Shown one piece after another: positions 1 to 64,000 of a stretch of DNA of 64,000 nucleotides. The translations under genes and the position numbers were made by a program. Positions within the stretch are counted from its first letter, which is position 1. Each line of letters opens with the position of its first letter. This stretch comes from Octopus sinensis (Eukaryota). The notes below the pieces were generated by a model, which worked only from the letters and a program-made list of their open reading frames with translations, was not told the DNA's origin and did no database searches. The DNA is taken from the NCBI RefSeq assembly GCF_006345805.1, contig NC_043023.1, positions 1,736,001-1,800,000 of the forward strand, given 5' to 3'.

Positions 1-557
1 GTGCCATGTAAAAAGGACTCAGCCCACTCTGCTGGTTGTTTGATGTTAGGAAGGGCATCCAGCCGTAAAAACCCTGCCAAAACTGACACAGAAATATGGT
101 GCCTGGCTGGCTCCTGTCAAACCATTCAACCCATGCCAGAATGAAAGGTGGAAGTTAAACAATGATGATGATATCCTTCACAGGCTTCTTTCAGTTTCCT
201 TCAACCAAATTCACTCACAAGGCTTTAGTAGAAGATACTTGGCCAAGGTGCCATGCAGTGGGATTGGACACAAGACCACATGGTTGGGAAACAAGCTTCT
301 CAACCACACAGCCATGCCAGTGTGTATACGTACATATTTATACTTAACTATTTTTCTTTTATCTTTTGTTTCAGTTATTAGACAGCGGCCATCCTGGGGT
401 ACAGCCCTAAAGAACTTCAGTTGAATGCATCAACCCCACTACTTATTTTTAAGCCTGGTACTCATTCCATCAGTCTCTTCTGCTGAACTGCTAAGTCAAG
501 GAGAGATAAACACACCAACACTAGTTCTCGTGTGGTGGTGGTGGGACAAACACAAAG

Positions 558-626
<69 letters not shown>

Positions 627-1270
627 ATACACGTGCAAGAGTGGCTGTATAGTAAGAAGCTTGCTTCCCAACCACATGGTTCTCAGTTCAGTCCCACTGC
701 GTAGCACCTTGGGCAAGTGTCTTCTGCTATAGCTTCGGACCGACCTAAGCCTTTGTGAGTGGATTTAGTAGATGGAAACTGAAAGTAGTCTGTCATATAC
801 ACACACACACATGTGTGTGTGTGTGTATGTCTGTGTTTGTGTGTCTGTGTTTGTCATCCCACTATCGCTTGACAACAAATGTTGGTGTATTTATGATCCC
901 GTAACTTAGTGATTCAGCAAATAAGACTGATAGAATAAGTACTAGGCTTACAAAGACTAAGTCCTGGAAGACAGTTGCTCAAGGTGCCAAGCAGTGGGAC
1001 TGAACCTAATAGCTTGTGCATGGGAAGCACACTTCCTACCACAAACACACACACCCATGTCAACATCACCATCGTTTAACATCTGCCTTCCATGCAGGCA
1101 GGAGTTGGAGGGTTTGACAGGAGCTGGCCAAGCAGATGATTGCACCAGATATCTGTGTCTGTTTTCATATGGTTTTTATGGCTGGATGCCCTTCCTAACA
1201 CCAAACATCTTGCAGAGCGAGCTGAGCACTTCTTATGTGGTACCAGCACAGGCAAGGTCAGTTTGGCAAA
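1..1270. mobile_element. Cluster of partial SINE copies (family A tRNA/CORE-like in both orientations; family C with GAT tail at 1-168 plus and about 1050-1260 minus)
   Basis: Degenerate matches to motifs repeated throughout the window: caccttgggcaagtgtcttct...gagtggatttagtagatggaaactgaaag (family A) and ttaggaagggcatccagc...aacaatgatgatgat (family C). Confidence 0.8.
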
Positions 1271-1644
1271 GATTTTACAGCTGGAAGATCGTCCTAGCAA
1301 GAACCATGCAACAAAAACAGAAATGGAAACATGGCATACAAAGTTCACTATTCAGATGTTAAATTGGCTTGCAACAGTCACAGGATCACAGGGAGTAACT
1401 ATGCTAAAACTGATAATTTCAACTCTCATAAAGCATTATTTCCCTCGGCAGTTTGTAGGCTTGAGAAAGGTATGATGTTTTTTTCCAATTAACATAATAG
1501 ATACAGAGGATGAGAAAAGAGAATTGGGTATTTTGGGAATGAATGACAATATTTATGGCACAGAGCAAAGATGATTATTGGATAGGAACAAACGAACGGT
1601 GAGAGGATCTTCATTGTAGACAAACAGAATATGTAGAAAGATAC

Positions 1645-4600
1645 ATTGTGTAGATGTTGAGTGGACAGAGAGAGTAGATGTTGAGTGGACAGATGGACAC
1701 AGTGTGTGGATGTTGAGTGGACATAGATAGACACAGTGTGTAGATGTTGAGTGGACAGAGATAGACACAATGTGTAGATGTTGAGTGGACAGAGATAGAC
1801 ACAGTGTGTAGATGTTGAGTGGACAGATAGACACAGTGTGTAGATATTTAGTGGAGAGAGAGACACAGTGTGTAGATGTTGAGTGGACAGAGATAGATAC
1901 ATTGTGTAGATGTTGAGTGGACAGATGGACACAGTGTGTGGATGTTGAGTGGACAGAGAGACACAGTGTGTAGATGTTGAGTGGACAGATGGACACAGTG
2001 TGTAGATGTTGAGTGGACAGATGGGCACAGTGTGTAGATGTTGAGTGGACAGTGAGACACAGTGTGTAGATGTTGAGTGGACAGGATAGACACAGTGTGT
2101 AGATGTTAAGTGGACAGATACACACAGTGTGTAGATGTTGAGTGGACAGATGGACACAGTGTGTAGATGTTGAGTGGACAGAGATAGACACAGTGTGTAG
2201 ATGTTGAGTATACAGAGAGACACAGTGTATAGATGTTGAGTGGACAGATGGACACAGTTTGTAGATGTTGAGTGGACAGAGAGACACAGTGTGTAGATGT
2301 TGAGTGGAGAGAGAGACACAGAGTGTAGATGTTGAGTGGACAGAGATAGACACAGTGTGTAGATGTTGAGTGGACAGAGAGACACAGTGTGTAGATGTTG
2401 AGTGGACAGAGATAGACACAGTGTGTAGATGTTGAGTGGACAGAGAGACACAGTGTGTAGATGTTGAGTGGACAGAGAGACACGGTGTGTAGATGTTGAG
2501 TGGACAGATAGACACAGTGTGTAGATGTTGAGTGGACAGAGATGGACACAGTGTGTAGATGTTGAGAGGACAGAGATAGACACAGTGTGTAGATGTTGAG
2601 TGGATAGATGAACACAGTGTGTAGATGTTGAGTGGACAGAGAGACACAGTGTGTAGATGTTGAATGGACAGATAGACACAGTGTGTAGATGTTGACTGGA
2701 CAGAGATAGACACAGTGTGTAGATGTTGAGTGGACAGAGAGACAGTGTGTGTAGATGTTGAGTGGACAAAGATAGACACAGTGTGTAGATGTTGAGTGGA
2801 CAGATGGATACAGTGTGTAGATGTTGAGTGGACAGAGATAGACACAGTGTGTAGATGTTGAGTGGACAGAGATAGACACAGTGTGTAGATGTTGAGTGGA
2901 CAGAGAGACACAGTGTGTAGATGTTCAGTGGACAGAGATAGACACAGTGTGTAGATGTTGAGTGGACAGATGGACACAGTGTGTAGATGTTGAGTGGACA
3001 GAGAGACACAGTTTGTAGATGTTGAGTGGACAGATGGACACAGTGTGTAGATGTTGAGTGGAGAGAGAGACACAGTGTGTAGATGTTGAGTGGACAGATA
3101 GACACAGTGTGTAGATGTTGAGAGGAGAGATAGACACAGTGTGTAGATGTTGAGTGGACAGAGAGACAGCGTGTGTAGATGTTGAGTGGACAGAGATAGA
3201 CACAGTGTGTAGATGTTGAGTGGACAGATGGACACAGTGTGTAGATGTTGAGTGGAAAGAGAGACACAGTTTGTAGATGTTGAGTGGACAGATGGACACA
3301 GTGTGTGGATGTTGAGTAGACACAGTGTGTAGATGTTGAGTGGACAGAGAGACACAGTTTGTAGATGTTGAGTGGACAGATGGATACAGTGTGTAGATGT
3401 TGAGTGGACAGAGAGACACAGTTTGTAGATGTTGAGTGGACAGAGAGACACAGTTTGTAGATGTTGAGTGGACAGAGAGACACAGTGTGTAGATGTTGAG
3501 TGGACAGATAGACACAGTTTGTAGATGTTGAGTGGACAGAGAGACACAGTTTGTAGATGTTGAGTGGACAGAGAGACACAGTTTGTAGATGTTGAGTGGA
3601 CAGAGAGACACAGTTTGTAGATGTTGAGTGGACAGAGAGACACAGTGTGTAGATGTTGAGTGGACAGAGAGACACAGTTTGTAGATGTTGAGTGGACAGA
3701 TATACACAGTTTGTAGATGTTGAGTGGACAGAGAGACACAGTTTGTAGATGTTGAGTGGACAGAGAGACACAGTTTGTAGATGTTGAGTGGACAGAGAGA
3801 CACAGTTTGTAGATGTTGAGTGGACAGATGGACACAGTGTGTAGATGTTGAGTGGACAGAGATAGACACAGTGTGTAGATGTTGAGTGGACAAAGATAGA
3901 CACAGTGTGTAGATGTTGAGTGGACAGAGAGACACAGTGTGTAGATGTTGAGTGGACAGAGATAGACACAGTGTGTAGATGTTGAGTGGACAGATGGACA
4001 CAGTGTGTAGATGTTGAGTGGACAGAGAGACACAGTTTGTAGATGTTGAGTGGACAGATGGACACAGTGTGTACATGTTGAGTGGACAGATGGACACAGT
4101 TTGTAGATGTTGAGTGGACAGATGGACACAGTGTGTAGATGTTGAGAGGAGAGATAGACACAGTGTGTAGATGTTGAGTGGACAGTGAGACAGCGTGTGT
4201 AGATGTTGAGTGGACAGAGATAGACACAGTGTGTAGATGTTGAGTGGACAGATGGACACAGTGTGTAGATGTTGAGTGGACAGATGGACACAGTGTGTAG
4301 ATGTTGAGTGGAGAGAGAGACACAGTGTGTAGATGTTGAGTGGACAGATAGACACAGTGTGTAGATGTTGAGAGGAGAGATAGACACAGTGTGTAGATGT
4401 TGAGTGGACAGAGAGACAGCGTGTGTAGATGTTGAGTGGACAGAGATAGACACAGTGTGTAGATGTTGAGTGGACAGATGGACACAGTGTGTAGATGTTG
4501 AGTGGACAGAGAGACACAGTTTGTAGATGTTGAGTGGACAGATGGACACAGTGTGTGGATGTTGAGTAGACACAGTGTGTAGATGTTGAGTGGACAGAGA

Positions 4601-7600
4601 GACACAGTTTGTAGATGTTGAGTGGACAGATGGACACAGTGTGTAGATGTTGAGTGGACAGAGAGACACAGTTTGTAGATGTTGAGTGGACAGAGAGACA
4701 CAGTTTGTACATGTAGAGTGGACAGAGAGACACAGTGTGTAGATGTTGAGTGGACAGATAGACACAGTTTGTAGATGTTGAGTGGACAGAGAGACACAGT
4801 TTGTAGATGTTGAGTGGACAGATGGACACAGTGTGTAGATGTTGAGTGGAGAGAGAGACACAGTGTGTAGATGTTGAGAGGAGAGATAGACACAGTGTGT
4901 AGATGTTGAGTGGACAGAGATACAGCGTGTGTAGATGTTGAGTGGACAGAGATAGACACAGTGTGTAGATGTTGAGTGGACAGATGGACACAGTGTGTAG
5001 ATGTTGAGTGGACAGAGAGACACAGTTTGTAGATGTTGAGTGGACAGATGGACACAGTGTGTGGATGTTGAGTAGACACAGTGTGTAGATGTTGAGTGGA
5101 CAGAGAGACACAGTTTGTAGATGTTGAGTGGACAGATGGACACAGTGTGTAGAGGTTGAGTGGACAGAGAGACACAGTTTGTAGATGTTGAGTGGACAGA
5201 GAGACACAGTTTGTAGATGTTGAGTGGACAGAGAGACACAGTGTGTAGATGTTGAGTGGACAGATAGACACAGTTTGTAGATGTTGAGTGGACAAAGAGA
5301 CACAGTTTGTAGATGTAGAGTGGACAGAGAGACACAGTGTGTAGATGTTGAGTGGACAGATAGACACAGTTTGTAGATGTTGAGTGGACAGAGAGACACA
5401 GTTTGTAGATGTTGAGTGGACAGAGAGACACAGTTTGTAGATGTTGAGTGGACAGAGAGACACAGTGTGTAGATGTTGAGTGGACAGAGAGACACAGTTT
5501 GTAGATGTTGAGTGGACAGATAGACACAGTTTGTAGATGTGAGTGGACAGAGAGACACAGTTTGTAGATGTTGAGTGGACAGAGAGACACAGTTTGTAGA
5601 TGTTGAGTGGACAGAGAGACACAGTTTGTAGATGTTGAGTGGACAGATAGACACAGTGTGTAGATGTTGAGTGGACAGAGAGACACAGTTTGTAGATGTT
5701 GAGTGGACAGATGGACACAGTGTGTAGATGTTGAGTGGACAGAGAGACACAGTTTGTAGATGTTGAGTGGACAGATAGACACAGTGTGTAGATGTTGAGT
5801 GGACAGATGGACACAGTGTGTAGATGTTGAGTGGACAGAGAGACACAGTTTGTAGATGTTGAGTGGACAGAGAGACACAGTTTGTAGATGTTGAGTGGAC
5901 AGATGGACACAGTGTGTAGATGTTGAGTGGACAGAGAGACACAGTTTGTAGATGTTGAGTGGACAGATGGACACAGTGTGTAGATGTTGAGTGGACAGAT
6001 GGACACAGTTTGTAGATGTTGAGTGGACAGATGGACACAGTGTGTAGATGTTGAGAGGAGAGATAGACACAGTGTGTAGATGTTGAGTGGACAGAGAGAC
6101 AGCGTGTGTAGATGTTGAGTGGACAGAGATAGACACAGCGTGTAGATGTTGAGTGGACAGATGGACACAGTGTGTAGATGTTGAGTGGACAGAGAGACAC
6201 AGTTTGTAGATGTTGAGTGGACAGATGGACACAGTGTGTAGATGTTCAGTGGAGAGAGAGACACAGTGTGTAGATGTTGAGTGGACAGATGGACACAGTG
6301 TGTAGATGTTGAGAGGAGAGATAGACACAGTGTGTAGATGTTGAGTGGACAGAGAGACAGCGTGTGTAGATGTTGAGTGGACAGAGATAGACACAGTGTG
6401 TAGATGTTGAGTGGACAGATGGACACAGTGTGTATATGTTGAGTGGACAGAGAGACACAGTTTGTAGATGTTGACTGGACAGATGGACACAGTGTGTGGA
6501 TGTTGAGTAGACACAGTGTGTAGATGTTGAGTGGACAGAGAGACAGCGTGTGTAGATGTTGAGTGGACAGAGATAGACACAGTGTGTAGATGTTGAGTGG
6601 ACAGATGGACACAGTGTGTAGATGTTGAGTGGACAGAGAGACACAGTTTGTGGAGATGTTGAGTGGACAGATGGACACAGTGTGTGGATGTTGAGTAGAC
6701 ACAGTGTGTAGATGTTGAGTGGACAGAGAGACACACAGTTTGTAGATGTTGAGTGGACAGATGGACACAGTGTGTAGATGTTGAGTGGACAGAGAGACAC
6801 AGTTTGTAGATGTTGAGTGGACAGAGAGACACAGTTTGTACATGTAGAGTGGACAGAGAGACACAGTGTGTAGATGTTGAGTGGACAGATAGACACAGTT
6901 TGTAGATGTTGAGTGGACAGAGAGACACAGTTTGTAGATGTTGAGTGGACAGATGGACACAGTGTGTAGATGTTGAGTGGAGAGAGAGACACAGTGTGTA
7001 GATGTTGAGAGGAGAGATAGACACAGTGTGTAGATGTTGAGTGGACAGAGATACAGCGTGTGTAGATGTTGAGTGGACAGAGATAGACACAGTGTGTAGA
7101 TGTTGAGTGGACAGATGGACACAGTGTGTAGATGTTGAGTGGACAGAGAGACACAGTTTGTAGATGTTGAGTGGACAGATGGACACAGTGTGTGGATGTT
7201 GAGTAGACACAGTGTGTAGATGTTGAGTGGACAGAGAGACACAGTTTGTAGATGTTGAGTGGACAGATGGACACAGTGTGTAGAGGTTGAGTGGACAGAG
7301 AGACACAGTTTGTAGATGTTGAGTGGACAGAGAGACACAGTTTGTAGATGTTGAGTGGACAGAGAGACACAGTGTGTAGATGTTGAGTGGACAGATAGAC
7401 AGTTTGTAGATGTTGAGTGGACAGAGAGACACAGTTTGTAGATGTAGAGTGGACAGAGAGACACAGTGTGTAGATGTTGAGTGGACAGATAGACACAGTT
7501 TGTAGATGTTGAGTGGACAGAGAGACACAGTTTGTAGATGTTGAGTGGACAGAGAGACACAGTTTGTAGATGTTGAGTGGACAGAGAGACACAGTGTGTA

Positions 7601-10600
7601 GATGTTGAGTGGACAGAGAGACACAGTTTGTAGATGTTGAGTGGACAGATAGACACAGTTTGTAGATGTTGAGTGGACAGAGAGACACAGTTTGTAGATG
7701 TTGAGTGGACAGAGAGACACAGTTTGTAGATGTTGAGTGGACAGAGAGACACAGTTTGTAGATGTTGAGTGGACAGATAGACACAGTGTGTAGATGTTGA
7801 GTGGACAGAGAGACACAGTTTGTAGATGTTGAGTGGACAGATGGACACAGTGTGTAGATGTTGAGTGGACAGAGAGACACAGTTTGTAGATGTTGAGTGG
7901 ACAGATAGACACAGTGTGTAGATGTTGAGTGGACAGATGGACACAGTGTGTAGATGTTGAGTGGACAGAGAGACACAGTTTGTAGATGTTGAGTGGACAG
8001 AGAGACACAGTTTGTAGATGTTGAGTGGACAGATGGACACAGTGTGTAGATGTTGAGTGGACAGAGAGACACAGTTTGTAGATGTTGAGTGGACAGATGG
8101 ACACAGTGTGTAGATGTTGAGTGGACAGATGGACACAGTGTGTAGATGTTGAGTGGACAGAGAGACACAGTTTGTAGATGTTGAGTGGACAGATGGACAC
8201 AGTGTGTAGATGTTCAGTGGAGAGAGAGACACAGTGTGTAGATGTTGAGTGGACAGATGGACACAGTGTGTAGATGTTGAGAGGAGAGATAGACACAGTG
8301 TGTAGATGTTGAGTGGACAGAGAGACAGCGTGTGTAGATGTTGAGTGGACAGAGAGTAGACACAGTGTGTAGATGTTGAGTGGACAGATGGACACAGTGT
8401 GTGATATTGAGTGGACAGAGAGACACAGTTGTAGATGTTGACTGGACAGATGGACACAGTGTGTGGATGTTGAGTAGACACAGTGTGTAGATGTTGAGTG
8501 GACAGAGAGACACAGTTTGTAGATGTTGAGTGGACAGATGGACACAGTGTGTAGATGTTGAGTGGACAGAGAGACACAGTTTGTAGATGTTGAGTGGACA
8601 GAGAGACACAGTGTGTAGATGTTGAGTGGACAGAGAGACACAGTTTGTAGATGTTGAGTGGACAGAGAGACACAGTTTGTAGATGTTGAGTGGACAGAGA
8701 GACACAGTTTGTAGATGTTGAGTGGACAGAGAGACACAGTGTAGATGTTGAGTGGACAGAGAGACACAGTGTGTAGATGTTGAGTGGACAGAGAGACACA
8801 GTTTGTAGATGTTGAGTGGACAGATAGACACAGTTTGTAGATGTTGAGTGGACAGAGAGACACAGTTTGTAGATGTTGAGTGGACAGAGAGACAGCGTGT
8901 GTAGATGTTGAGTGGACAGAGATAGACACAGTGTGTAGATGTTGAGTGGACAGATGGACACAGTGTGTAGATGTTGAGTGGACAGAGATACAGCGTGTGT
9001 AGATGTTGAGTGGACAGAGATAGACACAGTGTGTAGATGTTGAGTGGACAGATGGACACAGTGTGTAGATGTTGAGTGGACAGAGAGACACAGTTTGTAG
9101 ATGTTGAGTGGACAGATGGACACAGTGTGTGGATGTTGAGTAGACACAGTGTGTAGATGTTGAGTGGACAGAGAGACACAGTTTGTAGATGTTGAGTGGA
9201 CAGATGGACACAGTGTGTAGAGGTTGAGTGGACAGAGAGACACAGTTTGTAGATGGAGTGGACAGAGAGACACAGTTTGTAGATGTTGAGTGGACAGAGA
9301 GACACAGTGTGTAGATGTTGAGTGGACAGATAGACACAGTTTGTAGATGTTGAGTGGACAGAAGACACAGTTTGTAGATGTTGAGTGGACAGAGAGACAC
9401 AGTTTGTAGATGTTGAGTGGACAGAGAGACACAGTTTGTAGATGTTGAGTGGACAGAGAGACACAGTGTTGTAGATGTTGTGGACAGATAGACACAGTTT
9501 GTAGATGTTGAGTGGACAGAGAGACACAGTTTGTAGATGTTGAGTGGACAGAGAGACACAGTTTGTAGATGTTGAGTGGACAGAGAGACACAGTTTGTAG
9601 ATGTTGAGTGGACAGATAGACACAGTGTGTAGATGTTGAGTGGACAGAGAGACACAGTTTGTAGATGTTGAGTGGACAGATGGACACAGTGTGTAGATGT
9701 TGAGTGGACAGAGAGACACAGTTTGTAGATGTTGAGTGGACAGATAGACACAGTGTGTAGATGTTGAGTGGACAGATGGACACAGTGTGTAGATGTTGAG
9801 TGGACAGAGAGACACAGTTTGTAGATGTTGAGTGGACAGAGAGACACAGTTTGTAGATGTTGAGTGGACAGATGGACACAGTGTGTAGATGTTGAGTGGA
9901 CAGAGAGACACAGTTTGTAGATGTTGAGTGGACAGATGGACACAGTGTGTAGATGTTGAGTGGACAGATGGACACAGTTTGTAGATGTTGAGTGGACAGA
10001 TGGACACAGTGTGTAGATGTTGAGAGGAGAGATAGACACAGTGTGTAGATGTTGAGTGGACAGAGAGACAGCGTGTGTAGATGTTGAGTGGACAGAGATA
10101 GGCACAGCGTGTGTAATGTTGAGTGGACAGATGGACACAGTGTGTAGATGTTGAGTGGACAGAGAGACACAGTTTGTAGATGTTGAGTGGACAGATGGAC
10201 ACAGTGTGTAGATGTTGAGTGGAGAGAGAGACACAGTGTGTAGATGTTGAGTGGACAGATGGACACAGTGTGTAGATGTTGAGAGGAGAGATAGACACAG
10301 TGTGTAGATGTTGAGTGGACAGAGAGACAGCGTGTGTAGATGTTGAGTGGACAGAGATAGACACAGTGTGTAGATGTTGAGTGGACAGATGGACACAGTG
10401 TGTAGATGTTGAGTGGACAGAGAGACACAGTTTGTAGATGTTGAGTGGACAGATAGACACAGTGTGTAGATGTTGAGTGGACAGATGGACACAGTGTGTA
10501 GATGTTGAGTGGACAGAGGACACAGTTTGTAGATGTTGAGTGGACAGAGAGACACAGTTTGTAGATGTTGAGTGGACAGATGGACACAGTGTGTAGATGT

Positions 10601-13600
10601 TGAGTGGACAGAGAGACACAGTTTGTAGATGTTGAGTGGACAGATGGACACAGTGTGTAGATGTTGAGTGGACAGATGGACACAGTTTGTAGATGTTGAG
10701 TGGACAGATGGACAAGTGTGTAGATGTTGAGAGGAGAGATAGACACAGTGTGTAGATGTTGAGTGGACAGAGAGACAGCGTGTGTAGATGTTGAGTGGAC
10801 AGAGAGGCACAGCGTGTAGATGTTGAGTGGACAGATGGACACAGTGTGTAGATGTTGAGTGGACAGAGAGACACAGTTGTAGATGTTGAGTGGACAGATG
10901 GACACAGTGTGTAGATGTTGAGTGGAGAGAGAGACACAGTGTGTAGATGTTGAGTGGACAGATGGACACAGTGTGTAGATGTTGAGAGGAGAGATAGACA
11001 CAGTGTGTAGATGTTGAGTGGACAGAGAGACAGCGTGTGTAGATGTTGAGTGGACAGAGATAGACACAGTGTGTAGATGTTGAGTGGACAGATGGACACA
11101 GTGTGTATATGTTGAGTGGACAGAGAGACACAGTTTGTAGATGTTGACTGGACAGATGGACACAGTGTGTGGATGTTGAGTAGACACAGTGTGTAGATGT
11201 TGAGTGGACAGAGAGACACAGTTTGTAGATGTTGAGTGGACAGATGGACACAGTGTGTAGATGTTGAGTGGACAGAGAGACACAGTTTGTAGATGTTGAG
11301 TGGACAGAGAGACACAGTGTGTAGATGTTGAGTGGACAGAGAGACACAGTTTGTAGATGTTGAGTGGACAGAGAGACACAGTTTGTAGATGTTGAGTGGA
11401 CAGAGAGACACAGTTTGTAGATGTTGAGTGGACAGAGAGACACAGTTTGTAGATGTTGAGTGGACAGAGAGACACAGTTTGTAGATGTTGAGTGGACAGA
11501 GAGACACAGTTTGTAGATGTTGAGTGGACAGATAGACACAGTTTGTAGATGTTGAGTGGACAGTGAGACAGTTTGTAGATGTTGAGTGGACAGAGAGACA
11601 CAGTTTGTAGATGTGGAGTGGACAGAGAGACACAGTTTGTAGATGTTGAGTGGACAGAGAGACACAGTTTGTAGATGTTGAGTGGACAGATGGACACAGT
11701 GTGTAGATGTTGAGTGGACAGAGAGACACAGTGTGTAGATGTTGAGTGGACAGAGAGACACAGTGTGTAGATGTTGAGTGGACAGATAGACACAGTGTGT
11801 AGATGTTGAGTGGACAGATAGACACAGTTTGTAGATGTTGAGTGGACAGAGAGACACAGTTTGTAGATGTTGAGTGGACAGAGAGACACAGTTTGTAGAT
11901 GTTGAGTGGACAGAGAGACACAGTTTGTAGATGTTGAGTGGATAGAGAGACACAGTGTGTAGATGTTGAGTGGACAGATAGACACAGTGTGTAGATGTTG
12001 AGTGGACAGAGAGACACAGTGTGTAGATGTTGAGTGGACAGAGAGACACAGTGTGTAGATGTTGAGTGGACAGAGAGACACAGTGTGTAGATGTTGAGTG
12101 GACAGAGAGACACAGTTTGTAGATGTTGAGTGGACAGAGATAGACAGTTTGTAGATGTTGAGTGGACAGATGGACACAGTGTGTAGATGTTGAGTGGACA
12201 GAGATAGACACAGTTTGTAGATGTTGAGTGGACAGAGATAGACAGTGTGTAGATGTTGAGTGGACAGAGAGACACAGTTTGTAGATGTTGAGTGGACAGA
12301 TGGACAGTGCGTAGATGTTGAGTGGACAGAGATAGACACAGTGTGTAGATGTTGAGTGGACAGTGATAGACACAGTGTGTAGATGTTGAGCGGACAGAGT
12401 TAGACAGTGTGTAGATGTTGAGTGGACAGAGAGACACAGTTTGTAGATGTTGAGTGGACAGATGGACACAGTGTGTAGATGTTGAGTGGACAGAGAGACA
12501 CAGTGTGTAGATGTTGAGTGGACAGAGAGACACAGTGTGTAGATGTTGAGTGGACAGATAGACACAGTGTGTAGATGTTGAGTGGACAGATAGACACAGT
12601 GTATAGATGTTGAGTGGACAGATGAACACAGTGTGTAGATGTTGAGTGGACAGAGATAGACACAGTGTGTAGATGTTGAGTGGACAGAGATAGACAGTGT
12701 GTAGATGTTGAGTGGACAGAGAGACACAGTTTGTAGATGTTGAGTGGACAGATGGACACAGTGTGTAGATGTTGAGTGGACAGAGATAGACACCGTGTGT
12801 AGATGTTGAGTGGACAGAGATAGACAGTGTGTAGATGTTGAATGGACAGAGAGACACAGTTTGTAGATGTTGAGTGGACAGATGGACACAGTGTGTAGAT
12901 GTTGAGTGGACAGAGATAGACACAGTGTGTAGATGTTGAGTGGACAGAGATAGACACAGTGTGTAGATGTTGAGTGGACAGAGAGACACAGTTTGTAGAT
13001 GTTGAGTGGACAGATGGACACAGTGTGTAGATGTTGAGTGGACAGAGAGACACAGTGTGTAGATGTTGAGTGGACAGATGGACACAGTGTGTAGATGTTG
13101 AGTGGACAGAGATAGACACAGTGTGTAGATGTTGAGTGGACAGAGATAGACAGTGTGTAGATGTTGTGTGGACAGAGAGACACAGTGTGTAGATGTTGAG
13201 TGGACAGATGGACACAGTGTGTAGATGTTGAGTGGACAGAGATAGACACAGTGTGTAGATGTTGAGTGGACAGATAGACACTGTGTGTAGATGTTGAGTG
13301 GACAGATAGACACAGTGTGTAGATGTTGAGTGGACAGAGATAGACAGTGTGTAGATGTTGAGTGGACAGATGGACACAGTGTGTAGATGTTGAGTGGACA
13401 GAGATAGACACAGTGTGTAGATGTTGAGTGGACAGATAGACACAGTGTGTAGATGTTGAGTGGACAGATAGACACAGTGTGTAGATGTTGAGTGGACAGA
13501 GATAGACAGTGTGTAGATGTTGAGTGGACAGAGATAGACAGTGTTTAGATGTTGAGTGGACAGAGAGACACAGTGTGTAGATGTTGAGTGGACAGATGGA

Positions 13601-13975
13601 CACAGTGTGTAGATGTTGAGTGGACAGATAGACACAGTGTGTAGATGTTGAGTGGACAGAGAGACACAGTTTGTAGATGTTGAGTGGACAGATAGACACA
13701 GTGTGTAGATGTTGAGTGGACAGAGAGACACAGTGTGTAGATGTTGAGTGGACAGATGGACACAGTGTGTAGATGTTGAGTGGACAGAGATAGACACAGT
13801 GTGTAGATGTTGAGTGGACAGATAGACACAGTGTGTAGATGTTGAGTGGACAGAGAGACACAGTGTGTAGATGTTGAGTGGACAGATAGACACAGTGTGT
13901 AGATGTTAAGTGGACAGAGAGACACAGTGTGTAGATGTTGAGTGGACAGAGAGACACAGTGCGTAGATGTTGACT
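1645..13975. repeat. 32-bp minisatellite array, about 12.3 kb (roughly 385 units), consensus GATGTTGAGTGGACAGA(G/T)(A/G)GACACAGT(G/T)TGTA
   Basis: Directly visible tandem units with 30, 32 and 34 bp variants and a shortened variant (gtggatgttgagtagacacag). Unique flanks at about 1640 and 13980. Confidence 0.98.
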
Positions 13976-14589
13976 GAAAGACCAATGTATATTGATACAC
14001 TGGAGTATGAAAAGTAATTAAGAAGTTATCTAGATTCCACTGCAAAGATGAAAAATATTTCTAGACTTTCTTTAAAAAAACATATGAGCATGTTGTATAT
14101 AATTTTAATTATATACATGTACAATAGTTAATTTGTTTATAACTATATAACGAAGTGACAAGTAAAATTGAAAAGATGATCAAAAGATTTTCTGTATCTT
14201 TACTGTAAAACATTAATTTCTCTTATTTTAACTTTACATCTGAGGTATGTCAGCAACTTGCCATTTCATTTACAGCATGGCACCAAAACATCAAAAAGAT
14301 TACGAAATGCTTGTCTGCTGCATAATTAAGTCTTATACTCTATTTTTGTTCTTTCATGCATTTTTTGTTGGTATTTTTGGTACTTTTTTTTTTACTTCTG
14401 TTCAATTCCTTTTTTTTCTGAAATTCTTATCCATGCATACATTTGGCAAAAAGAAAAAAAAACAGCAAAAAAAGACAAAAAGCACAAATATTCTTCACAA
14501 CATCAAACATGAAATCAAAATGGAAGAAATTAAATTTAAAACATTAATCATAGTGATGTATTTCTTAATTTTTTATTCATTTATTTATT

Positions 14590-17122
14590 GTTCTTTTGGC
14601 TAGCACCATTTTCTTGCAATCTTTTAAAGATTTCAAACACAAACACACGCTGAAAGCCAATGAAATTTTCAAAAATTATCTTCTCGACTATATATCTTTG
14701 GTTCTGTTAGAGCCAATATTGTATTCATCATTGTCCTTCCAAATTTCAAACACGAATGTTCCTATGAAAGCCAAGAATTATTTTTAAAAATTATCTTCAT
14801 TATGGCATGTCTTTGGTTCTGTTGGTGCCAATTTATTCTTCATCATCTTTTAAAAATTTCAGACATAAATGTCCTGATAGAAGCCGTCAAAATTTTTTTA
14901 TAATTCTCTACATGATTGTATATTTTGGGTCCTACTGGTACCTATATTTGGTCCACTGTTGTCCTTTTAAAATTTCACATATGACTCTTCCTAATAGAAG
15001 CAATGAAATTCTTCAAAATAATCTTCACATTGGTGAATTTTTGGTAGGACTAACATTAATAGAAAATTTGTCATTGTTTTTGCAGAATTCCAATAGGAAT
15101 ATCTCTTTTTAAAAATTATCTTCATTATGGCATGTCTTTGATTCTGCTAGTGCCAATTTATTCTTCATCATCTTTTCAAAATTTCAAACATAAATGTCCT
15201 GATAGAAGCTGCCAAAATTTTTTTATAATTCTCTACATGATGACATATTTTTGGTTCTACTGGTACCTATATTTGGTACACAATTGTCTTTTAAAATTTC
15301 ACAAATTTCACATAGAAGCAATGAAATTCTTCAAAATAATCTTCACATTGGTGGATTTTTGGTAGGACTTAATATTAATAGTAAATTTGTCATTGTTTTT
15401 GCAGAATTCCAAAAGGAATATCTTTAAAAAACACAAAGATTTTTTAAAAATGATATTCACAATCGTATATTTCTGATTTTACAAGTACCAATATTTCGTA
15501 TATCATATTGTTGTTTCAAAATTTCAAATATGTATGTTCCAAAAGATGTAATGAAGTTCTTGAAAATAATCTTCACATTGTTCTATCTTTGGTTGCTCTC
15601 TTCTCATTGTTCTTGCAAATATTCAATATCAATATTTGTACAAAAACAATGATATTTCTAAATATAATATTCACAATGGTATATCTTAGGTTTTGCTAGT
15701 ACCAATATTTCATTTATATCATTGTATTTTCAAAATTTCAAATATGCATCTTCCAACAGAAACAATAAAATTCTTAAGAATATTCATTTTGGTGTATCTT
15801 TGCTTCTGCTACTGCCATTGTTTCATTCATCATTGTTCTTCCAAAATTTCAAATATGTAAGTCCATGCAGAAGTAATAAAATTTTCAAAAGATCATTTTC
15901 ATGATGGTGTGTCTTTGGTTCTACTGGCACCAATATTCCAAACTTGAAATATAAACATGTCTATGAACATAAACGAGATGGAATTTCAAAATGGCCAGAG
16001 CAATGGATATCTCGGGTACTTGGTTTCATTCAAGGATTAAATTTTAAACAGTGAGAAAGTGTAATTGTCATTTCAAAAGTGATTCCAATGATGGTGTCTT
16101 TGATTCTGCCAGTGACAAATATTCAATATACAAAGCAGGAATATTTTCATACAGTAACAAAATTTAAACAATGATTTTAGATAAAAATGTCTTAGGTTTT
16201 CTCAAGTTCCAATATTTTAGGCTTCAAAACTATAGACAAGATGAAATCTCAAAATGTTCTGGGCAATGGATGTCTTGGGTGGTTGGTTCCATTGGTGCCA
16301 ACAATGGTTGATTAAAACATAATAGAGATTTAGTGTCATCAGGGGCTTCAAAAGTCATTGCAATGGTGGTTCCTTTGGTTCTGCTGGTACCGAAAATTCA
16401 ATATATAAAACAGGAAATATTTCCATAGAGTAACGAAATTTAAACAGTGATCTTAGATGTCTTAGGTTTTCTCAAGTGCCAATATTCTAGGTTTCAATCG
16501 TAACTATCAACAGAGATGAAAATTCAAAATGCTCAGCGAAATGGAGGTTTTAGTGGTCGGTTCCACAAATGTCACTGTTTAACTTTAGAGTAGGTGCAAG
16601 AGGCTGTATCTGGTAAGTTTGACCATAAAACAGGTAGAATATTTGGACCAGGTATGGTCAGTTTAAACATTAATGAGTAAAAAGGTTAGAACAGCTGATT
16701 CTTTTAGAGCATGGGTATGCTAGCACCAATATTTTGCTAGCTCCTATATTCACCAATTAAAAATTGAATATTAGAAAGATTGGAAAAAAACCTTAGTGAA
16801 AGATTTTCTGGGTTTTGCTCGCATCAATATACAATGATTAACAAATGAATTTCAAAAGGGCATTCACAAAATTTAAAAATTCAAAAAGTGACCTCAGCGT
16901 GCAACCTCTTTGGTTTTGCTAGAGTCAATATTCACTCAGTGGCATTTACCATCTGCATAGCTGGATTCACTAGGTCATAAGTTATTGACCTCATTTTCCA
17001 AAGATATAGTTTACTCAAGTCGACAAGTTCCTGTGAAAGAATAACATTCGATATTGGTCTGCTGGTACGTCTTTGGATGAGTTACTCAGGTATGAAGTCT
17101 AGCTGCAACAGCTTGCTAAGTG
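14590..17122 (-). pseudogene. Degenerate array of about 22 THEG-like coding repeats (90-115 bp period), with many stops and frameshifts
   Basis: Recurrent plus-strand core tctttggttctgctagtgccaat reads TTG GCA CTA GCA GAA CCA AAG (LALAEPK) on minus. Units nearest the ORF translate as MLALSKLLQLDFIPE* and *ILTLAKPKRL, matching LALSKPLHPDFVP and LAQPKK in the intact ORF. Confidence 0.7.
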
Positions 17123-17686
17123 CTAACATCTTGGAAATCTCGGAGAAATCTTAAAGGGAAACTTTTTAGGTTGTGCTAGCTGCATTATTCGCTCGGAGGC
17201 TTTTGCAATCTGCGTACCTGGATGCACTTGGAAAGGGTTGAAGTTTATACGCCTCGTTTTCCGAATAATTGGTTTACTCAGTTCCACAATTCTTTGAGAA
17301 GGAATTACATTCAGCATCGCTCTATTAATGGGTCTTTGGACTGGTTGTATAGGTACAAAATCTGGATGTAGTGGCTTGCTAAGTGCTAACTTCTCCATCC
17401 TTGAACTTAGTGGAATATGATAGGGATGGCGCTGAGAATTTAAGGAGTCCTCTCTTTCATATTTGGGAGTTATCTTTCGTTCTAATGGAATGGCAAGTTC
17501 AGAGATTCGATTTGATGCAACTGCAGTTTTAGCTTTGCGACTTATTTTGATAGGAAGTATTATTGGTGCTTGAAAATCTTTGGGTGGTCGCTTTGGGAGG
17601 GCCAGGAAATCCAACCTCGAGCTACACTTCTTAGGGATCCTTTTGACTGGTTTTGATACATACGTACCTCTGGTTGGAATAAACAT
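17123..17686 (-). CDS. THEG: THEG/SPMAP2-like (testicular haploid expressed repeat) protein; single or terminal coding exon, 187 aa as called
   Basis: Five S-x-R-x-x-x-L-(A/S)-x-(P/S) units at about 35-aa spacing: SSRLDFLALPK, SNRISELAIP, SSRMEKLALSK, SQRIVELSKP, SERIMQLAQPK. This is the THEG repeat pattern as recalled. Possible acceptor ttccaaccAG ends at 17670, so the true start may lie in an upstream exon. Confidence 0.8.
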   Translation of the reverse strand: MFIPTRGTYVSKPVKRIPKKCSSRLDFLALPKRPPKDFQAPIILPIKISRKAKTAVASNRISELAIPLERKITPKYEREDSLNSQRHPYHIPLSSRMEKLALSKPLHPDFVPIQPVQRPINRAMLNVIPSQRIVELSKPIIRKTRRINFNPFQVHPGTQIAKASERIMQLAQPKKFPFKISPRFPRC

Positions 17687-17793
17687 TTCAAGTCAATAAT
17701 TGGATTCATTCTCCACACACACAAAAATACAATTATACATACATACATGCATATATATATATATATATAATATATATATATATATATAATATA

Positions 17794-17826
<33 letters not shown>

Positions 17827-17829
17827 ATA

Positions 17830-19018
17830 TACACACACATACACACAAGAAACTCCAAAGTCCACTAACGGCTAACCCCAACCCTAGTAAATTAATTCAA
17901 CATAAGCCCCAGCTACATGCGTGTAAACCCAACACACCAACTGAACCTCATAACAAAACAAACCCTCATAACTACAACTATAGTACCATTGCTACCACCC
18001 AAACTTAAATTTACCACAACACCCACATATACTTCCTGCCATAATAGAGAATACCATAGAGGTTACCAATGGACACAATAATTATCATACCATATCAACC
18101 AACAACACCATCCTCAACCCCTTAGCACCAACTACAATGAAGAACCAAACGCCAATTCCAATCCCCTCACAAGCTCATCCAGAACACCCCCTACAAACCT
18201 ATGCAGCTTCAGGCGCCCAACCTCTTGCCCTTTAGATAACCACTGTCTCACTAAAAACATGGTTTATAAGTACGCAGTATCAACCAACAATTGTAACTAC
18301 ATTTACACCGGCTCATGTAGCACCACCTTCAAAGCTAGGGTGAGTAGTCACTACTCAAATAGCTTCAAATCCCATACAAAATCTAGGCACAGGAGTGGCT
18401 GTGTGGTAAGTAGCTTGCTTACCAACCACATGGTTCCGGGTTCAGTCCTACTGCGTGGTACCTTGGGCAAGTGTCTTCTACTATAGCCTCGGGCTGACCA
18501 AAGCCTTGTGAGTGGATTTGGTAGACGAAAACTGAAAGAAGCCCATCGTATATATGTATATATATATATGTGTGTGTGCGTGTATGTTTGTGTGTCTGTG
18601 TTTGTCCACCCAACATCACTTGACAACTGATGCTGGTGTGTTTATGTCCCCGTCACTCAGCGGTTCAGCAAAAGAGACCGATAGAATAAGTACTGGGCTT
18701 ACAAAGAATAAGTCCTGAGGTCGAGTTGCTCGACTAAAGGCGGTGCTCCAGCATGGCCACAGTCAACTGACTGAAACAAGTAACAGAGTAAAAGAGTACG
18801 TCGTTATCTCAACTTATCAGCAAACTAAGGCTTAATTCAACCCCTTTCACTCTCAAATGGTCCATACCCACGCCAAATCTTACAGTGGATATGACAATAA
18901 GAGTGATCTCAGCATAGCTAAGGTCATGGCTATTTTGAAATCCACGGACTGTCCCAATGAATGCAGCAGTATAATATTCAGCTGCAAACATCAGGTCCTA
19001 AATCTATTATCAAAATAT
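17830..19018 (+). mobile_element. Penelope-like element fragment (post-RT linker plus GIY-YIG endonuclease), decayed and interrupted by a SINE
   Basis: Translates ...CPLDNHCLTKNMVYKYAVSTNNCNYIYTGSCSTTFKARVSSHYSNSFKSHTKS|TSLSQLISKLRLNSTPFTLKWSI...DLSIAKVMAIL...CKHQ across the SINE at 18385-18797. This matches the PLE VY-YIG-FK-R-H-SF-T.LS-IKW-CRH pattern. Confidence 0.8.
18385..18797 (+). mobile_element. Full-length family A SINE (tRNA-derived head, CORE-like segment, (AAGAGT)n tail; probably an octopus OR-type SINE)
   Basis: A-box-like tggctgtgtggt, B-box-like ggttcagtcc, gtggtaccttgggcaagt CORE-like block, internal (TA/TG)n, tail aacagagtaaaagagta. Removing it restores the PLE frame. Confidence 0.9.
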
Positions 19019-19438
19019 AGGCGCAGGAGTGGCTGTGTGGTAAGTAGCTTGCTAACCAACCACATGGTTCCGGGTTCAGTCCCACTGCGTGACACCTTGG
19101 GCATGTGTCTTCTCCTATAGCCCCGGGCCGACCAATGCCTTGTGAGTGGATTTGGTAGATGGAAACTGAAAGAAGCCCGTCGTATATATATGTGTATATA
19201 TATATGTGTGAGCGTGTATGTTTGTGTGTCTGTGTTTGTCCCCCTAGCATTGCTTGACAACCGATGCTGGTTTGTTTACGTCCCCGTTACTTAGCGGTTC
19301 GGCAAAAGAGACCGATAGAATAAGTACTGGGCTTACAAAAGAATAAATCCCGGGGTCGAGTTGCTCGATTAAAGGCGGTGCTCCAGCATGGCCGCAGTCA
19401 AAATGACTGAAACAAGTGAAAAGAGTAAAAAGAGTATA
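19019..19438 (+). mobile_element. Full-length family A SINE
   Basis: aggcgcaggagtggctgtgtggtaag ... gaaaagagtaaaaagagta. Confidence 0.9.
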
Positions 19439-19682
19439 ATTACAACCCCACCCTGCACTTGTCTCCCCATAACTCTCATATATTCTTTTTCCCACTCATC
19501 CACCCTCACAACAACTGCATATTAAATCAACAATATTTTTTCTCCCTTTTTCATTTCTTAATCGTCAATTATAATTTTCTTTCCCTATTTTTACTTACTA
19601 CCTAAAATATTCTTCTCTTTATATTTCTACACCCACTGCCTCTTCCACCCTCCACACATAAATGTACAAAAATATACTCCCT

Positions 19683-20087
19683 TTACTCTTTTAATTGTTT
19701 CAGTCAGTTGACTGCAGCCATGCTGGAGCACCGCCTTTAGTCGATCAAATCGACACTGGGACTTATTCTTTGTAAGCCTAGTACTTATTCTATCGGTCTC
19801 TTTTGCCGAACCGCTAAGTGACGGGGACGTAAACACATCAGCATCGTTTGTCAAGCAATGCTAGGGGGACAAACACACACACACATGTATACACATATAT
19901 ATATATATATATATACATATATACGACAGGCTTCTTTCAGTTTCCGTCTACCAAATCGACTCACAAGGCATTGGTCGGCCCGGGGCTATAGCAGAAGACA
20001 CTTGCCCAAGATGCCACGCAGTGGGACTGAACTGAGAACCATGTCGTTGGTTAGCAAGCTACTTACCACACAGCCGCTCCTGCGCCT
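19683..20087 (-). mobile_element. Full-length family A SINE
   Basis: Reverse complement of the 19019-19438 copy; its 5' end abuts (TA)n. Confidence 0.9.
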
Positions 20088-20224
20088 ATATATATATATA
20101 TATATATACATTAGATACACAGGACGAGTAAATTGTTAAACATAATGAGATTTGTATTATATCACAATACTATAGATGGTTCAATTAAAAATAAATAAAA
20201 TAATTATAAATAGATCGTTGCCAG

Positions 20225-20605
20225 AGCAACAAGCTGGCTTCCATGCCGATGGCACGTAAAAAAGCACCATTCGAGTGTGATCATTACCTGCGTCGCCTTA
20301 CTTGCACTTGTGCTGGTGGCACGTGAAAAGACATTTGAGCGAGGTCATTGCCAGTGCCACTGGACCGGCTCCTGTGCAGGCGGCACATAAAAAACACCAT
20401 TTGAGCATGGCCGTTGCCAGTACAGCCTGACTTGCCCTCATGCTAGTGGCACATAAAAGCACCCACTACACTCTCAGAGTGGTTGGCATTAGGAAGGGCA
20501 TCCAGCTGTAGAAACTCTGCCAGATCAAGATTGGAGTCTGGTGCAGCCATCTGGTTTGCCAGACCTCAGTCAAATCGTCCAACCCATGCCAGCACGGAAA
20601 GCAGA
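20225..20605 (+). mobile_element. Family C non-autonomous retroelement (about 60-bp tandem modules plus conserved 3' body)
   Basis: Repeated ggtggcacgtaaaaagcacc modules, then cccactacactc..gagtggttggcattaggaagggcatccagctgtagaaac...ccaacccatgc. Confidence 0.8.
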
Positions 20606-21045
20606 GTTTGTATATATATATATAGAGGCTAATACTGAAGAATGAGTGCTCAACACTGCATTGGTGGATAAATATTCTTTATTTGTGAGTCAACAAAGCT
20701 ACCATCAGTTTCATGTAAAGAGTAATCTCTCAACAACTGTCAAGCCTGTAACACGGGAATTTTGGCACTAGTCTCCATCTTGGATGAGAATACATGAAAC
20801 CATTGGTAACCTTGTTAACCCTCAAATAAAGCTTATATTTACACACACACACACACACACAGAGGAATATTCTTGAAGAAATCCAGTAGCATGTGCATCC
20901 TTTATAATGACCTCAGGTAGCCAGCAACTGTGGACAAGATTTACACAACATTCTATAAGTTTTTTATTTTTACCCAAATATGGTTATATCTTTGGTAGAT
21001 GGAATATAACTATATATATTTGGCAGATGGAAACTGAAAGAAGCT

Positions 21046-21090
<45 letters not shown>

Positions 21091-21423
21091 ATATATATCA
21101 GTCTTCCTTCAGTTTCCATCTGCTGAATCCACTCACAAGGTTTTAGACAATTTGGGGCAATAATAGAAGACACTTGCCTGAGGTACCCCACAGTGGAACT
21201 AAAACCAGTACTTTGTGGTTGATAAGCAAACTTCTTAACTATACAACCATGAAAAATCTCTAGTGGGTTCACAGAATTTTGGGCCAAACCCGATAAGACT
21301 AAGTCCTTCACAACAATACATTTTTCTCCCCTACAGAAACATGAACGGTTAAATCAGAAGGATATACATATATATATATATTGTCAGTGTATCATATTCG
21401 AAAAAGAAGCATACTCTAAACTG

Positions 21424-23262
21424 AGCAGTTAAGTCTATGTCTGGCCATAGAGTGACCAATGGTTTTGCATCCATAAAGGGCTTAGCCCCATGGACGACTT
21501 GTTAGATCCTAATGGTAGAGGGCATATACCTCTTCAAACTGGACGTAGAAATTCATTATGGTCTGTTAGTTATTAGTAAAGAAAAAATATGTCTTATGGG
21601 TCAGCAAGGACAAGATATCTCCCTTAGACCAGTTCAGTTGGCAGTCCAAGTGGCGAATGGGGAACCTCCGCCCTCAGGTTGCTTCTAGCCCAAAGGGCTT
21701 TTTTCTTGTTCAAATCAATGAATGGCAAACCCCATCCTTGCATGAGGTAGCATTTGAAGAAGAAGCAGAGACTATAAATATTGTGTCGGGAATTTAACAG
21801 TAATTCTGGAAAAACAGTGGTCTTTGAAGTTACTTGCTCACTCTGCTATGCAAAGCTTGCATCATCCGTTCCAGGATACTGGCTGCTCTATGGTCCTCCA
21901 TTTAATTTCCTATGGAGTTCCTTCATCCTTAGGGTGCAACATGTGGCCAACCTGGGACGTGATGTAATGTCTTTCTGGCAGCTTAAAAGAGGACTTGTGG
22001 TTGTACAGGTGCTACTTAAAGGCAGTTCTGGTTGACGTGACAGATCTCCAAACTTGACTTCTACTTCTGCTCACACCTCTGGTGCCTCTTCTATTGGGCC
22101 CCAGACCTGGTTTTGTTGTTGCTGTTGCTGCTGCTGTTATTGGAGTTGTTATCCATGCTTTTATTATGGAGCATCGGCCTGGTGATAGCGCTGTGGCTAT
22201 TGTCATTGTGGTGGTCATACCTGGACTTAGTGCTGATGTTGCTGTCAGTGATGGTGTTCTGGCTGCCATCATTCGTAATATTGGTAAAAAAGGCAGCGAG
22301 CTGGCGGAAATGTTAGCACGCCGGACGAAATGCTTTGTGATATTTCACCTGCCACTGCGTTCTGAGTTCAAATTCCACCGAGGTCAACTTTGCCTTTCAT
22401 CCTTTCGGGGTTGATAAATTAAGTACCATTTACGCACTGGGGTCAAAATAATCGACTTAATCCATTTGTCTGTTCTGGTTTGTCCTCTCTGTGTTTAGCC
22501 CCTTGTGGGTAGTAAAGAAATAGGTATTTCGTTTGCCACTACGTTCCGAGTTCAAATTCTGCCGAGGTCGACTTTGGCTTTCATCCTTTCGGGGTCGATA
22601 AATTAAGTACCAGTTACGCACTGGGGTCGAAATAATCGACTTAATTCATTTGTCTGTTCTGGTTTGTCCTCTCTGTGTTTAGCCCCTTGTGGGTAGTAAA
22701 GAAATAGATATTTCGATTGCCGCTACGTTCTGAGTTCAAATTCCGCCGAGGTCGACTTTGGCTTTCATCCTTTCGGGGTCGATAAATTAAGTACCAGTTA
22801 CACACTGGGGTCGAAATAATCGACTTAATTCATTTGTCTGTTCTGGTTTGTCCTCTCTGTGTTTAGCCCCTTGTGGGTAGTAAAGAAATAGGTATTTCGT
22901 TTGCAGCTACGTTCTGAGTTCAAATTCCGCCGAGGTCGACTTTGGCTTTCATCCTTTCGGGGTCGATAAATTAAGTACCAGTTATGCACTAAGGTCGGTG
23001 TAATCACCTGAATCCGTTTGTCTGTCCTTGTTTGTCCCCTCTATGTTTAGCCCCTTGTAGGCAATAAATAAATAATCATTGGTAATATTGGGCATCGGAC
23101 TGGTAGCTTCACTGGTGCTACAGGTGTTGGCATGTTCTAGTTCCATTTTCAAGAGGTATATGCCCTCCAGCATAAGGGCCTGACTAGTCATCCAAAGGGC
23201 TAAATGCCTTATTGATGCAAAACCATTGGTTACTCTTTGACCAGAAATATACTTAACTGCTT
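21424..23262 (-). mobile_element. Penelope-like element remnant bounded by about 130-bp inverted repeats, interrupted by a SINE B tetramer
   Basis: Minus translation RTAFK*HLYNHKSSFKLPERHYITSQVGHMLHPKDEGTP*EIKWRTIEQPVSWNG*CKLCIAE matches a GIY-YIG C-terminal region. 21424-21550 is an imperfect inverted copy of 23127-23262 (gcagttaagt..tctgg..gagt.accaatggttttgcatc..agggcatatacctctt). Confidence 0.75.
22285..23074 (+). mobile_element. Family B SINE as a head-to-tail tetramer (about 184-bp period) with a 17-bp target-site duplication
   Basis: Four units ttc.gagttcaaatt..gccgaggtcgacttt..ctttcatcctttcggggtcgataaattaagtacca...gggtagtaaagaaata. Flanks atcattcgtaatattgg (22268-22284) and atcattggtaatattgg (23075-23091). 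Confidence 0.9.
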
Positions 23263-23273
23263 AAATATATACG

Positions 23274-23321
<48 letters not shown>

Positions 23322-23329
23322 CATCCATA

Positions 23330-24939
23330 CAGGCTATCCCAGAAGTAACTATTTCAGTGAAATGGGACAATTCTTTTAAAAAACTCACTTTTATTTATGT
23401 TTATCATACTTAATATGTGTTAAAAGTGTATAAATTTTTTATTTTGTTCAGAATGTAATTTTTATAATTATTTTTATAATTTTATTTTCATTCATGTTGG
23501 ATCCCGCTTATCTGTCCGCAACAGCTTTTCATCAATTTGGTTGCAATCATTTTCTCTACCTCCGTCCCAAAGACGGAGCAGCAATTTAACTGAACTTAAC
23601 CCATTCATTACTATATTTCTGACCAAAATACACCCCTTATGTGTTTCAATTATTTTCTAACGTAATCATAAATTTAGTCTGGTTTCATTAACAACTATAA
23701 CTTTTTTATTTATCAATATATTAATCTGATTTTTGGAAGATAATTTAATGAAATATTCTCAACCAATTCTATACTATAATTTTTGTCACTCTAATTGCAG
23801 GTAGATACAGGTAAATTCAACAAAATATAAAATTATTAAAATTTTGTTCAAACATCGCTATAGAAAATGGGTAATTAGCTAATATTCAATTGGGTATACA
23901 ACAAAATTTTACAATAGAATTTGTTAGTCTGGGTAACTTTCTGATACCCATAATAATATTTATGGCAAAATAGTCTTAATTTCATTTAAGGTTGTGGGAA
24001 ACCACAAACTATCCTTTCTTTCGCTTTGTTTAAATTCAGCGTAACGGTTCGTTTCCGCCGTAATGATTTCAAATAGGCTCATTCGAAAAAGTAAAAAGAA
24101 ATAGTCTAAGGCTTTACTCTTCTGGGAAAGTCTGTGGCTTGGTCCAGTTTCTTCAGAAAATTCACCGAAAGAAACAGTTTTTAAATTTTCACTCCATTCA
24201 GGAGCCAATTCATTTTCTTTATCGCTGTCGGAGATCTCGGATTCACTGTTTTCACTTTTGGAAAATGAAACATCGGATTCATTATCAAATACCTCGTGCT
24301 TTTTTTTTTTTCAGTCATAGAGTTAGATTTATGAAGGCCTTCAGTAGAAAATCCTTCGAATTCTGACTCGCTGCTTGATATAATGAAATTCGTATCCATT
24401 TTTTGTCAGAATTACAAATTTTGAAAACACAATAGGAACAAATTTCGGAAAAAAATCTCCCAAAATTCACAGAATTAAAATTACACTTCGATTTTTGTAC
24501 AAAACTGTAGTTGAACTGTTTACGAAGTATAATACGTGTTTTCACGAATGTACTAAAGAGATTTGCTCTGATATTCTCATTTAAATATCAATAGGTAAAT
24601 ACGGGCAGGTTTGGGCGGTTTGGTCACATTAACCAAAATTTTTTTCGGGTGGCTTTGGGCAGGTTGGTAACGAAAGGGTTAAAGAATGCATTCAGTTAGA
24701 AGTGCAAGAGCTAACTCCTGAAATGCTTCAAAATGTGTTTTGCAATGCTATGGGTAGATTTGAAATATGCAGGGATACAGACGGGGTGCATGTTGAAAAA
24801 TTTCAATAAAGTTATGATCTATGACTTACAAATCTATTTGTTTTAGTAACATAATTTAATAACAAACGTAAAATTCTGTCACCTTTTTAAAAATTTGTCC
24901 AGTCTCATTGAAATAGATAGATAACACTGAGATAGCCTG
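23330..24939 (+). mobile_element. Internally deleted Tc1/mariner-superfamily DNA transposon
   Basis: TA|CAGGCTATCCCAG ... CTGAGATAGCCTG|TA inverted termini. Removing the inner element gives SNLTELKECIQLEVQELTPEMLQNVFCNAMGRFEICRDTDGVHVEKFQ*, a Tc1-like transposase C-terminus. Confidence 0.8.
23600..24678 (-). mobile_element. piggyBac-like element (1079 bp, deleted) inserted at TTAA
   Basis: TTAA|CCCATTCATTAC ... GTAACGAAAGGG|TTAA. Minus-strand remnant FSEETGPSHRLSQKSKALDYFFLLFRMSLFEIITAETNRYAE..WFPTTLNEIK matches the piggyBac transposase N-terminal ETNRYA block. Confidence 0.85.
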
Positions 24940-24968
24940 TATGTATATATGTGTGTGTGTGTGTGTGT

Positions 24969-25020
<52 letters not shown>

Positions 25021-25089
25021 AAGATATATATATATATATATATATATATGAATATATGTATAATATATATATGTATATATATATATGTA

Positions 25090-25305
25090 TCAGCCTCGTC
25101 TGGCACCTGTGTCGGTGGCACATAAAAAGCACCCACTACACTCACGGACTGGTTGGCGTTAGGAAGGGCATCCAGCTGTAGAAACACTGCCAGATCTGAC
25201 TGGCCTGGTGCAGCCTTCGGGCTTCTCAGACCCCAGTTGAACTGTCCAACCCATGCTAGCATGGTAAGCGGACGTTAAACGATGATGATGATGATGATGT
25301 ATATG
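25090..25305 (+). mobile_element. Family C element, 5'-truncated, (GAT)n tail
   Basis: ggttggcgttaggaagggcatccagctgtagaaac...ggacgttaaacgatgatgatg. Confidence 0.85.
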
Positions 25306-25389
25306 TATATATAGTGTGTGTGTATATATATGTTTATGTATATATATTATATATGTATATATGTGTGTGTGTATATATATATAAATATG

Positions 25390-25491
<102 letters not shown>

Positions 25492-26094
25492 GTATATGTA
25501 TATATATATATGTATATATACCAGAAACATTTCCAAAGACTCCAGATTTTTGAAGCCACACTCTAAAAGGTCAGGTGACTTACAATAATGTTCTCTTTAT
25601 TTCTTTTATTTCCTTTCCGGCCATACACAAATAGTCATCTCAGAATCGTATTTCTATTTTTTCCTAGAAACTAATCTTCTGTTATAAATTTAAAACAAAA
25701 ATACAAAAAAAAAAAAAAGAGAGAGAGAGAGAGAAAGAGTTGATTAAGAATTTGAGACAAATTTTGATTTCAATTAATTTCTGTATAAATTCCTTTATCG
25801 GGGTTTTTATTTCTTGGTAAATGATTTTAGTTTTGTTATTCCAACTGAGTGTTTAAAATGATGAACCTTTGAAAGCAACAATATTTTATCTGGTAATTTA
25901 TGGGAATTATAAGTTTTTCACCCTTTTCATACCAACCTGATTCCATTCCACAAAAATTCCTGTTTTCCTTCAACAGCAAAATGGCAACAAAAGGTTTGAA
26001 ATCAAAATTTAATGTTCATTTATGTTTCCAAACAACAAACTTAGGAGACCTATTGAGTCAAGTACATGAACATCGAAATAAATATCAATGGAAA

Positions 26095-26500
26095 TAGGAG
26101 TTGTGATACCAGTGCCGGTGGCACGTAAAAAGCACCATCCGAATGTGGCCGATGCCAGCGCCACCTTGACTGGCTTCTGTGTTGGTGGCACGTAAAAAGC
26201 ACCATCCGAACGTGGCCGATGCCAGCGCTGCATTGACTGGCTTCCCTGCTGGTGGCACGTTATAAGCACCAACCGATCGTGGCTGCTGCCAGACTCCCCT
26301 GGCACCTGTGCCGGTGGCACGTAAAAAGCACCCACTACACTCACGGAGTGGTTGGCATTAGGAAGGGCATCCAGCTATAGAAACATTGCCAGATCAGACT
26401 GGAGCCTGGTGCAGCCTCCTGGCTTCCCAGACCCCGGTCGAACCGTCCAACCCATGCTAGCACGGAAAAAGGACGTTAAACGATGATGATGATGATGATG
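26095..26500 (+). mobile_element. Family C element with four 60-bp modules
   Basis: gttgtgataccagtgccggtggcacgtaaaaagcacc repeated, followed by the conserved body and GAT tail. Confidence 0.85.
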
Positions 26501-26769
26501 AAACTTAGTTTACCAAATTTCCTTGTTTCCAAACTCAATTAAAAGAAAGGCAGTGCATTCCAACAGAAATCTGACAACAAAAATGATGGCCCTTTCGATA
26601 TCAGCCTGTCTTAGACAACCCTTCCCTTGGTTCTATGATGCAAACTTGCTGTTTCATAGTGATCTTAATTATAATCTTTCATTAAAATTTCATGTTAATT
26701 TTGTTCCAACACCAACTCAATTATGGCAATGTTCTTTTACTAATTCCTTCATTATCAATGGAAATTGTA

Positions 26770-27288
26770 GCCGTGATACCAGTGCCAGTGGCACGTAAGC
26801 GAACCATCTGAACATGGCCGTTGCCAGCACCGCCCCGACGGGCCTCCGTGCCGGTGGCACATAAAAAGCACCATCCGATCGTGGCTGTTTGCCAGTCTCA
26901 CCTGGCCCCCGTGCCAGTGGCACATAAAAAGCACCATCCGACCGTAGCCGTTGCCAGCCTCGCCTGGCCCCTGTGCTGGTGGCACGTAAAAAGCACCATC
27001 CGATCATGACCATTGCTAGCCTCACCTGGCCCCCATGCCGGTGGCATGTAAAACGCACCATCCGACTGTGGCCGTTTGCCAGCCCCATCTGGCACCTGTG
27101 TCGGTGACACGTAAAAAGCACCCACTATACACTCACGGAGTTGGCGTTAGGAAGGGCATCCAGCCGTAGAATCATTGCCAGATCAGACTGGGCCTGGTGC
27201 AGCCTTCTGGCTTCCCAGACCCCAGTTGAACTGTCCAACCCATGCTAGCATGGAAAGCGGACACTAAATGATGATGATGATGATGATT
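26770..27288 (+). mobile_element. Family C element with six 60-bp modules
   Basis: Same structure as 26095-26500 with more modules. Confidence 0.85.
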
Positions 27289-27434
27289 ATTCCATTGAGA
27301 CCAACCTGCCAGAGAGTAACCAGGGTTCCATGATACAAGCTTCCTGTTTTAAAGAGATCCAAATTAAAACCTTCCATCAAAATCTCAGGTTAATTTATAT
27401 TCTAAGAACCAGCTTGATAACGGCAAAGCGATTT

Positions 27435-27643
27435 TACTCTTTTACTTGTTTCAGTCATTTGACTGCAGCCATGCTGGAGCACCACCTTTAGTTGAGCAAA
27501 TCGACCCCAGGACTTATTCTTTGTAAGCCTAGTACTTATTCTATCAGTCTCTTTTGCTGAACTGCTAAGTTACGGGGACATAAACATACCACCATCAGTT
27601 GTCAAGCGACGTTGGGAGGACAAACACAGACACACAAACATAT

Positions 27644-27684
<41 letters not shown>

Positions 27685-27848
27685 CGATGAGCTTCTTTCA
27701 GTTTCCGTCTGCCAAATCCACTTACAAAGCTTTGGTCAGCCTGAGGCTATAGTAGAAGACACTTGCCCAAGGCGCCACACAGTGGGACTGAACCCGGAAC
27801 CATGTGGTTCATAAGCAAGCTACTTACCACACAGCCACTCCTAAGCCT
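27435..27848 (-). mobile_element. Full-length family A SINE
   Basis: tactcttttacttgtttcagtcatttgactgcagccatgctggagcacc ... accacacagccactcct. Confidence 0.9.
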
Positions 27849-28269
27849 ATAGCTACTTACTTACACAGCCACTCCTATGCCTATATGGTAAATATCTTTT
27901 TAACTTACGTTTTATTTTTGGTGCGGCCCCCTAAGAAGATCCCGGTTTATCATGTCTAGATTTAAAAAACATTGAGCGTGCAGTCCTCAAGCATCCTTCA
28001 AATGGTCCACCCTCTATAAATATAACAAATTTTTTTTTTGATCAACTTGTGTTATACTTTTGTTGCTGCAGCCCCCTAATTTTCTTTTACAAACTTGTGT
28101 TTTATTTTTGTTGGTGCACCCCCTTAAAAAAATCCAGATTTTTTATTGAGCCCAGACATTAAAAGCATTGAGCATGCAAACCTCAAGTATCCTTCCAGTG
28201 GCCCTCAACAGTACTCCTCCTTTAAATCTAATGAATTTCTGTTCTATATTTAAGAGACGAGGAATTATT

Positions 28270-28587
28270 TACATTATTTACATTCAACGGATATTTGTCC
28301 TCATCTTGTTTGTTGTTAACACAACGTTTCAGCTGATATACCCTCCAGCCTTCATCAGGTGTCTTGGGGAAATTTCGAACCTGGGTTCTCATTCCTAAGG
28401 GTCTTGTTTGTTGTTAACACAATGTTTCAGCTTATATACCCTCCTGCCTTCTTCAGGAGTCTTAGGAATGAGAACTCAGGTTTGAAATTTCCCTAAGACA
28501 CCTGATGAAGGCTGGAGGGTATATCAGCCGAAACGTGTTAACAACAAACAAGATGAGGACAAATATCTGTCGAATGTAAATAATGTA
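28270..28587. repeat. Palindrome of PLE terminal sequence (arms about 130 bp; spacer is a third partial copy)
   Basis: 28270-28399 is the near-perfect reverse complement of 28461-28587; 28400-28460 repeats part of the left arm. Confidence 0.92.
28318..28363 (-). ncRNA. Minimal type I hammerhead ribozyme motif (PLE-type)
   Basis: Minus strand GACAC CTGATGA A GGCTG gagggtatat CAGCT GAAAC GT T GTGTT: stem I GACAC/GTGTT, core CUGAUGA..GAAA, palindromic 2-bp stem III ACGT. Confidence 0.65.
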
Positions 28588-29466
28588 TAATGAATTTCTC
28601 TTTTACCAGCTTGTGTTTTACTATTACTAAAAAAATCCCGATTTTTGATTGAGCCCAGAAATTAAAAGCATTCAGCATGCAGCCCTCAATCATCCTTCCA
28701 GTGGCCCTCAACAGTACTCCACCTACAAATATAATGAACTTCTCTTTTACCAGCTTGTTTTACCATTACTGGTGCAGCCTCCTCAAAAAGTCCAGGTTTT
28801 TTCTTAAGCCCAGATATTAAAAACACCGAGCATGCAACCCTCAAGAATCCTTCCAGTGGCCCTCGATGCCCTTCCTATAATAAATATATTAAATTTTTTT
28901 TTGAATCAACATAATTTTCTTTATTTATGCTTTACTGCTTAAGGTGCACGGCCCCTAAAAGAAAATCAAGATTTGGGATCTGGCCCAGATATTAAAAAAG
29001 ATTGAAAATCACAGAATTCAACACAGGATTGAAGGTGGTACGAATGGCTGAAACCAGGAACTAAAGACAAAATGGGTGCAAAATGGATCAGAAAATCATT
29101 AGCCCTTACTTGTTAGTTGTGTTTAATCTTCATTAAGAATCCAATCCATATGCAACTTAAATAGAAGAGAGAGGAAATAAAACTGTGAAACTGTTGCTGT
29201 TTTCATCGAGACATCTTTTTTAAAATATCTGTAAAAGACAGAAAGAAAGGACTGTGTCTTTTAGGAGGAAAAAGGTGAGAATAATGGTAAAGTCTCAGAG
29301 TATAGAAGCTTCAGTGTCTTATGTCCTCAGTCTCACCAAAACCTTAAGAGTGGACTTCATTGACAGAAGCTCAGAGAAGCCTATACACACACACACATAT
29401 ATATGTGCATATACATAAATATATATATACATACATATACATGCACACACATATACTCACATGTAT

Positions 29467-29518
<52 letters not shown>

Positions 29519-29875
29519 TATATATATGTATCATCATCATATATGTATGTATATATATATATATATTTATATGTATGTATGTAGTATGTATATATATATA
29601 TAAATATAGATATAAAATCGCTATTTTTCGTGGAAAATAGCGATTTTGACGTTTATATCTAGCATATTGACCGTCCACTTTTAGTGGTCAGTCCTTTAAA
29701 TTTTGTATGTAAAAAATATTTTAATCTTCGGATTTTTTTAATATGCTAGGCCACTGGTTTTAATTGATTAATATCAATTTCTACCCTTATTCAATTTTAT
29801 ATATATATATATACTTTATTAATAAAGCTGCAAAAGCATCACAAAAACTGTTACTCAGAGTTTCACATTCCCATT

Positions 29876-31418
29876 TGTTAGTTAGTTAGTTAGTTAATTT
29901 GGCTCAAAAGCAAATAGCAAGGCCATGTAGGGGGACATGGAGTTAAGTACAGGGTGGTGTTCATGTAAAGAGTTCAGGCCACTTGAGGTCAAGGGAGACT
30001 TTGAACAAAGCGGTCGTCGGCATCTTCACCATCTCGTCTGGCAGCTTGTTCCACGGATCCGCAACCCAGACGGAGAAAGCTCCTCTCCTTCGATTGAGAT
30101 GAAATCGTCGCAGGTAGAGCTTTTCGGAATGACCCCGCAGCCGACGCTCTGGAGCAGGAGTGAAGAACAGCTCTTTCGAGAGGTTACACTTTCCGCTTAT
30201 GATGTTGTGGGCGAGAATGAGATCACCACGGCGGCGCGTTTTTCAAGAGAATAAAGGACGAGCGTCCTCAGCCTTTTTTGTAGGACAAATTTTTGAGACC
30301 ATGAACCATGCGGGTAGCCAGCTTCTGGACTCTTTCGAGATGCTGTATGTCTTTGAGGAGATAAGGAGAAGAGGCTTGAATCCCGTACTCCAATATGGGT
30401 CTCACCAGCGTGACATAGAGTGGTAGGAATATGGCTGCTGTGAGCATTCCGAATGACCGTCGAATCAAGAACAGAATTCCGCGTGCTTTGTTGGCAGCAT
30501 GGACGCACTGGGCCGAAGGCGAAAAGGAGGAATCCACCAAGATACCCAGGTCCTTTACCTGATCGGTTCTCTCCAGCAGCAGACGACCCGGCTCAAAATC
30601 AAGTTGAGTTGCAGGAGGAGAGCCAACAGGCAGATGACAGCACTTTGACACGTTCAGACACAGGTCCCATTCGTTAGACCACTTCCAAATTTGGTGGAGG
30701 CATCGACAAAGATCCTCTATATCACCGCGAGGAGCGACCAGTTTGATATCGTCGGCAAATAGAAGTGTGTGTTGCGTGAGGTCGTCGGGCAAGTCATTTA
30801 TGAAGACTAAGAACAATAAGGGCCCAAGCACTGAACCTTGAGGCACGCCACTGCTCGCACTGGAGACGTCGGACCGCGAACCATTAACTTGGACTTGGAA
30901 GGAGCGATCTGAGAGGAAGGCACCAACCCATCGTACAATATCCGGATGGAAACTATATGCTTGAAGGTTGACAAGTAATAGGCGGTGGTTTACCGAGTCA
31001 AAAGCTTTGGCAAAGTCCAATAAAACGATGTCAACAGCATCACTATCATCGAGGATGCGTGTCACCAATTCTTCCATTACCAGTAAGTTGGTCAAGCATG
31101 ATCTCTTCGGCACGAAGCCGTGTTGGGAATCAGAGATAGAGGCTGTGTTTTGGAGGTGGAGCATCATACTTTTCTTAAGGATGGTTTCGAACATCTTGCT
31201 GATTATTGATGTAAGGGAAACCGGTCGGTAGTTAAGCGGGTCTTCGCGGCTCCCTTTCTTGAAAATTGGGCAGATTATCGCTGTTCTCCAGTCCGCAGGT
31301 ATAACACCCGTCGCCAATGACATATTGAATAGACGTGTTAAGGGCTCGCAGATGACCGGAGCCAACGCTTTGATAACCTGTGGGTGTATGCCGTCAGGGT
31401 CGTGACCCTTGGGCAGTT
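29876..31418 (-). mobile_element. CR1-clade LINE, 5'-truncated, RT domain nearly intact, (TAAC)n tail
   Basis: ORF 30268-31437 has NYRPVSLTS, QHGF, LDFAKAFDSV, GVPQGSVLGPLLFLVFINDL, FADD, KDLG and RPILEY. One 1-nt frameshift in an A-run after LSY; the shifted frame continues RRRGDLI..RGH..F.VWVADPWNKLP to TGA at 29961. Tail gttagttagttagttag. Confidence 0.93.
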
Positions 31419-31468
31419 TCGGTTGAGAATGAAACAAAAAATAAGGTATATGTATAAATATTTAATTA

Positions 31469-32736
31469 TTACGTTGTCAAGTATGAAATTTGTAGAAAAG
31501 AGAAAAAAAAGTCTGCTAATGTTTTATAAATACAAGGAACAGTTTTATTCATCAAAGTATGCACTGATATTGTCAATACATTTTTGCCATTTCAGTGGTA
31601 GCTTGTCCAGGCTGGAACTGTAAAAGCCTGGCAATCTAGAGTCAATAAAATTTTGGAAGGCATCGACGAAATTAAATCTTTTCCGTATCAAAAAGTTATC
31701 CAAATCCTGGAAGAAGTGGTAGTCAGTGGGGGCAAGATCAGGTGAGTATGATGGATGACGGAGAACTTCCAACTCCAACTCCTGTAGTTTTGCCAATGTT
31801 ATTTTTGCAATGTTTGGTCTGGCGTTGTCTTGCAATAAAATAGGAGTGGATCTGTTGACTAATCTAGGCTGCTTTTTTGTAAGTTTCTGCATTATTTGGT
31901 CCAGTTGCCTGTAGTATACTTCGGCCGTGAGCCAGGTTTAATGAAATCATAATGGATCACACCTGCGCCAGACCACCAAACACACACCATCAGCTTCTTC
32001 TGAAGAATTTTGCTTTGTGGATTGTGTTTTAGTGGCTCATCTTTGTCCAGCCATTGTGCTGAACATTTACGGTTGTTGTACTGGATCCATTTTTTATCAC
32101 ATGTTACAATTCGATTCAAAAATGATACATTTTTGTGACGAGAAAGTAGCATAATGCAGGCTTCCAAACATTGCTGTTTCTGATTTTCATTGAGTTCATG
32201 TGGAACCCAACTATCCAACTTTTTCACTTTACCAATTTGAACTAGTTGAGTCAATATTGTTTACTTGCTAACACCAAACAACAACAATAATTCACAGGCA
32301 CTTTGAGATGGATCTGACTCAATGGTGACTTTCAGTTTGTCATTATCCACCTTGTTTCTAGTTGACCATGTTGCTCATTTGTGAAGTCAAAGTTAGCAGA
32401 ACGAAATTTTGTAAACCAATTTGATACTGTCTGCTGTGCAATAATATTACAATGAAATACTCCATTAATATAGCAAGCTGTCTGTGATGTATTTCCAAGA
32501 AAGAACTCATATTTCAAAACTGTACAAATTTCCGACTTATCCATCTCTAAAACAAAAATAGCAGAAAAACGATTTATAAATACTTTATAAAGTGCAAAAT
32601 GAATTAGAATAAAGAAATAGATGTGTCAGCTTTCTAACAAAAAATAAACAGTGTCAAAATATAATAATGGTGCAAAATGAGCAGCAGTCAAATTTAACCA
32701 TATACCTTACTACAAATTTCATACTTGACGACCTAA
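31469..32736 (-). mobile_element. Full-length mariner (D,D34D) relic, 1268 bp, frameshifted transposase
   Basis: TIRs TA|TTACGTTGTCAAGTATGAAATTTGTAG and CTACAAATTTCATACTTGACGACCTAA|TA. Three ORF pieces (32332-32544, 31892-32254, 31545-31892) carry WVPHEL, IVTCD, LQDNARP and YSPDLAPTDYHFF. Confidence 0.95.
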
Positions 32737-33131
32737 TACATTGATAGATACACATTTGAAATTGGTTTTGTTTCATTGTCCTTTCAACTAATGGTCTTTT
32801 CAATAGCCAGTTATATGAAATTAAAATTACAATTCAAAATAATATTTAAAATCAAAGAAAACTTTAAATAAAAAATTAGCTTCAGTCGAAGGAAAAAAAC
32901 CTGTATGTCCCGGGTAAATTAATTAATGGTAAAATAAATTTAAATTTAATTTAAAAGATATCTGTTTAAAATAAAAGCATTCACTAACAAAGAACATCAT
33001 AAAAATACATATACATTTACTTTATACACAAATACGTAAAAACCTATACATACATATATACACAAAACATACAAAAATTGGTACATGCCTGCATATATTT
33101 ACAAACAAATACAGGCAAAACATATATATAA

Positions 33132-33332
33132 TCTTTTACTTGTTTCAGTCATTTGATTGTGGCCATGCTGGAGCACAGCATTTAGTCAAACAAATCGACC
33201 CGAGGACTTATCCTTTGTAAGCCTAGTACTTATTCTATCGGTCTCTTTTCCTGAACTGCTAAGTTACGGGGAAGTAAACACACCAGCATCGATCGGTTGT
33301 CAAGCAATGTTGGGGGGACAAACACAGACACA

Positions 33333-33372
<40 letters not shown>

Positions 33373-33503
33373 CATATATATATACACACACACACATATT
33401 GACGGGCTTCTTCCAGTTTCCGTCTACCAAATCCACTCACAAGGCTTTGGTCGGCCCGAGGCTATAGTAGAAGACACTTGCACAAGGTGCTACACAGTGG
33501 GAC
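33132..33503 (-). mobile_element. Family A SINE
   Basis: Full-length match to the 18385 copy in reverse. Confidence 0.9.
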
Positions 33504-33966
33504 TGAACCCAGAACCATGTGGTTGGTAAGCAAGCTACTTACCACACAGCCACTCCTGCGCCTATATATATACACAAATGTATATATAGGTATCTATGTA
33601 CATATATATATATATATACACATAATGCATCTCCGTGCATATTTCTAAATGTATAATTTAGTTGTTGCAAGCTAGAAAAAGAAAATCAAAAAATAACAAG
33701 TGGTGGGAGAAAGAAAAGTAGAAAAAAAATAGAAGAGTGAGGATTCAATCAGAATGCATTCAATCACACATTCTGACAGAATCCTCTTTGTGTCAACATG
33801 TACCTCCTTGCGACAAAGTAGCCTTCAATCTAATCACGATAGCCTTGGTCTGAGGACTAGCCAGTAGCATATACCTCACTCGGATTTTACCAATTCTCAG
33901 GTTCCACTTGCTATGAAACAAATGTAACCTGGATTTTCCATACTTCATTCACTCTTTCTCTCTTTC

Positions 33967-34383
33967 TACTCTTTTTACTTGTTTCAGTCATTTGACTGCG
34001 GCCATGCTGGAGCACCGCCTTTTAGTCAAGCAAATCGACCCCAGACTTATTCTTTGTAAGCCTAGTACTTATTCTATCGGTCTCTTTTCCTGAACTGCTA
34101 AGTTACGGGGAAGTAAACACACCAGCATCGATCGGTTGTCAAGCATGTTGGGGGGACAAACACAGACACACAAACACACACACACATATATATATATTAT
34201 ATATATATATATATATATACGACAGGCTTCTTCCAGTTTCCGTCTACCAAATCCACTCACAAGGCATTGGTCGGCCCGGGGCTATAGCAGAAGACACTTG
34301 CCCAAGATGCCACGCAGTGGGACTGAACCTGGAACCATGTGGTTGGTTAGCAAGCAACTTACCACACAGCCACTCCTGCGCCT
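33967..34383 (-). mobile_element. Family A SINE
   Basis: Full-length match; 5' end abuts (TA)n. Confidence 0.9.
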
Positions 34384-34400
34384 ATATATATATATATATA

Positions 34401-34550
34401 TAGAAATACAATAAAAGGCTTCCAAATAAGGAAGTGTTTTGCTAGAACACAAAAAGGGATAAATTCATGAAAGGAATGACAATTAAAATTTATCCCTTTT
34501 TGTGTTCTAGCACACCGCTTCCTTATTTGGAAGCCTTTTATGTATTTCTA
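34401..34550. repeat. Palindrome with about 65-bp arms
   Basis: tagaaatacaataaaaggcttccaaataaggaag..tgctagaacacaaaaagggataaatt ... aatttatccctttttgtgttctagca..cttccttatttggaagccttttatgtatttcta. Confidence 0.9.
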
Positions 34551-34639
34551 TATGAATAATATATAGTCTAATGACTAATTCGTCTTTTATGCTAGGCCAC
34601 TGGTAATAATAATTTATTATGTTTATATATATATATCGA

Positions 34640-34990
34640 AATCGAATTGAACCAGCCAGGATCCCTGGTCTGGTGGTACGTAAAAAGCACTATCCGACTC
34701 GTGGCCAATGCCAGCACCGCCTCGACTGTCTTCCGTGCCGGTGGCACATAAAATACACCGATCCAACCGTGGCCGTTGCCAGCCTCGCCTGGCACCTGTG
34801 CAGGTGGCATGTAAAAAGCACCCACTACACTCACGGAGTGGTTGGCGTTAGGAAGGGCATCCAGCTGTAGAAACATTGCCAGATTAGACTGGAGCCTGGT
34901 GCAGCCTTCTGGCTTCCCAGATCCCCGGTCGAACCGTCCAACCCATGCTAGCATGGAGAACGGACGTTAAACGATGATGATGATGATGAT
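34640..34990 (+). mobile_element. Family C element
   Basis: Three modules, conserved body and GAT tail. Confidence 0.85.
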
Positions 34991-35067
34991 ATATATACCG
35001 GAGTAAACACATAAATGTGAAACAAGGTGGAAAAAGAGTACTCAAATACCAGTGGTAGAGTAATATG

Positions 35068-35224
35068 TTTTATTTAAAGCAGCAGAAAATTCAACAAAAC
35101 CTGTTACTCTGAGTTTTACATTCCCGTTCATCGGACAGTTTTTGCTAGAAAAAACTGTCCGATGAACGGCAACGGGAAACTCAGAGTAACAGGTTTTGTT
35201 GAATTTTCTGCTGCTTCAAATAAA
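35068..35224. repeat. Palindrome of a PLE end carrying two divergent hammerhead-like motifs with a CCGAUGA core
   Basis: Plus 35155-35192 CTGT CCGATGA acggcaacgg GAAACTC A GAGT A ACAG; mirrored copy at 35101-35138. Confidence 0.75.
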
Positions 35225-35235
35225 GTATATATATA

Positions 35236-36025
35236 TATAATTTCAACAATTGAGGGTAAAATTAATTAATTATTAATCAATTTCACCAAGTATTCAGTAT
35301 GCAAAGGGACCATTTAAGGCGAATTCAAATTATTACAATATATAAAAGGGTTTAGTAAAATAAATTACTTTGCCACATACTGAACTCATTAGAAATAGCA
35401 GCCAAAAAAAATTTTTTTTAAACTATTTCTAATACTTAAAGAAATTTATTTTACTAAGCCCTTTTATATATTGTAATAATTTGAATTCGCCTTAAATGGT
35501 CCCTTTGCATACTGAATACTTGGTGAAATTGATTAATAATTAATTAATTTTACCCTCAATTGTTGAAATTATAATTCATCTCTCTCTATTTAATACTTCG
35601 GATTTTTTTACCGATAAAACATGGTGTTTACTGATTTTAACCCACGCTGGTGGAAAGGGGAGAGCAGAAATTCTTCGCTTGCACATTTCGAATTTGTTGG
35701 CACTGATAGTTCGAGCAGATCTTCAGAAGCGATAAGAAGCTGAAAGGGTATGCTCCCACTTTCAGTGTTTCCAGATCCGAACCAAGGAGTTCTGAGCTGA
35801 CGAAAGAAGTGTCGTTTTGACTAATCTAGAAACGTACGTTCTCAAATAACCTTTGCATTTGATTTTTTAATGTCTTTACCCCCATGCTTTCGTGAGTTGA
35901 ATTGAGCAAACACTATATATGAGAGAGATTTTCTTTAAGTATTAGAAATAGTTTAAAAAAAATTTTTTTTGGCTGCTATTTCTAATGAGTTCGGTATGTG
36001 GCAAAGTAATTTATTTTACTAAGCC

Positions 36026-36035
<10 letters not shown>
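35236..36035. mobile_element. Compound inverted/direct repeat structure (A-B-A'-C-B'-A') typical of PLE termini
   Basis: 35236-35365 is the reverse complement of 35447-35573; 35340-35446 is the reverse complement of about 35930-36035. Confidence 0.8.
35793..35844 (+). ncRNA. Hammerhead-like motif (type I, slightly decayed stem II)
   Basis: TGAG CTGACGA a aga..gtc gtttt gac..tct a GAAAC GTAC GT T CTCA: stem I TGAG/CTCA and palindromic stem III ACGTACGT. Confidence 0.5.
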
Positions 36036-36066
<31 letters not shown>

Positions 36067-36112
36067 GCACATATCTGTAAATATAATATGTGACAATTAT
36101 TTGGTAGCCATG

Positions 36113-36171
36113 ATAAAACTCCGAGTTTCGGATATTGGGGCAGAAACCCACACAGGCATCTCTTCAGTTAT
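36113..36171 (-). ncRNA. Hammerhead-like motif (type I)
   Basis: Minus ATAA CTGAAGA gat...atcc GAAACTC G GAGT T TTAT: stem I ATAA/TTAT, stem III ACTC/GAGT; stem II imperfect. Confidence 0.5.
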
Positions 36172-36499
36172 TGGGCCATTGAAAAACAAATGCTGCTATA
36201 CATTTTGCCTGGCATGCTAATAATTCTGCTATAATAATAATAATAGGTACAAGGGCTGAAATTTTGAAGGAGGGGTGCCAGTTGATTAGATTGGCCCAGT
36301 ATGCAACTGGTACTTAATTTATCAATCCCAAAAGGATGAAAGGCAATCTCGACCTTGGCGGAATTTGAACTCAGAACATAAAGATAGACGAAATACTGCT
36401 GAGCATTTCGCCCAGCGTGTTAATGACTCTGCCTGCATGCTGCCATAATCATAATAATGGTAATAATAATAATAATAATAACAACAATAATACTATATT

Positions 36500-37046
36500 C
36501 TGATGCAGTACCAGGCAGTGGCTCTCGTGGCTTCTGATCTTAACTGATTGAAAGTGTTATCATGTACATTGTTTTGTCTTGGTATAAAAGATGGACTACA
36601 GCAAATATTCTGTTCATTACCACAGATTTGCTTGTCAGTTGTTTGACCTTCACCAGTTGAGCATGTCCCTTGGTGGCTGACGATATGTGCATCTCTGATC
36701 ACGAGCAGAAGTAGTGGGGGAGCACCATATCCATGTGTTGAGAAAGATTCTTTGGGGTTTGAATAATTCACCTCTGGAAACATGGGTGTTTCATTCAACA
36801 ACCTAAAGCAACCCTTATTCAGGGACCTTTTGACCTGAAGAAAATTCTAACTGGGGCCCACCTGCAAGGTCATGTGCTGTTTATATTGATATAAGATCAC
36901 CATGTCGTGCACATATGGTTGTGATGCATGTGCCTAGTGTACCTTTATCAGACGGGTAGTCATGATGGGTATATTGGGCTTCATATATTTTACCCCAGTG
37001 TCACTTTGATGGCATGCACTGCTCTCTCATTCAATAATAATAATAA
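36500..37046 (+). mobile_element. Family D interspersed repeat (about 540 bp, SINE-like, (AAT)n tail)
   Basis: High similarity to the reverse complement of 40569-41135; both copies sit inside (AAT)n runs. Confidence 0.85.
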
Positions 37047-37049
37047 TGG

Positions 37050-38520
37050 TAATAAATAGTATTGCTGTCACCATTGCTGTGAGAGGAACAATATTTGTGG
37101 AATAATGGTAAGAAGAACAGTAACAACACCACCAAAGAAACTACAATAGCACTACCACCCCACACTAACAATACTTCCACCACAAACAAGGAGTACTGAG
37201 TCAACACCACCATGCTTCCACCATCACCATGGCCACCACCACTCCTATAGCTGTCACCACCACTACCACCTCCTATACTGCTAAAAACATATGCTTTTCA
37301 GAATTACTATTCCAAAATGCCAATTAACACCGAAATTACCACTACCTCTGGCACCATCACTACCACTGAAACCACCAACACCAGCACCACCAAGAACTAC
37401 TACACCAGCGATACCAGCTGCATCACCACTATCACTACAACCAACACTATGACCACCTACACTACCAACACTACCGCCTACACCACTATTAACAGCTTAC
37501 CTGTACTAACACTTGCGACGCTGCCAATACCATGATCACAACTACCTATATCAATACCACAATACATAACCACCTACAAATACCTGTATAACCATCACTA
37601 CCACCACCACAACAAACACAACTACCACAACTATCACCACCACTGCCTCCACTTCAAACATGACTGCTGCCACAATCACCACCAACACTACTAACATCAA
37701 TACCAATAACACCACCACCAACACCACCACCTCCACCATGACTGCCACCACAAACACCACCACCACCGTCACAGCCAACAATCACCACTACCACCAACAC
37801 TACAAACAAACACTACCACCACCACTGCCAACAAACACTAATACCACTAAAACAACCACTGCCACCATCACTACAACAATCACCACCACCACCACCAACA
37901 CTACAAACAAACACTACCACCACCAGCACCACCACTGCCAACAAACACTACCACCAACACCACTACTATCACTGCAAACAACCACTATCACCACCACCAC
38001 CACCACAAACAACCACTACCATCATCATCACTACCACCACCACCACCACAAAAAAACAAACGCTACCACCACCACTGCCAACAAACACTAATACCACTAA
38101 AATAACCACTGCCACCATCACTACAACAATCACCACCACCACCACTGCCAACAATCACTACCACCAACACCACTACTATCACTGCAAACAACCACTATCG
38201 CCATCACCACCACCACCACAAACAACCACTACCATCACGACGACCACCACCACCACCAACACCACAAAAAAAACAAACGCTACCACCAACACCACTACTA
38301 TCACTGCAAACAACCACTACCACTATCACCACCACCACCACAAACAACCACTACCATCATCATCACTACCACCACCACCACCACCACAAAAAAACAAACA
38401 CTACCACCAACACCACTACTATCACTGCAAACAACCACTACCATCGCTATCACCACCACCACCACCACAAAAAAACAAACGCTACCACCAACACCACCGC
38501 AAACAATACCAACAATCACA
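37050..38520. repeat. ACC/AAC-rich low-complexity region with internal about 120-bp duplications
   Basis: Imperfect (ACC)n/(AAC)n; the block caacaccactactatcactgcaaacaaccacta recurs near 37955, 38165, 38285 and 38405. Confidence 0.85.
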
Positions 38521-38949
38521 TTAAGTCATTATTGGTTGGGAAGCTGGAAATTTCTGCATCCATCAGTGTTGCGATTTCGAAAAGAGATGCCGTCAGCAAT
38601 ATAATCGACAATCCTCGTGAGGATCGTGACACAGTTTTGCAGATAAACAACATGACAGCTTTTAATTAAATCGATGTACCTACCACCGTTCCTCGGCAGA
38701 AAATTGGTTTCCATGGGTCGGCGCGGGGAAGCGTGGATGCTGTTTTAATTATTTTTGTTATACAGTATATATGTATATATATATAATATATATAGGCATG
38801 GGCGTGGCTGTGTGGTAAGAGGTTTGCTTCCTGACCACATGGTTATTGGTTCAGTCCCACTGTGTGGCACCTTGGGTAAGTGTCTTCTATTATAGCCTCG
38901 AGCTGACAAAAGAGAGGCTTTGATAGGCAGGAACTGAAAGAAGCCCATC

Positions 38950-38981
<32 letters not shown>

Positions 38982-39249
38982 ATGTGTGTGTAGGTGTGTG
39001 TGTATATATGTGTATATTATATATACATGTATGTGTGTGTGTATTATATACATAATATATATATATATATATACATATTGTATATATATATATATATAGC
39101 ATATATATATATATAATAATATATACATATATATATATATAATATCTATACATATATATATATATAGTATATAGGGATGTATATATATATATATATAATA
39201 TATATACATATATATATTTATAATATATATCAATTATATATATATAATC

Positions 39250-39281
<32 letters not shown>

Positions 39282-39693
39282 CTATATATATATATTATAT
39301 ATTAAGTAGGTGAAGAATTATCCTATGTTAATCGTCAGCATGGAAAATTCGTTTCACCGAAACCTGGGTAGCAAATTCACGTCAGAAAACACGGTTGAAG
39401 CGACCTGTCAAGGGTAGAAAACTCCCGGGTTCATTGTAGAAATTTGTGTGTTGCATATGAATAAATGTGTCGAGAGTAAAGGAATTTTGTTAACATCTTC
39501 GTTCGACTCCATTCTTTCATTTATTCATATATATATATATATATACATCATCATCATCATCATCATTGTTTAGCGTCCGCTTTCCATGCTAGCATGGGTT
39601 GGACGGGTCAACTGGGGTCTGTGAAGCTGGAAGGCTTCGTCAGGCCCAGTCAGATCTGGCAGTGTTTCTACGGCTGGATGCCCTTCCTAACGC

Positions 39694-39735
<42 letters not shown>

Positions 39736-39824
39736 GGAAAGTTTACAAAAATATACAAAAGACGAAGACAGGTGTTGTACAAACAAACAAATGTATTAGT
39801 ATAGCGCTCAGGAATAGAAAAAGT

Positions 39825-39860
39825 CTTTTACATTTCGAGCCTACGCTCTTCCACAGAAAG
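39825..39860 (-). ncRNA. Variant or decayed minimal hammerhead motif in a PLE end
   Basis: Minus CTTT CTGTGGA A GAGC gtag GCTC GAAAT GT A AAAG. Stems I and II are intact; the core has A6 to U and C15.2 to U changes. Confidence 0.45.
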
Positions 39861-40568
39861 ATACACAGAAAGAAACAAGGAGAGAAAAAAATGTATGTAT
39901 ATGTATATAAATCTATATGTATATGTATATATATATACATGTATGTATATGTATATAAATCTATATGTATGTATATAAATATTTATATTCAGTGATAGAA
40001 TGCTTGCTTGCCATGAGGCAGCCCAGGTTCATTTCCTGGCTGATGCACTCTGGTTTTTAGGGTGCAGAAGTGGCTGTGTGGTAAGAAGCTTGCTTCTCAA
40101 CCACATGGTTCCGGGTTCAGTCCCACTGCATGTCACCTTGGGTAAGAGTCTTCCACAATAGCTTCAGACCGACCAAATCCTTCAGGTTGCCACAAGAAAC
40201 CTTAGATGCCAAGAAGCTAGCAGTGTCTTAGAATACTGTATTCTAGCAGTCCCCAACAATATTTTTTTTCTGGAGCAACACAAAACTAGATTTTATGCCT
40301 ATTTCCTCTATCTATTTGTTGAAATCTTTAGGAAATATTATTATTTTTATCATTCAGGGGTGAGCTGGTAGAATTGTTAGCACACTGGGCAAGGTGCTTT
40401 GCAGTATTTTGCCTGAATTTATGTTTTGAGTTCAAATTCCACTGAGGTCAACTTTACTTTACATCCTTTCAGGGTCAATAAATTAAATACCAGTGTAACA
40501 CCAGGGCCGATGTAATCAACTAGTCCCCTCCCCAAAAATTTCAGGCCTTGTGCCTTTTGTAGAAGGGA

Positions 40569-41135
40569 TTATTATTATTATTATTATTGAGAGAGCGGTA
40601 CATGCCATCAAAGTGACACTGGGGTACAAATATACAAAGCCCATATACCCATCATGACTACCCGTCTGGATAAGGGTACACTAGGCACATGCATCACAAC
40701 CATATGCGTGCGACATGGTAATCACATATCAAGATAAACAGCGCATGACCTTGCAGGTGGGGCCCAGTTAGAATTTTCTTCTGGTCAAGTAGCCCATCCC
40801 TCTCAAAAAGACCCCGAATAAGGGTTGTTTAAAGATTTTGAACCAAACACCAATGTTTCCAGAGGTGAATTATTCAAACCCCAAAGAATGCCTCTCAACA
40901 CATGGCTACGATGCTCCCCCACTACTTCTGCTCGTGATCAGAGATGCACATATCGTCAGCCACTAAGGGACTTGGTCAAATGGTTATGGTCAAACAACTG
41001 ACAAGCAAATCTGTGGTATTGAGCAGAATATTTTGCTGTAGCCCATCTTTTATACCAAGACAAAACAATGTACATGATAACACTTCAAATCAGTTAAGAT
41101 CAGAAGCCACGAGAGCCACTGCCTAGTACTGCATC
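40569..41135 (-). mobile_element. Family D interspersed repeat, second copy
   Basis: Reverse complement of 36500-37046. Confidence 0.85.
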
Positions 41136-42167
41136 TATTATTATTATTTTCATTATTATTTCCTATCCCTTATGTAAATCTCCACACAAACTGTTGTCTG
41201 TTCATGTAATGTCCCTCATCATTTATACCCCTGTGGCTAATAAATAATAATAATCATTATTATTATTATTATTATTATCATTACTCTCATTACTATTTTT
41301 GTTATCGTTATCACATCATCAATTTTTTTATTATTATTATTATTATTATTATCATGATCTAGAAAAATCTTACTCAGCAAAAAAAAAAACAAACCCCTTT
41401 TCCTTTCCAAAAAATTTACGAAAACATTTGCAGTTTTTCTTTTATTATGTATTTCTTTTTTTTACATTTTCATCTAATTTTTTCATCATTATTCCACTTT
41501 ATTTTTATAAATTAACTTTATTATTGTTGTTGCTGCTGTTGTTATTGTTACTTGCTTCTACTTTTAAATCTTTTGTTTTTGTGCTTATTGTTGTTGTTGT
41601 AGTTGTTGCTTTGCTTCATTTTCGCCATTTTAATTTTAATTTTCGATTTTTCGATAGTTTTTGTTTTCTTGAAGTATGTTTGTTTATATTTATGTACAAG
41701 CATTTTGTTTTTTATTTTTCCTTTTTTGTTTGTTTTTGGTTTTTTTTTGGTTTTTCTCAATTTTCTTTTACTTTCAGAAAAATCTTAGGAGTGATAAAAA
41801 TACCAAAAAAAAAAGCACAAAAGAAAAAAACCGACAACAATAATAATAATATAATTAATAATAATGATGGCGATGACGATTTTGATGATTCAGAGATTTT
41901 CAAAATCTTCAAGAGAATTACGGTTAATTAATTCTATAGATAGAAAATTACATATTCTTCTGTTTCTGTGATGGAATGATTTTTTGGTGCTGTGCGGCAG
42001 CTGTTGTTGTTGTTGTTGTGGTGGTGGTGGTGGTTGCAGTGGATAGGTTAGTGAAACCCTTGAGAGAACAAATACAAACATGTGTGTGTGTGTATAAATA
42101 AATGTGTGTGTGTGTGTATGTGTGTGTTGATTCACCATCTAGTGGACAGTTCTGACAAATTAAAGTG

Positions 42168-42211
<44 letters not shown>

Positions 42212-42309
42212 TATATATACATACATCTGCATATACAATTGTGTGTGTGTGTGCATGCATGCATGCATATGTATTTACACAAATATATATATATATATAT
42301 ATACATACA

Positions 42310-42718
42310 GAGCTGGCAGAAACGTTAGCATGCCAGATGAAATGCTTAGCGGTATTTTGTCTGCCGTTACGTTCTGAGTTCAAATTCCGCCAAAGTCAAC
42401 TTTGCCTTTTATCCTTTTGGGGTCGATTAAATAAGTACCAGTAACGCACTGGGGTCGATATAATCAACTTAATTCGTTTGTTTGTCCTTGTTTGTCCCCA
42501 CTGTGTTTAGCCCCTTGTGGGTAGTAAAGAAATAGGATTTTGTCTGCTGCTAAGTTCTGAGTTCAAATTCCACCAAGGTCAACTTTGCCTTTCATCCTTT
42601 CGGGGTCGATAAATTAAGTACCAGTTATGCACTGGGGTAATTGTAATCAACTTAATCTGTTTGTCTGTCCTTGTTTGTCCCCTCTATGCTTAGCCCCCTG
42701 TGGGCAATAAAGAAATAA
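42310..42718 (+). mobile_element. Family B SINE dimer
   Basis: gagctggcagaaacgttagc head, then two units joined at aagaaata|ggattttgtctgc. Confidence 0.85.
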
Positions 42719-43169
42719 GATATTTATATACATCCATATATACATGGCTTGCTCGCTTAGCCAGCAGGATGGGATCACTTGATGGCTAAAACAATGCGAA
42801 GCGCATTGTGACCAGCGATGTGTAGCAACATCTGATAGCCTGGTCGGTCATGTGATGGTGGTGACATATATATACATAAACGCATGTGTGTATGTATGTA
42901 TCAAAAATAGATACACATACATGCATATACACATACACCACTCCTCACCATTCATATGTATGTATAGTGTATTCATTGCTAAATGTCTTTTTTCTTACTT
43001 TTCCTTTATACATGGTTTACAGAGCCCTCAGTAAACATCCACCCACTAGTTTCTTTTATGATCATCAGATTACAGTGCAAATCATACATATTTATACACA
43101 CACACAAATACATATAAACATACTTACATATAACATATACAATGATACATACATACATACACACATATA

Positions 43170-43700
43170 TATTGGCACTCAGTCGGTTACGACGAGGGTT
43201 CCAGTTGATCCGATCAACGGAACAGCCTGCTCGTGAAATTAACGTGCACAGACATGTATACCCTTAACGTAGTTCTCGGGGTGATTCAGCATGACACAGA
43301 GTGTGACAAGGCTGGTCTTTTAATACAGGTACAGCAGAAACAGGAAGCAAGAGTGAAAGTTGTGGTGAAAGAGTACAGCAGGGTTCACCACCATCCCCTG
43401 CCAGAGCCTCGTGGAACTTTAGGTGTTTTCGCTCAATAAACAAGGTTGTTTATGGAAGACCAGCAGTCACCCATGCATATCAGCCTCCCCTCTTTATGCC
43501 ACCGATGTTGGGAAACGTAAAGGCCGATACAGCTTTGGCACCAGTGACATTGCAACTCCTTTCTACAGCTGAATGAATTGGAGCAATGTGAAATAAAGTG
43601 TCTCGCTTAAGCACACAACACACAGCCCAGTCTGGGAATCAAACTCACTAACTCATGATTGTGAGCCTGACGCTCTAACCACTGAGCCATGCACCTTCAC
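43170..43700 (-). mobile_element. Composite tRNA-head SINE
   Basis: Minus head gtgcatggctcagtggttagagcgtcaggctcacaatcatgag..gtttgattcc. Internal 43340-43440 matches the central part of the 49014-49310 SINE. Confidence 0.7.
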
Positions 43701-43769
43701 ACATTTATCTATCTTTATTTATATATACATTATATATATATATATATATATATCTGTCTTTGAAAGAAC

Positions 43770-43995
43770 TTTTATTCACCGATTTCCTTCCGGTCATTCA
43801 AAATGTGACCGCGTGTGTACCGTTGGCGTTTTTTTCCCTCTGTCTTCCCTTCCTTGGATCTTTCCTTCTCCTATGTTTCCGACAAAGAGCTCCGCTCGAA
43901 ACACTAAACCCTCCTTCTTTCCTGAGCGTCCAATAATACTATATTTGTTCCACGTCCTCGTGTTGCTGTGTTTTTTGTCCTTTCTTGTTTGGATA

Positions 43996-44010
<15 letters not shown>
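43770..44010 (+). mobile_element. PLE terminal fragment with a decayed hammerhead (same family as 62100-62300)
   Basis: gtttccgacaaagagctccgctcgaaacactaaac (43875-43909) versus intact gtttctgatgaagagcttcgctcgaaacgttaaac; shared flanks. Confidence 0.75.
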
Positions 44011-44048
<38 letters not shown>

Positions 44049-44369
44049 TATACCATTTCTGTCGAGGGTCATTCGAACACAAGAAAGCTAAAAAACAAGC
44101 ACGTGGATCCTGTTGATACCAGTAAGAAACAATAATGAACTCCTTTACTACACTCAACTTGAAATTTCTAGCTATTATACCTACCACCGACAAAACACCA
44201 CCACATGGATTCTATTGAGACCAGTAAGAAACAATTATGAACTTTTCTATTACACTTTACTTTATAAAATATTTTTGATAAGGTTCGTTTTTTCAAGAAC
44301 AAAAACATGTAAAATTCATAAGAAAATTAAAATTTATCTAATATAGTGGCGTTTTCAAACTTCTTTTTT

Positions 44370-44409
<40 letters not shown>

Positions 44410-44411
<2 letters not shown>

Positions 44412-44827
44412 TCTTTTACTTGTTTCAGTCATTTGACTGCTGGCATGCTGGAGCACCACCTTTAGTCAAGCAAACTGACCCCAGAGCTTATTCTTTCTAA
44501 GCCTAGTACTTATTCTATCAGGTTCTTTTGCCGAACTGCCAAGTTATGGGGACGTAAACACACCAGCATCGGTTATCAAGCAATGTTTGGAGGACAAACA
44601 CAGACACACAAAACATATACACACATATACATACATACATATATATATATATACATACATATACAACAGGCTTCTTTCAGTTTCCGTCTACCAAATCCAC
44701 TCACAAGGTTTTGGTCGGCCCGAGGCTATAGTAGAAGACACTTGCCCAAGGTGCCATGCAGTGGGACTAAACCCAGGACCATGTGGTTGGTAAGCAAGCA
44801 ACTTACCACACACCGACTCCTACACCT
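44410..44827 (-). mobile_element. Family A SINE, flanked on both sides by (TA)n
   Basis: tatata|ctcttttacttgtttc ... ctcctacacc|tatatata. Confidence 0.9.
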
Positions 44828-44856
44828 ATATATATATATAATATAATATAATATAA

Positions 44857-46027
44857 TCTATATATATATAAAAGTCTTTGTTTCTCTGTCTGTCTGTTCC
44901 CTATCCATTCTCAAATGGCTCCATCAAATTAAATTTTACAAGGTAATAGTATTACACCCCATGAGTGTTAACATGTAATTTTTATTTTCATTTGGACTGA
45001 AACAATATAACATTTTCTTGAAGCCAAATCTTCCCTTTTCTGGAGGAAGGAGCTGTTTATGCATAATTTCTATGTCACGTTTGTTGAAAGTATGCATAAT
45101 AACCCAGAACAGAAAAACAAAAACCTGCGAGACAAAACTCTATTGGTGGGAAACTCCGAGGTCCCTACCCCTACCCACTTTCTTTTCCAGAAATAAGTGG
45201 TTTGCGGTGCGATTGGAGGTTAGATACATTGAATGCACTCGAAAAAACTTTTGATAAAAAATCATTTTGCACCAAGGTGATTAAGTAAATGCCACCAAGG
45301 TGATGAAGTAAATGTCAGCATAAAGTTATCCTACTTATGGAGCAATGTGCAAAAGCTCAGACTCACAACCAACATGAAAGTACAGCTCAGAGGTGATAAT
45401 GCAGACAGAACCTTCTCAAAGAAACTGTTGGACGTCGGTAATAGCACTTTGGTTGGTGAGAAGTATGGCCAGGTAAGCTTCCCTTTTGGACATAAGGTAT
45501 CTGATTTAAAGGAACTAATGAACAAGGTGTTTCCTAATTTGAGGAACCAGTTTACATACCACACCTGGCTGAAAACCTGTGCCATTTTAGCTCCAAAGAA
45601 TGTGGGAGTTGGTGATTTGAACTTTAAACTTCTGGAACAGTTGCCAGGTGAGCGTCACATCTACAATCCCACTGACACTGTACTCAACATCAATGAAGCT
45701 GTGAATTATCCAGTTGAATATCCACCTGGCCTCCGACCTCACAAATTGCACCTCAAGATTGGGGTACCAGGTTGCTGCTTTGAAACCTCGATCCACCAAA
45801 GCTTTGCAATGGCACACAACTTATAATAAAGATGATGCCAACAGTCTTGGAGACAACAATTTTGACTGATAAAGCAAGCAGTGAGCCTGTATTAATTCCT
45901 AGAATTCCACTTATTCCTTTGGATATACCTTTCCAGTATAAGCGCCTGCAATTCCTGTTGAAACAGCTTTGCAATGAGCACTGACAAGGCTCAGGGGCAG
46001 TCCTTGGATGTGGTAGTCCGAACCTTG
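44857..46027 (+). mobile_element. Helitron remnant: 5' TC terminus plus decayed PIF1-like helicase, truncated by the gap
   Basis: A|TCTATATATATATAAAAG..ctgtctgtctgt start. ORF 45347-45826 has LTTNMKVQ..FSKKLLDVG..AILAPKN..LLEQLPG..EAVNYPVE..PPGLRPHKLHLKIG; downstream frames give LIPRIPLIP.D.PFQYKRLQF and QGQSL. Confidence 0.85.
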
Positions 46028-46127
46028 NNNNNNNNNNNNNNNNNNNNNNNNNNNNNNNNNNNNNNNNNNNNNNNNNNNNNNNNNNNNNNNNNNNNNNNNN
46101 NNNNNNNNNNNNNNNNNNNNNNNNNNN
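46028..46127. other. Assembly gap (100 N)
   Basis: Run of N. Confidence 1.
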
Positions 46128-47430
46128 CTTGTTTCAGTCATTTGACTGCGGCCATGCTGGAGCACCACCTTTAGTCAAGCAAATCTACCTTAGGACTTAT
46201 TCTTTGTAAGCCCAGTACTTATTCTATCAGTCTCTTTTCTCTTTTACTTGTTTCAGTCATTTGACTGCGGCCATGCTGGAGCACCACCTTTAGTCAAGCA
46301 AATCTACCTCAGGACTTATTCTTTGTAAGCCCAGTACTTATTCTATCAGTCTCTTTTCTCTTTTACTTGTTTCAGTCATTTGACTGCGGCCATGCTGGAG
46401 CACCACCTTTAGTCAAGCAAATCTACCTCAGGACTTATTCTTTGTAAGCCCAGTACTTATTCTATCAGTCTCTTTTCTCTTTTACTTGTTTCAGTCATTT
46501 GACTGCAGCCATGCTGGAGCACCACCTTTAGTCAAGCAAATCTACCCCAGGACTTATTCTTTGTAAGCCCAGTACTTATTCTATCAGTCTCTTTTCTCTT
46601 TTACTTGTTTCAGTCATTTGACTGCAGCCATGCTGGAGCACCACCTTTAGTCAAGCAAATCGACCCCAGGACTTATTCTTTGTAAGCCCAGTACTTATTC
46701 TATCAGTCTCTTTTCTCTTTTACTTGTTTCAGTCATTTGACTGCAGCCATGCTGGAGCACCACCTTTAGTCAAGCAAATCGATTCCGGGACTTATTCTTT
46801 GTAAGCCCAGTACTTATTCTATCAGTCTCTTTTCTCTTTTACTTGTTTCAGTCATTTGACTGCAGCCATGCTGGAGCACCGCCTTTAGTCGAAGCAAATC
46901 GACCTCAGGACTTATTCTTTGTAAGCCTAGTACTTATTCTATCAGTCTCTTTTCTCTTTTACTTGTTTCAGTCATTTGACTGCAGCCATGCTGGAGCACC
47001 GCCTTTAGTCGAAGCAAATCGACCTCAGGACTTATTCTTTGTAAGCCTAGTACTTATTCTATCGGTATCTTTTCTCTTTTACTTGTTTCAGTCATTTGAC
47101 TGCAGCCATGCTGGAGCACCGCCTTTAGTCGAAGCAAATCGACCTCAGGACTTATTCTTTGTAAGCCTAGTACTTATTCTATCAGTCGCTTTTGCCGAAC
47201 CGCTAAGTTACAGGGATGTAAACAAATACAGACATACAAACATATATATATATATATAAACATATATACAACTGGCTTCTTTCAGTTTCTGTCGACCAAA
47301 TCCACTGACAGGGCTTTGGTCGCCCCGAGGTTATAGTAGAAGACACTTGCCCAAGGTGCCATGCAGTGGACTGAACCTGTAACCATGTTCTTGGTAAGCA
47401 AGCTACTTACCACCACACACCACTCCTTCG

Positions 47431-47433
<3 letters not shown>
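46128..47433 (-). repeat. Family A SINE whose 3' about 119 bp is tandemly amplified at least nine times
   Basis: Units begin at 46128, 46247, 46366, 46485, 46604, 46723, 46842, 46962 and 47082; the last continues into the rest of the SINE. Confidence 0.93.
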
Positions 47434-47475
<42 letters not shown>

Positions 47476-47944
47476 GTGACAGGCTTCTTTCAGTTTCCGT
47501 CGACTAAATCCATTCACAAGTCTTTGGTCGGCCTGAGGTTATAGTAGAAGACACTTGCCCAAGGTGCCACGCTGTGGGACTGAACCTGTAACCATGTGGT
47601 TGGTAAGCAAGCTACTTACCACATATGTATACACACCAGAAAGATTCATACAAAATAACCCATACACAGCCACTCCTGATAACGATAATGATGATGATGA
47701 CAAAATGGTGATTATGACGATGAGGACATTGATGATCATAATGACGGTGATGATGGTGATGATGATAATAAACCTTTTACAAAACATTATCATCATTTTC
47801 ATTGTGATCATCATCATCATCATCATCATCATCATCGTTGTTGTTGTTATTGGTGTTTTTGTATCTGTTGTTGTTATGGCCATTTATAGAAAAAAATTGC
47901 AATAAATATAATTTTGTTTTGTTTTTGTTTTATTTTACATTTAC

Positions 47945-48305
47945 TCTTACTCTTACTCTTTTACTTGTTTCAGTCATTTGACTGCGGCCATGCTGGAGCA
48001 CCGCCTTTTTGTACTTATTCTATCGGTCTCTTTTTGCCGAACCGCTAAGTGACGGGGACGTAAACACACCAGCATCGGTTGTCAAGCAATGCTAGGGGGA
48101 CAAACACAGACACACACACATATACATATATATACATATATATACGACAGGCTTCTTTCAGTTCCGTCTACCAAATCCACTCACAAGGCATTGGTCGGCC
48201 CGGGGCTATAGCAGAAGACACTTACCCAGATGCCACGCAGTGGGACTGAACCCGCAACCGTTTGGTTTTTAGCAAGCTACTTACCACACAGCCACTCCTG
48301 CGCCT
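47945..48305 (-). mobile_element. Family A SINE with an internal deletion
   Basis: (CTCTTA)n tail, missing the gtcgagcaaatcgacc..ctttgtaag segment. Confidence 0.85.
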
Positions 48306-48545
48306 ATTTTGTTTATATTTTGGCAATTATTCTCGCCGCTGTATTTTTATGTTACACGAGAGATATTTCTATTTATTTCGACAATATAACATCTTACACG
48401 GAATTTAACAGAAACAGGAAGACATAGAGAGACTCAGTGAACAACACAAATGTATGCACCCTAAGTCTGTGTTATCCCGTATGTATGTGTGTGTGTGTGT
48501 GTGTCTGTGTGTACATATATATATATATATTTATTTTATAGAAGG

Positions 48546-48596
48546 AGCTTCTACAGAACTAGAACTGTTTCATTCAAATGAAATCATCAGGAAGCT
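48546..48596 (-). ncRNA. Mirror-image hammerhead motif, left arm of the palindrome
   Basis: Reverse complement of 48593-48643 with one loop substitution; centre AAGCTT. Confidence 0.7.
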
Positions 48597-48643
48597 TCCT
48601 GATGATTTCATTTGAATGAAACAGTTCTAGTCCTGTAGAAGCT
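48593..48643 (+). ncRNA. Type I hammerhead ribozyme motif, right arm of a near-perfect palindrome (48534-48655)
   Basis: AGCTTC CTGATGA t TTC attt GAA t GAA ACAG ttctagtc CTGT A GAAGCT: 6-bp stem I, 4-bp looped stem III, GUA cleavage triplet, U-U at the base of stem II. Confidence 0.7.
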
Positions 48644-48728
48644 CCTTCCATAAAATTAATTAATTTACTCTGCTATGTATTGAGTACCTTATTTACTGTG
48701 GTTAACCCTGACTCAACCCGGGACCTAC

Positions 48729-48761
<33 letters not shown>

Positions 48762-49013
48762 TTTAAAACACATATATTTAAACACAAAAGAGGTGACCTT
48801 TAACAGGCAGCCTTACATGCTAGAAGGAGCAGGCAAAATGACCAAAACCACATTTAAGAGCAGTTTTGAAGGGAATAGAAAATATTAACTTTTACCTTGT
48901 TTTTTTTGTGTGTATATATATATATATATATATACATTCACACACACACACACCAACACACATACAGATATTTATACAAACATACACACACAGATATATA
49001 TATATATATATAT

Positions 49014-49304
49014 GCAGAGGCACATGGCCTAGTGGTTAGAGCACCAGACTCACGGACGAGGGATCACGGGTTCGAATCTCAGACCGGGCAATGTGTGTCT
49101 TCATGAGCGAAACACCTAAGCTCCACGTGGTTCGGGCAGAAGGTAATGGTGAACTTCTGCTGACTCTTTCGCCACAACTTTCTCTCACTCTTTCCTCTTG
49201 CATCTTGCAGCTCACCTATGACAGATCAGCGTCCCATCCAGGTGGGGAACCTATACACCAAGGAAACTGGCCCTTATGAGCCAGGGATGGCTCAAGAAGG
49301 AACA

Positions 49305-49310
<6 letters not shown>
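49014..49310 (+). mobile_element. Family E tRNA-derived SINE
   Basis: A box TGGCCTAGTGG, B box GGTTCGAATCTC; 3' cagcgtcccatccagg..gaaactggcccttatgagcc; inserted in (TA)n. Confidence 0.8.
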
Positions 49311-49342
<32 letters not shown>

Positions 49343-49677
49343 TACAAAATAAGAAAATGGAGAAACACATCTTAATCTATGATCAACTACCAGATAATAC
49401 CCAATCACATAATTTATTAAACCACTACATATGAACATTAAAGTCAAACATAATAATATAGAACAAAACAATGTACATGAAAGAGTAATATGATACAATA
49501 AATACAGTATGTATAAGTGAGTATAAATAAATACAAATATAAATATAAACTACATCTTACAGCTGTTTCGGCCATGCAGATATGGGTGTCTCATTATGCT
49601 CATATTAGCCATGTGTGATAGGTCAATATGTAGTTGTAAATGAGACACTTACAAAAATATCCCAAGATATATATATA

Positions 49678-49746
<69 letters not shown>

Positions 49747-50509
49747 AAAAATGATTGGATACACCTGGTAGCTTACAGGCAAAGCACATTGAACAGCTGT
49801 TGAATGTCCCACCCATGAGGGATCGATGCTAGATGTGTTGAAACAATTGTGATTAATAATAAATTCTTGTATATTCCATCTTGTGTCTTTCATTTGCATC
49901 ATCATCATCTATCATTTTGAATCTGGGTGTGGACAGATCTACTGCAATGCCATAGCAACCGCACACACACACCACATATATGATGGGCTTCCTTTCCACT
50001 CCACCAAACCCACTCACGACGCTTTGGTCAGCCTGTGGCTATTGTAGAAAACACAAGCAAAACATATATATATATATATATATAACATAGGTATATATAT
50101 ATATGCAGTGGGACTGAACCCAGAACCTTGTGGTTGAGAAGCAGATATGTTACCACACAGCCCCACCTACACCTCTAGGACTATTTCCTTACCAACAAGC
50201 ACTGCATCATCACCACCACCACCACCACCACCACCACCACCACCACCACAACAACAACAACAACAACAGCAACAACAACAACAACAACATCCCAATTGTT
50301 ACTATTATCATTTGTATTATTACTAATATCATTATTATTAGTATTCTTACTGCACTTTACATAATCATCATCATCATCACCACTATCATAATTATTGTCA
50401 TCATCATAAACTCCTTTATCTCTCCCGTCGTCAAGGCAACATTATCATCATCATTTCCTTCCTCATCATCTCCGGCAACAGTGCGCCTGTCTTTGAAATT
50501 AATGTTATA

Positions 50510-50568
<59 letters not shown>

Positions 50569-50841
50569 CGTTATCATTGTTACTATTTGTGTTGTTGCTG
50601 TTGTTGGTATTATCGTTGTTGTTGTTGTTATTATATACTTTTATAGACACACAAAAGTGCATGTGTGTGTGTGTGTGGTGTGTGTGTACGTATATGTATG
50701 CATGTATGAATGTATGGATGTGTACAGGAGAAGCCAAGAGAGGAAGAAAGAGAGAGGAAAAGATACATAGAATGCATAGTTAAATATAGATATAGATAAA
50801 AACATGCACACACACACACACACACATATACACACTCCTGT

Positions 50842-50887
<46 letters not shown>

Positions 50888-51589
50888 GCAGAAATATATG
50901 CATACATGCAAAAACATTTATGCATGTTAATATATATAATATTTATATATTATATGTATATGTATGTATATAATATACATAGTGTGTATATACACATAAA
51001 TACATACATATGGATTATATATGTGTGTGTGTGTGTAAATTCATACATATATATATATACATACATATATATAAATACATATATATATATATACATACAT
51101 ACATACGCATATATATATAGATAGATATATACATACATATACAGGCATACATACCTACATATATATAAACACAAACATATATATATATAATGTATATATA
51201 TATATATACATATATATAAATACATATACACACACATATATATATTATATATATATATATATATATACATACATATATATATACAGTTGTGTCTCCAAAA
51301 GCAAAATATATATATACATATATATATATAACAGAGGTATATATATATATATGCATATATACATACGCATATATATACACCTGTGAGTGTGTATATATAT
51401 GTATATTCATGCATAGACACACACACACACATACATATTGATAATTTCTTTACATTTCTTATAAAAATCAATCAGCTTCCTTCACTATTAACATTATCAT
51501 TATTATTATTATCACCATCAACATCATCATTATCACCACCACTACCACCACCACCACCGCTGCTGCTGTCATCCTCATCACCTCTACCA

Positions 51590-51632
51590 TCACCAATCAT
51601 CATCATAATCATCGTCATCATCATCGTCATCG

Positions 51633-51675
<43 letters not shown>

Positions 51676-51686
51676 GATCATCATCG

Positions 51687-51736
<50 letters not shown>

Positions 51737-51737
51737 G

Positions 51738-51769
<32 letters not shown>

Positions 51770-51772
51770 GTC

Positions 51773-51827
<55 letters not shown>

Positions 51828-51828
51828 G

Positions 51829-51869
<41 letters not shown>

Positions 51870-51870
51870 G

Positions 51871-51915
<45 letters not shown>

Positions 51916-51980
51916 CATCATCATGATCATCATCATCATCATCATCATCATCACCACCATCATCATCATCATCGTCATCG

Positions 51981-52014
<34 letters not shown>

Positions 52015-52015
52015 T
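51590..52015. repeat. (CAT)n microsatellite, about 425 bp
   Basis: Near-pure CAT run with CGT interruptions. Confidence 0.97.
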
Positions 52016-52344
52016 GCTTCTTCTCCTTTGTCGCCGTTATTTATACATTTTATGTATTTGTTGCATTTCCATGTTTCCTTCTGCGATATTTGCTGAAGAA
52101 TTCTTACAAGTGGCACCGAAACTTTTGCATGGATGACTCTGCTGTAGTTCTTCGTTGAAACTAAACTCGATGCCTCAAATATAAACACTTTGGATTTTTA
52201 TCGGTAAACACACCAAGGTAAAAGAAAAAGAAAAAAAGAATACAACAAATACCAAAATATGGAATAAAAAAAAAACAGAACAAAAATAATATTGTGTGAG
52301 TTTCAGTATGTCTGTGTGTATGAGTTTGTGTATGTGTAGATGTG

Positions 52345-55300
52345 TGTATGTGTGTGTGAGAAATTTTGTAAACATCGATAAACACACACATAGAAAGATA
52401 TAGAAATAAAGATATTATTATGCACACACACACACACACACATGTATATATAATAGGTACAGGTATGGCTGTGTGGTAGGAAGCTTGCTTCCGCAACCAA
52501 TGGTTCTGGGTTCAGTCCCTTGCATGTCACCTGGGCAAGTGTCTCCTACTATAGCTATGGGTTGAGCAAAACCTTGTGAGTGGATTTGGTAGATGGAAAC
52601 TGAAGGAAGCCTATTGTGTATATATATATATGTTGTGTGTATGTGGGTATATGTGTGAGAAATTTTGTAAACATCGATAAACACACACATAGAAAGATAT
52701 AGAAATAAAGATATTATTATGCACACATACACACACACATGTATATATATAGGTACAGGTATGGTTCTGGGTTCAGTCCCATTGCATGTCACCTTGGGCA
52801 AGTGTCTCCTACTATAGCTATGGGTTGAGCAAAACCTTGTGAGTAGATTTGGTAGATGGAAACTGAAGGAAGCCTATTGTGTATATAATATATATGTGTG
52901 TGTATGTGGGTATGTGTGTGAGAAATTTTGTAAACATCGATAAACACACACATAGAAAGATATAGAATAAAGATATTATTATGCACACACACACACACAC
53001 ATGTATATATATAGGTACAGGTATGGTTCTGGGTTCAGTCCCATTGCATGTCACCTTGGGCAAGTGTCTCCTACTATAGCTATGGTTGAGCAAAACCTTG
53101 TGAGTAGATTTGGTAGATGGAAACTGAAGGAAGCCTATTGTGTATATATATATATGTGTGTGTGTATGTGGGTATGTGTGTGAGAATTTTGTAAACATCG
53201 ATAAACCACACACATAGAAAGATATAGAAATAAAGATATTATTATGCACACACACACACACATGTATTATAGGTACAGGTATGGCTGTGTGGTAGGAAGC
53301 TTGCTTCCGCAACCCAATGGTTCTGGGTTCAGTCCCATTGCATGTCACCTTGGGCAAGTGTCTCCTACTATAGCTATGGTTGAGCAAAACCTTGTGAGTG
53401 GATTTGGTAGATGGAAACTGAAGGAAGCTATTGTGTATATATATATATTGTGTGTGTATGTGGGTATATGTGTGAAAAATTTTGTAAACATCGATAAACA
53501 CACACATAGAAAGATAGAAATAAGATATTATTATGCACACACACACACTGTATATATATAGGTACAGGTATGGCTGTGTGGTAGGAAGCTGCTTCCACAA
53601 CCCAATGGTTCTGGGTTCAGTCCCATTGCATGTCACCTTGGGCAAGTGTCTCCTACTATAGCTATGGGTTGAGCAAAACCTTGTGAGTGGATTTGGTAGA
53701 TGGAAACTGAAGGAAGCCTATTGTGTATATATATATATGTGTGTGTGTATGTGGGTATGTGTGTGAGAAATTTTGTAAACATCGATAAACCACACACAGA
53801 AAGATATAGAAATAAAGATATTATTATGCACACACACACACACATGTATATATATAGGTACAGGTATGGCTGTGTGGTAGGAAGCTTGCTTCCACAACCC
53901 AATGGTTCTGGGTTCAGTCCCATTGCATGTCACCTTGGGCAAGTGTCTCCTACTATAGCTATGGGTTGAGCAAAACCTTGTGAGTGGATTTGGTAGATGG
54001 AAACTGAAGGAAGCCTATTGTGTATATATATATATGTGTGTGTGTATGTGGGTATGTGTGTGAGAAATTTTGTAAACATCGATAAACACACACATAGAAA
54101 GATATAGAAATAAAGATATTATTATGCACACACACACACACATGTATATATATAGGTACAGGTATGGCTGTGTGGTAGGAAGCTTGCTTCCGCAACCCAA
54201 TGGTTCTGAGTTCAGTCCCATTGCATGTCACCTTGGCAAGTGTCTCCTACTATAGCTATGGGTTGAGCAAAACCTTGTGAGTGGATTTGGTAGATGGAAA
54301 CTGAAGAAGCCTATTTGTATATATATATATGTGTGTGTGTATGTGGGTATGTGTGAGAATTTTGTAAACATCGATAAACACACACATAGAAAGATAGAAA
54401 TAAAGATATTATTATGCACACACACACACACATGTATATATATAGGTACAGGTATGGCTGTGTGGTAGGAAGCTTGCTTCCGCAACCCAATGGTTCTGAG
54501 TTCAGTCCCATTGCATGTCACCTTGGGCAAGTGTCTCCTACTATAGCTATGGGTTGAGCAAAACCTTGTGAGTGGATTTGGTAGATGGAAACTGAAGGAA
54601 GCCTATTGTGTATATATATATATGTGTGTGTGTATGTGGGTATGTGTGTGAGAAATTTTGTAAACATCGATAAACACACACATAGAAAGATATAGAAATA
54701 AAGATATTATTATGCACACACACACACACACATGTATATATATAGGTACAGGTATGGCTGTGTGGTAGGAAGCTTGCTTCCACAACCCAATGGTTCTGGG
54801 TTCAGTCCCATTGCATGTCACCTTGGGCAAGTGTCTCCTACTATAGCTATGGGTTGAGCAAAACCTTGTGAGTGGATTTGGTAGATGGAAACTGAAGGAA
54901 GCCTATTGTGTATATATATATATATGTGTGTGTATGTGGGTATGTGTGTGAGAAATTTTGTAAACATCGATAAACACACACATAGAAAGATATAGAAATA
55001 AAGATATTATTATGCACACACACACACACCACATGTATATATATAGGTACAGGTATGGCTGTGTGGTAGGAAGCTTGCTTCCGCACCCAATGGTTCTGGG
55101 TTCAGTCCCATTGCATGTCACCTTGGGCAAGTGTCTCCTACTATAGCTATGGGTTGAGCAAAACCTTGTGAGTGGATTTGGTAGATGGAAACTGAAGGAA
55201 GCCTATTGTGTATATATATATATATGTGTGTGTATGTGGGTATGTGTGTGAGAAATTTTGTAAACATCGATAAACACACACATAGAAAGATATAGAAATA

Positions 55301-56560
55301 AAGATATTATTATGCACACACACACACACACATGTATATATATAGGTACAGGTATGGTTCTGGGTTCAGTCCCATTGCATGTCACCTTGGGCAAGTGTCT
55401 CCTACTATAGCTATGGGTTGAGCAAAACCTTGTGAGTGGATTTGGTAGATGGAACTGAAGGAAGCCTATTGTGTATATATATATATGGTGTGTGTATGTG
55501 GGTATGTGTGTGAGAAATTTTGTAAACATCGATAAACACACATAGAAAGATATAGAAATAAAGATATTATTATGCACACACACACACACACATGTATATA
55601 TATAGGTACAGGTATGGCTGTGTGGTAGGAAGCTTGCTTCCGCAACCCAATGGTTCTGGGTTCAGTCCATTGCATGTCACCTTGGGCAAGTGTCTCCTAC
55701 TATAGCTATGGGTTGAGCAAAACCTTGTTGGATTTGGTAGATGGAAACTGAAGGAAGCCTATTGTGTGTATATATATATATGTGTGTGTATGTGGGTATG
55801 TGTGTGAGAAATTTTGTAAACATCGATAAACACACACATAGAAAGATATAGAAATAAAGATATTATTATGCACACCCACAACACACATGTATATATATAG
55901 GTACAGGTATGGTTCTGAGTTCAGTCCCATTGCATGTCACCTTGGGCAAGTGTCTCCTACTATAGCTATGGGTTGAGCAAAACCTTGTGAGTGGATTTGG
56001 TAGATGGAAACTGAAGGAAGCCTATTGTGTATATATATATATGTGTGTGTGTATGTGGGTATGTGTGTGAGAAATTTTGTACATGTAAACATGAATAAAT
56101 ACACACACACAAACCACACACACACACACACATAGATATATATATAGGTACAGACATGGCTGTATGGTAGGAAGCTTGCTTCCCAAACACATTGTTCTGA
56201 GTTCAGTCCCACTGCATGTCACCTTGGGCAAGTGTCATCCACTATAGCTATGGGTTGATCAAAACCTTGCGAGAGGATTTGCCAGATGAAAACTGAAAGA
56301 AGCCTGTTGTAAACATATGTGTGTGTGTGTTTGTGTATGTGAGTGTGTGTGTGTGTAATTGTGTATCTGTCTTTGTCTCCCCACCATTGCTTGATAACTG
56401 ATGTTGGTGTGTTTATGTCCCTGTAACTTAGCAGTTTGGCAAAAGAGACCAATAGAATAAGTACTAGGCTTACAAAAAAGAAGTCCTGGGGTTGAATTGT
56501 TCAACTAAAGGCAGTGCTCCAGCATGGCCGTAATCAAATGACTGAAACAAGTAAAAGAAT
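52345..56560 (+). repeat. Tandem array of 14 units (about 263 or 291-300 bp), each being unique flank plus the 5' half of a family A SINE; the last unit is the complete SINE
   Basis: Marker aattttgtaaacatcgataaac recurs 13 times between about 52370 and 55820 plus a diverged copy near 56080; the SINE tail aagtaaaagaataaaagaata ends near 56560. Confidence 0.95.
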
Positions 56561-56821
56561 AAAAGAATATATGCATACATGAATGTGTGTTTCTATGCAT
56601 GTATATATACATGTATATGTATGTATGTCTGCAGCATGGTTGTGTAGTACAGAACCTTGTTTTCTTATTTCTCAACCATCTGTTCTCAAGTTCAATCCCA
56701 CTGCATGCCACCTTGAGCGAGTCTTACACTTACAGCTCCACACCCTCAAAAGTCTTGTGAATGGATTTGCTACAAAAGAAACTAAAAGAAGTCCATCAGA
56801 TATGTGTGTGTGTATGTGTGA

Positions 56822-56860
<39 letters not shown>

Positions 56861-56861
<1 letters not shown>

Positions 56862-57064
56862 CCAAAAAATAAGCAACAAGAATGGATCAGTAGTTTAGTA
56901 CAATTGTTTCATACTATAAACATTTTATTAAAGCTGCAAAAATTACAGCAAATTACAGCTTTAATAAAATTTTTGCTGTACTTTTTGCAGCTTTAATAAA
57001 ATGTTTATAGTATGAAACAATTGTACTAAACTACTGATCCATTCTTGTTGCTTTTTTCTTGGTT
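56861..57064. repeat. Palindrome with about 85-bp arms, next to (TA)n
   Basis: accaa.aaa.aagcaacaagaatggatcagtagtttagtacaattgtttcatactataaacattttattaaagctgcaaaa and its reverse complement. Confidence 0.92.
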
Positions 57065-57214
57065 ATAATCACCCCACATAATTTTATGGGTAATACCGTA
57101 AAAAAAAAATTGTGGTGCATTTAAGTTAAGTACCATATTCATTTGAATCTAAATTGTTTTTGCTGAAATTATATATATATATAAAGCGAAATCAAACCAA
57201 ATTCGCAAATTCGA

Positions 57215-57665
57215 TGACTAGCATCCATGCCAGTGGAGTGCTAGCTGCACCGTCCAAGCCTGATTACTGCCAGAACAGCCGATTGGCTTCCGTGCCGGTG
57301 GCAGTTAAAAAGCAGCATTCAAATGTGATCATTACCAGCGTTGCTATACTGGCGCTTGTGCTGGTGGCACATGAAAAACATACGAGTGAGGTCGTTGCCA
57401 GTGCTGCTGGACTGGCTCCTGTGCAGGTGGCACATAAAAAACACCATTTGAGCATGGCCATTGCCAGTACTGCCTGACCAGCCCTCGTGCTGGTGGCACG
57501 TAAAAGCTCCCACTACACTCTCGGAGTGGTTGGCGCTAGGAAGGGCATCCAGCTGTAGAAACACTACCAGATCAAGATTGGAGCCTGGTGTAGCCATCTG
57601 GTTTGCCAGTCCTCAGTCAAATCGTCCAACCCATGGAAAGTGAACATTAAACGATGATGATGATA
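57215..57665 (+). mobile_element. Family C element, diverged
   Basis: Modules, body and GAT tail; same subtype as 20225-20605. Confidence 0.8.
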
Positions 57666-58749
57666 ATCCTTTGTAACAGAATACAATAATGTTTAATACT
57701 TGTGTTTATCACAATTTTCCAATATATATGTGTGTGAGTGTGTGTGTGTGTATAAATGTATGTAAGTTAATATAGACACTACAACTAGCTGGGCCATGCC
57801 TTCAAAGAACAGTGGAATAAAAACAAAAATCACTTTATAATATCCCATAACTGTAAAAAAGCTGTGTTAGCAACAGAAAGGCATCCTATTGAAATATGCT
57901 GACCAAAACAAACTTTCTCACTGTATACACACACACACACTGACGCACATACACACCTATTCTTACTCTCTTACTTGTTTCGGCCATTTGACTGTGGCCA
58001 TGCTTGAGCACCGCCTTTAAAAAGATTTCACATAATGAAGGTACTTTGTAAAACTCAAAATGTGAAGTTTTTAGCTGCTGCTCTCATGATAGAAAATTCA
58101 TTTTGGAAACATAGTCTTTCCTGTTTACAGACTGCAGAATGGCAAAAAATATATTGCTAGCATTGCAGAACTGGCAATGCTTGCAATCATACAAGTGGAT
58201 GCAAATCTAATTTTTCTCATCAGGGAAGGGTTTTGCACTTCATTATTTTTCACGATTGACCTGTCCAAGACAGGATGTTTGTCATCGTTATTAAAGAGGC
58301 TATGGGCTTCAAGTCACATGTGTGGTGACTCCTTGATATTGCCAAGTGCAACAGTAGATATAAAACCAACGATAACTTTCTGACTGCTTATATGCCATAA
58401 CCAAGAACATACAAGTCAACCATATAAAAGAGTAAATATTTTTTATTCTTTTACTTGTTTCAGTCATTAGACTGTGGCCATGCTGGGGCACCACCTTTAA
58501 GAATTTTTAGTCAAAGGAATCAATCCAGGACGGTTTTTTTAAGGCTGTTACTTCTTTTATCAGACTCATTTCACTAAACTGCTAAGTTACAGGGACATAA
58601 ACACACTAATACCAGTTGTCAAGCGGTGGTAGAGGACAACCACACACACATATATACAGATATGATAGGCTTCTTTCAGTTTCCATCTACCAAATCCACT
58701 CACAAGTCTTTAGTTGGCCAAAGGCTTTAGAAGAAGACACTTGCCCGCG

Positions 58750-58978
58750 GTGAGCTGGCAGAATCGTTAGCACACTGGGCAAAATGCTCAGTGGCATTTC
58801 ATCTGCCGCTTCATTCTGAGTTCAAATTCCACCTAGGTCGACTTTGCCTTTCATCTTTTTGGGGTCGATTAAATAAGTACCAGTTACACACTGGTGTCGA
58901 TATAATTGACTTAATCCGTTTGTCTGTCCTTGTTTGTTCCCTCTATGTTAAGCCCCTTGTGGGCAATAAAGAAATAAG
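58750..58978 (+). mobile_element. Family B SINE monomer inserted into a family A SINE
   Basis: gaagacacttgccc is present on both sides (58733-58746 and 58978-58991). Confidence 0.8.
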
Positions 58979-59780
58979 AAGACACTTGCCCACGGTGCCA
59001 TACAGAAGGACTGAACCCAGAACCATGTGGTTGGGAAGCAAGCTTCTTACAACAAAACCATGCCGGTGATATTAATTGTTATGTGTGTGTGTGTGTGTGT
59101 GTGTAAATACACGCACACACACACAAGCGGCTTCTTTTAATTTCCACCTAACAAATCCACTCATGAGGGTTTGGTCTGCCTGGGGTGCCATGCAGTGGGA
59201 TTGAACCCGGAACCATATGGTTGGGAAGCAAACTGTGTACCACACAGCCCTCTGTTCATTCATTTTTACTTTCATATTCCCTGAACATGTACTATTTTTA
59301 GATAGATTTTTCCCTTTGAACACATACAGAGCTTATGTAAATATACTCACACACACACACACATGCACAGAGGAAATATCAACCAATGAAATTTGAAAAA
59401 ATAAATGGTTTTATTAAATAAACACAAACAGAAAAGTACCAAAATGAAAGGACCATATTTCTTTAAATTAATCTTTCTTTAAAATGCAATTATTTATATT
59501 AATTATTTAAAAAAAAAATCACAATAGAATATTTTCCTTTGATTGCTGTATAAAATATTAGTCATTTATTTTTATAGAAAATATCATTTGTAAGACTCGG
59601 AGTTTTCTTTTGTTGTTTTATTTCAGTTTTTTTTTGCTTGTTACGCTTTTTGTTTTGGTTTTTGACCGACTTTTGTTTAGTGAAATATGAATTTTTGATA
59701 GAAATAGGATTTTCGGTAACAAAAAAATAAACACATATTTACATGTGTGTGTGTATGTGTGTGTGTGTTTGTGTGGATGT

Positions 59781-59817
<37 letters not shown>

Positions 59818-59904
59818 TACAAATATATATAATATATACATGTATGTATGTATGTGAGTGAGATACATACATATATAACACGTGTAAATACATATACATA
59901 TGTA

Positions 59905-59938
<34 letters not shown>

Positions 59939-60135
59939 CACACATTTATGCATATATATTTACGTACATATATACATGTATCTGTGTGTGTATATATATA
60001 TATATATATATACATATACATACATGTATGTATATTTGTAGATATATATACATATATGTATATATATGTATATATATATACATTTATATATACATATATA
60101 TATTTACACACACACACACACATACACACTCACAT

Positions 60136-60215
<80 letters not shown>

Positions 60216-60260
60216 GCATATATAATATATTTGATAGAAATTGAATTTCAGAGAATGATG

Positions 60261-60357
<97 letters not shown>

Positions 60358-60769
60358 AAACAATAATAAGAAGAAGACTCTTTCAATAATAGATGCATAA
60401 AGAAACACACATACATTTGATAGATATATAGTTATTCAAATCATATATTTTATTAATTTAAAAATTTAGAAAAAATAAAAATTTTCTAAACGGATTTTTA
60501 AATTATCAATAGAATGCTTGTCATAAAGCTATGTTTTTTTTCTGAAACTTCAATTTGTATAATTATATATATTTATATACACTTTTTTCTGGGAGGGATA
60601 GGGCTGAAATTATGCATACACACACGCAAAACAAATATACATACACACGTCGTTATTTTATCTGTGTATATATGTCACTCTCTCTATATATGTCTGCATA
60701 TATGTATATATGTCTATATATGCATATACGTGTATGTTTGTGTGTCCATGTATCACTCTCTCTCTCTAG

Positions 60770-60800
<31 letters not shown>

Positions 60801-60889
60801 TATAAATATATATATATATATTATAAATATATATATCATATAAATATATATATTATATATATATATTATATATATATATATATATAATA

Positions 60890-60928
<39 letters not shown>

Positions 60929-60984
60929 CATATTTGTGTGTTCAGGTATGAGTGTTCACACAAAAGCACATATATATATTATAT

Positions 60985-61040
<56 letters not shown>

Positions 61041-61334
61041 CATATTTGTGTGTACACGTATGAGTGTTCACACAAAAGCACATATATTTGTCTTCAAACC
61101 TTCAAAATCCAACAAAAATATATATACATTTATTCGTTAATTTTTATATTAATTAATACATATATTTCCATTATTCCTTTGACATGCAATATTCAAGGAC
61201 GAAATGTTTTCTTTCGTTTTACACACACACACTGATGTGTGTGTGTGTGTGTAATTTTATGATATGTAATCTTACTTAAATATCCATCGATCTAGCCATA
61301 TCCCATCATCATCATCTGTATTACATGTCCATTT

Positions 61335-61905
61335 CTTATTTCTTTATTTCTTTATTACCCCAGTGCGTAACTGGTACTTAATTTATCGACCCCGAAAGGA
61401 TGAAAGGCAAAGTCGACCTCAGCGGAATTTGAACTCAGAACGTAATGGCAGACGAAATACCTATTTTTTTACTACCCACAAGGGGCTAAACGCAGAGAGG
61501 ACAAACAAGGACAGACAAACGGATTAAGTCAATTATATCGACCCCAGTGCATAACTGGTACTTAATTTATCGACCCTGAAAGGATGAAAAGCTAAGTCAA
61601 CCTTGACGGAATATAAATACAGAATGTAGCGGCAGATGAAATACCGCTAAGCATTCCATCCGGCGTGCTAACGTTTCTTATTTCTTTACTGCCCACAAGG
61701 AGCTACACACAGAGGGGACAAACAAGGACAGACAAATGGATTAAATTGATTATATCGACCCCAGTGCGTAACTGGTACTTATTTAATTGACACCGAAAGG
61801 ATGAAAGGCAAAGTCGACCTCGGCAGAATTTGAACTCAGAACATAGCAGCAGACGAAATACTGCTACGCATTTTGCCCGACATGCTAACGTTTCTGCCAG
61901 CTCGC
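61335..61905 (-). mobile_element. Family B SINE trimer
   Basis: Three head-to-tail units ending at the head ...gctaacgtttctgccagctcgcc. Confidence 0.88.
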
Positions 61906-62030
61906 CTAACACTTATTAGACTCTTTTACTGAACTGTTAAGTTACAGGAATGTAAACACACCAACATTGGTTGTCAAGCCATGGTGGGGGAGATGCAAGA
62001 ATAGACACACACATAAATATATACATATAC

Positions 62031-62096
<66 letters not shown>

Positions 62097-62198
62097 GTTA
62101 ATCCAAACATGAAAACACAAAGGGAAAACACAACAATGCGAGGACGTGGGAACAAATATAGTATTATTGGATGCTCAGGAAGGAAGGGAAGAAGGAGG

Positions 62199-62233
62199 GT
62201 TTAACGTTTCGAGCGAAGCTCTTCATCAGAAAC
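62199..62233 (-). ncRNA. Intact minimal type I hammerhead ribozyme motif in a PLE end (element about 62100-62300)
   Basis: Minus GTTT CTGATGA A GAGC ttc GCTC GAAAC GT T AAAC: every core position and all three stems are present. Confidence 0.8.
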
Positions 62234-62984
62234 ATAGGAAAAGGAAAGATCCAGAGAAGGGAAGACAGAGGAAAAAAAATCACCAACGGTACACACACGG
62301 TCACAATGCACTTCTTTTAGTTTCCATCTATAAATCCAGTCACAAAGCTTTGGTTGACCGTAGACTCTACTAAAAGACACTTGCCCAAGGTGTCATGCAG
62401 TGAGATTGAGCCTGGAACTATGTGATTGGGAAGCAAGATTCTTATCACACAGCCACATCTGCACTTATATATATATGTGTGTGTGTGTGTGCATGTATGT
62501 GTGTGTGCATGTTAAAATATCAAGATGAACCTACAGGTGATTTTAAAATTCTGGATTAAGTTATTGATCAGTTTCAGTGTAAATCACTTCATGAGAATAA
62601 ATCAAATTCTAATTTACCATTTTCATTATAAAATTATAAAAATATCGTCAGAATTTACAATGCAATTTTGCTCCAGAGAATTTTACGGTAAATTCGCTGC
62701 GAATAACAATTATCAAAATAGTTCTTCCCACTTAGTGCTGACAAATAAATTTATCTTCTAAACTCCCAATAGATATCTGTTTTTGCAAGCAAATGCATAT
62801 TTTATTATAGCTAAAAGTGGACTTGAAGCTTCTTCAGGGGATATCTGAGAAAGAAAGAGAAACAAATTTCTCATGATGCTAAGAGCAAATCAACTTACAA
62901 GAAGAAAGGAAACGATGCAATGTTAAGATTTAAATTCAATTTTAGCATGAAGTTGTAATTATTAAACTATGAAAATATCTTTTA

Positions 62985-64000
62985 TCTTTTACTTGTTTCT
63001 GTCATTAGACTGAGGCCATGCTGGGGCCCCAACTTCAAGAATTTTAAGAGAATCAATTGACCCCAGTAATTTTAATTTTGTACAACCTGGTACATATTCT
63101 ATCATTGTCTTTTGCCAAACTGTAAAGTGACAGTGATGTAAACACACCAACACTGGTTGTTAACCCTGGTACTATTCCATCAGTCTCTTTTACTGAACTT
63201 GGCTGTGTGGCAAGTAGCTTGCTTACAGACAATATGGTTCCGGGTTCAGTCCCACTGTGTGGCACCTTGGGTAAGTGTCTTCTACTATAGCCTTGGACCG
63301 ACCAAAGCCTTGTGAGTGGATTTGGTAGACAAAAACTGAAAGAAGCCCTTCGTGTATATGTATATACATATTATATATATGTATATGTGTTTGTCCCCCC
63401 CCCCCAACATCGCAGGACAACCAATGCTGGTGTGTTTACGTCCCCGTAACTTAGTGACTCGGCAAAAGAGAGTGATATAATAAGTTACAGAGAAAATAAA
63501 TATGAATAGGATTTTTGCACATGCGCACACACAAACACACCATCATTATAGGCAGTAACATTTTAACATCATAGATGTTTTTTACGTTGGCTCTTTCCAT
63601 TGCCAACCCTTACCAGTATCCAAGCAACTTAATATATCCATTGTTCTTTGTTCACAAGCAACACAATATCTGGACATGCTTTCATGGAACATTGCAAATA
63701 TATGATACTGCTCATCTCTTTACCATTTTTTTACTCTTTTACTTGTTTCAGTCAGTTGACTGCAGCCATGCTGGAGCACTGCCTTTAGTCAAGCAAATCA
63801 ACCCCAGGACTTATTCTTTGTAAGCCTAGTACTTATTCTATCTGTCCCTTTTGCTGAACCGCCAAGTTACGAGGATGTAAACACACCAGCATCGGTGGTC
63901 AAGCGATGGTGGGGGGACAAACACAGACATACAAACATATACATACATATTATACACATGTATTATTATACACATATATGCGACAGGCTCCTTTTAGTTT
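62985..64000. mobile_element. Cluster of family A SINE copies (62985-63215 minus, 63200-63470 plus, 63735-64000 minus running off the window)
   Basis: Family A motifs. Confidence 0.85.

What the first reader, a model, noticed from the sequence alone, without database searches (positions are those of the whole stretch)
14590..17686. THEG/SPMAP2-like ORF that dissolves into a 2.5-kb fossil of about 22 more repeats
An intact five-repeat THEG-type ORF is followed without a break by about 22 units spaced 90-115 bp apart. Their best-kept core still encodes L-A-x-(A/E/K)-(E/K)-P-K (for example LTLAKPKRL near 16910, LMRAKPRK near 16810, LALTEPKI near 14700), but they are full of stops and indels. THEG-repeat proteins are sperm or ciliary microtubule-associated (recalled knowledge). 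Inference: this locus once encoded a much longer repeat protein of about 27 units and was truncated, or the coding repeat kept expanding as non-coding DNA. No ORF track or TE library would flag this region.
Basis: partly seen in the sequence, partly recalled or inferred. Interest (0 to 1): 0.72.

Follow-up and report, generated by a model that had tools for sequence, protein, structure and literature searches.

The report
Sperm-gene repeat that became non-coding satellite
An intact octopus-type sperm microtubule gene (THEG/SPMAP2 family, five repeats, 195 aa) is followed by about 2.5 kb of decayed copies of its own last repeats; these most likely multiplied as non-coding DNA after the stop codon and are not the wreck of a much longer protein.

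Summary
The minus-strand ORF 17686..17123 is a THEG-family protein (Pfam PF14912, E 8e-30) with five repeat cores 102-108 nt apart. It is exon 2 of a two-exon gene. Exon 1 lies at 25624..25584, and the spliced product is 195 aa, the same length as its closest relative, O. bimaculoides XP_014779166.1.

Directly after the stop come about 23-26 head-to-tail units of 89-116 bp on the same strand, ending at about 14596.
- The first three units (17131..16869) are a clear dead copy of repeats 3-5 (DNA E 1e-19; protein E 1e-12; 2 stops).
- The rest are linked to THEG only at the DNA level. They resemble the last unit of that dead copy. A profile built only from the 12 distal units also hits the last repeat, tail and stop of THEG paralogue exons in O. 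bimaculoides (best two of five E 0.002 and 0.009).
- Pfam THEG does not recognise them.

The "27-repeat protein" reading is not supported:
- the units share stops;
- unit lengths are not multiples of 3;
- nearly all units descend from one repeat type;
- 99 of 128 family representatives end within 15 residues of their last core.

Best reading: a coding repeat seeded a non-coding minisatellite with 274-bp and 326-bp higher-order periods. This is an ordinary mechanism in a tidy example. Orthologous loci could not be fetched.

The parts
25584..25624 (-). Coding exon 1 of the THEG-like gene. It starts at ATG 25624-25622, encodes [13 protein letters not shown] plus 2 bases of a split codon, and is followed by the donor GTAAGT at 25583.
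   Evidence: tblastn of the P0001 N-terminus: 12/14 identical, E 2.4e-4 for the 21-residue N-terminal query. Sequence read. Splicing to 17669 restores the frame and gives 195 aa.
17670..25583 (-). Intron of about 7.9 kb (GT...AG). It contains SINE-like repeats and a 184-bp tandem array.
   Evidence: Donor and acceptor read. Repeats seen.
17123..17669 (-). Exon 2 coding part, with five intact THEG repeats and the stop TAG at 17125-17123. Cores lie at 17614-17591, 17506-17483, 17398-17375, 17290-17267 and 17188-17165.
   Evidence: Pfam PF14912 E 8.1e-30. 60% identity to O. bimaculoides XP_014779166.1. Core positions. PDB matches 8otz_Dn and 8snb_8A.
16869..17131 (-). Fossil block M2 (units 6-8): a dead tandem copy of repeats 3-5. 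It sits one frame off the ORF, has 2 in-frame stops and a 2-codon deletion, and has cores at about 17129, 17027 and 16931.
   Evidence: blastn 68.5% over 235 bp, E 1.3e-19. nhmmer E 7.4e-27. tblastn against P0001 E 1.2e-12. Pfam THEG reaches only 16.7 bits, E 0.01, below the cutoff.
16566..16868 (-). Strongly decayed units 9-12. Recognisable cores are ILMRAKPR (16830) and ILVLAYPC (16732, doubled by a local 17-bp duplication). Two further units are inferred from spacing only.
   Evidence: Weight matrix 25.8 and 20.0 bits. Local-alignment scores of 26 and 24 against unit 8, where background has mean 14.4, sd 2.6 and 99th percentile 22. TRF period 17 at 16718-16750.
15969..16565 (-). Middle zone: about 2.2 copies of a 274-bp higher-order repeat, each made of three roughly 90-bp units. 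Cores lie at 16485, 16396, 16304, 16215 and 16121.
   Evidence: Self-blastn 16565-16232 against 16291-15969, 74%, E 5e-56. The frameshift/stop 'IL.LEKT*' is shared by 16485 and 16215. The distal profile hits 16393 (E 0.0055) and 16127 (E 0.015).
14652..15959 (-). Distal zone: 12 contiguous units of 94-116 bp, GC 28%. They are organised as a 326-bp higher-order repeat; the youngest two copies (14781-15423) match at 91%.
Evidence: TRF period 325 and 111. Self-blastn offsets 115/228/326. Alignment and unit lengths.
14596..14651 (-). Last, partial unit (core KMVLAKRT at 14612), marking the end of the array. It is followed at once by two AATAAA motifs at 14589-14584 and 14577-14572.
   Evidence: Weight matrix 11.5 bits. 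nhmmer E 0.039. AATAAA positions. Use as a polyadenylation site is not shown.

Best explanation
The locus holds an intact two-exon gene for a 195-aa THEG/SPMAP2-family protein with five repeats. By family membership this is a filament-like protein of the sperm axoneme's doublet microtubules.

The gene's internal 102-108-nt repeats made its 3' end prone to misaligned recombination or replication slippage. The proposed history has four steps.
1. The last repeat, with its short C-terminal tail, was copied in tandem beyond the stop codon.
2. Those copies, being untranslated, decayed: they accumulated stops and indels and drifted to 28% GC.
3. The decayed copies went on amplifying as a non-coding minisatellite. 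This produced three-unit higher-order repeats of 274 bp and 326 bp, the youngest copies still 91% alike.
4. A 263-bp block holding repeats 3-5 was copied next to the gene (17131..16869). It is also dead. The present stop codon lies exactly at that junction.

Shown: the gene, the homology chain, the lesions shared between copies, and the family-wide C-terminal end. Inferred: the order of the steps and the recombination mechanism. No function is proposed for the array; it is best seen as a neutral by-product.
For: Gene and family.

Chain of descent: repeat 5 matches unit 8 (nhmmer E 2.7e-9), repeat 4 matches unit 7 (6.1e-7), and repeat 3 matches unit 6 (8.1e-5). Unit 8 then links to the downstream units: 10 of 23 score above the 99th percentile of 1722 background segments from the same window, where 0.23 are expected. 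The other repeat types give 0-3.

Independent cross-species check: a profile built only from eight distal units hits, in a 28.6-kb O. bimaculoides locus, the last-repeat core plus tail plus stop of all five paralogous THEG exons. E values are 0.002, 0.009, 0.25, 0.61 and 0.65, and these are five of the seven best hits. The best alignment runs 16 nt past the stop. Reversed-sequence decoys give a best E of 3.1 and 6.5.

Non-coding amplification:
- Stops and frameshifts are shared between copies: I*VPVEPK at 15272 and I*VPVGPK at 14947, IL.LEKT* at 16485/16215, and a stop 8 codons after the core in six distal units.
- Distal unit lengths of 94-116 nt fall equally into the three mod-3 classes.
- Conservation is spread over the whole unit, not focused on the core.

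Stop position is ancestral: P0001 ends at the same point. Among 141 representatives the median length is 251 aa, and 99 of 128 end within 15 residues of the last core. Both PDB chains end 3 and 13 residues after it.

GC falls with distance from the gene: 0.41, 0.395, 0.337, 0.279.

No other copy of the unit exists in the 64-kb window.
Against: - Pfam THEG does not recognise units 9-31, even when each is translated in its core frame and the pieces are concatenated. Their THEG origin therefore rests on DNA similarity of about 30-60 nt per unit plus position, strand and phase.
- Individual E values linking the distal units to unit 8 are modest: 0.006 in the first, non-circular pass.
- The M1/M2 junction is one base away from an in-frame read-through, so units 6-8 may once have been translated.
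- M1 against M2 gives dN/dS 0.47, with differences of 22/22/28 across the three codon positions. This does not discriminate between the readings.
- No orthologous locus, transcript data or rest of the genome could be examined. A genome-wide satellite of this unit, or use as a 3'UTR, is not excluded.
Confidence: 0.75

Rival explanations
1. Short former extension. The 263-bp copy (units 6-8) was originally in frame, giving an 8-repeat protein. A small deletion at the junction (17129-17131) later restored the 5-repeat length. Only the units beyond it multiplied as non-coding DNA.
For: M2 keeps a single frame over 77 codons with only 2 stops and one 2-codon gap. Relative to the parent sequence the junction differs by 1 nt plus 6 nt, so one base separates it from an in-frame read (read). 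At sites where the window's M1 differs from P0001, M2 keeps 10 residues shared with P0001 against 6 shared with M1. The copy is therefore old.
Against: P0001 ends at the same position, so any longer form was lost before the two genes diverged. The family-wide habit of ending just after the last core argues that the present end is the original one. Codon-position differences between M1 and M2 are nearly flat at 22/22/28.
Confidence: 0.15
2. Truncated giant. The locus once encoded about 27-31 THEG repeats in one ORF, and a frameshift after repeat 5 killed the rest.
For: The series is continuous, same-strand and in phase. The best-kept part is the THEG signature L-A-x-P-K.
Against: - The five intact repeats are undetectably similar to each other at the DNA level (scores 11-21, at background). 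The downstream units are mutually detectable and all of the last-repeat type.
- Copies share disabling lesions, and unit lengths are not multiples of 3.
- The distal units carry the C-terminal tail. The best hit to a paralogue runs 16 nt beyond that paralogue's stop, so they may also carry the start of the 3' flank.
- Only 6 of 141 family representatives exceed 500 aa. In the longest (1246 aa) the best THEG match covers only the C-terminal ~150 residues.
Confidence: 0.04
3. Unrelated satellite or transposable-element array that happens to abut the gene. On this reading the core resemblance is chance or low-complexity bias.
For: Pfam finds no THEG signal in units 9-31. The window is full of other tandem arrays with 32-, 119-, 184-, 263- and 300-bp units. 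The distal zone is AT-rich.
Against: The array starts without a gap at a proven THEG fossil, on the same strand and with the same period. The distal-only profile picks out THEG last repeats in another species' locus, while decoys give nothing. There is no second copy elsewhere in the window. There are no Rfam hits, no transposable-element protein, and no plus-strand coding signal.
Confidence: 0.04
4. Functional non-coding array. The units lie in a long 3'UTR, or are alternative terminal exons, and are kept by selection.
For: Two AATAAA motifs sit exactly at the distal end of the array. In O. bimaculoides a paralogous THEG locus uses five tandem alternative terminal exons.
Against: No unit has an open frame with THEG similarity. 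Decay increases smoothly with distance. Conservation within the array is explained by recent duplication and not by a conserved core. No expression data are available.
Confidence: 0.02

Closest known systems
THEG / SPMAP2 and THEGL / SPMAP2L family (Pfam PF14912); closest member O. bimaculoides XP_014779166.1
   Same: Strong Pfam match. Five repeats with the R-I-x-x-L-A-x-P-K core about 36 residues apart. The protein ends a few residues after the last core. It has the same 195-aa length and the same two-exon N-terminus as XP_014779166.1. It matches by sequence the THEG-like chains in PDB entries 8otz and 8snb.
   Different: Only 60% identical to the closest known protein. The tail after the last core (11 residues) is longer than in the five O. 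bimaculoides paralogues (4 residues). Expression and location were not tested.
Partial tandem gene duplication leaving an unprocessed pseudogene fragment
   Same: Block 17131..16869 is a head-to-tail copy of the last 263 bp of the coding exon, with stops and a frame offset.
   Different: The copy lies inside the same transcription unit's 3' flank and abuts the stop codon. It is followed by many further rounds of copying.
Minisatellite / satellite DNA with higher-order repeat structure
   Same: Head-to-tail units of 94-116 bp, three-unit higher-order periods of 274 and 326 bp, young copies at 91% and older ones at about 70%, and AT-rich composition.
   Different: The seed is a protein-coding repeat of the neighbouring gene. 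The review read here (PMC5615363) names rDNA spacers and transposable elements as examples of satellite seeds. The array is only 2.5 kb at one known site; genome-wide abundance is unknown.
O. bimaculoides paralogous THEG cluster (GCA_001194135.2, CM046624.1:9143476-9172064; locus L002)
   Same: The 3' THEG exon was duplicated in tandem. The last-repeat DNA (..ATATTGCAACTTGCAAAACCAAAG..) is recognisably like the window's distal units.
   Different: There, whole exons were duplicated and all five remain open (178 codons each) and annotated as alternative products. No decayed array follows them.

Membership tests
THEG / SPMAP2 (PF14912): the ORF | Pfam THEG model above its gathering score | tested here: met
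   103.4 bits against a cutoff of 27, E 8.1e-30, 3 matched stretches.
THEG / SPMAP2 (PF14912): the ORF | Several repeats with the (S)xR-I/L-x-x-L-A-x-P-K core at a regular spacing of about 35 residues | tested here: met
   Five cores, 36/36/36/34 codons apart.
THEG / SPMAP2 (PF14912): the ORF | Protein ends shortly after the last core | tested here: met
   11 residues after the core. Family median is 6, and 99 of 128 representatives are at 15 or fewer.
THEG / SPMAP2 (PF14912): the ORF | Relatedness to proteins resolved on sperm doublet microtubules | tested here: met
   phmmer against PDB: 8otz_Dn E 7.6e-7, 8snb_8A E 2.6e-6. The location of SPMAP2/SPMAP2L on mammalian sperm doublet microtubules is stated in PMC7617938.
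THEG / SPMAP2 (PF14912): the ORF | Testis or spermatid expression and axonemal location | not testable with these tools
   No expression or proteome data are available for this genome.
THEG repeat (protein sense): fossil units 6-8 | Pfam THEG above its gathering score | tested here: not met
   16.7 bits, E 0.01, and 12.6 bits in the raw frame. Homology to repeats 3-5 is nevertheless clear.
THEG repeat (protein sense): units 9-31 | Any Pfam THEG signal in a raw or core-frame translation | tested here: not met
   No family reported at E up to 10 in three raw frames or in the core-frame concatenation. These units are DNA descendants of a THEG repeat, not THEG repeats.
Descent from the THEG last repeat (DNA sense): units 9-31 | Significant DNA-profile similarity to bona fide THEG last repeats, on the same strand and in phase | tested here: met
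   The distal-only profile hits unit 8 at E 0.006 and O. bimaculoides paralogue exon ends at E 0.002 and 0.009. Decoys give E of 3 or more. 10 of 23 units exceed the 99th background percentile against unit 8.
Minisatellite / higher-order tandem repeat | Head-to-tail units with a nested longer period | tested here: met
   Periods of about 110, 274 and 326 bp.
Dispersed transposable element or genome-wide satellite | Further copies away from the gene | tested here: inconclusive
   None in the other 61 kb of the window and none in L002 outside the THEG exons. The rest of the genome could not be searched. Metagenome scans found nothing.

The most novel reading that the evidence does not exclude
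The array is not junk. It would be part of a long 3'UTR ending at the AATAAA pair near 14580. There its ~25 copies of one 25-nt core could act as a repeated binding platform controlling storage or translation of this spermatid mRNA. Alternatively it could serve as raw material from which new terminal THEG exons are recruited, as the five-exon paralogue cluster in O. bimaculoides hints.
Probability: 0.06. Interest if true: 0.6.

Novelty: new member of a known kind. Interest (0 to 1): 0.3.

Why it matters
The locus gives a clean, datable example of how a protein-coding internal repeat can spill over its own stop codon and seed a non-coding tandem array with higher-order structure. All intermediate stages lie side by side: an intact repeat, a readable fossil, bare cores, and a re-amplified AT-rich satellite.

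The fossil copy also preserves ancestral residues of a fast-evolving sperm protein: 10 states shared with the O. bimaculoides protein that the living copy has lost.

For annotation, the finding shows three things. The 187-aa ORF is exon 2 of a 195-aa gene. The 2.5 kb behind it should be masked as gene-derived tandem repeat, not called as pseudogene exons. The array does not change what is known about THEG function.

Tried and rejected
1. Pfam THEG on X-masked raw frames of 14500-17122 and on core-frame concatenated units. Only the first fossil copy scores, and below threshold. Protein profiles therefore cannot carry the claim for the distal units.

2. Single-sequence nhmmer from unit 8 or repeat 5 to the distal units. 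Nothing significant. Only the multi-unit profile and background-calibrated local scores bridge the gap.

3. Fetching orthologous loci.
- No contig is on record for the window protein or for P0001.
- The P0001 cluster has a single member without a contig.
- The metagenome scan by protein found no relative.
- A scan with a degenerate KLALSKPLHPDFVP pattern found nothing.
- Only a paralogous O. bimaculoides locus (L002) was obtained.

4. The idea that the present 11-residue tail arose when a 1-nt frameshift bypassed an ancestral stop (CTTTAAG shared with the paralogues). Local alignment of the tail to paralogue 3' flanks is not significant (p 0.04-0.78), so the idea was dropped.

5. dN/dS between the living and dead copy (0.47). 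It does not tell whether the copy was ever under selection.

6. Plus-strand ORFs of 60-101 aa inside the array. No family match above threshold (weak sub-threshold hits only), so they are artefacts of AT-rich repeats.

7. Rfam over 13900-26000. No match.

8. The unrelated THEG locus L001, from a eukaryotic contig in a metagenome. It shows no similarity to the unit profile.
Full report
**What is in the sequence.**
The minus strand carries an ORF from 17686 to 17123 (187 aa). It matches Pfam THEG (PF14912) at E 8.1e-30 and 103.4 bits. Its five repeat cores (LDFLALPK, ISELAIPL, MEKLALSK, IVELSKPI, IMQLAQPK) start at 17614, 17506, 17398, 17290 and 17188. They are 108, 108, 108 and 102 nt apart, all multiples of three.

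The closest protein in 5.8 billion is Octopus bimaculoides XP_014779166.1 (P0001, 195 aa, 60% identity). Its first 14 residues, MAGKEIKEKKRTIL, are missing from the ORF. They are found 12/14 identical at 25624..25583 on the same strand. That segment is followed by a GTAAGT donor, and an AG acceptor sits at 17671-17670. Splicing 25624..25584 to 17669..17123 keeps the frame and gives 195 aa, the same length as P0001.

By sequence, the protein matches the THEG-like chains in PDB entries 8otz and 8snb (E 7.6e-7 and 2.6e-6). SPMAP2 and SPMAP2L are described as proteins of mammalian sperm doublet microtubules (PMC7617938).

**The array behind the stop.**
A 25-nt core, ATATTGGTACTAGCAGAACCAAAGA (I-L-v-L-A-e-P-K), with up to 8 mismatches occurs 15 times on the minus strand between 17188 and 14719. 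It occurs once elsewhere in both strands of the window. A weight matrix built from these hits finds 21 sites in the region against 15 in the other ~125 kb, with spacings of 89-116 nt (partly circular, because the matrix came from hits in the region). The array has three zones.

1. *First fossil block, 17131..16869.* This is an unambiguous copy of the last 263 bp of the coding exon, that is, repeats 3-5.
   - blastn gives 68.5% over 235 bp, E 1.3e-19.
   - nhmmer gives E 7.4e-27.
   - tblastn against P0001 gives E 1.2e-12, with two stops and a two-codon gap.
   - The block is one frame off the ORF, and the gene's TAG lies exactly at the junction.
2. *Proximal and middle zones, 16868..15969.* These hold strongly decayed units and then 2.2 copies of a 274-bp three-unit repeat (74% identity, E 5e-56).
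3. *Distal zone, 15959..14652.* This is 12 contiguous units of 94-116 bp. Every unit scores nhmmer E 1e-10 to 1e-24 after one iteration. They are organised as a 326-bp three-unit repeat whose youngest copies are 91% alike. A partial unit ends the array at 14596.

In total, 23 downstream units are supported and about 3 more are inferred from spacing.

**Are the distal units really THEG-derived?**
At the protein-profile level the answer is no. Pfam THEG finds nothing in the raw frames beyond the first fossil block (E 0.19). It also finds nothing when units 9-31 are each translated in their core frame and concatenated. The first fossil block alone reaches 16.7 bits, below the cutoff of 27.

At the DNA level the answer is yes, along a chain.
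- Repeat 5 matches unit 8 at 16931 (E 2.7e-9).
- Unit 8 matches the downstream units. Ten of 23 score above the 99th percentile of 1722 background segments from the same window, where 0.23 are expected. The other repeat types give 0-3.
- A profile built from eight distal units alone hits unit 8 at E 0.006 in its first, non-circular pass.

The strongest evidence is independent of the window. A paralogous THEG cluster from O. bimaculoides (L002, GCA_001194135.2 CM046624.1:9143476-9172064) has five open terminal exons. The distal-only profile hits exactly the last-repeat core of all five. E values are 0.002, 0.009, 0.25, 0.61 and 0.65, and these are five of the seven best hits in the locus. The best alignment runs through the C-terminal tail, the stop and 16 nt beyond it. 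Reversed decoys give E of 3 or more.

The four codons after the core are also shared. The window unit at 15936 reads ACACACCATCAT and a paralogue reads ACACACCACCTT (K-T-H-H-L-stop).

**Long dead protein or non-coding expansion?**
Five observations favour expansion after the stop.
- *One repeat type.* The five living repeats are so old that they are not detectably similar to each other as DNA (scores 11-21 against a background of 14 +/- 2). The dead units are mutually detectable and, apart from units 6 and 7 of the first fossil block, all of the last-repeat type. A truncated old array should look like the living repeats.
- *Shared lesions.* Copies share disabling lesions, so they were already dead when copied. 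Examples are I*VPVEPK at 15272 and I*VPVGPK at 14947, the IL.LEKT* frameshift at 16485 and 16215, and a stop eight codons after the core in six distal units.
- *Unit lengths.* Distal unit lengths fall 4/4/4 into the three mod-3 classes. Conservation is spread along the whole unit and is not focused on the core.
- *Terminal tail.* The units carry the gene's terminal tail. The alignment to the paralogue continues past its stop codon, so the units may also include the start of the 3' flank.
- *Ancestral stop position.* P0001 ends at the same place (..RFAR against ..RFPRC). Among 141 representatives from 1.84 billion proteins the median length is 251 aa and only six exceed 500 aa. Of the 128 whose match reaches the last repeat, 99 end within 15 residues of it.

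GC content falls steadily with distance from the gene: 0.41, 0.395, 0.337, 0.279.

**What stays open.**
The 263-bp copy may once have been translated. Relative to its parent, the junction differs by 1 nt plus 6 nt, so one base separates it from an in-frame read. dN/dS between the living and dead copy is 0.47, with differences of 22/22/28 by codon position. This does not decide the matter.

The copy is old. There are 22 sites where the window's living copy differs from P0001. The fossil agrees with P0001 at 10 of them and with the living copy at 6. The duplication therefore predates most of the divergence of the two genes. If a longer form existed, it was lost before that divergence.

Whether P0001 is the orthologue or a recent paralogue is also unknown. 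SINE-like repeats in the window are 79-90% identical to a copy in L002, so the source is a close relative of O. bimaculoides.

No orthologous locus could be fetched, the rest of the genome could not be searched, and no transcript data are at hand. Genome-wide spread of the unit and 3'UTR status therefore remain untested. Two AATAAA motifs lie right at the array's end (14589, 14577).

**Mechanism, with basis.**
- *Shown:* an intact THEG gene; a graded series of its own 3' repeats behind the stop; amplification of already-dead units into higher-order repeats.
- *Inferred:* misaligned recombination or replication slippage between the gene's internal repeats produced copies beyond the stop. Being untranslated, these were invisible to selection. 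They drifted to AT and kept amplifying by unequal exchange. Later copies inserted next to the gene pushed older ones outward.

The same window holds several other young tandem arrays (32-bp x 384, 119-bp x 9, 263/300-bp x 11). Tandem amplification is therefore common in this stretch of genome.

**Comparison and verdict.**
The gene is a new member of the THEG/SPMAP2 family. The array is a gene-derived minisatellite with higher-order structure, and its first block is an unprocessed partial pseudogene. A satellite-DNA review names rDNA spacers and transposable elements as examples of seeds (PMC5615363). A protein-coding internal repeat as the seed, with every stage preserved in 3 kb, is a neat but not surprising case.

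- Observation: confirmed.
- Interpretation: partly supported (second alternative).
- Interest: about 0.3.

Noticed in passing
window 1674-13973: A 12.3-kb minisatellite of a 32-bp unit (GTAGATGTTGAGTGGACAGATAGACACAGTGT, about 384 copies, 90% matches). It creates a spurious 4134-aa ORF on the minus strand. It begins only about 620 bp beyond the end of the THEG-derived array and shows no similarity to it.
   Followed up: partly
L002 (O. bimaculoides GCA_001194135.2, CM046624.1:9143476-9172064), 10516-22315: A paralogous THEG cluster. Five tandem, open copies of a 178-codon terminal exon end at 12240, 16355, 17984, 20586 and 22315. Four of them are annotated as alternative products (195-201 aa) with a common start coordinate; a short upstream exon (10516-10584) was located for the 201-aa product. 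Whole-exon tandem duplication of THEG 3' ends therefore recurs in octopus.
   Followed up: partly
window 18384-18793, 19017-19438, 19672-20089, 27432-27850, 33133-33565, 33961-34385, 44396-44829, 47070-47435, 47953-48307, 56144-56572 and others: A dispersed repeat of about 420 bp (SINE-like; it translates to ..FPSTKSTHKALVGP..) in at least 13 copies. They are 79-90% identical to L002 7362-7777, which points to a source species close to O. bimaculoides.
   Followed up: partly
window 52500-55357: Young tandem arrays with 263-bp and 300-bp units (about 11 copies, 96-97% matches), apparently built from part of the same SINE-like element.
   Followed up: no
window 46028-47193: A run of 100 N (assembly gap, 46028-46127) directly abuts a 119-bp x 8.9 tandem array at 97% identity (46128-47193). 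The array is probably longer than assembled.
   Followed up: no
window 22350-23074 and 42354-42721: Tandem copies of a 183/184-bp unit (3.9 and 2.0 copies, 92% and 86% matches). The first set lies inside the THEG intron.
   Followed up: no
window 30268-32254, minus strand: Transposable-element remnants: a reverse-transcriptase ORF of 389 aa (PF00078, E 5.5e-32) and a mariner-type transposase fragment (PF01359, E 1.2e-16).
   Followed up: partly
window 16718-16750: A local 17-bp duplication doubles the core of unit 10 (GCTAGCAAAATATTGGTGCTAGCATACC). It is a small-scale slippage event inside the fossil array.
   Followed up: no
window 17131-16896 compared with P0001: The dead copy keeps 10 residues shared with the O. 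bimaculoides protein that the window's living copy has since replaced (for example S, L, Y, N, A, V, T, L, K, L). It can serve as an outgroup for reconstructing how this fast-evolving sperm protein changed.
   Followed up: partly
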